A stretch of DNA of 30,112 bases from Patescibacteria group bacterium (GTDB lineage Bacteria > Patescibacteriota > Gracilibacteria > UBA1369 > PNNO01): assembly GCA_042568575.1 (NCBI GenBank), contig JBHPIO010000013.1, positions 1-30,112 on the forward strand, read 5' to 3'. Below the pieces are notes generated by a model. It saw only the letters and a list, made by a program, of their open reading frames with translations. It did no database searches and had not been told where the DNA came from. Of the stretch, positions 1 through 30,112 are shown piece after piece; position 1 is the stretch's first letter, and each line of letters starts with the position of its first letter. The position numbers were made by a program, and so were the translations under genes.

Positions 1-1
1 G

Positions 2-718
2 CTCCCTATATTACACATCGTCGTCGCAGTAACTCTTGTCCTGATCTTAGGCTTTGTTGCTATCTACTCTTTACGAAAGTATAGAGATTTTAAATTGATT
101 GTTAGATATTTTCTGCACGATCTTGGTAATTACATGACTACCCTGACGATCTTTCAGGATTATTTTGAAATGCAAAAAGGAATAGACGATCAAAATCAAT
201 TAAAAGTTTTACAAGATGAAAACAGAGTTTTAATAGATAACATGAGAGACCATCTCTTTGTTTTTAGTGGTTCTTTTCAAAAAGGATTATTAGGGAAGAA
301 GGATGTAGATGAAGTTGATTTTTGTGAGTTGCTTGAGAAGCACAAAGACTCGCTTCTTAGAAAAGGAATGTTGAAAAGAAAATATGCGTGGAAGTTTTCT
401 ATCCCTGAGACTCCAATAATTTTAAAAACTAACATGCACTTACTCAATAGCATGCTTGGAAATCTGTTCTGCAATATTCGCAAATATGCAAAAGAGGGAT
501 CAGAAATAAGCGTAACACTGAAAAATGTTGATGACAGGAAGCATGCAACTTTAGTTATCCAGAACGAAAAGGATTTAGATAGGATCGCTAAAAATAGAAA
601 AGGGCAAGGACTATACTTTATAAAAAAGTTCTCTCCGCAATTACATGCGAAAGTTAATTTGTCAGAGAGCGAGAATCAGTTTAAGACTGAGTGTCACTTT
701 CGAAAGGGAGTGAAATAG
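2..718 (+). CDS. Membrane-anchored histidine kinase-like protein, 5' partial, degenerate HATPase domain
   Basis: Frame is open from the window start (LPILHIVVAVTLVLILGFVAIYSL, a TM helix), so the TTG at 95 is internal. H-box FLHDLGNYMT, N-box GNLFCNIRKYA, G2-like GQGL; no DxGxG G1 box. Stop TAG. Confidence 0.65.
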   Translation, partial: LPILHIVVAVTLVLILGFVAIYSLRKYRDFKLIVRYFLHDLGNYMTTLTIFQDYFEMQKGIDDQNQLKVLQDENRVLIDNMRDHLFVFSGSFQKGLLGKKDVDEVDFCELLEKHKDSLLRKGMLKRKYAWKFSIPETPIILKTNMHLLNSMLGNLFCNIRKYAKEGSEISVTLKNVDDRKHATLVIQNEKDLDRIAKNRKGQGLYFIKKFSPQLHAKVNLSESENQFKTECHFRKGVK

Positions 719-2744
719 AAACTGATGTTGATTCATCTTTTACGCTTTGGATACTTATTCCGCCATGGTGTCTTTCCGCAATAGCTTTTGCTATTGATAA
801 ACCAAGACCCGTTCCACCGGTAGCTTTGGTTCGTGATTTATCTACTCTATAAAAAGTATCAAATACATAAGGTAGATTCTTTTTGTCGATTCCAGGCCCG
901 TCGTCACTGATATTGATTTGTAACTCGTTTCCAGTTGTCTTATATGAGATCTCTACTTTCTTGGTTGCGTAGAAAAATGCATTTTGAAGGACTTCGTGAA
1001 ATAATTTTTCAATCAAAGATGATGCACCTTTAATAATATGATCATTAATCTTGTGCTTAACCTTAATCTTTCTGAATGATTTATTTTTGCTGTATAGTTC
1101 GCCGATAATCCTATCTATAAGATGAGAGAGATTTAATGCTTTAAATGTTAGATTATTCTTATTCTTGCGTAATGAAGATAGCTCTATAAGCGTATTTGTT
1201 GTTTTTGTAACCTTATCGATTTCATCTGCAAGTGATGAAATTTCGTCGACTTTTTGTGGTTCCATCTCCATTTGTAATAGCTCCAGGTTTCCCTTAATGA
1301 CAGTCAAAGGTGTATTGAATTCATGGTAGAGAGATTTAATAAGATCTTCATCTTGGTTTTCTTCAGTATCAACAGTTTGCTTTAATTGTTGATATTTTTT
1401 TGCGTTTGATATTGCAGTAGACGCAATTTGATTCAAAAACTTTTCTACATGCTTTAGGCGTTCTACAGAGATTAAGTGCTTTGTTGCATCTGCTTGTTTA
1501 GTTTTTTTGATTATATAAAGTCCAACTACATCATCATCTTTTTTTAATGGGAGAACGAAAGAGGCATCAAAAGAGTTGAAGCTGTCTTTCAAATCTTCAT
1601 AATTTTGTTGAGATGTATGTCCTTCGCCTTCATGGAGTTCGATTTCTTCAAAGGCAAGGCCGCCGCTATGTGTACTAAAAAATTCCATTAAAGGTTTTTC
1701 ATTTGCAGTTATTTCGCTAGCATTTTGTGGAATAAATAGAGTCGCTTCATTATTTACTGCAAGAGCAGTGCGAACATTTTGATTAAGCAAGTCTGCAATT
1801 TCGTTTAAATTTAAAGTGTTAACAATGCTACTTGTTAAACTACTCAAAACTTCTTTGCACTTCTGCTGACCTGGCAGAAGCTTTGTGTAAAGTTTCTGGA
1901 AGAAATTGAAGATAGTATTGAAATATAAAATTGCAATAATGAAGATTATACTCGAAAGTACTTGGTTACTTAGGTAGAACAGAGGTGAGTCTTGGCGAAC
2001 GAAAACCAGCACAAGTCCTGTCGCCAGTAATGTAATTGTTGAATAAGTGAGAACTTTCTGGAATACGAACTGTAGGTCTAGGAATCTGTAACGAGTGATT
2101 GCATATGTAGTTGAAATGACTAGTGGAATTGTTACTACTGGCGCGATCAAATTAAAATAAAATATGCCAAATGCTGGCAAAACTACGTTTGTAAAAACTC
2201 CAAATCCAATCGTGAAACATATACCTGCTAAAACATATTTAAGTTGTGTTTTTATAATAAGATTCGTAGCTTTGAACATCTTATAAAATAATACGCTTAG
2301 AGCTACGATAGGATAAATTGTAACTAATAAGACATGAAAGAAGTAAAGTGGTCCTAAAGTTGCGTCGATTTGATTGTTTACGCTTACAACATTATAGACA
2401 AATAAATCACTTCTAATAGCTACTAATAAAGTGTATACGATTATGGGTATTGCATATGATAAATGCCACCATTTTAAATTTTTTGAAGGTTTTGGAAATA
2501 GATGCGCAAACAAAGCCAATGAAAACATCAGCATAGGGCCTGCAATGAATGATACTTCTGTCCAAAAAATAGGAGTTGAGACTGAGATCATTATCAGACT
2601 CAAGATCCATGCGTTTAAACTTAAATAAAAGAGGCCAAAAGTAAAACTTTGTATTTTGTTATGACTTTTATTACGTATGAAAAACGATAGTCCTACTAGC
2701 ACATTTATCGCTAAGGTTGCAGATAATATTAAGATTACATTCAT
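681..2744 (-). CDS. Sensor histidine kinase with N-terminal multi-pass (HisKA_7TM-like) receptor, GAF-like region, HisKA and HATPase_c
   Basis: About 9 hydrophobic segments in the first ~280 aa with 7TM-type motifs (FAHLFP, GPLYFF, YAITRYRFLD); H-box HEFNTPL, N-box QNAFFYA, G1 DDGPGI, F VFDTFYR, G2 GGTGLGLSI. Confidence 0.9.
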   Translation of the reverse strand: MNVILILSATLAINVLVGLSFFIRNKSHNKIQSFTFGLFYLSLNAWILSLIMISVSTPIFWTEVSFIAGPMLMFSLALFAHLFPKPSKNLKWWHLSYAIPIIVYTLLVAIRSDLFVYNVVSVNNQIDATLGPLYFFHVLLVTIYPIVALSVLFYKMFKATNLIIKTQLKYVLAGICFTIGFGVFTNVVLPAFGIFYFNLIAPVVTIPLVISTTYAITRYRFLDLQFVFQKVLTYSTITLLATGLVLVFVRQDSPLFYLSNQVLSSIIFIIAILYFNTIFNFFQKLYTKLLPGQQKCKEVLSSLTSSIVNTLNLNEIADLLNQNVRTALAVNNEATLFIPQNASEITANEKPLMEFFSTHSGGLAFEEIELHEGEGHTSQQNYEDLKDSFNSFDASFVLPLKKDDDVVGLYIIKKTKQADATKHLISVERLKHVEKFLNQIASTAISNAKKYQQLKQTVDTEENQDEDLIKSLYHEFNTPLTVIKGNLELLQMEMEPQKVDEISSLADEIDKVTKTTNTLIELSSLRKNKNNLTFKALNLSHLIDRIIGELYSKNKSFRKIKVKHKINDHIIKGASSLIEKLFHEVLQNAFFYATKKVEISYKTTGNELQINISDDGPGIDKKNLPYVFDTFYRVDKSRTKATGGTGLGLSIAKAIAERHHGGISIQSVKDESTSVSISLPFESDTQS

Positions 2745-2778
2745 ACTTTACAAAAGGCCACAATATTTGGATAACTAT

Positions 2779-2787
2779 ATTATAACA
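2779..2787 (-). promoter_or_regulatory. Extended -10 promoter for the 7TM kinase
   Basis: TGtTATAAT on the minus strand, about 34 nt upstream of the ATG at 2744. Confidence 0.5.
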
Positions 2788-2830
2788 ATTATTCCAAAAT
2801 GTTAAATGAAATTTAGAAATTCTTCATATT

Positions 2831-2881
2831 AGAAAATGGCTAAGTCTCACAAATAATAAATAAAAAAAGTGAGACTTAGCC
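2831..2881 (-). terminator. Putative intrinsic terminator of the methyltransferase-acyltransferase operon
   Basis: Perfect 13-bp inverted repeat GGCTAAGTCTCAC (2838-2850) / GTGAGACTTAGCC (2869-2881), 18-nt A/T loop, followed on the minus strand by ATTTTCT; begins about 25 nt after the stop. Confidence 0.55.
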
Positions 2882-2905
2882 GATGCTCTTTCCTGACTTC
2901 AGGAA

Positions 2906-3637
2906 CTAATGAACGGCTTGGAGTTCTGGTACGCTGGCAGGAGTAGGACGAATAGAGGTTTGCGTACTTGGGAAGAAGGGATTGAGGAGCGGATCGCTGG
3001 GCTGGCAGTCTTGCACGGTCAGCTTGCCGATCAGGTCATGTTCGAAGAAGAAACGCCACGCTTGCGTGAGCAGTGACGGTTGCAGAGCGACAATGATCGG
3101 CACGGCCTTATCCCAAAACGTCAGGTTGGGATAGCTTTTCGGCCTGCGAACGATCTGCAGATCGGGACTTGTTACCTGAATCCCCATGGATCTGATCATG
3201 AAGTCGCGCAAACGAGGCTGCTGGTTTGCGATGATCCACTTCTTGCCGAGAGCGGTCGAGAAGATGGCCGTACTAAACATCAGAATCGGGGATACGATGA
3301 GCCCTTGATGACGATATGTATCGAATACGGTCTGTCGGCAGACCTCGAACGTCCTGCCCTTGTCGAGCTTTGGCTCGACTCGTTTCAGGTTGTCCCACCC
3401 GAAGTACTCAGCGGTATCGAGGGGATCGTCGTGCAGAGCGATTGCACCCATCAGGTCGCCTTCGTCGATGTTCTCGAGCACGATGAGATGTTTGGGGTCG
3501 AAAACTTCGAAACGGGTACTGAGTCCGATCTCCTTTCTGTACACATCCGCTACACCTTCGAGTACACGCGGACGTTCCTCCGCACTTGCGAAGCGGAGAC
3601 ACATTTGCGGCAGGTTTACACTTTCAGTCCTTTCCAT
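2906..3637 (-). CDS. GNAT-fold acyltransferase of the N-acyl amino acid synthase (FeeM)/LuxI/thermostable-hemolysin-like group
   Basis: Motif order LRFASAEER..VY..; MGAIAL..DPLDTAEYF; GRTFEVCRQTV..YR (compare EVSRLAV..YR); QPRLRDFM.R.MG (compare PRH..FY...GF). SD TAAGGAG overlaps the upstream stop. Family recognised by eye. Confidence 0.6.
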   Translation of the reverse strand: MERTESVNLPQMCLRFASAEERPRVLEGVADVYRKEIGLSTRFEVFDPKHLIVLENIDEGDLMGAIALHDDPLDTAEYFGWDNLKRVEPKLDKGRTFEVCRQTVFDTYRHQGLIVSPILMFSTAIFSTALGKKWIIANQQPRLRDFMIRSMGIQVTSPDLQIVRRPKSYPNLTFWDKAVPIIVALQPSLLTQAWRFFFEHDLIGKLTVQDCQPSDPLLNPFFPSTQTSIRPTPASVPELQAVH

Positions 3638-3649
3638 CTTTCCCTCTCC

Positions 3650-4483
3650 TTACACGGGTTGAGCCACCATCATGTGGCATTGATTCCCATAGGTGAGCGC
3701 TTCATACGAGATGCTGCACCCAGCTTTTATAAGTGATTCTTTCAGTTGCTGATTAGTCGTGAAGTGATACGTTTTTTCCTCTTGGGCCCTCCGAACGATC
3801 TCTACGTTAATCTCTCCTAGTTTGGATAGAATTTCGGTTACAGGCTGATCTTGGAATCCACGCAGCATTCGCGCATACTCATGTTCGGTAACACTCATTG
3901 CAATTTCCGCAACAGAAGCATTCCCAAACAGTTCTCGAGACAACTGGTTCAACTTTGCAAGATCATTCGTGCGCCATCTTTCAACATCTTTAGGCGATTG
4001 ATCGAGCTGAGCCATCAGGATGAGCCCCATGAATTGTCCAGCGTCTGGATTCACGAGAATCATCTTTCCGTCTTGGTGCAGGTGGCGCTTCAGCATCCTG
4101 ATAGCCGTGTCTGGATCTGGAAGAGCGTACAAGACTTGTGAGCATAGGATGCAATGAAATCGTTCTTCCAAATCCACGTTTTGTGACAGATCCAGTTGCT
4201 CGAAGGAATAATTCGAGCCAATGAGCTTTTCCTGGGCATGTTCCAACATGGCAGTCGAACGATCGAATCCAAATCCTCTTATTGCATTTCCAAAAGTCTG
4301 GTAAAGGGTTAACAGAAAATTTCCAGTTCCACATCCGAAATCTGCGACTCTCATCCCTGGAACGATTTCCGCAGCTTTAAGCATGTCAGCCATCAGCATA
4401 CGGTACGCTTTGAGAACGAGCAGTATGTCGTAGATCCCGGCATAACGGTCCCAGAATGTTCGGTCATTTTTTTCTGAAGTCAA
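3650..4483 (-). CDS. Class I SAM-dependent methyltransferase (small-molecule type) with C-terminal helical insertion
   Basis: FWDRYAGIYD; motif I VADFGCGTG; GFDRSTAMLE; FHCILCSQVLYALPDP; LHQDGKMIL. TTG start with SD AAGGAGGT at 4489-4496. Confidence 0.88.
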   Translation of the reverse strand: MTSEKNDRTFWDRYAGIYDILLVLKAYRMLMADMLKAAEIVPGMRVADFGCGTGNFLLTLYQTFGNAIRGFGFDRSTAMLEHAQEKLIGSNYSFEQLDLSQNVDLEERFHCILCSQVLYALPDPDTAIRMLKRHLHQDGKMILVNPDAGQFMGLILMAQLDQSPKDVERWRTNDLAKLNQLSRELFGNASVAEIAMSVTEHEYARMLRGFQDQPVTEILSKLGEINVEIVRRAQEEKTYHFTTNQQLKESLIKAGCSISYEALTYGNQCHMMVAQPV

Positions 4484-4488
4484 TTGAG

Positions 4489-4569
4489 ACCTCCTTTTTC
4501 AAAGAGCGATCAAACTTGATCGGTTGATTGAAACATTGTTCAAATCAAGAAAGAGCTCTTCAAATAGTA
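4489..4569 (-). promoter_or_regulatory. Structured leader with boxA-like motif abutting the SD
   Basis: Minus strand: -10-like TACTAT (4564-4569), imperfect hairpin 4524-4548, hairpin CGATCAA-GT-TTGATCG (4507-4522), GCTCTTTGAAAA (4496-4507), AAGGAGGT. Confidence 0.45.
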
Positions 4570-4679
4570 CAAAAAATGAGTTATCAAAGTTTCGTACTTT
4601 GTTAATATTTTTATCTGTTAAATTACAAATAAATGTTATGAATTCCTTATATAAAAATTATAGTTTTCTGGATTTTTTG

Positions 4680-4708
4680 TTGACTTCGAAAGTTAAACAT
4701 ATTATGTT
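4680..4708 (+). promoter_or_regulatory. Sigma70-type promoter for the response regulator
   Basis: TTGACT-17 nt-TATGTT. Confidence 0.4.
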
Positions 4709-4736
4709 GATCCTGCAACTCTAGCCACCTATATTT

Positions 4737-5414
4737 ATGAAAATCCTATTTGTTGAAGATGATGTTGTTACCGCTAATTTCTTGATGAGGGGGTTACAAT
4801 ATGAGGGATACACGGTGGAACATGCTTTGGATGGTCGTGAAGGATTAGATCGAATCATACATGGTTCATACGATTGTGTCATCCTGGATTTAATGTTGCC
4901 TCATATGAGTGGGGAAGATGTGTTAAAACAGGTTAGGGCTCAAAAAAAATCAGTCCCTATAATTATTTTGACAGCAATACAGGATGCAGAGACAAAAATT
5001 AAACTTTTAAATGCGGGGGCTGACGACTATTTGTTAAAGCCCTTTTCTTTTGTTGAACTTATTGCGCGAGTCAAGGCAGTAGTTAGAAGGACAAATGGTG
5101 AAAAATCTGATGATGAAATTCTAGAGGTTGATGATTTGAAGATGATACCTCGTTTACATAAAGTTGTGCGTGGTGAAAAAACAATCAAGCTCAGACTTAA
5201 AGAATATGCACTTCTTGAGTACCTTATGCGTCACCCTGAAGAAGTTGTTACGCGAGGCGCGCTTATCGAAAAAGTTTGGGATTATAATGCAAAGATTTTT
5301 TCCAATACGGTTGATTCACATATCTCAATTCTACGTAAAAAAATTAATGATGGGTTCGATAAAAAGTATATCGAGACTATCCACGGAGTAGGATATATTT
5401 TGGATGATCAATAA
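4737..5414 (+). CDS. OmpR/PhoB-family DNA-binding response regulator
   Basis: REC domain VEDD, phosphoacceptor ILDLMLP, LTA, GADDYLLKPF; winged helix EYALLEYLM...NTVDSHISILRKK...IETIHGVGY. Confidence 0.95.
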   Translation: MKILFVEDDVVTANFLMRGLQYEGYTVEHALDGREGLDRIIHGSYDCVILDLMLPHMSGEDVLKQVRAQKKSVPIIILTAIQDAETKIKLLNAGADDYLLKPFSFVELIARVKAVVRRTNGEKSDDEILEVDDLKMIPRLHKVVRGEKTIKLRLKEYALLEYLMRHPEEVVTRGALIEKVWDYNAKIFSNTVDSHISILRKKINDGFDKKYIETIHGVGYILDDQ

Positions 5415-5430
5415 AAATAGTAAAATAATC

Positions 5431-5458
5431 TTGATTACCCAAAAAATTTTGCTATAAT
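5431..5458 (+). promoter_or_regulatory. Sigma70-type promoter with extended -10
   Basis: TTGATT-16 nt-TATAAT with TGc immediately before the -10. Confidence 0.6.
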
Positions 5459-5505
5459 TGGATTCCCGCAAGAAATTGCGATGATACTAATAATACAATC
5501 CACCT

Positions 5506-5946
5506 ATGGCACAAACATTTTTGACTATCCAAGAAGCAGCGGACATTTCAAAAAAATCAATTCAGACTATTCGTCGTGCTGTTAAATCTAAAAAACTTAA
5601 ATCAAGAAAAAAGAAGACGCCACAGGGATACAACTACATGATTGATAAAGATAGTCTCATTTCGACATATGATTTGAAGCATATCTTTGATGAACAAATG
5701 AAAGAAAAGAAAAAGGGTCGCGAGAAGATTTCAAAAACTCCACGAAAGCTTGCGAAACAGTATTTGACTCATGATGATCTTGGTATCTTTAAAGATACTG
5801 TTCAGAATTTGCTTGATCAGCACGAAAAGGATAAAGAGAACTTCTTTAGGCTTGTACAAACATTTCAAGATAAGATGGTAGCTTTGGAAAATCAGGTAAA
5901 ATTGCTTGAAGCTCCAAAAAAGAAATGGTTTCAAATTTGGAAGTAA
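5506..5946 (+). CDS. MerR/excisionase-type HTH protein with coiled coil and C-terminal amphipathic tail (RocS/RacA/pSK1 Par-like architecture)
   Basis: N-terminal LTIQEAADISKKSIQTIRRAVK HTH; heptad-rich C-terminal half; ends KKKWFQIWK. Confidence 0.7.
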   Translation: MAQTFLTIQEAADISKKSIQTIRRAVKSKKLKSRKKKTPQGYNYMIDKDSLISTYDLKHIFDEQMKEKKKGREKISKTPRKLAKQYLTHDDLGIFKDTVQNLLDQHEKDKENFFRLVQTFQDKMVALENQVKLLEAPKKKWFQIWK

Positions 5947-5962
5947 ATCGTCATCTCTTCTC

Positions 5963-6613
5963 ATGAAGAAAAAATTTCGTAAAGAAATCCTGCGTAAACT
6001 GTTTCATTTGTATCAGCTGATTGTAATCGTCGGATACATTGGACTTAGGTATTATCTTTCGGAAAGGATCGCAACTTTTGCATTGGCCATCCTGTTGATG
6101 ATCATATTAGAGTATGAATTTTTGCGTTTAGAATGGAAGGTTAAAATTCCTGATCCTTTTGGGATTATGCGCACACATGAAAAAAAGGCTGCGACGGGGA
6201 CTTTATTCCTAGTTTTGGCAACGATCGTAGTATTTGCAGTTTTTGATTTTAAAATTGCGCTTGTGGCTCTTTTAATTACTGTCTTTGGAGATCTCGTTTC
6301 AGCAATTGTTGGAATTGGGTGGGGGAAAATCAGGATTTATAATGGAAAGAGTTTAGAAGGATTTGGTGCTGGGTTGGTAATGAACTTACTTGTAGCTTCC
6401 ATATTTTTGTGGGAATATCCTTTGCTCGTTTTAGTGATGGCTTTGGTTGCAAGTGTTGTTGAACTATTCACATATAAACTTGATGATAACCTTACAGTCC
6501 CGATTTTTTCAGGATTTGCCGGGCAAATGCTTGCCTACCTTCTGGGGCTTAATCTAGTTCAATTAACCAATCCAATTCAGGATTTAGGGATTTTCTTAAG
6601 CAATGTTTTTTAA
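5963..6613 (+). CDS. Phytol/dolichol/diacylglycerol kinase-like (SEC59/DGK1/VTE5, CTP-dependent) membrane protein
   Basis: EILRKLFHL, R.HEK, FGDLVSAIVG..WGK, GKSLEG, VELF...DDNLTVP motifs and multiple TM helices. Start placed at ATG 5963 to avoid overlapping the upstream gene. Confidence 0.85.
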   Translation: MKKKFRKEILRKLFHLYQLIVIVGYIGLRYYLSERIATFALAILLMIILEYEFLRLEWKVKIPDPFGIMRTHEKKAATGTLFLVLATIVVFAVFDFKIALVALLITVFGDLVSAIVGIGWGKIRIYNGKSLEGFGAGLVMNLLVASIFLWEYPLLVLVMALVASVVELFTYKLDDNLTVPIFSGFAGQMLAYLLGLNLVQLTNPIQDLGIFLSNVF

Positions 6614-6698
6614 AAGTCGACTTGATTTTTACTTGATTCTGTACGAAAAAGTGCTACCTTTTTAGGGCGTAAAATAAGTAGCATTTAACCAGACTGTC

Positions 6699-7946
6699 AT
6701 GTCACTATTTAAAAGCACGCTGAAACAAATCCAAGAAGCAGCCGAAATTATGAAGCTGGATCAGGATATCGTGACTATTTTAAGTCACCCAAAACGCGTA
6801 TTACAGGTAAGTCTTCCTATTCGAATGGATTCCGGGGAAATTAAAGTTTTCCAAGGATTTCGTGTTCAACATAACGATGTAGCAGGACCTTTTAAAGGTG
6901 GTATTCGCTATCATGAACAAGTTGATATGGAAGAAGTTAAGGCTCTAGCAACTTGGATGACTATGAAGTGTTCAGTTGTAGGTATTCCTTTGGGAGGTGG
7001 AAAAGGTGGAATTATTGTTAATCCAAAAACACTTTCAAAACGTGAACTTGAGCAGCTAACAAGGAAATATATTGATCGTGTTCAACTCTTAATTGGGCCG
7101 GATAGAGATGTTCCAGCACCTGATGTTAATACAAACCCTCAAATTATGGCGTGGATGGCGGATGAATATATGAAGCTTGGAAATCTTAATAAAAATGGAG
7201 TTGTAACCGGAAAACCTTTACATGTTGGGGGATCAAAAGGTCGTGACGAAGCAACATCTCGTGGAGGAGCATACGTATTGGCTGAAATAGCAAAAGAGCG
7301 TGGAATTAAACCTGAAGAAACTCGAGTAATAGTTCAGGGATTTGGAAATGCTGGTTCGCATATGGCTCGAATCCTTGCTGAAGAAGGGTACAAGATTGTT
7401 GGAGTTTCAGATTCTAAGGGTGGAGTTTATTGTGAGGACGGTGTAGATGCTCCAGATATGATTCAATGCAAAGTTGATAAAGGAACAGTTACAAAATGCG
7501 AAAGTCTGCCTAGTAGTTGTGAGATGGTAACAAACGAAGAATTAATTGAAAAAGATTGTGACATCCTTGTGCTAGCGGCTTTAGAGAATCAGGTTACAGA
7601 AGAAAATGCAGATCGCATTAAAGGTAAAATTATTATTGAACTTGCTAATGGACCAGTCACTCCAGAAGCAGACAAAATTCTTGAAAAGAATGGCGTTGCT
7701 GTAGTGCCAGACATCCTTGCTAATGCAGGAGGTGTAACAGTAAGTTATTTCGAATTAGTTCAAAATATGAATAACTACTACTGGACCGCCGAGAAGGTTC
7801 AAAGACGATTGAAGCCAATTATGGTGAGTGCTTGGGCACGAGTTTCGGGGGTACAGAAAAAGTATGACTGTAGTTTGCGGCAAGCAGCATTTATATCAGC
7901 AATGGTACGATTAGAAGAGATGCTCAAATCTAGAGGATTCGAGTAG
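6699..7946 (+). CDS. gdhA: Glu/Leu/Phe/Val dehydrogenase, most likely glutamate dehydrogenase
   Basis: GPFKGGIRY, MTMKC, GGGKGG, DVPAPD, VTGKP, QGFGNAG, ELANGP, PDILANAGGVTVSYFE. Confidence 0.93.
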   Translation: MSLFKSTLKQIQEAAEIMKLDQDIVTILSHPKRVLQVSLPIRMDSGEIKVFQGFRVQHNDVAGPFKGGIRYHEQVDMEEVKALATWMTMKCSVVGIPLGGGKGGIIVNPKTLSKRELEQLTRKYIDRVQLLIGPDRDVPAPDVNTNPQIMAWMADEYMKLGNLNKNGVVTGKPLHVGGSKGRDEATSRGGAYVLAEIAKERGIKPEETRVIVQGFGNAGSHMARILAEEGYKIVGVSDSKGGVYCEDGVDAPDMIQCKVDKGTVTKCESLPSSCEMVTNEELIEKDCDILVLAALENQVTEENADRIKGKIIIELANGPVTPEADKILEKNGVAVVPDILANAGGVTVSYFELVQNMNNYYWTAEKVQRRLKPIMVSAWARVSGVQKKYDCSLRQAAFISAMVRLEEMLKSRGFE

Positions 7947-7963
7947 TCATTAATACAAACATT

Positions 7964-7996
7964 AAAAAAGGCCTGCTATATATTAGCGGGCCTTTT
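7964..7996. terminator. Bidirectional intrinsic terminator between convergent gdhA and aspC
   Basis: AAAAAAGGCCTGCTA-tatat-TAGCGGGCCTTTT: GC stem with A- and T-tracts on either side. Confidence 0.85.
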
Positions 7997-8012
7997 GTTT
8001 ATTCTAATTTAT

Positions 8013-9176
8013 TTATCCAAACAATTTCTCTAATCTATTCAAACATTCCTGAATTCGTTCTTCGGATGTAGCGAATGAAAATCTAACATGTTCGTCTGTT
8101 CCAAATGCGGCACCTGGGACAGCAGCAATGTGAGCTTCTTCTAATAATTTAGCTGCCATTTTAGTTGAATCTGAAATTTCATCATTATAGTTTCCAGATA
8201 GATTAGGATATAAATAGAAAGCTCCACCCGGTTTTACACATTTGATTCCATTGATCTTATTAAGCCCATCTACGAACATATCTCGTCTTTTGTGGTATAT
8301 CTCCCTCATCTTCCCAACTTCGTCCTGTGGGCCGTTTAACGCCTCAATACTTGCCACTTGAGCAATTGCATTCGGGTTCCCTGTTATGTGCGATAAAGCC
8401 CCACCAATTTTCTTTGCTACTTCCGGCGGCATACCCGCATATCCAATTCTCCATCCGGGCATTGCATATGTTTTTGATAATCCATTTACTGTGATCGTCT
8501 TATTCCAAACATCTTTATCGATACTTGCAATACTAAAATATTCTCCATCAAACACAAGACGTTCGTACATTTCGTCTGCCATAATCCAGATGTCATGTTT
8601 CAAACAAAGCTCTGCGATCTTTCGTTTTTCTTCCTCAGAAATAATTCCTCCTGTCGGATTTGATGGATCATTTAGAATTAGAATTTTTGTTCTATCGGTA
8701 ATTTTTTCTGCGATCTTTTCTGCTTTAATTTCAAAACCATCCTCTTCTTTTGCTTCTACAATAACTGGCTTTAATCCAGCTAATTTAATGTCGTCTGGGT
8801 AAGTTACCCAATAAGGTGAAGGTACTAAAACTTCATCTCCTGGATCACATAGGGCAAGCATAGCAGCATACAGGATTGGCTTAGCCCCCGATGCAACAAC
8901 TATATCCGCGACCTCATATTGTAGATTGTTTTCACGAGCAAACTTATCAACGATTGCTTGTTTAAGTTCAGGTGTTCCAGAAGCGGGGGTATATTTAGAG
9001 TTCCCTTCTTCGACTGCCTTAATTGCTGCCTGTTTAATATTTTCAGGAATTGGGAAATCAGGCTGACCAACAGCCATGTTTACAACATCAACTCCCTGCT
9101 TTTTAAGCTCTTGCGCTTTGGCATTAAGGGCAAGTGTTGCAGAAGGAGCCATTTGAAGGATTCTTTCAGAAAACAT
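8013..9176 (-). CDS. aspC: PLP-dependent class I/II aminotransferase (aspartate aminotransferase type)
   Basis: GQPDF, PSPYWVTY, PSNPTG, DEMYE, GLSKTYAMPGWRIGY (PLP lysine), PGGAFY, VPGAAFG, RFSFA. Confidence 0.9.
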   Translation of the reverse strand: MFSERILQMAPSATLALNAKAQELKKQGVDVVNMAVGQPDFPIPENIKQAAIKAVEEGNSKYTPASGTPELKQAIVDKFARENNLQYEVADIVVASGAKPILYAAMLALCDPGDEVLVPSPYWVTYPDDIKLAGLKPVIVEAKEEDGFEIKAEKIAEKITDRTKILILNDPSNPTGGIISEEEKRKIAELCLKHDIWIMADEMYERLVFDGEYFSIASIDKDVWNKTITVNGLSKTYAMPGWRIGYAGMPPEVAKKIGGALSHITGNPNAIAQVASIEALNGPQDEVGKMREIYHKRRDMFVDGLNKINGIKCVKPGGAFYLYPNLSGNYNDEISDSTKMAAKLLEEAHIAAVPGAAFGTDEHVRFSFATSEERIQECLNRLEKLFG

Positions 9177-9182
9177 ATTTAA

Positions 9183-10730
9183 TTAGTTAAATACAGATGT
9201 GATTTTTGAATCTAATTTAGGATACTTTTTAAAGTATTCAAGTCGCTCCGCTTTTAGCTTTTCAACCATTGAATTGTATTCATCAATTCGACCTGTTCGT
9301 TCGTAAAGTTTCTTAGGCTGAATGATTTCTTCATCTTCGATTCCAGGCACTTTGGTTGCAACCATGTATCCAAAATCTGGATCTTCTTCCCACTCAATTG
9401 TATTTTCCGCAATACCTTTTACACATGCAGAAGAGTGAGGAATTTTAACTTTTTTAGATTCTTCAATTGATTCTTGTCCACCAACTCTTCCTGTGTTCAT
9501 TAGGTAAACTTCCATATCAACTTTGCCAAGTAATTCTTCAACTCTGTTGCCTTGTTGGTCGTCTAGTAACGGGAAAAATGGGTTTGTTCCAGGGATTCTA
9601 AGTGCCTTCCCTGCTTCTGCTGCACCACCAGCAGAAGTACCAGTAGTTTCACCAAGCATAAAGTATGCAGCTGCTTGTTCAGCATTTAGTTTTGCAACAG
9701 ATGGGATGATATTTTCATTTCTATTTAAGATAATCAATGCAGAAGCTTTTTCAATTTCACTAGCTTTACCAGCATTTGGAATAGCATTTAAACTAAACAC
9801 CGCACGTCCGTTTTTTGTGTAAGACGTATCGAAAAAATCGAGTTCACCTTCTTCGTTCATAGAAACATTTTCAAGATAAGCCTTGTTGTCGATAGTTGCG
9901 TTAAAAATTGCTTCTTCAGTCTCAGGATTTAATCCGAAAGTCTTTGCAAAACATCCAGCTTCAGTAGCAAATACTTTCCCGTCAGCCATTAGTGCTAAAA
10001 AGTCATCTTGAACTGGCCGTGAATTATTTTGACTGGTAAAAGTTGTTGTAGTTTTACCGGTTCCGCTCAATCCAATAATAAGCAGTGTTTTTTCGCCATC
10101 ATCAGTTGGAACGATTTTTGCTCCAGCGTGTAAAGGAATTCCACCTCTGTCATAAACCATTTTATTCCACATCCTAAGCCCACTCTTTTTGCTCTCTCCA
10201 AAGTAATCAGAATTAAAAATTCGAGTCACATTACAATCAACACAAGATGCAATTAAACGATCATTTGCGTATCCTTTCGCTTCTAAATTTGGAGTATAAA
10301 TTATAGTTACTTCTGGCTCATAATTCTCGTTCTCATAGTTTTCTAAAGGGTAGTACATAGTCTTTTGCATCGCCGCAATATTCGCACTGCTAGGCTCAAC
10401 AATTAGTCTTGCTTTCACTCTAAACTCGGGATCGTTTCCAATATATCCATCAATCACAATCATCTCTTTATCGTTCATATATTCATTTTGAAGCTGAGCC
10501 ATTTTATCTCCTTCTTCTTTTGAAATAGTTTGGATTGTGTGAGCTTCCGGGGTGTCAGAAACCATATATGTAGATGGACCTGATCTAGAAACAACCTTCG
10601 TTGAAACATTCCAATTGCCATATTTTGTTTTCTTAGCGTTTGGCATTCGCGAAATCATTTCATCGAGTTCTTCGAAAGAAGGATTGTAGATAAAGGTGCA
10701 ATCCTGTGGGAGTTTTGCGAAAGTAGACAT
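9183..10730 (-). CDS. pckA: Phosphoenolpyruvate carboxykinase (ATP), divergent form
   Basis: SDYFGESKK, PLHAGA, kinase-1a GLSGTGKTT, QDD, EAGCFAKT, LENV, TKNGR, YLMNTG. Confidence 0.88.
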   Translation of the reverse strand: MSTFAKLPQDCTFIYNPSFEELDEMISRMPNAKKTKYGNWNVSTKVVSRSGPSTYMVSDTPEAHTIQTISKEEGDKMAQLQNEYMNDKEMIVIDGYIGNDPEFRVKARLIVEPSSANIAAMQKTMYYPLENYENENYEPEVTIIYTPNLEAKGYANDRLIASCVDCNVTRIFNSDYFGESKKSGLRMWNKMVYDRGGIPLHAGAKIVPTDDGEKTLLIIGLSGTGKTTTTFTSQNNSRPVQDDFLALMADGKVFATEAGCFAKTFGLNPETEEAIFNATIDNKAYLENVSMNEEGELDFFDTSYTKNGRAVFSLNAIPNAGKASEIEKASALIILNRNENIIPSVAKLNAEQAAAYFMLGETTGTSAGGAAEAGKALRIPGTNPFFPLLDDQQGNRVEELLGKVDMEVYLMNTGRVGGQESIEESKKVKIPHSSACVKGIAENTIEWEEDPDFGYMVATKVPGIEDEEIIQPKKLYERTGRIDEYNSMVEKLKAERLEYFKKYPKLDSKITSVFN

Positions 10731-10769
10731 GGGAATTTACATTAAGAGTTGAAAAGCCTTTACCCAGAT

Positions 10770-10798
10770 ATCTTAATGGCAAGAGCCTCTATGAGCAA
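10770..10798 (-). promoter_or_regulatory. Putative pckA-aspC promoter
   Basis: Minus strand TTGCTC-17 nt-TAAGAT. Confidence 0.45.
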
Positions 10799-10820
10799 GA
10801 AAATTTATACACACTGAGGG

Positions 10821-10908
10821 TTGACAAAAGAGCGCAAATGCGTTTTAATAATACCCTTTATTAATATTCAATTTATTTTCTTGAATCAAAAATAATCATT
10901 GATATAAT
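10821..10908 (+). promoter_or_regulatory. Tandem putative ppdK promoters
   Basis: TTGACA(10821)-17-TTTAAT and TTGAAT(10881)-16-TATAAT with extended TGa. Confidence 0.55.
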
Positions 10909-10956
10909 AACCACGAAATTTTCAAACAACTCTTAATATATATTACCCACTTTTCC

Positions 10957-13563
10957 ATGCAGTACATATACGCATTCAAAGAAGGAGACCGCTCGATGAA
11001 GGACACGCTAGGCGGAAAAGGAGCAAATTTAGCTGAGATGACCAAGTTAGGTATTCCAGTTCCACAAGGGTTTACGATCACAACAGATGTTTGTGATTTA
11101 TATTTTAAAGAAGATGGTTATCCGGGAGGATATAACGATTCACTTGAAAAATATGTAGGAGGACTTGAAGAAGAAACAGGAAAACAATTTGGTGATAAAG
11201 AAAATCCGCTGCTTGTTTCAGTGCGATCAGGAGCTGCAATCTCGATGCCAGGAATGATGGATACAGTTTTGAATCTTGGAATAAATGATGACACAATCAA
11301 GGGATTAATCGAAAAAACTGGAAATAAAAGATTCTGCTATGACGCGTATCGCAGATTTATTCAGATGTTTGGAAATGTAGTTTTAGATATCGATCACGAT
11401 CTTTTTGAACATAAACTTGAGGGCCTCAAGAAGGAAAAGAACACAGCCAACGATGTTGATTTAACAGAAGAAGACCTTGAAAGATTGGTTAATGAATTTA
11501 AGGAAATTGTTAAAGAGCAAACTGGAGAATCATTTCCGGAAGACCCAAAAAAGCAGCTTAATATGTCGATAGAAGCAGTATTTAAGTCTTGGCACAATCA
11601 ACGTGCTGTTACTTATAGAAAGCTAAATAATATTACTGGTCTTCGTGGAACTGCTGTAAATGTTCAAACAATGGTGTTTGGAAATATGGGAGAAAATTCG
11701 GGAACAGGTGTGGCTTTCACGCGTGATCCGTCTACCGGAATAAATGAGTTCTATGGAGAGTATTTGATGAACGCACAGGGTGAAGATGTAGTGGCGGGAA
11801 TCAGGACTCCAAATGAAATCAAAATGTTACAAGATCAAATGCCGGTAATTTATGATGAACTTCTTAACATTAGGAAAAACTTAGAAGATCATTATAAAGA
11901 AATGCAGGATGTAGAATTTACGATTGAAGAGGGGAAGCTTTATATGCTTCAAACAAGAAACGGAAAACGTACAGCTGCTGCGGCTTTAAAGATTGCAGTA
12001 GATATGTTTAACGAAGGTCTAATAACAAAAGATGAAGCGTTAATGAGGATCGATCCTGATCAATTGAATCATCTTCTTCATCCAATGCTTGATCCTGATG
12101 CAGAAAAAAATGTTATTGCAAAAGGTCTGCCAGCTTCGCCAGGAGCTGCAGTTGGAAAAGTTGTTTTCACAGCTGATGAAGCATATGAGTGGGCAAACGA
12201 AAAAGATGAGAAAGTAATTCTTGTTAGAAAAGAAACTTCGCCGGAAGATATTCACGGGATGCATGCGGCTCAGGGAATTTTAACTTCAACAGGAGGTATG
12301 ACTTCCCACGCAGCTGTTGTAGCTCGTGGAATGGGAACCTCATGTGTTGCAGGTTGTGGAGAAGTTATAGTAGATGCACAAGCTAAGAAATTTACAGTAG
12401 GAGATGTTACAGTGAATGAAAGTGAATTTATAACTTTGGATGGATCAACTGGAGAAGTTATTTTAGGACAAGTTCCAACAATCAAACCTGAGTTAACTAG
12501 AGATTTCCAGGAGATTCTAAATTGGGCAAAGGATGTTAAGACACTTGGAGTGAGAACAAATGCGGACACTCCTCACGATTCAAAAGTTGCCAGAGAATTT
12601 GGTGCGGAAGGTATCGGATTATGTAGAACTGAACACATGTTCTTTGATGAAGCGAGAATTAAGAGTGTGCGTGAAATGATTCTTTCAAAAGACGAAGCAG
12701 GACGAAGAACTGCTCTTGCAAAGCTTAAACCTCATCAAAAAGAAGACTTTGCTGGAATTTATAGAGCTATGGACGGACTTCCAGTAACAATAAGATTACT
12801 TGACCCGCCACTTCATGAATTCCTTCCTCAAAAGGAAGAACATATAGAAGAACTTGCTAATGAAATGGGAGTTCCTGCAGAAGAACTTAAAGCAAAAGTT
12901 GCTTCTCTTCACGAAATGAATCCAATGCTTGGGCACAGAGGATGTCGTCTTGGATTAACATATCCAGAAATTTACGAAATGCAGGTACAGGCGATTATCG
13001 AAGCAGGTATTGAAGTTAGCAAAGATGGAATTGTGCCAATTCCGGAAATTGAAATTCCACTTGTTTCAACAATAAAAGAATTTGAAAGATTAAGAGTTAG
13101 GTTAGAAAAGGTGATTGATGAATACAGAGGTCAAATAAAGTTTGAATATAAAATTGGAACAATGATTGAAACTCCTCGTGCTGCCTTAATTGCAGATCAA
13201 ATTGCGGAAACTGCTGACTTTATGTCATTCGGAACAAACGATCTTACACAGATGACATATGGGTTCTCTCGTGACGATATTGGAAAGTTCCTTCCAGTTT
13301 ATCTAGATACATGCATTCTGGAAGCTGATCCATTTGAAACAATAGATCAAGAAGGTGTAGGGCAATTAATGAAAATGACAGTTGAGAAAGGAAAAGAAGT
13401 AAATCCTCATATTGATGTTGCGATTTGCGGAGAGCAAGGTGGAGAGCCAAAATCAGTTGAGTTCTGCCACAATATCGGACTCGATTATGTAAGTTGCTCG
13501 CCATTTAGAGTTCCTATTGCAGTTTTGTCTGCTGCGCAAGCAAAGATAAAAGCTGAGCTCTAG
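10957..13563 (+). CDS. ppdK: Pyruvate, phosphate dikinase
   Basis: LGGKGANLAEM, SVRSGA..SMPGMMDT, NAQGEDVVAG, phospho-His GGMTSHAAVVARG, GIGLCRTEHMF, SFGTNDL, CGEQGG; 868 aa. Confidence 0.97.
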   Translation: MQYIYAFKEGDRSMKDTLGGKGANLAEMTKLGIPVPQGFTITTDVCDLYFKEDGYPGGYNDSLEKYVGGLEEETGKQFGDKENPLLVSVRSGAAISMPGMMDTVLNLGINDDTIKGLIEKTGNKRFCYDAYRRFIQMFGNVVLDIDHDLFEHKLEGLKKEKNTANDVDLTEEDLERLVNEFKEIVKEQTGESFPEDPKKQLNMSIEAVFKSWHNQRAVTYRKLNNITGLRGTAVNVQTMVFGNMGENSGTGVAFTRDPSTGINEFYGEYLMNAQGEDVVAGIRTPNEIKMLQDQMPVIYDELLNIRKNLEDHYKEMQDVEFTIEEGKLYMLQTRNGKRTAAAALKIAVDMFNEGLITKDEALMRIDPDQLNHLLHPMLDPDAEKNVIAKGLPASPGAAVGKVVFTADEAYEWANEKDEKVILVRKETSPEDIHGMHAAQGILTSTGGMTSHAAVVARGMGTSCVAGCGEVIVDAQAKKFTVGDVTVNESEFITLDGSTGEVILGQVPTIKPELTRDFQEILNWAKDVKTLGVRTNADTPHDSKVAREFGAEGIGLCRTEHMFFDEARIKSVREMILSKDEAGRRTALAKLKPHQKEDFAGIYRAMDGLPVTIRLLDPPLHEFLPQKEEHIEELANEMGVPAEELKAKVASLHEMNPMLGHRGCRLGLTYPEIYEMQVQAIIEAGIEVSKDGIVPIPEIEIPLVSTIKEFERLRVRLEKVIDEYRGQIKFEYKIGTMIETPRAALIADQIAETADFMSFGTNDLTQMTYGFSRDDIGKFLPVYLDTCILEADPFETIDQEGVGQLMKMTVEKGKEVNPHIDVAICGEQGGEPKSVEFCHNIGLDYVSCSPFRVPIAVLSAAQAKIKAEL

Positions 13564-14875
13564 TAGCTCGAAGTTTTGCCGGATATTCTTGTTCCAAAAC
13601 AGAGATAGCTTCCTTAAGTGAAGGTCTTTCTTCTCTGTAGTAACTAAGCATGCGGGTAATCAAATCTAAGACGTTTTCTGGAATCACTGTTGATGGAGAA
13701 ATCTTTTCAATAATACCTAATATAAGTTCTCTGATATCAAAGTCGAGCCTGCGAGAAGGATCACTTGGGTTTTGCATTTTTAATAATCTTATTTCATGGA
13801 TTGCATCTTCAATACTTTCGGCAACCATGTCATGAGCTTGATCAAAAATTTCCATAAGTTCTGACTCTTCGTATTTATTCTGCACATCATTAAAAGCAAT
13901 ACTAAATCTTATGGAAAAATCAGTATGAAATTCTTCAACAAAATCTTCCCTGTCATCAAAATCAACGTATGAAAATAAAAGCGTCATTCCAAAGGCAAAG
14001 ATGTCCATTTCTTTAGATGCCCTTCCGAGAGTATGCATTGCATATGGATACCATGCGATATCTATATATTCCTGGGTCGATATTGTTCTTTCACATTTCC
14101 CTCCTTCTTTTACGACAAATTCATGGTCGCATAATTTTCCTCGTTCTACACCATCTTCATCTTCAACAATCATGATGTTTTGAAGCTTAATATCCCTATG
14201 AACCAATCCAAGATTATGTAAGTGTTCACAACCTCTCATTGCATCTATAAGAAAACCCATGGCTTCTTCTTCAGATGTATTTATAGTCGAGTCTAAGTCG
14301 GCATAGCCTGATAAATTTTTTGCGTATACTAAAGTTCCTCTAGTTTTATCTGCCTTAACAAGCGGAACGAATCTTTCCGTAACTAAATACTCATGCGTAG
14401 GACTTGTTTGTTCTTCTTCTAATCCGGATCGATCTTTCGGAACATTCTTTATTGCACGATCTGGATTGCAGTGCATTTCATCCCACATAAATGGAAGAGT
14501 TCCTTTATCGAAAGGAACTTCGTATGTTGGAGACACAGAGTGCACAATATTTCCTTTTTCTTTATAAATATCTGCAACTGTAGCCTGAATTTTTTTCAAA
14601 AAATGAATTAATAGAGAATATATTTCTTTTAGTTCTTCGTTTAAGAGCACATCAAATTCATCAAGATCTTCAAAATCCTCATTGGAACATTGTTTTCGAA
14701 TGTACTTCTCAATTTCGCTTATATCAAGTGGAAGATAGACAAGGCCATCTTCAATATCAGTATGCGCAATTTTCTGAGCGATTCGCCTTATATCGCTTAT
14801 GTCAAACGTATCTGCCTTATGTGATAACAGCAGCTTTGCAGCCTTCTTTGATATATCGAGTTCGTGTGCTTCCAT
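13514..14875 (-). CDS. Divergent Hanks-type Ser/Thr protein kinase domain protein
   Basis: Catalytic loop HLHNLGLVHRDIKLQNIM, YAK (VAIK equivalent), KLCDHE for DFG, ST.EY, DIFAFG, C-terminal RML....ERPS..EA; 50-bp convergent overlap with ppdK. Confidence 0.8.
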   Translation of the reverse strand: MEAHELDISKKAAKLLLSHKADTFDISDIRRIAQKIAHTDIEDGLVYLPLDISEIEKYIRKQCSNEDFEDLDEFDVLLNEELKEIYSLLIHFLKKIQATVADIYKEKGNIVHSVSPTYEVPFDKGTLPFMWDEMHCNPDRAIKNVPKDRSGLEEEQTSPTHEYLVTERFVPLVKADKTRGTLVYAKNLSGYADLDSTINTSEEEAMGFLIDAMRGCEHLHNLGLVHRDIKLQNIMIVEDEDGVERGKLCDHEFVVKEGGKCERTISTQEYIDIAWYPYAMHTLGRASKEMDIFAFGMTLLFSYVDFDDREDFVEEFHTDFSIRFSIAFNDVQNKYEESELMEIFDQAHDMVAESIEDAIHEIRLLKMQNPSDPSRRLDFDIRELILGIIEKISPSTVIPENVLDLITRMLSYYREERPSLKEAISVLEQEYPAKLRATRAQLLSLLAQQTKLQ

Positions 14876-14878
14876 AGT

Positions 14879-15763
14879 TTAATCTCCCCAGTGTAGTTTC
14901 TGGCGTAATACTTTATAATATCCTTCTCCCGTAATCCGAATCATGTCGAACCATCTTGAAGATTTGCGAATTTTGATCTCGTCGCCGTATTCTAAATCGA
15001 ATGTTTCCTGACCATCGAGCGTTAGGCCGACATGCTCTTTAACTCGACGTGTCTGGACGGTAATTTTAAGCTGTCTGTCATTTGGAATGATGATCGGCCT
15101 TACAGAAAGTGAAGCCGGACAAACAGGGACTATAACGAATGAGTGAACAGATGGATGGACAATTGGTCCTCCAGCTGAAAGTGCGTGCGCAGTAGAACCT
15201 GTTGGTGTTGCTACAATGATTCCATCTGCTTCAAAGTCGATAATTTTTCGTTGATTCACTTCAAGTCTTAATTCAATTAGTCTCGCAAAAAGCCCTTGAT
15301 TTATTACTGCATCGTTTAAAGCCAGAGTCGTGTAAATCTTTTGTCCATCTCTGTAAATTGTTGTACGCAAAATATATCTTCTATCTATTACGTATTGATT
15401 TTTGAATATACGATCAAGGCAATAATACAATTTTTCAGGAACTGTTTCAGTGAGAAATCCAAGAGTTCCCATGTTTACACCCAGAACAGGGACTTTCTTT
15501 TTCCCCATTCTTCTTGCTGTTTTTAAAAGAGTTCCATCGCCGCCGAGACAGATTACCATATCGGCTTCTCGAAGTAGTTTTTCTTTTTTATAACCAGGTT
15601 TGTTGCCCAATAATGGTGCAACATTGTTATCAAAAAGAACTGTCTTTTTCTTCTTTTTCAGGTAATCAACAAGTGCTATAACAACATCCTTTTTGGCAAC
15701 AATATTACGCTTAGTAATAATTGCAACTTTCCTGATTTTTTTAGACTTTTGTGCGTGCGGCAT
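14879..15763 (-). CDS. nadK: NAD kinase
   Basis: LGGDGTLL, GVNMGTLGFL, ALND, ADGIIVATPTGSTAHALSAGGP, DGQ, LRQKLHW. Confidence 0.95.
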   Translation of the reverse strand: MPHAQKSKKIRKVAIITKRNIVAKKDVVIALVDYLKKKKKTVLFDNNVAPLLGNKPGYKKEKLLREADMVICLGGDGTLLKTARRMGKKKVPVLGVNMGTLGFLTETVPEKLYYCLDRIFKNQYVIDRRYILRTTIYRDGQKIYTTLALNDAVINQGLFARLIELRLEVNQRKIIDFEADGIIVATPTGSTAHALSAGGPIVHPSVHSFVIVPVCPASLSVRPIIIPNDRQLKITVQTRRVKEHVGLTLDGQETFDLEYGDEIKIRKSSRWFDMIRITGEGYYKVLRQKLHWGD

Positions 15764-15813
15764 ATAAGAGAATTATATGGGATTGCTATTATAATGATAT
15801 TGTTGTGAAATGT

Positions 15814-16926
15814 CTATATGATATTGAAAAGCTCCAAAAGTTTTTTTGCGCTTTTCTCCCAGGAAAACTCACGTGCTTGATCAAGTCCTTTGCTTTTCAT
15901 CTGCTTTCTAAGATTTTCATCCGAAAGAACCCTTTTCATTTCAGTGGCGATAGAATCAATATCATTTGGATTTACCATAACTGCAGCATCTCCAACTACT
16001 TCAGGCAAAGAGGAGATGTTTGATGTAATTACAGGACATCCGCATTGCATTGCATCGAGTGGTGGAAGTCCGAATCCTTCATACAGGGAAGGATAAACAA
16101 AAACCTCAGCGCCATTATATAATCTAACAAGATCTTTTTCGCTTACATAACCCAGAAATCTCACTTTGTTTTCGATTTTTAATTTGTGTGCAGCTTTGAA
16201 AATTTCATCGTAATACCATCCTTTTTTTCCTGCAATTATTAAGTTGTGATTAGGGAAATCTTCTACAATTTGAGCAAAAGCTCTTATAAGTGTTACAAAA
16301 TTCTTGCGTGGCTCTAGTGTTCCAACAGCCAGAATAAATGGCTCAGTTAAGTGCATAGATTTTCTGTAATCATCAACAGTTTCTAGCCCAGTGCCTAAAA
16401 GATTTTTAAAAGCCGATGAAGCTCCAGGATAAATTACTTCAATTCCCTCTCTACCAATTTCAAAATATTCTGCCAAATCTTCTTTTGTATTATCAGAAAC
16501 CGTAATGACTTTTGCCACTTTATTAAGCGCTCTTTTAAGAAACGCCTTCTCTGTGATTACAGCTTTTTTGTTGTGTCTGTCTGGTAGTAAAAATGCAACG
16601 AGATCATGGACAGTCATCACAACCTTGATTTTCTTTGGATTATGAATTGCTGGAATGATGTAACTTGTTGGTGCAAAAAATATATCAACGTTCTCCTTGT
16701 AGGCGTCTTTCAAAACAGATTTATGCCACAAGATTGATAGGAAAGAGGAAACAACTTTAATTTTCACACGGTCGTTTTCTTCAAAAACAGCCGATGGATT
16801 GTCTGTATATAAAATATATGTATTTTGAGTGTCCAGATTCAAAAGATTTTGAACCAAATGGAACGTATAATACCCTTTCCCGGCTTTTCCGATTGCTGTT
16901 TCGCGTATGTCTATGGCGATTTTCAT
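15814..16926 (-). CDS. Glycosyltransferase family 4 (GT-B, group 1)
   Basis: [61 protein letters not shown]. Confidence 0.93.
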
Positions 16927-16962
16927 GTTTATTGCTTAATAATTCCAAAATTCTTTATCCTA

Positions 16963-17000
16963 TGACAATTGTCAAATGTCAATTATCAAATGTCAAATGT
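16963..17000. repeat. Heptanucleotide tandem repeat (TGTCAAW), about 5.4 copies
   Basis: TGACAAT TGTCAAA TGTCAAT TATCAAA TGTCAAA TGT in the divergent intergenic region. Confidence 0.85.
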
Positions 17001-17062
17001 TTCTTTACATTTCGACTCGCTGTGTTATCTTTTTAGGTGATTTATACTTAATCAAATACATC

Positions 17063-17908
17063 GTGCCAGCACCTAATTTAAAAGATAAAATTTTGAAGCT
17101 GCCTCTTCCTCAGAAAGTAATAGGAATTGGAGCTTTTCTCGCTCTTGCGAGCTCTTTTCTCCCATGGTATCAGGACATTGATGCTTTTAATACAGGAGAT
17201 AGATTTCTTGGTATAACAGGACCACTTTACCTGGTTGGTTATATCATTATCGCGTTAAGTCTTTTTTCAATTATTCTCACAGGATTTTATGCACTTGGAA
17301 GAAAACTTCCGCCGTTACCAATGAAAGAATCAATAGTTTACATTTTAAGTGGAGCGATCTCATTATTTTTGTTGGTTGTTGCAAATTCTGTTTATTTCCA
17401 CCCAAAATTTGGAATCAATATTATGTCGAAAGAGTATCAAATTGGTATGATGCTGGCATTTGTTGGATCTTTGGCGATAACTATTGGTGGAGTTTTGCAA
17501 CATCGTGAAAGCGGAACTTCAAGGTTTATTAAAGAATTTCAAGAAGAAGCGCAGGAGGAAGAACAGCTTGATCCGGTGCTTGAATTAAATAATTTCCAGA
17601 AAGAGCAGCAGATTGAACATCAAAAGGGTGATGATTTGATGAGAGAAACAATAGAGCACAGTCGGACTCCAGTTGTTGAAAGAAAGCCATCAGGTGTTCG
17701 TGAATATAAGGCAAAACCAGACGTACAAGAAGATAATACAAAGGTTAGAATGGAGCCTTATCCTGATGTTAACCAATTACGCAAGGAACGTGAAGCTCAA
17801 GATGGAGCTCAGGGATTTGGTGACAGATCTTCGCGTCCTATGACTCAACCTAAAGCTGAGACAAAAGATAGCGTGAATCCAAATACAGTAATCCGAATGG
17901 ACTTATAA
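17063..17908 (+). CDS. Hypothetical membrane protein: 4 TM helices plus charged, probably disordered C-terminal tail
   Basis: Four hydrophobic segments with FLPWY motif, then an E/Q/K/P-rich tail. GTG 17063 preferred because a promoter-like TTTACA-16-TATCTT (17004-17031) lies inside the longer ORF call. Confidence 0.75.
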   Translation: MPAPNLKDKILKLPLPQKVIGIGAFLALASSFLPWYQDIDAFNTGDRFLGITGPLYLVGYIIIALSLFSIILTGFYALGRKLPPLPMKESIVYILSGAISLFLLVVANSVYFHPKFGINIMSKEYQIGMMLAFVGSLAITIGGVLQHRESGTSRFIKEFQEEAQEEEQLDPVLELNNFQKEQQIEHQKGDDLMRETIEHSRTPVVERKPSGVREYKAKPDVQEDNTKVRMEPYPDVNQLRKEREAQDGAQGFGDRSSRPMTQPKAETKDSVNPNTVIRMDL

Positions 17909-17918
17909 TTACTTACTT

Positions 17919-18158
17919 ATGATTAAGCAAAAAGAAGATGTTTATGGTAGTGCTATAAAGTTTTACTGTAAGGATTGCCACGAAATTGTTGATGCAAAAC
18001 AGGTTGGAAGAAAGAACGTCTTTAGATGTGCAGTTTGTAAGACCAAAAATGTCGCATTTGGAACCGAAAAAAGTATTAAGAATTTTTTCCATATAGAGGA
18101 TGAGGAGCCAGTTGAAGAGAAGGAGAGTGCTCCAAAGGAGGAAGCAAAAAAAGAGTAA
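17919..18158 (+). CDS. Small zinc-ribbon protein
   Basis: CKDC-x16-CAVC, VAFGT, E/K-rich tail; 10 nt downstream of the preceding gene. Confidence 0.7.
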   Translation: MIKQKEDVYGSAIKFYCKDCHEIVDAKQVGRKNVFRCAVCKTKNVAFGTEKSIKNFFHIEDEEPVEEKESAPKEEAKKE

Positions 18159-18227
18159 TTGTTTTTTAGATTTTTTTTACATTTTTCTTATATTCATGCG
18201 TCATAATAGGCGCAGGAAAATTTTCTA

Positions 18228-18256
18228 TTGACGGTGAGTGCGTACTCACCTATACT
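18228..18256 (+). promoter_or_regulatory. recA promoter with palindromic operator in the spacer
   Basis: TTGACG-17 nt-TATACT; GGTGAGT-gcgt-ACTCACC at 18233-18250. Confidence 0.75.
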
Positions 18257-18296
18257 CTGGTCAGACAATCAGTTTATTCAAATAACAAAAAATATC

Positions 18297-19319
18297 ATGA
18301 CTGAACAAAGTACAGAACGGAATAAGGCAATTGATCTTGCTTTAACCCAAATTGAAAAATCATTTGGAAAAGGCTCAATTATGAAATTGGGTGATGTGAA
18401 AAAGATTCAAATCGAAACTATTCCTACTGGATCTATTTCCTTGGATACTGCACTTGGAGGTGGAGTTCCAAGAGGAAGAATAGTTGAAATTTATGGTCCT
18501 GAGAGTTCAGGGAAAACAACATTAAGTCTTCATATAGTGGCTGAAGCTCAGAAAAAAGGTGGGCAAGCTGCGTTTATTGATGCCGAGCATGCGATGGATC
18601 CTGAATACGCAAAACGTATTGGGGTTGATACCGAAAATTTGCTTGTTTCACAGCCGGACAGTGGTGAGCAGGCACTGGAGATAGTTGAAACGTTGGTACG
18701 CTCAAATGCGCTCGATATTATCGTTGTGGACTCTGTTGCTGCTCTTACTCCTCGTGCTGAAATAGAAGGAGATATGGGAGATGCGCATATGGGATTACAG
18801 GCGAGACTAATGAGTCAAGCGCTTAGAAAACTTACTGGTGCTATCAGTAAATCGAATACAACTGTTATCTTTATCAATCAGATTCGTATGAAGATTGGTG
18901 TGATGTTTGGAAATCCAGAAACAACTACAGGAGGAAACGCACTTAAATTCTACTCTTCAATTCGAATGGAAATTCGAAGTATTGGAAAGATTGATACGGG
19001 AGTTGGTGATCAAAAACAGATTACTGGAAATCGTGTGCGTGTAAAAGTTGTTAAAAATAAGATTGCACCACCATTCAAAATGGCTGAGTTCGATATTATG
19101 TACAACAGAGGAATTTCTCATATTGGTGATTTGCTTGATCTGGCAACAAAGTATGAAATCGCTAGAAAAGCGGGTGCATTCTTTAGCTATAAAGATCTTA
19201 AGTTAGGTCAGGGTAGAGAGAATGTTAAGGATTTCCTTGCTAAGAATCAAAAGGTTGCAAAAGCAATCGAGAAAGAAGTAAGAGACACAATCTTTAAAGA
19301 GGCTCAAGCTGCAAAATAA
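18297..19319 (+). CDS. recA: Recombinase RecA
   Basis: [73 protein letters not shown]. Start is ATG 18297; the TTG at 18228 is the -35 box. Confidence 0.98.
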
Positions 19320-19320
19320 T

Positions 19321-19776
19321 ATGGATGACTCTTATCAAAAACTGCTTACGTATTCACTACGTTTAATTGCCAAAAAACGTTATACCGAACATGAGCTTTT
19401 AACTAAGCTTAAGCGGAAAAAAGAAGGCTCGAAGAAAGACAAAGACATGGTGATTAGTCGACTTAAGGAACTCAATTACATTGATGATGAAATTTTTGCT
19501 AAGGACTTTATTAAAACTAGGTCGGAATTGAGTCCGCGTGGAAGTAGAATGTTAAGTTGGGAACTTAGACGAAAAGGCATTAAAAAGGAAAGTATAGAAA
19601 AAACTTTGGAGGCTGCAGAGATAAATGAAGAGGAATTAATATCGCGTTTACTTGAACGCAAAAAGAAATCTCTAAGCAGCCTTTCCAGGGATAAAAGACG
19701 TAAAAAAATAATATCGCTGTTGGGATCTCGAGGATTTAATCCTTCAACTATTTACAAAATCATAGAGAGGTGCTAA
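19321..19776 (+). CDS. recX: Regulatory protein RecX
   Basis: Follows recA by 1 nt; RYTEHEL..KL, YIDDEIFA, RGSRMLSWELRRKGI, L.SRGF. Confidence 0.88.
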   Translation: MDDSYQKLLTYSLRLIAKKRYTEHELLTKLKRKKEGSKKDKDMVISRLKELNYIDDEIFAKDFIKTRSELSPRGSRMLSWELRRKGIKKESIEKTLEAAEINEEELISRLLERKKKSLSSLSRDKRRKKIISLLGSRGFNPSTIYKIIERC

Positions 19777-19779
19777 TAT
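19751..19779 (+). promoter_or_regulatory. Putative nusA promoter within the recX 3' end
   Basis: TTTACA-17 nt-TAATAT with extended TGc. Confidence 0.55.
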
Positions 19780-19793
19780 CACATTGAAAGTAA

Positions 19794-19830
19794 AGCAGGC
19801 TAGTGTTTAAAACTAGGCTGCTCTTTTTTT
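19794..19830 (+). terminator. Intrinsic terminator/attenuator upstream of nusA
   Basis: AGCAG-G-CTAGT gtttaaa ACTAG-G-CTGCT followed by CTTTTTTT; ends 21 nt before the nusA ATG. Confidence 0.7.
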
Positions 19831-19851
19831 ATTAATCTTAAACGTATAAAC

Positions 19852-21111
19852 ATGCAGCAATCACAATTTATGGCAGCGATCAATCAGATCTGTGATGAAA
19901 AAAATATCCCAAAGGAAAAAGTTCTTGAAACGATCCAGGCCGCGCTTCGAGCGGCATACCGTAAAGATTACGGTAATCGTGAACAGAATGTCGATGTTGA
20001 ACTTAGCGATGGCGCGAATTTTGCGACAGTATTTCTTATTAGAGAAGTAGTTAAAAAAGTGGAAAATGAAGATATTGAAATTTCGGTAAAAGAAGCTCAT
20101 AAATACAAGAAGAACGCGAAAGTTGGAGATGAGATTCGAATTGATGTTACACCTATGGAGTATGGAAGAATTGCGGCACAGGCGGCAAAACAGGTGATTA
20201 TACAGCGTATTCAGGAAGCTGAACGTGAAGTAATGTACGACACATTCAAAGACCGTGAAAATGAGCTTATTAACGCGCTTGTTCATAGAGTAGAACATCA
20301 ACAAGTTTATGTGAATCTTGATAATAAAATTACAACAATGCTTCCCCCAGATCATCAGATTCCTGGTGAGCAGTATTATGGCGGACAACGTATTAAGCTT
20401 TATCTTGATAAGGTAATCAAGACCACCAAGGGTCCTCAACTTGTTATTTCAAGGACGCACCCAAACCTTGTTCGAAAACTTCTAGAACTTGAAATTCCTG
20501 AAATTAAATCAGGTGTTGTTGAGATAAAAGGAATTGCGCGTGAGGCTGGTGTTCGATGTAAAGTTGCAGTTTCTTCTAATGATGAAAAGATTGATCCAAT
20601 TGGATCTTGTGTTGGGCAAAAGGGTGTTCGTGTTCAGAACATTATGGATGAGCTTAATGGCGAAAAAATAGATATTATCCCATGGATCGAAGAGCAACAG
20701 GACTACATTAAGATTGCACTTGCTCCTGCAAAAGTTGCACATATTAAACTTGATGAAAAAGCTAAACGAGCTGCTTGTTATGTGAACCCAGATCAACGTC
20801 CACTAGCGATTGGAAAGAACGGGCAAAATGTACGTCTGGCTTCAGAGTTAACTAATTGGGAAATTGATATTTTGGATATTGGAGACCTTAATGAGAAGGA
20901 TGCTGCGGCAAAAGAAAAAGCGGAAAAGAAAGAAGCTTTGACAATAGATGATTTAGATATCAAGAAGACTATTTTAGATAAATTAAGAGCAGCAAATCTT
21001 ACTTCGATAGAGCAGCTAAAAGGACTGAGTGTAAAGGACCTTACCTCTGTCGAAGGAATTGGAGAAAAATCGGCTGAAGGGATTGTTGCGGCGATTAAAG
21101 GTGTTAAGTAA
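19852..21111 (+). CDS. nusA: Transcription termination/antitermination factor NusA
   Basis: YGRIAAQAAKQVIIQRI, ISRTHP, LEIPEI, AREAG.RCKVAV, DPIGSCVGQKG.RV, AIGKNGQNVRLA; C-terminal HhH (VEGIGEKSA). Confidence 0.97.
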   Translation: MQQSQFMAAINQICDEKNIPKEKVLETIQAALRAAYRKDYGNREQNVDVELSDGANFATVFLIREVVKKVENEDIEISVKEAHKYKKNAKVGDEIRIDVTPMEYGRIAAQAAKQVIIQRIQEAEREVMYDTFKDRENELINALVHRVEHQQVYVNLDNKITTMLPPDHQIPGEQYYGGQRIKLYLDKVIKTTKGPQLVISRTHPNLVRKLLELEIPEIKSGVVEIKGIAREAGVRCKVAVSSNDEKIDPIGSCVGQKGVRVQNIMDELNGEKIDIIPWIEEQQDYIKIALAPAKVAHIKLDEKAKRAACYVNPDQRPLAIGKNGQNVRLASELTNWEIDILDIGDLNEKDAAAKEKAEKKEALTIDDLDIKKTILDKLRAANLTSIEQLKGLSVKDLTSVEGIGEKSAEGIVAAIKGVK

Positions 21112-21128
21112 ATAAGTCCCCAGAGGGC

Positions 21129-21157
21129 TTGACAAAAGACCCAAAATAGTGCATTAT
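21129..21157 (+). promoter_or_regulatory. Promoter of the lipoprotein cassette overlapped by an 11-bp inverted repeat
   Basis: TTGACA-17 nt-CATTAT; AGACCCAAAAT (21137-21147) / ATTTTGGGTCT (21170-21180). Confidence 0.55.
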
Positions 21158-21248
21158 GTATTCCTTTGCATTTTGGGTCTGTTTTCTTGTCTGAATGGCA
21201 GCCCCGATTGTACGGGCTGCTAATTGAAAAATTGAAAGGAGGTGCCCA

Positions 21249-21530
21249 ATGAGGTACTTGCTTATGGTTCTGGCCATTATGGCCGCGAGTTTGACTGCGT
21301 GTTCCAGCACCACTAAGTCCGAGGATACGGACGACTGGAATTTGATCAGCATGCCCTCGGATTTCCGTGTGGGCAGGTCGGTCGACAAAACGGTGCAGAT
21401 CACGTGCGTCACAATCAAATCAACCAGGGAAGAAGTTCGCATGAGCGAATGGCTGCGAATGCAGCTCCCCCAAACCGAACTCAAGAGCGTCAAGCTCTGC
21501 GAGGCGGGGAAAGGAGACCGCCAACCGTAG
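21249..21530 (+). CDS. Small putative lipoprotein
   Basis: MRYLLMVLAIMAASLTA-C lipobox; SD AAGGAGGTG at 21236-21244; two further Cys; GC-rich; has its own terminator. Confidence 0.75.
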   Translation: MRYLLMVLAIMAASLTACSSTTKSEDTDDWNLISMPSDFRVGRSVDKTVQITCVTIKSTREEVRMSEWLRMQLPQTELKSVKLCEAGKGDRQP

Positions 21531-21579
21531 CAAACCAACCACCTCCGTTCAACAACTAGTTTCGTAGCAGTTTATAAAA

Positions 21580-21610
21580 CCACGGTGTGTTCGCACGCCG
21601 TGGCTTTTTT
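21580..21610 (+). terminator. Intrinsic terminator of the lipoprotein gene
   Basis: 10-bp stem CCACGGTGTG-TTCG-CACGCCGTGG then CTTTTTT. Confidence 0.88.
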
Positions 21611-21622
21611 ATATATGAAGGA

Positions 21623-21651
21623 TTGAAAAAAGGTCAAAAAAGTGCTAAAAT
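21623..21651 (+). promoter_or_regulatory. Promoter of the 857-aa ORF
   Basis: TTGAAA-17 nt-TAAAAT with extended TGc. Confidence 0.6.
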
Positions 21652-21674
21652 ATAAGGAAAAATAAAAATGAAAA

Positions 21675-24248
21675 ATGGGAGAAACAAATCGGCGTAGGCC
21701 TGAAACAAAATCTGCAAACTTAAATGACCCTGAAAAAGCGGCTCTAGTTAAGTTATACAAAAGCACGCAATATATACAGCTTTATAATGTTCCTTTTACA
21801 GGAGATAAAACGAATCCGCTTATTGCAAAGCTAAAGAAGCTTAGAAAATACAGGCGTTATTCAGTGCCAGGGCAAATTCTGGTGGATTTTTACAATGGAA
21901 TTAAAGACAAACTTGATAAAGAGCATCCACTAGTTAGAAGGCTGTTTATTGGCGTGCTTATGAGAAGATTAAAATATAAAGGAAGATCGCCTGGTTTGAA
22001 GCCCTTTATGAATCTCATAGTTGCTGAGACAGGCAGACTCAAGCCACTTTTAGTAAAACATATTAAAGAACTTATTCAGCTCGTGAAAGACCTACCTCCT
22101 GGGCGTTATAAAGACCGAATGATTAATGAACTTCTCACATCAGGAGGAATAAAAGGTCCACTGCAAAGGCCCGGCGATCCTTTGTTTGGCAAAGAAGGAA
22201 ACGCCGCGAGAGGAGGGGAGCAGCCTGTTGAAGAATATGGGCTACTTGAACCAATTACACCAGTTCTTGGCGGAAATGAAATATTGGATCCAAAAACTTT
22301 AGATCCTCTCCAGCTAATTCTATATAAAAGGCTTGTGAGAGGATACAATAAGTTGGCAACAACACTTCCAAAAAAACTTGCACCACTATTTGCTTTTCAT
22401 AAGCTCAGATATTTGAAGAAAAAACTATACAAAGCAATTCATGATTTTGGTGCATGGATTGCTGAGACTGTAAAAAAAATGCCTATCACAAAGGTTAATG
22501 AGCTTGAAAGCATTTATAGAGCAAGGGTTAAAGCATTATCACTTCCATCTCTTCCATACAAGATAGACGTTCCCGCTCCATGGTTTCTTAAAATTCCAGG
22601 AATCACACCAAGTAAAATAAAAAAACTTAGAAAGTTACTTACTAATATTCGAGGTAAAGCAGAATCAAGTTTAAGAAAAGCAGTACTAGCTGAGGCAAAA
22701 TCTATAAAAAGAATCTCGCAATACGCACCAATGGTCTTGACGCAATTGAAGCGAAGGAAAATGTACAGAAATAGTCCAACAAACAGAGTATTTCTTAATC
22801 GAATTTGGGACTTTGTTTATGCTCAATACAAAAGTGCACCGGAAGGTAGTAAAGGGGAATATGAGTTCTATTCTATGGTATTAGATAGTATTAAAGACGA
22901 TAATGAATTGCTTAGCATTATTGATAAAGTTAAACCGCTCCTCGTTGCAGTACTTAAGTTTAATCCAGAAGCTAATAAACTAAGTAAAGCATATTTTGGA
23001 AAAAGTTTTAGCCAGTTATCAATTACTGAAATTGAATCTATTCTAAAGCTATTATTGCCTTCTAGAACACTTACTGTAAGAGAAAAACAAACAACTGTAT
23101 ATAAAGATGGCGTTGCGTTCATGAGAAGAATCCTATTCGAAAATCTTGGCGTGGATGCGATGAAAAATAAAAATCATGCAAAATATCTTGCGATGACAAC
23201 TATTGCTCATCGGTTAGTCATTATTTATACATCTCTTGCAACAGAAAGAAATGTTTTAAAGGCAAAAAAGAGGATTGCTGAATTTGTACAAGGATTTGCT
23301 ACTATGAAAAAAATCTTAGGAAAAGAGGGTATGCGAGCATTGACTATTAAAGCTCCTGGCTTCGCTTTTGTATTAAAAAAGCCGGAACAAATAGTGTTCT
23401 TTTTAAAAACAATTGCTGAAAAGCAAAGTGTAAAAGCTGCACTTTCTAGATTTGAAAAAATTCATAGTTTGAAACATCCTCCAGTTGTAAAAGCGATGAT
23501 GGGTAGGGTACAAAACATAAGAAAAGATTTATTGGGACAGGAAAAAGCTTACAAGGCACAAAGGGATAGGGCATTTAAAAAAGGAAAGCTTGATTATGGA
23601 GTAATGAAAAAGATTCAAGCTATTCGAGCGGAAATAAAAAAAATGCAGCATTTAGTTGCGCTTCTAGTGGAGACAACAACTGAGGCAGCCTTCAAAAAAC
23701 TAGAGCCAGTAATTAAAGGTCTTCTTTACGGAACTAGATCTCTTAAAGTAAGTTCAAGAGCTCAAAAACAAATTTCTTTTACTGCAGTGGAAAAATCTCG
23801 AAGATTAAAAACGAACTACGACAGTCTTTTTTACGTATCAACGCATCTCCAAAAATACATACTCATGATGATTAGAATGGTTTATTTAAACAAAGGACTT
23901 AAGTATGAATATGCGAAAATATCTGGTGCAATTAAGGGTATTATTCTTACATACGGTTATGAAAAGCAGCGGGAAATTGCAAAACGGGGAGCATATGATT
24001 ATTTAAGAAGTCCAGTAGAACGAAAGGCGTTCATCAAAGAAGTTGTTGCCAGAGTGAACGGATTTTTGAAAACCACGAAATTAACAGACAAAAACCATAA
24101 AGTAGTGCCGCTTATGCATATTACTGGATCATTTGAGGCATTAGTAGAGGGATATATTCGCTCAAGAATTATCCCAAAAGCAAAACGTATTGCTCGTGCT
24201 AAAAGGAAACAACGACCACCACAAGCACCTGGAACCAAACCAACTTAA
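21675..24248 (+). CDS. Large Lys/Arg-rich hypothetical protein
   Basis: 857-codon ORF with upstream promoter; no recognisable motif, signal peptide or TM segment. Confidence 0.8.
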   Translation: MGETNRRRPETKSANLNDPEKAALVKLYKSTQYIQLYNVPFTGDKTNPLIAKLKKLRKYRRYSVPGQILVDFYNGIKDKLDKEHPLVRRLFIGVLMRRLKYKGRSPGLKPFMNLIVAETGRLKPLLVKHIKELIQLVKDLPPGRYKDRMINELLTSGGIKGPLQRPGDPLFGKEGNAARGGEQPVEEYGLLEPITPVLGGNEILDPKTLDPLQLILYKRLVRGYNKLATTLPKKLAPLFAFHKLRYLKKKLYKAIHDFGAWIAETVKKMPITKVNELESIYRARVKALSLPSLPYKIDVPAPWFLKIPGITPSKIKKLRKLLTNIRGKAESSLRKAVLAEAKSIKRISQYAPMVLTQLKRRKMYRNSPTNRVFLNRIWDFVYAQYKSAPEGSKGEYEFYSMVLDSIKDDNELLSIIDKVKPLLVAVLKFNPEANKLSKAYFGKSFSQLSITEIESILKLLLPSRTLTVREKQTTVYKDGVAFMRRILFENLGVDAMKNKNHAKYLAMTTIAHRLVIIYTSLATERNVLKAKKRIAEFVQGFATMKKILGKEGMRALTIKAPGFAFVLKKPEQIVFFLKTIAEKQSVKAALSRFEKIHSLKHPPVVKAMMGRVQNIRKDLLGQEKAYKAQRDRAFKKGKLDYGVMKKIQAIRAEIKKMQHLVALLVETTTEAAFKKLEPVIKGLLYGTRSLKVSSRAQKQISFTAVEKSRRLKTNYDSLFYVSTHLQKYILMMIRMVYLNKGLKYEYAKISGAIKGIILTYGYEKQREIAKRGAYDYLRSPVERKAFIKEVVARVNGFLKTTKLTDKNHKVVPLMHITGSFEALVEGYIRSRIIPKAKRIARAKRKQRPPQAPGTKPT

Positions 24249-24315
24249 TCCATATATGCTTTATTTAAGCCCTGTTTTCTGTTATACTTTATAGATTATA
24301 AATTGAGATCGTACC

Positions 24316-26025
24316 ATGGCTGACGATGCAAAGACAAAACAGGACGAAGATCAAAAAACTCAGGCAGATCCTGCTGCAGCTCCTCCAAAGAAAATTAAAA
24401 AGGGGCTTGAGTCGATAGATCGTGATTACAAAGAGCGTGAAGCACTTGAAAGGGCAAAAGAGCTTGGAATTTCATATGTAAATCTTTCTCAGACTCCTAT
24501 TAATCCTGATCTCCTCAGAATTCTTGAGCCGGAAGTGGCGAAGAAGGCGCAAATTATGCCGTTTTTTAGAATTGGAAGACGAATTAGGGTAGCCGTCGTG
24601 AATCCTGATAATCCTGAAACAAAAAAGGTTATTGAGGATCTTGAGAATCAAAAATTCTTGTTGAATGTGAATTTAGCATCTGAACCCGGTTTTCAGGAAG
24701 CGCTAAAGAATTATGACTCAGAGCAATATAAAGTTAAGAAAAAAGTAGAAGCACAGTATGAAGAAAAAGATGTGAAAGCGTACGAAAAGGAACTTGCAGA
24801 AATGACTGATTTGAAGGAAAAAATCGAATCTGGGACATCTGAAGAAGGATTGCAATACATCAATGTCGGAGCAATGAAAACGGGTGCTTCGGATATTCAC
24901 TTTGAACCTGAAGAGAAAGAAATAAGAGTTAGGTATCGTATTGATGGAGTTTTGCATACAGTTATGAGGCTTGATCATAAAATTTATAAGAATTTGGCTA
25001 ATCAACTTAAGTACATTTCAAAGATGAAGTTGAATGTATCGAATGTCCCTCAGGACGGAAGATTTAGCTTTATTCTAAATGAAAGAAAGATTGATGTTCG
25101 TGTATCTGATATCCCAACCCAGTTTGGAGAATCGTTTGTACTTAGACTGCTGGATTCAGCAAAAGGCGTTTTAAGATACGATGAAATGGGATTTGAGAAC
25201 GAATACCTGACGAAGATGGAGAGGCTAAAATCTATTAATAATGGAATGATTTTATGTACTGGACCAACTGGTTCGGGTAAAACATCTACACTTTATGCAA
25301 TTCTGGATCAGCTAAATTCGTCTGAATCTAAAATTATTACACTTGAAGATCCAATCGAATATAACCTAAAAGGAGTTGCGCAAAGTCAGATAAATGAAAA
25401 GCGTGGCTTTACTTTTGCAAGTGGATTGAAGTCTGTTTTAAGGCAAGATCCGGATATCGTGATGATTGGGGAAATTCGTGATATCGATACAGCGGAAACT
25501 TCGTCTCAAGCTGCACTTACTGGTCATGTGGTGCTCAGTACGCTGCATACAAACAGCGCAGTGGAAACTATTCCGCGACTTATTAATATGGGACTTCCGC
25601 CATTTATGGTGGCTCCGGCGCTTAATACAATTATTGCTCAGAGGCTCGTAAGACGAGTTTGTGATCACTGTAAAGTTCAAAAGACTATTCCAGCAGCAAT
25701 GCTTAAAGATATTGAAAGAACAGTAGAATCAATTAAAAAAGTTAAGCCTGATTTGGCAGCAGAAATCCCTAAAAAACTCCCATTTCCAGTTGGATGTGAT
25801 CAATGTAGTCATACAGGTTACAAAGGGCGAATCCTGGTTACAGAAATGATTACGCTCGACTATGAAATTAGAGATATGATCCTTAAAGAGCAAAGTTCAA
25901 ACAGTATTCTTTTGGCTGCACGACGAAAAGGTCTAATCTCAATGCGTGAAGACGGGATTCTAAAAGTTCTAAAAGGCCTTACAACCATTGAAGAAGTCTT
26001 CAGAGTTACAAGTGTGGCTAGATAA
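24316..26025 (+). CDS. pilB: GspE/PilB-family type IV pilus/type II secretion assembly ATPase
   Basis: T2SSE N-terminal domain, ASDIHFEP, RYRIDG, PQDGR, Walker A GPTGSGKTS, TLEDPIEY, LRQDPDIVMIGEIRD, TGHVVLSTLHTN, Zn motif CDHC...GCDQC, GYKGR. Confidence 0.93.
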   Translation: MADDAKTKQDEDQKTQADPAAAPPKKIKKGLESIDRDYKEREALERAKELGISYVNLSQTPINPDLLRILEPEVAKKAQIMPFFRIGRRIRVAVVNPDNPETKKVIEDLENQKFLLNVNLASEPGFQEALKNYDSEQYKVKKKVEAQYEEKDVKAYEKELAEMTDLKEKIESGTSEEGLQYINVGAMKTGASDIHFEPEEKEIRVRYRIDGVLHTVMRLDHKIYKNLANQLKYISKMKLNVSNVPQDGRFSFILNERKIDVRVSDIPTQFGESFVLRLLDSAKGVLRYDEMGFENEYLTKMERLKSINNGMILCTGPTGSGKTSTLYAILDQLNSSESKIITLEDPIEYNLKGVAQSQINEKRGFTFASGLKSVLRQDPDIVMIGEIRDIDTAETSSQAALTGHVVLSTLHTNSAVETIPRLINMGLPPFMVAPALNTIIAQRLVRRVCDHCKVQKTIPAAMLKDIERTVESIKKVKPDLAAEIPKKLPFPVGCDQCSHTGYKGRILVTEMITLDYEIRDMILKEQSSNSILLAARRKGLISMREDGILKVLKGLTTIEEVFRVTSVAR

Positions 26026-27091
26026 TAAAATACCTTCCACCCCTGTTTTTTTGAATCAGGCCATTTAGTTCAAGCTCTGTTAGCGCAACATTGAGGCTTT
26101 GAGGAATCAAATTAGTAAAACGTTCAAGTTCGTTTAAAGACAGCGGTTTTTGAATAAGCGCTTTAGCCACAATTTTTTGATTTTGAGACAGATGAAGTAT
26201 CAAGTTATCTTTATGACGAGGAATCGAAAGAGTCTCTAAAATATCTTCAGGCTCCTTTAAAAGAGTTGCCGAAGAAGTTTTGATTAAACGATTCGTTCCT
26301 TTGCTTTTTTCATTATAAATGTTGCCGGGAACAGCGAACACTTCTCTCCCCTGATCCAGTGCATATTGAGCCGTAATACTCGCTCCTGACCTTTCTCCGG
26401 CCTCAACAACAATAGTCGCTTTCGATAAACCGGAGATAATTCTGTTCCTCAAAGGGAAATGCCATTTTTGTGCTTCCAGATCAGGCGGATACTCGGAAAC
26501 AAGAGCTCCATTTCTGGAGATTTTATACGCAAATTGTCTCAAATAATGAGGGATTCGATTCAGCCCAAATCCCAAAACAGCAACAGTTTGCATTTTGTTT
26601 TCAAGAGCTGCTTTATGAGCAGTCGAATCTATTCCATATGCCATCCCACTTGTAATGACAAGGTTGTATCCCTGCAAAGTTCTAACAATTTGTTTAGTAA
26701 CAGATTCACCATATCCAGTCATCTGACGAGTTCCAACAATGCTAACAAAAGCCTTGGAAGAAGAGGGAATTTTGCCCTTAACGTACAAAATTGCAGGTGG
26801 CAAATGATTGTTAAGATTTTTTAACTGTGGAGGATATTCGTCATCGTCACGACAAACTAGAACTTTGATATCTTGATGAATTATCTTGGAAAATTCCTGG
26901 GAAGGATCAAGAGTTTTGCGGAGCTCACGAAGTTTTTTAAGATAAATTGAGCGCACACCAATTTCAAACAAGCGTGATTCAGACGCTTTGTCCCAGGCCA
27001 GCTTTAAATTCTGGTACGTATTAAGCACAGCCCAGAAAGGCTTTGGCATGCCCTCGAATACTAAATTCCATGCGTGAAAATAAGGTTTCAT
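26018..27091 (-). CDS. dprA: DNA-processing protein DprA
   Basis: YPPQL...PPAILYVKG, SIVGTR..T.YG, SGMAYGID..AH, SEYPP....WHFPLRNRIISGLS, VEAGERSGASITA, GREVFAVPG, C-terminal LTELELNG. Confidence 0.95.
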   Translation of the reverse strand: MKPYFHAWNLVFEGMPKPFWAVLNTYQNLKLAWDKASESRLFEIGVRSIYLKKLRELRKTLDPSQEFSKIIHQDIKVLVCRDDDEYPPQLKNLNNHLPPAILYVKGKIPSSSKAFVSIVGTRQMTGYGESVTKQIVRTLQGYNLVITSGMAYGIDSTAHKAALENKMQTVAVLGFGLNRIPHYLRQFAYKISRNGALVSEYPPDLEAQKWHFPLRNRIISGLSKATIVVEAGERSGASITAQYALDQGREVFAVPGNIYNEKSKGTNRLIKTSSATLLKEPEDILETLSIPRHKDNLILHLSQNQKIVAKALIQKPLSLNELERFTNLIPQSLNVALTELELNGLIQKNRGGRYFII

Positions 27092-27135
27092 GAGTGCACA
27101 ATATCAGGCACTTGTAAAAAACCTTTAAAAATTAT

Positions 27136-28179
27136 TTAAAATCGAAGACCTTCAACTGAAATTCCAGGTTCGTCAGTAATGTTTCCAATTTTGTAAGCTT
27201 CAACACCGTGCTTGTCTGCAATTTCTTTAATCTTGCCGAACTCGTTTGAAACAATAACCATTCCAATTCCCATGTTCCATGTTTTGTAAGCTTCTTCATC
27301 AGAAACATTTCCAAATTCCTTAACCTTCAAAACAGCTTCATGAGGCTCAGGAAGGTTCTCCATTCTAGCTCCAAGATTTTTACCTTTTAAAATTCGAACG
27401 ACATTTCCAGGAAGTCCGCCACCGGTAATATGCGCAATAGCTTTGATATCAACAGCTCTTGGTTGTTTATATCGGCCAACCATATCCAGCACACAATTGT
27501 GATAGATCTTTGTTGGGGCAAGAACAACTTCTCCCCAAGATTGACCATCTCCAAACGGCTCGTTAAACCAGTTGTCGCCAAATTTTTCGTGAAGAATATG
27601 TCTTACAAGAGTAAATCCATTTGATCTAAAAACATTCGAACCAAGACCTATAAGTTCATCGCCGGCTTGCACATCATTACCAGTAATAAATTTCTCCTTT
27701 TCTACAATTCCAATCGCAGTTGAATTCCATACATTCCCTTTAACCATTGTTCCAAGCTCTGCAATTTCTCCACCGGGGATAACGATTTTTTGTTCAATAC
27801 AAGCGTTTTTAAGACCTTCCATTAGTTCACCTATTGTTTCTTTATCGACTTTTTCAACATCCATAGTATTAGACATCGATACAACTTCAGCTCCAACACA
27901 AATAGCATCATCAGCAACTGTTCCAAGGAGGTCATATCCCATAGTATCGAATTTGCCAATTTGCTGTGCAATCACCATTTTTGTTCCAATCCCGTCATCA
28001 TTTTGCACTAAATAGAAATCACCAAAATCCATAGCACCCGAAAATCCACCTTCCATAATAACAGGAGCACCGATCATTCCTTCACGTACAGGGAAGGTCG
28101 CTTTTGCGGCTTCATATGCGATACGAGAGCATTCGTCTCCCATTTCGATATCAACACCCGCTTCTTTATATGTTGCCAT
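27136..28179 (-). CDS. purM: Phosphoribosylformylglycinamidine cyclo-ligase (AIR synthase)
   Basis: TYKEAGVDI, GGFSG, DGIGTK, DDAICVGAE, GGEIAEL, SNGFTLVR, AHITGGG, TWNMGIG. Confidence 0.9.
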   Translation of the reverse strand: MATYKEAGVDIEMGDECSRIAYEAAKATFPVREGMIGAPVIMEGGFSGAMDFGDFYLVQNDDGIGTKMVIAQQIGKFDTMGYDLLGTVADDAICVGAEVVSMSNTMDVEKVDKETIGELMEGLKNACIEQKIVIPGGEIAELGTMVKGNVWNSTAIGIVEKEKFITGNDVQAGDELIGLGSNVFRSNGFTLVRHILHEKFGDNWFNEPFGDGQSWGEVVLAPTKIYHNCVLDMVGRYKQPRAVDIKAIAHITGGGLPGNVVRILKGKNLGARMENLPEPHEAVLKVKEFGNVSDEEAYKTWNMGIGMVIVSNEFGKIKEIADKHGVEAYKIGNITDEPGISVEGLRF

Positions 28180-28191
28180 TTAAAATTTTTG

Positions 28192-28869
28192 TTAAGAATC
28201 GTATCCGCTTTGAGCTCGATCACTCACAATTTTGCCTCCATCAATCCTCACAACTCTTTTTTGTAAGCGATCCACAAGACTCTTATTGTGACTAGCAAGT
28301 AGAACCGTAGCTCCATTTTTGTTGATTTTTTCAAGTAGATCAAGAATGCCTTCAGCTGATTCTGGATCAAGATTTCCTGTCGGCTCATCTGCAATCACCA
28401 ATTTTGGATCATGGACAAGAGCACGAGCAATAGCCGTTCGCTGCTGCTCACCACCAGAAAGTTGATGAGGGAAATGCCTGTGATAATTTTGAAGTCCCAC
28501 AATTTCCAATACCTCCTTTACACGTTTTGCAATAAATTCCTTTGAATATCCACATGCTTCAAGCGCAAACGCTACATTTTCAAAAACATTCTTTTTTGAA
28601 AGAAGTTTATAATCCTGAAAGATAATTCCAAGTTTTCGACGATACATTTGAAGCGCCTTTTCCGACATTACATGCACTTTATAATCATCAACCATGATCT
28701 CTCCGCTATGCACTTTTTCGGCTCCAATAAGCGAATAAATCAACGTAGACTTGCCTGCCCCAGAAGGTCCAACAAGGGATACAAATTCTTGTGGCTCAAC
28801 AACAAGAGAAACGTTGTCTAGAACCGCTCTATCGCCATACTGTTTTGTAACCTGATCAAATATAATCAT
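28192..28869 (-). CDS. ftsE: Cell-division ABC ATPase FtsE
   Basis: GPSGAGKST, RRKLGIIFQDYKLL..KNVFENVAFAL, LSGGEQQR, IADEPTGNLDP, IN..GATVLLASHN..LVD..KRV. Confidence 0.85.
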   Translation of the reverse strand: MIIFDQVTKQYGDRAVLDNVSLVVEPQEFVSLVGPSGAGKSTLIYSLIGAEKVHSGEIMVDDYKVHVMSEKALQMYRRKLGIIFQDYKLLSKKNVFENVAFALEACGYSKEFIAKRVKEVLEIVGLQNYHRHFPHQLSGGEQQRTAIARALVHDPKLVIADEPTGNLDPESAEGILDLLEKINKNGATVLLASHNKSLVDRLQKRVVRIDGGKIVSDRAQSGYDS

Positions 28870-28914
28870 AAATTTTCGTGATTCGTAAAGTGCGCCTTCA
28901 CTATAAGTTTTTAC

Positions 28915-30111
28915 CTATAATGATTCAACCCATTTTCTGAATGCGTCACCTCTTTTTTTGTAATTCTCAAACATATCAAAGCTCGCTGACGCTGGAGATA
29001 GCACAACGATGCCGTTTTTCTCTGCATTAAGACGTGCTGCGAAAAATGCTTCGCCGTAGTTTTTTGCGCGAACGATGTTTAAAGGGACATCACGATTTTG
29101 ATCTATGTTCAACTTATCGGCTTTTTCTGTAGCTTTATCGTTTGCAATATTAATAGATTCTTCAATCTTATCCGCTGTTTCTCCCATCAACACAATTGTT
29201 TTTAGATTGGCCTGGCGAACGATTGCTTTTGCTAGTCCACTATAATCAGAGTGCTTATCGCTTCCACCAGCAATTAAAACAACAGGCTCTGTGAATGATT
29301 GAATAGCAGCGATACACGTTTCAGGAGTAGTAGAAAAAGAGTCATTGTAATAGCTAATTTTGTCGATTTCACGAATAAATTCGAGACGATGAGGCAGACC
29401 TCTAAACTCTAAAATTGTTTTCTTAACAACATCAGTCGGTATTTCCAAATACCTTGCGACGGTCACTGCCGGCATAATATTTTCAAGGTTATGAGGGCCG
29501 ATAAGACCGACTTCTTTTGTGCTGCATATAGTTTCTTTTTTCCATTGCCTGGTTGAAATGATTTTATCTTTCTCAACATATGTCCCATCTCCAACCTCTT
29601 TTTTTACGCTAACAAGAAATTTCTCGGCAGGCGTAAGAGTCAGATATCGTAAATGATACGGGTAATCAAAATTTGCAACTACCACATCCTCTTTTGTTTG
29701 ATATTTAACAATGCTTTCTTTGGCCGCCTGATATTCTTCGACATCTTTATGGTAATCAAGGTGCTCCGAAACAGTATTTAAAACCACAGCAATATGTGGA
29801 CTTTTCTCAAGATCTTGAAGTTGGAAACTTGAAAGTTCCAGGACAACAAGCGAGTTTTTGTTTAATTGATCGATAAAACCAAAAGGTGATTCTCCGATGT
29901 TTCCTCCCAAATAAACATTCTTCCCGGCATTTTTTAGAATTTTATAAATCAAGGTTGATGTAGTTCCTTTTCCTTTTGTCCCAGTTACTCCAATAATCGG
30001 ACACGGGCAAATATCAAAAAATAACTTAGTCGCACTAGTAATGTTTGAACCCTTTTCACGCGCTTTTTGCAGTTCCGGATAATCCACGTGAATACCAGGA
30101 CTCCTAAAAAC
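28915..30111 (-). CDS. murD: UDP-N-acetylmuramoyl-L-alanine--D-glutamate ligase, 5' partial
   Basis: Frame open to the window edge (VFRSPGIH...); GVTGTKGKGTT, GGNIG, LELSSFQL, HLDYH, GPHNLEN, LPHRLE, NDSFST, LIAGGSDK, LSPASASFDMF.NY..RG. Confidence 0.95.
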   Translation of the reverse strand, partial: VFRSPGIHVDYPELQKAREKGSNITSATKLFFDICPCPIIGVTGTKGKGTTSTLIYKILKNAGKNVYLGGNIGESPFGFIDQLNKNSLVVLELSSFQLQDLEKSPHIAVVLNTVSEHLDYHKDVEEYQAAKESIVKYQTKEDVVVANFDYPYHLRYLTLTPAEKFLVSVKKEVGDGTYVEKDKIISTRQWKKETICSTKEVGLIGPHNLENIMPAVTVARYLEIPTDVVKKTILEFRGLPHRLEFIREIDKISYYNDSFSTTPETCIAAIQSFTEPVVLIAGGSDKHSDYSGLAKAIVRQANLKTIVLMGETADKIEESINIANDKATEKADKLNIDQNRDVPLNIVRAKNYGEAFFAARLNAEKNGIVVLSPASASFDMFENYKKRGDAFRKWVESL

Positions 30112-30112
30112 A

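Follow-up and report, generated by a model that had tools for sequence, protein, structure and literature searches.

LuxI homologues encoded beside a sensory kinase have been described from CPR genomes in a computational survey, which reported 18 of them, took them to be AHL synthases and allowed Phe or Tyr in place of Trp-35 (Bernard et al., 2020; PMC7567580). The preliminary description of the present locus did not recognise its combination of genes as a known system, a view that must be narrowed because the pairing of a LuxI homologue with a sensor kinase in CPR was already published in 2020. The main text of that survey, to which this statement is limited, never uses the word 'methyltransferase'. 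N-acyl alanine methyl esters are described as real bacterial products with synthase genes unknown (PMC11580390), and plant GH3 is reported to conjugate small acids to amino acids (PMC11253546).

The window, that is, the whole 30,112-nt stretch of DNA analysed here, comes from a genome of 1.20 Mb (31 contigs, 82% complete, approximately 1,200 genes), consistent with the reduced-genome host proposed earlier. The locus comprises the following features:

2–718, plus strand: 3' portion of another histidine-kinase-like gene, truncated by the contig start (weak HATPase_c match, E 0.018)
681–2744, minus strand: 7TM sensor histidine kinase, 687 aa (ORF list and Pfam)
2745–2905, minus strand: spacer between acyltransferase and kinase, 161 nt
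2906–3637, minus strand: predicted LuxI/FeeM-fold GNAT acyltransferase, 243 aa (ORF list and predicted structure)
3638–3649, minus strand: gap between methyltransferase and acyltransferase, 12 nt, with a Shine-Dalgarno-like GGAG
3650–4483, minus strand: class I SAM-dependent methyltransferase, 277 aa (ORF list and Pfam)
4484–4736, no strand: divergent intergenic region, 253 nt, AT-rich (GC 0.26–0.27)
4737–5414, plus strand: OmpR/PhoB-family response regulator, 225 aa (ORF list and Pfam)

The order on one strand is thus methyltransferase, 12 nt, acyltransferase, 161 nt and 7TM kinase, with the regulator divergent. The ORF list matched exactly the four-gene arrangement given in the preliminary description, including the 12-nt gap and the 253-nt divergent region (4484–4736), and Pfam bore out the identities of the 7TM kinase, the methyltransferase and the OmpR regulator. 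The methyltransferase and acyltransferase genes, separated by GGAGAGGGAAAG, which resembles a Shine-Dalgarno site, form a tight operon. The second kinase-like gene is convergent with the 7TM kinase gene, overlaps it by 38 nt and is context, outside the circuit drawn below.

No Pfam or NCBIfam family matched the 243-aa protein over its cut-off, the best being Acetyltransf_17 (E 0.028, below cut-off). Its AlphaFold (AF2) model (pLDDT 85.8, pTM 0.83) was matched best by AHL synthases and then by FeeM, with Z scores of 16.2 for RpaI, 15.6–15.8 for BjaI, 14.6 for LasI, 14.5 and 14.0 for TofI, 14.5 for MesI, 13.5 for FeeM and at most 13.4 for generic GNATs. AHL synthases filled the top nine rows of a second-look structural list without exception, EsaI was also among the matches, and Foldseek returned MesI and BjaI (E 4e-7), in concordance with the Foldseek-independent structural search. 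AHL synthases aligned to model residues 210–223, most generic GNATs ending near 185. Neighbours in the ESM Atlas bear FeeM, T_hemolysin, Acetyltransf_5 and Autoind_synth. Combined searches brought the family to eight known sequences including the window protein, and an exhaustive sequence search assigned to it four representative clusters among 1.84 billion. Strand beta-4 (TFEVCRQ) carries E98 and R101, which are invariant in all seven aligned members and correspond to TraI E101 and R104 in a profile–profile alignment that spans residues 39–154 only and is not significant (E 0.074). On its modelled structure, the protein is a GNAT with the LuxI/FeeM fold from an orphan sequence family; the fold call of the preliminary description agrees with this prediction, though the protein is invisible to Pfam and NCBIfam.

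The 277-aa protein matched the class I methyltransferase families Methyltransf_31, 23, 25, 12 and 11 of Pfam (E 3.6e-18 for Methyltransf_31), with no NCBIfam equivalog at cut-off. It contains the SAM-binding motif DFGCGTGNF and a C-terminal extension of approximately 130 aa, and its gene starts with TTG, with AAGGAGG ahead of the start. It groups in one clade with the methyltransferase half of fused methyltransferase–LuxI/FeeM proteins (BLASTP E 6e-21; P0009) and with a methyltransferase encoded beside GH3 and a 7TM sensor (tblastn E 5.8e-13), the comparison including a full-length alignment.

The kinase has an N-terminal HisKA_7TM sensor domain (residues 9–224; 35.9 bits against a Pfam cut-off of 28.6), a middle region of approximately 170 aa that matched no Pfam family and is GAF-like by alignment, and C-terminal HisKA (467–526) and HATPase_c (576–682) domains. 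The regulator combines a receiver domain (Response_reg, E 9.7e-28) with a winged-helix DNA-binding domain (Trans_reg_C, E 1.4e-26) and had no NCBIfam equivalog at cut-off. Between acyltransferase and kinase, the spacer contains a stem-loop at 2838–2881 (inverted repeat I3) with a perfect 13-bp stem and an 18-nt A/U loop, which folds at −33.8 kcal/mol (z −7.2), a stability equalled by none of 200 shuffles. It is followed at 2805–2777 by a promoter-like TTAACA-17-TAATAT, which is a consensus match only, the scan count not exceeding that in shuffles. The spacer may thus hold a terminator or attenuator together with the kinase's own promoter, so that the kinase may be a separate transcription unit and its co-transcription with the acyltransferase gene is only putative. 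The 253-nt region, with promoter-like plus-strand sites at 4680–4708 and 4707–4735 (consensus matches only), presumably holds both divergent promoters and would be the site of any autoregulation.

Analogous sets of enzymes and sensors recur in two phyla. Two Dehalococcoidia genomes (G435 and G720) encode a fusion of a FeeM/Autoind_synth domain with a class I methyltransferase from the window enzyme's clade, separated by one small ORF from the gene for an 842-aa 7TM-GAF-GGDEF-HD protein; the 7TM part of the window kinase matched the sensors beside both fusions (BLASTP E 2e-11 and 9e-8). Three of the four HisKA_7TM proteins of G720 have small-molecule-enzyme neighbours, namely the fusion, an unfused Autoind_synth GNAT accompanied by ThiF and a LuxR-type regulator, and a methyltransferase with a GH3 ligase. 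An operon in G453 encodes a methyltransferase, GH3 and a 7TM-GAF-HisKA-HATPase-REC kinase, with which the window kinase aligned end to end (E 4e-27). Of 57 GH3 rows across 201 Dehalococcoidia genomes, 33 had a HisKA_7TM row no more than 1 kb away and 42 had one no more than 6 kb away, an enrichment that is partly post hoc because relatedness makes the genomes non-independent and the comparison loci were reached by pursuing leads. In the same sample, 51 of 94 7TM rows had no GH3 within 6 kb and only one of seven FeeM-model matches adjoined a 7TM sensor; no such enzyme neighbours were found at the HisKA_7TM kinases G001:C123, G435:C14 and G720:C2:98656. Among 400 other genomes of the window's own phylum, six had an Autoind_synth match at E ≤ 0.001. 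A histidine kinase gene follows immediately downstream of five of these matches; one is preceded by a methyltransferase, giving the gene order of the window, and three have ThiF beside the acyltransferase. Only its predicted fold relates the window acyltransferase to the LuxI/FeeM domains encoded at the comparison loci. Homologous or analogous sets adjoin HisKA_7TM-type sensors elsewhere, and this linkage, like the GNAT fold, speaks for the preliminary description.

The analysis established the gene order, folds and domain architectures, the foreign GC of the two enzyme genes and the repeated occurrence of comparable enzyme–sensor sets in two phyla; we infer the chemistry, the ligand–receptor relation, the kinase–regulator pairing and any feedback. 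We propose, with somewhat more confidence than doubt, that the locus is a make-and-sense module for a small molecule and that it obtained its synthase half by horizontal transfer. In this module, the LuxI/FeeM-fold acyltransferase would form an amide from an acyl thioester and an amine or amino-acid acceptor, and the co-transcribed methyltransferase would methylate the amide to give a neutral, lipophilic methylated acyl-amide. This product may enter the membrane and be read by the HisKA_7TM domain of the neighbouring kinase, which would phosphorylate the divergent OmpR-type regulator, acting in turn on the shared 253-nt region and other targets. The fold does not choose the acyl donor because CoA-dependent AHL synthases rank first but tie with ACP-dependent ones. 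CoA thioesters are plausible because CoaE is present in the host genome, and they are the favoured donor since no ACP was found. Neither PP-binding/ACP, ketoacyl synthase, AMP-binding ligase and PlsC acyltransferase genes nor the C-terminal domain of SAM synthetase were found in the 82%-complete genome; these gaps count against the proposed circuit, and the earlier circuit reading needs correction on its substrates.

Alternatively, the pair may make a methylated N-acyl amino lipid that the producing cell keeps in its membrane, much as OlsB forms a lyso-ornithine-lipid that is later N-methylated. The 7TM kinase and the OmpR-type regulator would then control or respond to the lipid state, and the genes would be linked without any diffusible signal. 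We regard this envelope remodelling as unlikely. Among the neighbours of the acyltransferase is the lipid-forming branch of its clan (Acetyltransf_5, FeeM and T_hemolysin), and its homologue P0012 has a sub-threshold Acetyltransf_5 match (E 0.012), but AHL synthases, whose products are soluble signals, rank above every other structure, and the 82%-complete genome yielded no second acyltransferase of the PlsC/OlsA type, no ACP and no fatty-acid synthase. The methyltransferase weakly resembles phospholipid N-methyltransferases (NF045882, E 5.4e-5; PDB 8ys9, E 0.0012), though far below curated cut-offs, and a PEMT-like membrane methyltransferase takes its slot in several Dehalococcoidia loci (E 5.3e-5, just under cut-off). 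7TM sensors are located in the membrane and OmpR-family systems frequently govern the envelope, which also fits a lipid product. However, GH3, known in plants for conjugating small acids, replaces the amide-forming enzyme elsewhere, and a ThiF-type enzyme stands beside the acyltransferase at three of the five loci with LuxI-like genes in the window's phylum; to our knowledge, neither enzyme type serves bulk lipid synthesis.

The make-and-sense module would have been assembled from parts of different origin. The two enzyme genes (GC 0.44–0.50 for the methyltransferase and 0.52–0.56 for the acyltransferase) form a GC-rich island of foreign composition, 10–25 points over flanks of 0.27–0.39, bounded by a drop from 0.55 to 0.27 within the 161-nt spacer on one side and by the AT-rich 253-nt region on the other. 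The kinase (approximately 0.30–0.37) and regulator (0.36–0.39) are host-like, so the enzyme genes and these two genes have separate histories and their adjacency here is recent, a point on which the preliminary description needs correction. The acyltransferase family was absent from all 40 relatives and all 400 sampled genomes of the phylum. What is new at the locus is this orphan synthase family, a replacement brought in by transfer. Conserved synteny (HTH, membrane protein, glutamate dehydrogenase) stops at 5506, so the region to the left is variable, and in a genome of the same genus the regulator's closest match had only 50% identity in a different gene context and the kinase had no match at E ≤ 1e-20.

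These features, together with the hairpin and possible separate promoter ahead of the kinase, would also be expected if a foreign two-gene island had landed by coincidence in a variable region already holding the kinase and regulator, its enzymes having an unrelated role, such as detoxification or modification of a metabolite or antibiotic, and no connection to the two-component system. Such a coincidence is rather improbable. The island lies directly upstream of the sole HisKA_7TM gene found among approximately 1,200 genes of the 82%-complete genome (chance of about 0.2%, a rough estimate). Moreover, the order methyltransferase, amide-forming enzyme and 7TM sensor also occurs in unrelated genomes, and two relatives (G006 and G025) likewise have genes for small-molecule enzymes and proteins of unknown function in the slot ahead of a 7TM kinase. 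Replacement in a functional slot thus fits better than random insertion.

A genuine LuxI-type AHL synthase activity of the 243-aa protein, using SAM and acyl-CoA, with the methyltransferase accessory or unrelated, would agree with the first rank of the CoA-dependent RpaI and BjaI, the conserved beta-4 E-x-x-R signature and the treatment of CPR homologues by Bernard et al. (2020), but is very improbable, since Autoind_synth matched neither the window protein (E ≤ 0.1), its five scanned homologues (E ≤ 1) nor the host genome (E ≤ 0.001), none of the Trp, Arg or Phe residues among the first 60 positions is invariant in the family alignment, the TraI alignment is partial and not significant, SAM synthetase was not found in the 82%-complete genome, and the recurrent methyltransferase, GH3 and ThiF partners point to non-lactone products.

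The reading of the four-gene locus that we hold, with modest confidence, to be the most likely is that it both produces a methylated acyl-amide and senses it, the synthase half having been transferred beside the genome's only HisKA_7TM kinase. The preliminary description had proposed a signal synthase/receptor circuit in which a methyltransferase and a FeeM/LuxI-fold acyltransferase adjoin a 7TM kinase and an OmpR regulator. The four genes are listed below.

Genes of the locus and basis of their assignment
681-2744, minus strand: sensor histidine kinase, 687 aa (intact ORF; Pfam)
2906-3637, minus strand: LuxI/FeeM-fold acyltransferase, 243 aa (intact ORF; predicted structure)
3650-4483, minus strand: class I SAM methyltransferase, 277 aa (intact ORF; Pfam)
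4737-5414, plus strand: OmpR-type response regulator, 225 aa (intact ORF; Pfam)

The layout given in that description is real, because it was confirmed in the four ORFs, in their Pfam domains, in the 12-nt gap between the methyltransferase stop and the acyltransferase start, which contains GGAG, and in the 253-nt divergent intergenic region (4484-4736). The kinase gene sits 161 nt downstream of the acyltransferase gene on the same strand. Its product is a HisKA_7TM sensor histidine kinase, in which an N-terminal HisKA_7TM domain (PF16927, 35.9 bits against a cut-off of 28.6), HisKA (PF00512, 38.5 against 26.9) and HATPase_c (PF02518, 81.6 against 26.4) all exceeded the Pfam cut-offs. The regulator carries a receiver domain (97.0 bits) and a Trans_reg_C winged helix (92.8 bits), which place it in the OmpR/PhoB family; as none of the NCBIfam equivalogs was matched at cut-off, it could be assigned to no specific regulon. 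Ahead of the kinase, the 161-nt spacer contains a perfect 13-bp stem-loop at 2838-2881; the 96-nt stretch with this stem-loop folds at -33.8 kcal/mol (z -7.2), and none of 200 shuffled sequences folded equally well. A promoter-like site after the stem-loop is a consensus match only, the scan count being no higher than in shuffled sequence. A second histidine-kinase-like gene at 2-718 on the plus strand, truncated by the contig start and with a degenerate HATPase_c domain (E 0.018), converges on the 7TM kinase gene and overlaps its 3' end by 38 nt.

The 243-aa protein matched no Pfam or NCBIfam family at cut-off and no acyltransferase family of NCBIfam at E <= 0.1, a collection in which TIGR03694 is presumably the model for PEP-CTERM/exosortase-linked N-acyl amino acid synthases. 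Against the PDB, the sequence alone retrieved an unrelated RNase P/MRP subunit as its best match (E 0.058), the family profile retrieved nothing meaningful (best E 0.065), and tblastn against plasmids and phages gave no match. An exhaustive search of 1.84 billion cluster representatives returned four sequences with E <= 0.001, to which word-indexed searches added two at 79% identity and one more distant, giving a family of eight with the window copy included. The four closest members used as queries located no locus in genome or metagenome contigs, nor did P0013 alone in metagenome contigs; the homologue P0002 lies on a 2,957-bp contig and P0013 on a 54-kb contig.

An AlphaFold2 model built from a seven-sequence alignment reached a mean pLDDT of 85.8 and a pTM of 0.83, with values below 50 only at residues 1-5 and 226-243. 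The first Foldseek ranks were held by the CoA-dependent AHL synthases MesI and BjaI (E 4e-7 to 7e-7). A VIA search of 48,161 chains, independent of Foldseek, placed RpaI (Z 16.0), LasI (14.6), TofI (14.5) and MesI (14.5) at the top, with FeeM at 12.8 and generic GNATs at 11-13. When the top 1,000 Foldseek matches were looked at again, rows 1-9 were all AHL synthases and FeeM scored 13.5; the best Z per synthase was 16.2 for RpaI (184 residues aligned, rmsd 3.0), 15.8 for BjaI, 14.6 for LasI and 14.5 for both TofI and MesI. AHL synthases lead generic GNATs by a modest 1 to 3 Z units or so. The model aligned with AHL synthases up to residues 210-223, where most generic GNATs end near 185, and it is thus predicted to have the LuxI-type GNAT-derived alpha/beta fold with its C-terminal extension. 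The resemblance to FeeM (2g0b) extends over 166-170 residues at Z 12.8-13.5 and rmsd 3.3-3.6. The FeeM/LuxI fold anticipated in the preliminary description was hence recovered in the model, and the families it had named for such a check, FeeM, T_hemolysin, Acetyltransf_5 and Autoind_synth, all occur among the ESM Atlas neighbours of the protein, FeeM in 12-62% of members.

None of the seven aligned family members deviates at E98 or R101 on strand beta-4. In a profile-profile comparison of the family with TraI and the GNAT domain of a fused protein, used solely to place these two residues, they fell on the VESSRF motif of TraI (E101, R104) at a non-significant E of 0.074. AHL synthases bind SAM through an N-terminal Arg, Phe and Trp, which by alignment lie at about positions 25, 29 and 35 in TraI. 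This signature was sought in the family alignment and not located: no Arg, Phe or Trp before residue 64 is invariant among the seven sequences, the four closest members have R15, R22, Y33, F43 and F46 in common, and the hhalign alignment with TraI, itself not significant, begins only at residue 39. Autoind_synth (PF00765) was not matched by the window protein at E <= 0.1 or by the five homologues scanned (P0002, P0003 and P0010-P0013, less the window copy) at E <= 1; the absence of any genome-wide match at E <= 0.001 is a weak result, as none of 14 control genomes matched either. FeeM (PF21926) matched neither the window protein nor, at E <= 1, anything in the genome, P0013 remaining sub-threshold (E 0.052, 13.8 bits, cut-off 27), and Acetyltransf_5 (PF13444) gave no match for the window protein, with P0012 below cut-off at E 0.012. 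Because the fold matches while no Pfam cut-off was reached and the N-terminal signature was not located, the model identifies the 243-aa protein as a predicted LuxI/FeeM-fold acyltransferase of an orphan family, a member of neither Pfam family.

The 277-aa protein is a class I SAM-dependent methyltransferase, with Methyltransf_31, 23, 25, 12 and 11 all above their Pfam cut-offs and the SAM motif DFGCGTGNF in its translation; no NCBIfam equivalog reached its cut-off. Its closest relative is P0005 at 57% identity, followed by proteins at 43% or less. The same search retrieved P0009, a 456-aa fusion protein that joins a FeeM/Acetyltransf_5/Autoind_synth domain to a methyltransferase belonging to the clade of the window's enzyme.

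A relative 60% identical to P0009 is found in the Dehalococcoidia genome G435 (locus L006), and another in G720 of the same class. In both genomes, one small ORF further downstream of the fusion, an 842-aa protein with GAF, GGDEF and HD-GYP domains is encoded. Its N-terminal 300 residues are similar to the window kinase's 7TM domain (BLASTP E 2e-11 and 9e-8) and match the full length of the HisKA_7TM model (E 4e-6, above cut-off in the genome search). G720 encodes four HisKA_7TM proteins, three of which have small-molecule enzymes as neighbours: the first the fused methyltransferase-GNAT; the second a stand-alone Autoind_synth-type GNAT, a ThiF-family enzyme and a LuxR-type regulator; and the third a GH3-family ligase together with a methyltransferase that belongs to the same clade as the window's (tblastn E 5.8e-13). 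Among 18 further HisKA_7TM matches, picked by size only (open frames of 820-883 aa) from the 94 HisKA_7TM rows of the class, GH3 was nearby in 11, and two of the seven without it were cut upstream by a contig end. The genome G453 has a tight operon of methyltransferase, GH3 and a 7TM-GAF-HisKA-HATPase-REC kinase, and the alignment of the window kinase with this kinase spans its full length (E 4e-27, 22% identity). In some loci, a PEMT-like membrane methyltransferase takes the methyltransferase slot (E 5.3e-5, 24 bits against a cut-off of 25), and at one locus a ketoacyl synthase and a B12-radical SAM enzyme lie between GH3 and the sensor.

By coordinates only, in 201 genomes, the distance from a GH3 row to a HisKA_7TM row is at most 1 kb for 33 of the 57 GH3 rows and at most 6 kb for 42, and 43 of 94 7TM rows have GH3 within 6 kb; chance adjacency would roughly be expected at about 1% in genomes of 1-6 Mb, with the proviso that related genomes are not independent. 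Bacterial GH3-family ligase genes (as at loci L037-L049) are very often directly upstream of HisKA_7TM sensors, of either 7TM-GAF-GGDEF-HD-GYP or hybrid-kinase type. Identity of the GH3 proteins to the query is no more than 33-57%, which makes the pairing an old one. Matches to the FeeM model lay beside a 7TM sensor in only one of seven cases in the same 201 genomes, and HisKA_7TM kinases of other architectures have unrelated neighbours; the enzyme-sensor link is specific to sub-clades.

The GH3/7TM pairs resemble the window in their sensor domain, in the order methyltransferase, amide-forming enzyme, 7TM sensor (as in G453) and in having methyltransferases of one clade. They differ from it in having an ATP-dependent GH3 ligase where the window has a GNAT to form the amide, and in that the output is usually GGDEF and HD-GYP rather than a kinase; no anomaly of composition was noted in their genes. 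The methyltransferase is a conserved partner, common to the fused and the GH3-linked versions. Among the literature matches listed, no paper was found on bacterial GH3 genes paired with sensors, the first 10 of 195 matches for GH3 all being on plants; searches also found none joining a bacterial GH3 amido synthetase with a diguanylate cyclase, or a LuxI-methyltransferase fusion with an N-acyl amino acid. HisKA_7TM was named in the literature found only as a sensor domain, with no ligand given. As a separate observation, a stand-alone FeeM-family GNAT of 214 aa at L029 (G704:C51, 7072-9419) in another genome of the Dehalococcoidia sample lies on the same strand as an alanine racemase gene and about 520 bp downstream of it, with no 7TM sensor in 15 kb.

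The window's own phylum shows a comparable arrangement. Six Autoind_synth matches at E <= 0.001 were found among 400 other genomes of the phylum, three of them above cut-off, and in five of the six a histidine kinase follows directly downstream on the same strand; three of these five kinases are similar to the window 7TM domain (tblastn E 1e-11 to 2e-14). The sixth and weakest match (E 3.6e-4) has no kinase, methyltransferase or ThiF neighbours. One locus reproduces the gene order of the window, running from a methyltransferase through a GNAT to a 747-aa kinase, its methyltransferase being 39% identical to the Dehalococcoidia one (E 2e-50). A ThiF-family enzyme stands beside the GNAT in three of the five phylum loci. 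Such ThiF/E1-like adenylating enzymes beside LuxI/FeeM-type GNATs and sensor kinases were seen at L033 (G720:C2:688000-702000, 8005-10467) and at L075-L077, that is, at one Dehalococcoidia locus besides the three of the window's phylum, a recurrence which suggests that some versions of the pathway may activate a carboxylate or include a cyclisation.

Relatives of the window's order have the clusters listed below, which in G006 and G025 fill the slot before a 7TM kinase.

Decarboxylase/unknown-protein clusters in relatives
L064 (G006:C1:958000-970000), 779-8136
L066 (G025:C18:3000-15000), 3384-10546
L063 (G002:C64), 2887-7593

The clusters are built from genes for a conserved protein of 610-640 aa that matches no Pfam family, a PLP-dependent Orn/DAP/Arg decarboxylase, a small kinase and an OmpR-type regulator. 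A 706-aa 7TM kinase comes directly after the conserved protein, there of about 635 aa, in both G006 and G025. The decarboxylase precedes that protein in G006, and a second kinase and an OmpR-type regulator are encoded upstream; at the decarboxylase position G025 has an ORF of 332 aa, also outside any Pfam family. A SET domain precedes the C-terminal part of the 610-640-aa protein in G002. The ESM Atlas gave only weak GNAT-like leads for this protein (score 0.90-0.91, about 126-129 shared features). The slot upstream of 7TM kinases is repeatedly occupied by small-molecule enzyme genes.

The preliminary description did not recognise the combination as a described system; it is not an undescribed one, since pairing of LuxI homologues with kinases in CPR has already been predicted in print. 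Bernard et al. (2020, mSystems, PMC7567580) report 36 HMM-detected LuxI homologues in CPR, of which 18 adjoin a sensory kinase and are called candidates for complete quorum-sensing systems; the word 'methyltransferase' has no occurrence in the main text. Five of our six Autoind_synth matches, lying upstream of a kinase, reproduce their pattern in the 400 phylum genomes. Those pairs share with the window a reduced genome in which the gene of a LuxI-like synthase directly adjoins that of a sensor kinase; the window protein, with its LuxI-like predicted fold, lies 161 nt upstream of the kinase. The orphan eight-sequence family, the methyltransferase partner and the foreign-GC island set the window apart from them. 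Since the LuxI HMM does not detect the acyltransferase, a census by HMM or BLAST, as in PMC7567580, would miss it. [quoted passage not shown]

The host genome (1.20 Mb, 31 contigs, 82% complete) offers a setting in which the enzyme pair appears foreign. GC is 0.44-0.56 over 2900-4500 against 0.27-0.39 on both sides, falling to 0.26-0.28 at both boundaries, and the acyltransferase family was not found in 40 relatives or in 400 evenly drawn genomes of the phylum. The right-hand genes (an HTH protein, a membrane protein, glutamate dehydrogenase and an aminotransferase) are syntenic in the same genus and family at 70-92% identity. Synteny stops at about 5506, where relatives have unrelated genes. 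The regulator has its best match in a same-genus genome at 50% identity in another context, and nothing in it matches the kinase at E <= 1e-20. With synteny ending near 5506 and the flanking genes lacking close same-genus matches, the left part of the window as a whole is a variable region. Judged by composition, the two enzymes within it, whose GC is higher, were probably acquired later than the kinase and the regulator. A 22-nt inverted repeat (18 of 22 positions complementary) lies exactly at both ends of the two-gene island, at 2894-2915 and 4461-4482. Its interpretation as a transposon-like terminal repeat was dropped, as there is no transposase or target duplication, and as one arm covers the first methyltransferase codons and the other the acyltransferase stop with a small palindrome just behind it, which is the first short stem of the spacer fold. 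The window speaks for gene transfer as a means by which the synthase module can be exchanged.

In the 82%-complete genome, no PP-binding/ACP gene was found by a search that matched 11 of 14 controls; ketoacyl synthase, AMP-binding ligase, PlsC-type acyltransferase and SAM synthetase were likewise not found there, by searches that matched in 10-14 of the 14 controls. Dephospho-CoA kinase is present. Because the ACP and fatty-acid genes were not found and dephospho-CoA kinase is present, a CoA thioester or a scavenged compound is a more likely acyl donor than the cell's own acyl-ACP. That CoA-dependent AHL synthases head the structure search agrees with a CoA donor but does not count as evidence of one. 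The SAM synthetase that was not found could be encoded in the 18% left unassembled, or the cell could import SAM; in both cases the model has a gap here. FeeM has the same fold as the window protein and the same predicted chemistry, which would yield an N-acyl amide of an amino acid or amine. It differs in the lack of a model match above cut-off and in that it is reported by Van Wagoner and Clardy (2006) to use acyl-ACP; no ACP was found in the genome of the window.

As far as computation goes, the circuit reading of the preliminary description is supported, having gained a predicted fold and a linkage to the same sensor in two phyla. An envelope-lipid function of the module is an unlikely alternative; the window differs from OlsB-type aminolipid synthases in having no match to their model and, in its genome, no PlsC-family partner acyltransferase. 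Still less probable is that the enzyme pair was inserted beside two-component genes by chance; the step in GC fits such an event too, and the survey of neighbourhoods that had been proposed as a check found analogous enzyme sets adjoining HisKA_7TM-type sensors in two phyla. That the 243-aa protein is a true AHL synthase is very improbable. It shares with RpaI (6wn0), BjaI (5w8a), MesI (6wns), LasI, TofI and EsaI the overall fold, in which the C-terminal parts outside the GNAT core also agree (165-184 residues aligned at 12-16% identity, Z 14.5-16.2, rmsd 2.9-3.7 A), and the Glu and Arg on strand beta-4, but unlike them it has no Pfam match and no demonstrable N-terminal SAM-binding signature, and its neighbours are a 7TM histidine kinase as putative receptor, not a cytoplasmic LuxR-type protein, and a presumably co-transcribed methyltransferase.

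Production and sensing of a methylated acyl-amide, our preferred reading, has a parallel in Ralstonia PhcB/PhcS/PhcR, where the signal is a methyl ester produced by a SAM methyltransferase and sensed by a histidine kinase of the membrane. The likeness is one of concept only, and the Phc system is not known to have a LuxI/FeeM-type acyltransferase. The recurrence across phyla of a methyltransferase, an amide-forming enzyme and a 7TM sensor, with non-homologous middle enzymes, suggests a general signalling class outside LuxI/LuxR. New here are a LuxI-fold family missed by HMM censuses and what would be a clear case of synthase exchange. The compact four-gene locus also poses a testable pair of questions, namely the product of the two enzymes and the reading of that product by the neighbouring kinase.

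A wider reading, which we offer tentatively and as a whole consider doubtful, is that HisKA_7TM proteins would be widespread intramembrane receptors for self-made methylated acyl-amides with a swappable synthase slot, the window pair being a transferred replacement. Under the same doubtful reading, the part of the synthase in CPR and Chloroflexota would be played by a GNAT of LuxI/FeeM fold, by a GH3 ligase or by an enzyme that ThiF assists, optionally joined by a methyltransferase of class I or PEMT-like type, and a foreign methyltransferase-synthase pair from an unrecognised LuxI-fold family would have given the resident kinase a new 'dialect'. If true, this would be signal-synthase replacement by horizontal transfer in an organism unable to make its own fatty acids.

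Two other genes of the window may be recorded. An 857-aa ORF at 21675-24248 on the plus strand, with no Pfam family at E <= 1e-5, lies downstream of nusA in the usual position of infB, and local GC near it is slightly raised (0.43 at 21001-22000). At 13514-14875 on the minus strand, a protein with a eukaryote-type Ser/Thr protein kinase domain (Pkinase E 1.7e-14) is encoded among housekeeping neighbours, namely PEPCK, PPDK, NAD kinase, RecA, NusA and a type IV pilus ATPase.

Follow-up and report, generated by a model that had tools for sequence, protein, structure and literature searches.

A boxA-type sequence in the leader of a GC-rich methyltransferase operon, and a separate promoter-leader module before a lipoprotein gene, in a Patescibacteria genome

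Two GC-rich gene cassettes in a genome of the Gracilibacteria raise the question of whether this lineage uses a boxA in the mRNA leader to place accessory genes under the Nus factors. The window, the whole stretch of 30,112 nucleotides (nts) that was analysed, is contig C5 of a 1.2-Mb assembly that consists of 31 contigs and is 82% complete. The original prediction, made from the letters of the window, held that the leaders of a methyltransferase gene (site 1) and a lipoprotein gene (site 2) share a hairpin, a boxA-like motif matching at 10 of 12 positions and a strong Shine-Dalgarno (SD) sequence, and that this arrangement is an expression mode reserved for a distinct class of genes. The evidence below partly supports that interpretation. 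The reading we arrive at, which we consider about evenly balanced between right and wrong, is that site 1 would be a genuine boxA of the lineage, that site 2 would belong to a different module, and that a minority of the GC-rich genes would be led by a boxA.

The boxA consensus in gamma-proteobacteria is GYTCTTTAANA, in which C4 and T6 are the critical positions. Regulation of mRNAs by boxA and Nus factors is tied to Rho and has been demonstrated in E. coli and for one Citrobacter koseri gene tested there; for other bacteria it consists of bioinformatic predictions. In the nut sites of lambdoid phages, boxA is followed by the boxB hairpin, and the N protein is required. According to the passages of Baniulyte et al. 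(2017, PMC5725501) used here, a boxA located 6 nts from the SD of E. coli suhB represses translation, the repression by Nus factors is followed by Rho termination, and few boxA targets are expected per species. The same passages (PMC5725501) state that the boxA of E. coli loses its function through C4A and through C4T/T6C, C4A being the standard inactivating mutation; we took the C4 of that paper as the C of GYTCTTTAANA, as inferred from its main text. Among the matches listed in our literature search there was no report of boxA in Patescibacteria.

Site 1 and the cassette that follows it are composed of the following features.

2906-4483, minus strand: GC-rich two-gene cassette, SAM methyltransferase and 243-aa ORF
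2906-3637, minus strand: 243-aa ORF, no family match
3650-4483, minus strand: SAM methyltransferase, 277 aa
4481-4483, minus strand: start codon TTG of the methyltransferase
4490-4495, minus strand: SD sequence AGGAGG, 0 nt from the boxA-type sequence and 6 nts before the start
4495-4507, minus strand: boxA-type 13-mer GCTCTTTGAAAAA, 16.1 bits with the 23S PWM
4496-4507, minus strand: 12-mer GCTCTTTGAAAA, sharing the G at 4507 with the palindrome
4507-4522, minus strand: palindrome CGATCAAGTTTGATCG (CGATCAA-GT-TTGATCG), 16 nts, the last G doubling as G1 of the boxA
4549-4556, minus strand: second GCTCTTTC, within the palindrome AAGAGCTCTT, upstream of site 1

The cassette is flanked by a histidine kinase gene and by a divergent response-regulator gene, whose product carries a Trans_reg_C domain and is encoded 253 nts from site 1. 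No close homologue of the cassette was found in 40 relatives; the best match of the methyltransferase anywhere has 57% identity and lies on a contig of ~1 kb, and a metagenome scan with the cassette gave at most 35% identity. Site 2 lies 17 kb away, and its features are as follows.

21129-21157, plus strand: sigma-70-type promoter TTGACA-17-CATTAT, conserved in both other copies of the module
21160-21235, plus strand: 5′ leader module (model R1) with UCCUUUGCA, a U/C-rich tract, a 9-bp hairpin and UAAUUGAAA
21196-21222, plus strand: stem TGGCAGCCC / GGGCTGCTA, 9 bp
21219-21230, plus strand: motif GCTAATTGAAAA, boxA position 4 being A
21237-21242, plus strand: SD sequence AGGAGG, 6 nts before the ATG at 21249
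21249-21530, plus strand: putative lipoprotein, 93 aa, signal peptide ending LTAC, GC ~0.55
21580-21613, plus strand: intrinsic-terminator-like hairpin and T-run closing the cassette

Inspection of the two leaders confirmed that the letters of the predicted hairpin, the motif and AGGAGG are present at both sites, each followed by a start codon. The palindrome of site 1 is also there, and its description as a 7-bp stem with a 2-nt loop was not borne out. Such a stem closing a 2-nt loop cannot form, and RNAfold gave 6 bp and a 4-nt loop. The motif begins at the 3′ foot of a hairpin as predicted; at site 2, its first four letters (GCUA) are part of the stem. As a signal common to both sites, the 10/12 match does not exceed chance for a post-hoc pattern: the shared 12-mer, which was derived from the two sites themselves, has two occurrences in the window where 0.40 would be expected, and two or more matches arose in 4 of 100 shuffles. 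We therefore caution that agreement at 10 of 12 positions in a pair of A/T-rich leaders is no evidence of a shared element. The literal pattern GCTNNTTGAAAA has 17 copies in the 1.2-Mb genome, of which only sites 1 and 2 precede an SD and a start codon; it was rejected as a class marker, showing no enrichment. Homology gave the same result, as the site 1 leader had no match better than 17 nts in the genome (blastn) and the covariance model of the site 2 family (R1) had no match to site 1 at E ≤ 0.01, so that the idea of one element common to both cassettes was abandoned. Rfam and tRNA scans of the window gave no match.

Both sites were judged against the rRNA leaders of the lineage. There is no linkage between the 16S and 23S genes, each being preceded by a promoter and leader of its own. 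Across 21 genomes of the order, the boxA of the 16S leader reads G-N-N-C-Y-T-T-A-A-C-A-T and is followed by TTAGRG, one genome having GTTCTTTGAAAAT; in 17 genomes, the 23S leader has a hairpin that contains a U-run and then G-N-Y-C-N-T-T-G-A-M-A-A-T. This comparison defines the boxA consensus of the order, which comes in a 16S and a 23S type. All 38 rRNA boxAs of the order have C4, T6 and T7, and position 5 of the 23S boxAs is variable (C, A, T or G). The 23S-leader boxA is GCTCATTGAAAAT in G004 and G010 and GCTCGTTGAAAAT in G020, and the literal pattern of the original prediction, GCTnnTTGAAAA, is the 23S-leader boxA of these three relatives. The 23S leaders from 16 relatives, and none from this genome, went into the 23S PWM, with which the genome's own 23S boxA scores 19.1 bits; the 16S PWM gives this boxA 8.9 bits and the combined PWM 16.0 bits. 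Genome-wide, 215 positions reach at least 11 bits. Matches to boxA precede the 16S, 23S and tmRNA genes in this genome; a match of at least 10 bits precedes only 1 of the 24 tRNA genes, which does not support a general mark of tRNA genes.

Site 1 scores 16.1, 7.0 and 14.0 bits with the 23S, 16S and combined PWMs, all trained without this genome, and is among the nine positions of at least 16 bits on both strands of the 1.2 Mb, five of which are intergenic. It has G1, T3, C4, T6, T7, A9 and A11, which are invariant or nearly so across the 38 rRNA boxAs, and it differs from the 16S boxA of its own genome at 3 of 11 positions. Judged by its letters, site 1 would count as a boxA, with both critical positions, C4 and T6, in place. 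Because it is located 5′ of the SD, 12 nts upstream of the start codon, its transcription is almost certain; a consensus scan of 4400-4800 found no minus-strand promoter for it. A functional boxA needs single-stranded RNA. In the fold of the 57-nt leader (RNAfold, -14.3 kcal/mol, z -2.19), the boxA is unpaired, and in an 87-nt fold its GCUCUU is paired with the upstream AAGAGC of the second GCTCTTTC copy. The likeness to the organism's rRNA boxA that the original prediction implied is thus found for site 1, which agrees with the 23S-leader type, and fails at site 2, which has A4 where C is found in 38/38.

A boxA before a protein-coding gene also appears elsewhere in the order. G005 and G006 have orthologous genes for an SLH-domain surface protein, with 49% identity and native GC (0.41); GCTCATTGAAAAT is retained in both leaders, which are diverged elsewhere. 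The lineage has thus conserved boxA before protein-coding genes, where it appears to work on mRNA leaders, and a conserved boxA in the leader of a native surface-protein mRNA, itself a yield of the analysis, makes site 1 more credible.

For site 2, the 23S, 16S and combined PWMs gave 11.2, -4.2 and 5.4 bits. The motif lies 62 nts downstream of its promoter, and the lipoprotein gene sits inserted after nusA (19852-21111). When the leader was compared with the genome by blastn, it matched C2:29052-29089 (38 nts, 92%, E 3.5e-8). At this second locus, a TTGACA-17-CATAAT promoter and the same leader precede a different GC-rich lipoprotein gene of 186 aa, which adjoins a tRNA gene (tRNA-Trp according to aragorn); the two lipoproteins gave no mutual alignment by BLASTP. 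The C2 locus has an orthologue with an intact module in the same-genus genome G001. A search of 13 family genomes with the R1 covariance model found three copies at 98 to 102 bits, namely site 2, G000:C2:29019-29095 and G001:C121:12109-12184. Promoter and leader together span ~110 nts with 89% mean column identity over the three copies, and the stem changes among them are one A-U to G-U and one loop-closing G-C to A-U. A DNA search of 41 relatives returned the G001 orthologue and two short weak matches in G003 and G039, a pattern scan of genome contigs returned the G001 contig only and one of metagenome contigs no further copy, and the site 2 lipoprotein was absent from the 40 relatives searched. 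The C2 copy scores 6.3, -2.0 and 5.4 bits with the three PWMs.

These observations indicate that site 2, GCUAAUUGAAAA, is probably not a boxA, as it departs from C at the defining position 4, and so do its sister copies. It is better read as part of a genus-specific, portable promoter and 5′ UTR. In such a module, GCTAATTGAAAA would be the 3′ foot and flank of the hairpin, its likeness to site 1 would be coincidental, and the same module would drive two unrelated GC-rich lipoprotein genes. In single-sequence folds of site 2, the GGAGG region can be paired with UCCUUU and the conserved U/C-rich tract that lie upstream of the hairpin, and in this respect site 2 resembles the 5′ UTRs that sequester the SD (RNA thermometers etc.). 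Unlike those, it is represented by three sequences only and has no Rfam match, and the pairing of the U/C tract with the SD is absent from the consensus fold of the three leaders, in which the 3′ parts were misaligned.

The two cassettes belong to a distinct compositional class. Both are located in GC-rich stretches (~0.43-0.60 in 100-nt windows) compared with ~0.38 for the genome. In a gene set of 1079 ORFs, obtained by crude longest-ORF calls, the GC content fell into two modes, the main one at 0.36-0.40 and a smaller one at 0.52-0.62, and 49 ORFs had a GC of at least 0.47, including some spurious ORFs inside rRNA genes. Among the GC-rich genes are those for lipoproteins, an OPT transporter, an M23 peptidase and an SLH homologue. 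The 16S 3′ end still carries CACCTCCTTTC, and an SD match of at least 5 nts at the longest start was found for 14 of the 1079 ORFs, G being depleted upstream of starts. By the same measure, 7 of 44 GC-rich genes were SD-led compared with 5 of 1001 others, and the contrast that had been drawn between SD-led GC-rich cassettes and the remaining genes was borne out. The GC-rich, foreign-looking genes may thus be self-contained cassettes, each bringing a consensus -35 box and an SD into a background of SD-less native genes.

To compare boxA occurrence between classes, the upstream intergenic stretches (at most 300 nts) of all ORFs were scored with the relatives' rRNA-leader PWMs, taking genes with GC of at least 0.47 as GC-rich and those below 0.44 as native. 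Site 1 was counted in neither class because the GC of its gene is 0.46. Sense matches of at least 14 bits were present in 6/38 GC-rich and 6/725 native leaders (antisense, 0 and 9), with p = 7.6e-6, and matches of at least 11 bits in 10/38 and 20/725 (antisense, 1 and 23), with p = 4.1e-7; since the association was first noticed in this genome, with a loose regex, these p-values are partly post hoc. GC-rich leaders thus show an excess of sense matches, and native leaders do not. Among leaders of at least 100 nts, the counts at 14 bits were 6/31 and 6/358. The 23S-type PWM overlaps the -35 hexamer TTGACA, which is itself enriched (18/38 GC-rich and 79/725 native leaders); after windows with TTGAC were dropped, 8/38 and 16/725 remained. 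An unbiased k-mer contrast gave TTGACA, SD words, the CCCGGGAGGA palindrome and TTTGAAAG as top words, TTGAAAG being present in 8/38 GC-rich and 19/725 native leaders and TTTGAAAG in 5/38 and 6/725.

Matches to boxA were located before C23:30224, C23:105050, C31:20932, C4:19078 (enoyl-CoA hydratase), C3:35853 (OPT transporter) and C1:11953, followed by C23:39226 and others, which makes about ten candidate boxA sites in the genome. The boxA-bearing GC-rich leaders have nothing else in common, and a DNA-level search of the sister genome G001 did not recover the leaders of the C23, C1, C4 and C3 islands.

As the association had first been seen in this genome, replication was sought in others. In 800 of the 1375 kb of G006, which belongs to another genus, matches of at least 11 bits were present in 2/19 GC-rich and 4/476 native leaders (p = 0.019) and matches of at least 14 bits in 1/19 and 3/476 (p = 0.15), the first 400 kb by itself giving 0/9. 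In 396 kb of G005, from a third genus, the counts were 1/2 and 4/223. Pooling of the two genomes gave 3/21 and 8/699 at 11 bits (p = 0.003) and 2/21 and 4/699 at 14 bits (p = 0.011). The direction holds in this replication; the numbers are small, the gene calls crude and the genomes related. In leaders of GC-rich, foreign-looking genes, then, boxA seems to be over-represented. The claim that boxA stands before accessory genes accordingly survives in the form of PWM matches and not in the form of the literal pattern, and since only 6 to 10 of the 38 GC-rich leaders carry a match, boxA does not serve this class as its one expression mode.

Genes for Nus factors are present. The genome has nusB (C3:29299-29688), the nusA gene of the window (19852-21111) and a gene of the IMPase/SuhB family; at 82% completeness, it gave no match to the NGN domain of NusG. 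A search for Rho by its RNA-binding domain (Pfam Rho_RNA_bind) was negative in each of 41 genomes of the order, including 32 with a completeness of at least 90%; as a control, the same search was positive in 9 of 14 model genomes. Of the two genes named for checking in the original prediction, nusB is thus present and rho was not found, and the Rho-linked mechanism of E. coli cannot simply be carried over to this order.

With these components, site 1 could be a binding site for NusB/S10, of the 23S-leader type, in the leader of a recently acquired methyltransferase operon. NusB-S10, together with NusA and SuhB, would load on the nascent leader. As the boxA touches the SD, binding would most likely damp translation initiation, NusB-S10 acting as a throttle by analogy with E. 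coli suhB; alternatively, the effect may be positive, through processive elongation of the rRNA type. Rho-dependent termination would be no part of the mechanism, because Rho was not found in the order.

Comparison with known systems places site 1 close to the rrn boxA, since it matches the rRNA-leader boxA of the lineage at every invariant position and follows a hairpin. It differs from the rrn boxA in that it precedes an acquired, SD-led protein-coding operon, touches the SD and is without a boxC-like TTAGAG tail; in addition, the order gave no match to Rho, against which rrn antitermination classically acts. With the boxA that lies in the 5′ UTR of suhB in E. coli and Salmonella, it shares the proximity to the SD of an mRNA (6 nts in suhB, 0 nt at site 1), whereas suhB, in the passages of the source used here, is an autoregulated Nus factor gene, and the gene after site 1 is a methyltransferase known from sequence alone. 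The toxin gene CKO_00699 of Citrobacter koseri, as described in those passages (PMC5725501), is likewise an accessory gene unrelated to translation under a boxA; it is, however, a single gene in a gamma-proteobacterium with Rho, whereas here an excess is seen at the level of a class, before GC-rich genes. Lambdoid nut sites are similar in that a foreign element uses the boxA/Nus machinery of the host and a hairpin adjoins the boxA, and they differ in the order of the elements, as the hairpin precedes the motif at both of our sites, unlike in a lambda-type nut site.

How far could chance account for the two sites? In that case, both motifs would be A/T-rich spacers before an SD, and the site 1 palindrome would be a DNA operator, with no Nus factor involved. 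We regard this as a possibility of some weight, although we lean against it. The 12-mer pattern is post hoc, 4/100 shuffles give at least two matches and 17 copies are present in the genome, the positions of at least 11 and 16 bits number 215 and nine, and the folds have weak z-scores (-1.7 to -2.2). With its perfect 7+7 inverted repeat, the palindrome, which occurs once in the genome, has the typical form of a dimer operator, and the divergent regulator encoded 253 nts away, with its Trans_reg_C domain, is of the OmpR type. Nevertheless, five intergenic positions of at least 16 bits per ~210 kb (both strands) correspond to a probability of ~0.006 that a leader of ~250 nts contains one, site 1 agrees with all invariant positions of the 38 rRNA boxAs, and the enrichment before GC-rich genes was sense-only and seen in three genomes. 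The full form of the original prediction, in which both leaders would have a functional boxB-like hairpin and boxA and the NusB-S10 of the lineage would tolerate A4, is very improbable in our view. It could draw on the invariance of GCTAATTGAAA across all three module copies, on the 11.2 bits of site 2 with the 23S PWM, on the variable position 5 of the 23S boxAs, which makes the core look looser than in E. coli, and on the enrichment of TTGAAAG and TTTGAAAG in GC-rich leaders. The invariance is not specific to the motif, however, since the 40-nt block around it is equally conserved, and the C2 copy scores only 6.3 bits with the same PWM. Moreover, GCUA is within the stem and, in the consensus fold, AAUU has the upstream U-tract as its pairing partner, while position 4 is C in 38/38 rRNA boxAs and, in the passages of PMC5725501 used here, C4A inactivates the boxA of E. 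coli.

The excess before GC-rich genes can also be explained without reference to foreign origin, if boxA marks strongly expressed units such as stable RNAs, S-layer and envelope genes, and the enrichment arises only via the many envelope genes with strong consensus promoters. The occurrence of boxA before the 16S, 23S and tmRNA genes and before the native-GC SLH genes of G005 and G006 is consistent with this, as are the lipoproteins, OPT transporter, M23 peptidase and SLH homologue in the GC-rich set and the rank of TTGACA as the most enriched k-mer of their leaders. However, native leaders of at least 100 nts, which must hold promoters, carry a match of at least 14 bits in 6/358 cases versus 6/31 for GC-rich leaders, and 1/24 tRNA genes has a boxA of at least 10 bits, and we consider this explanation rather doubtful. 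The reading of site 1 as a lineage boxA, of site 2 as a separate module and of boxA-led genes as a minority could be extended to the proposal that the Nus/boxA machinery of rRNA has been co-opted as a general handle on acquired GC-rich, SD-led genes. We think this extension unlikely. Under it, the leader boxAs might silence translation, as a "xenogeneic" control tied to free NusB/S10, or might let transcription run on processively, in the manner of rRNA genes, across GC-rich DNA with which the host polymerase copes badly. If true, it would imply a Rho-independent role of Nus factors on mRNAs and a way for tiny symbiotic bacteria to domesticate foreign genes.

A phage origin of the islands was also considered and rejected, as a PHROGs search of the island proteins gave generic methyltransferase matches only, with no other phage-type family, plus one weak match. 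The latter (E 2.6e-4) is to a PHROG of unknown function and covers the first 27 residues of the site 2 lipoprotein, that is, its signal-peptide region.

Shine-Dalgarno (SD) sequences were missing from native genes throughout the source genome, those of the window included. Upstream of native starts, G was depleted from -14 to -1, and T at -15 was followed by an A-rich segment from -14 to -10. CCTCCT is still present at the 16S 3′ end; the anti-SD is kept, yet native genes seem not to use it. This differs from part of the Parcubacteria, for which loss of the anti-SD motif is reported in PMC9297842. A 14-bp palindrome, TCCTCC(C/T)GGGAGGA, is taken for an SD by naive scans because it contains GGGAGG; the window holds none of its seven copies in the genome.

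Palindrome copies, by contig and position: C1:131557, C3:15423, C12:91265, C12:95761, C23:57643, C23:112857, C31:27793

A TTGAC -35 box lies 2-3 nt after the palindrome in six of the seven copies, and GC-rich genes are found downstream of several. The palindrome resembles an operator or an element associated with promoters.

BoxA or boxA-like sites precede stable RNA genes of the same genome.

C1:178596-181589, 23S gene
C1:202067-203530, 16S gene
C26:47887-47899 (-), boxA-like GATCTTTAAAAAT before tmRNA (47449-47884)

The rRNA genes are not linked: about 20 kb separates 16S from 23S, and both are preceded by a sigma-70 promoter and a boxA leader of their own. In 23S leaders across the order, a terminator-like hairpin (GAGTGTGT..ACACAC plus U-run) is kept just 5′ of boxA. 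At tmRNA, GATCTTTAAAAAT is preceded by a TATAAT box and ends 2 nt from the mature 5′ end.

Further boxA-like sites lie before protein genes (bits are scores against rRNA-leader boxAs of relatives).

G005 (another genus of the order), C3:59939-60970 (-), gene leader with boxA-like GCTCTTTGAAAAC, 15.9 bits
Source genome, C31:20808-20932 (+), leader of a GC-rich 358-aa gene
Window 10918-10930 (-), boxA-like GTTGTTTGAAAAT, 11.5 bits

The core of GCTCTTTGAAAAC is identical to that of the boxA-type site before the methyltransferase operon of the window. It sits immediately 3′ of a CGAAC..GTTCG stem and shares its initial G with the end of that stem, just as at the methyltransferase site, and the gene behind it has a GC content of 0.46. 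In the C31 leader, a strong SD (AAGGAGGTG) ahead of a three-codon mini-ORF (ATG GAC GGA TGA) is placed between boxA-like GATCGTTGACAAA and the long ORF. GTTGTTTGAAAAT, which has G rather than C at position 4 and lies 187 nt upstream of a 515-aa gene (9183-10730), is probably background.

Other sites in the source genome precede ORF-poor stretches or possible RNA elements.

C1:161468-162250 (+), promoter TTGACT-17-TATAAT, boxA-like GATCATTGAAAAA and ORF-poor stretch
C7:21259-21325 (-), sub-threshold type III hammerhead ribozyme match
C24:311-1561 (-), reverse-transcriptase gene (RVT_1)

GATCATTGAAAAA (17.2 bits) starts 9 nt past the promoter and is followed by about 780 nt in which the sole ORF of at least 30 aa on that strand encodes 48 aa. 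The Rfam scan gave no match in this C1 stretch, which may be a long non-coding RNA. The hammerhead match scored 36.5 bits (E 4e-5), below the gathering score of 48.5; its surroundings are largely ORF-poor, with one 68-aa ORF on the same strand, and boxA-like GACCTTTGAAAAT lies upstream at C7:22091-22103. The RVT_1 locus may represent a retron, a DGR or a group II element. A promoter and boxA-like GTTCTTTGAAATA were also seen about 330 nt upstream of this gene, the leader between being ORF-free.

Gene order was considered at nusA and at two GC-rich islands.

Window 21112-24248, region downstream of nusA
C4:18705-21613, GC-rich island downstream of tRNA-Gln
C2:28889-29801, GC-rich island downstream of tRNA-Trp

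In the window region infB is not next after nusA, and the lipoprotein cassette is followed by an ORF of 857 aa that matches no Pfam family. The gene after nusA differs in the same-genus sister genome, so conserved gene order ends precisely at the nusA stop codon. At the C4 site, the tRNA alone was matched in the sister genome. Integrative islands often sit directly downstream of tRNA genes, and the C4 and C2 islands, each directly 3′ of its tRNA gene, share this placement.
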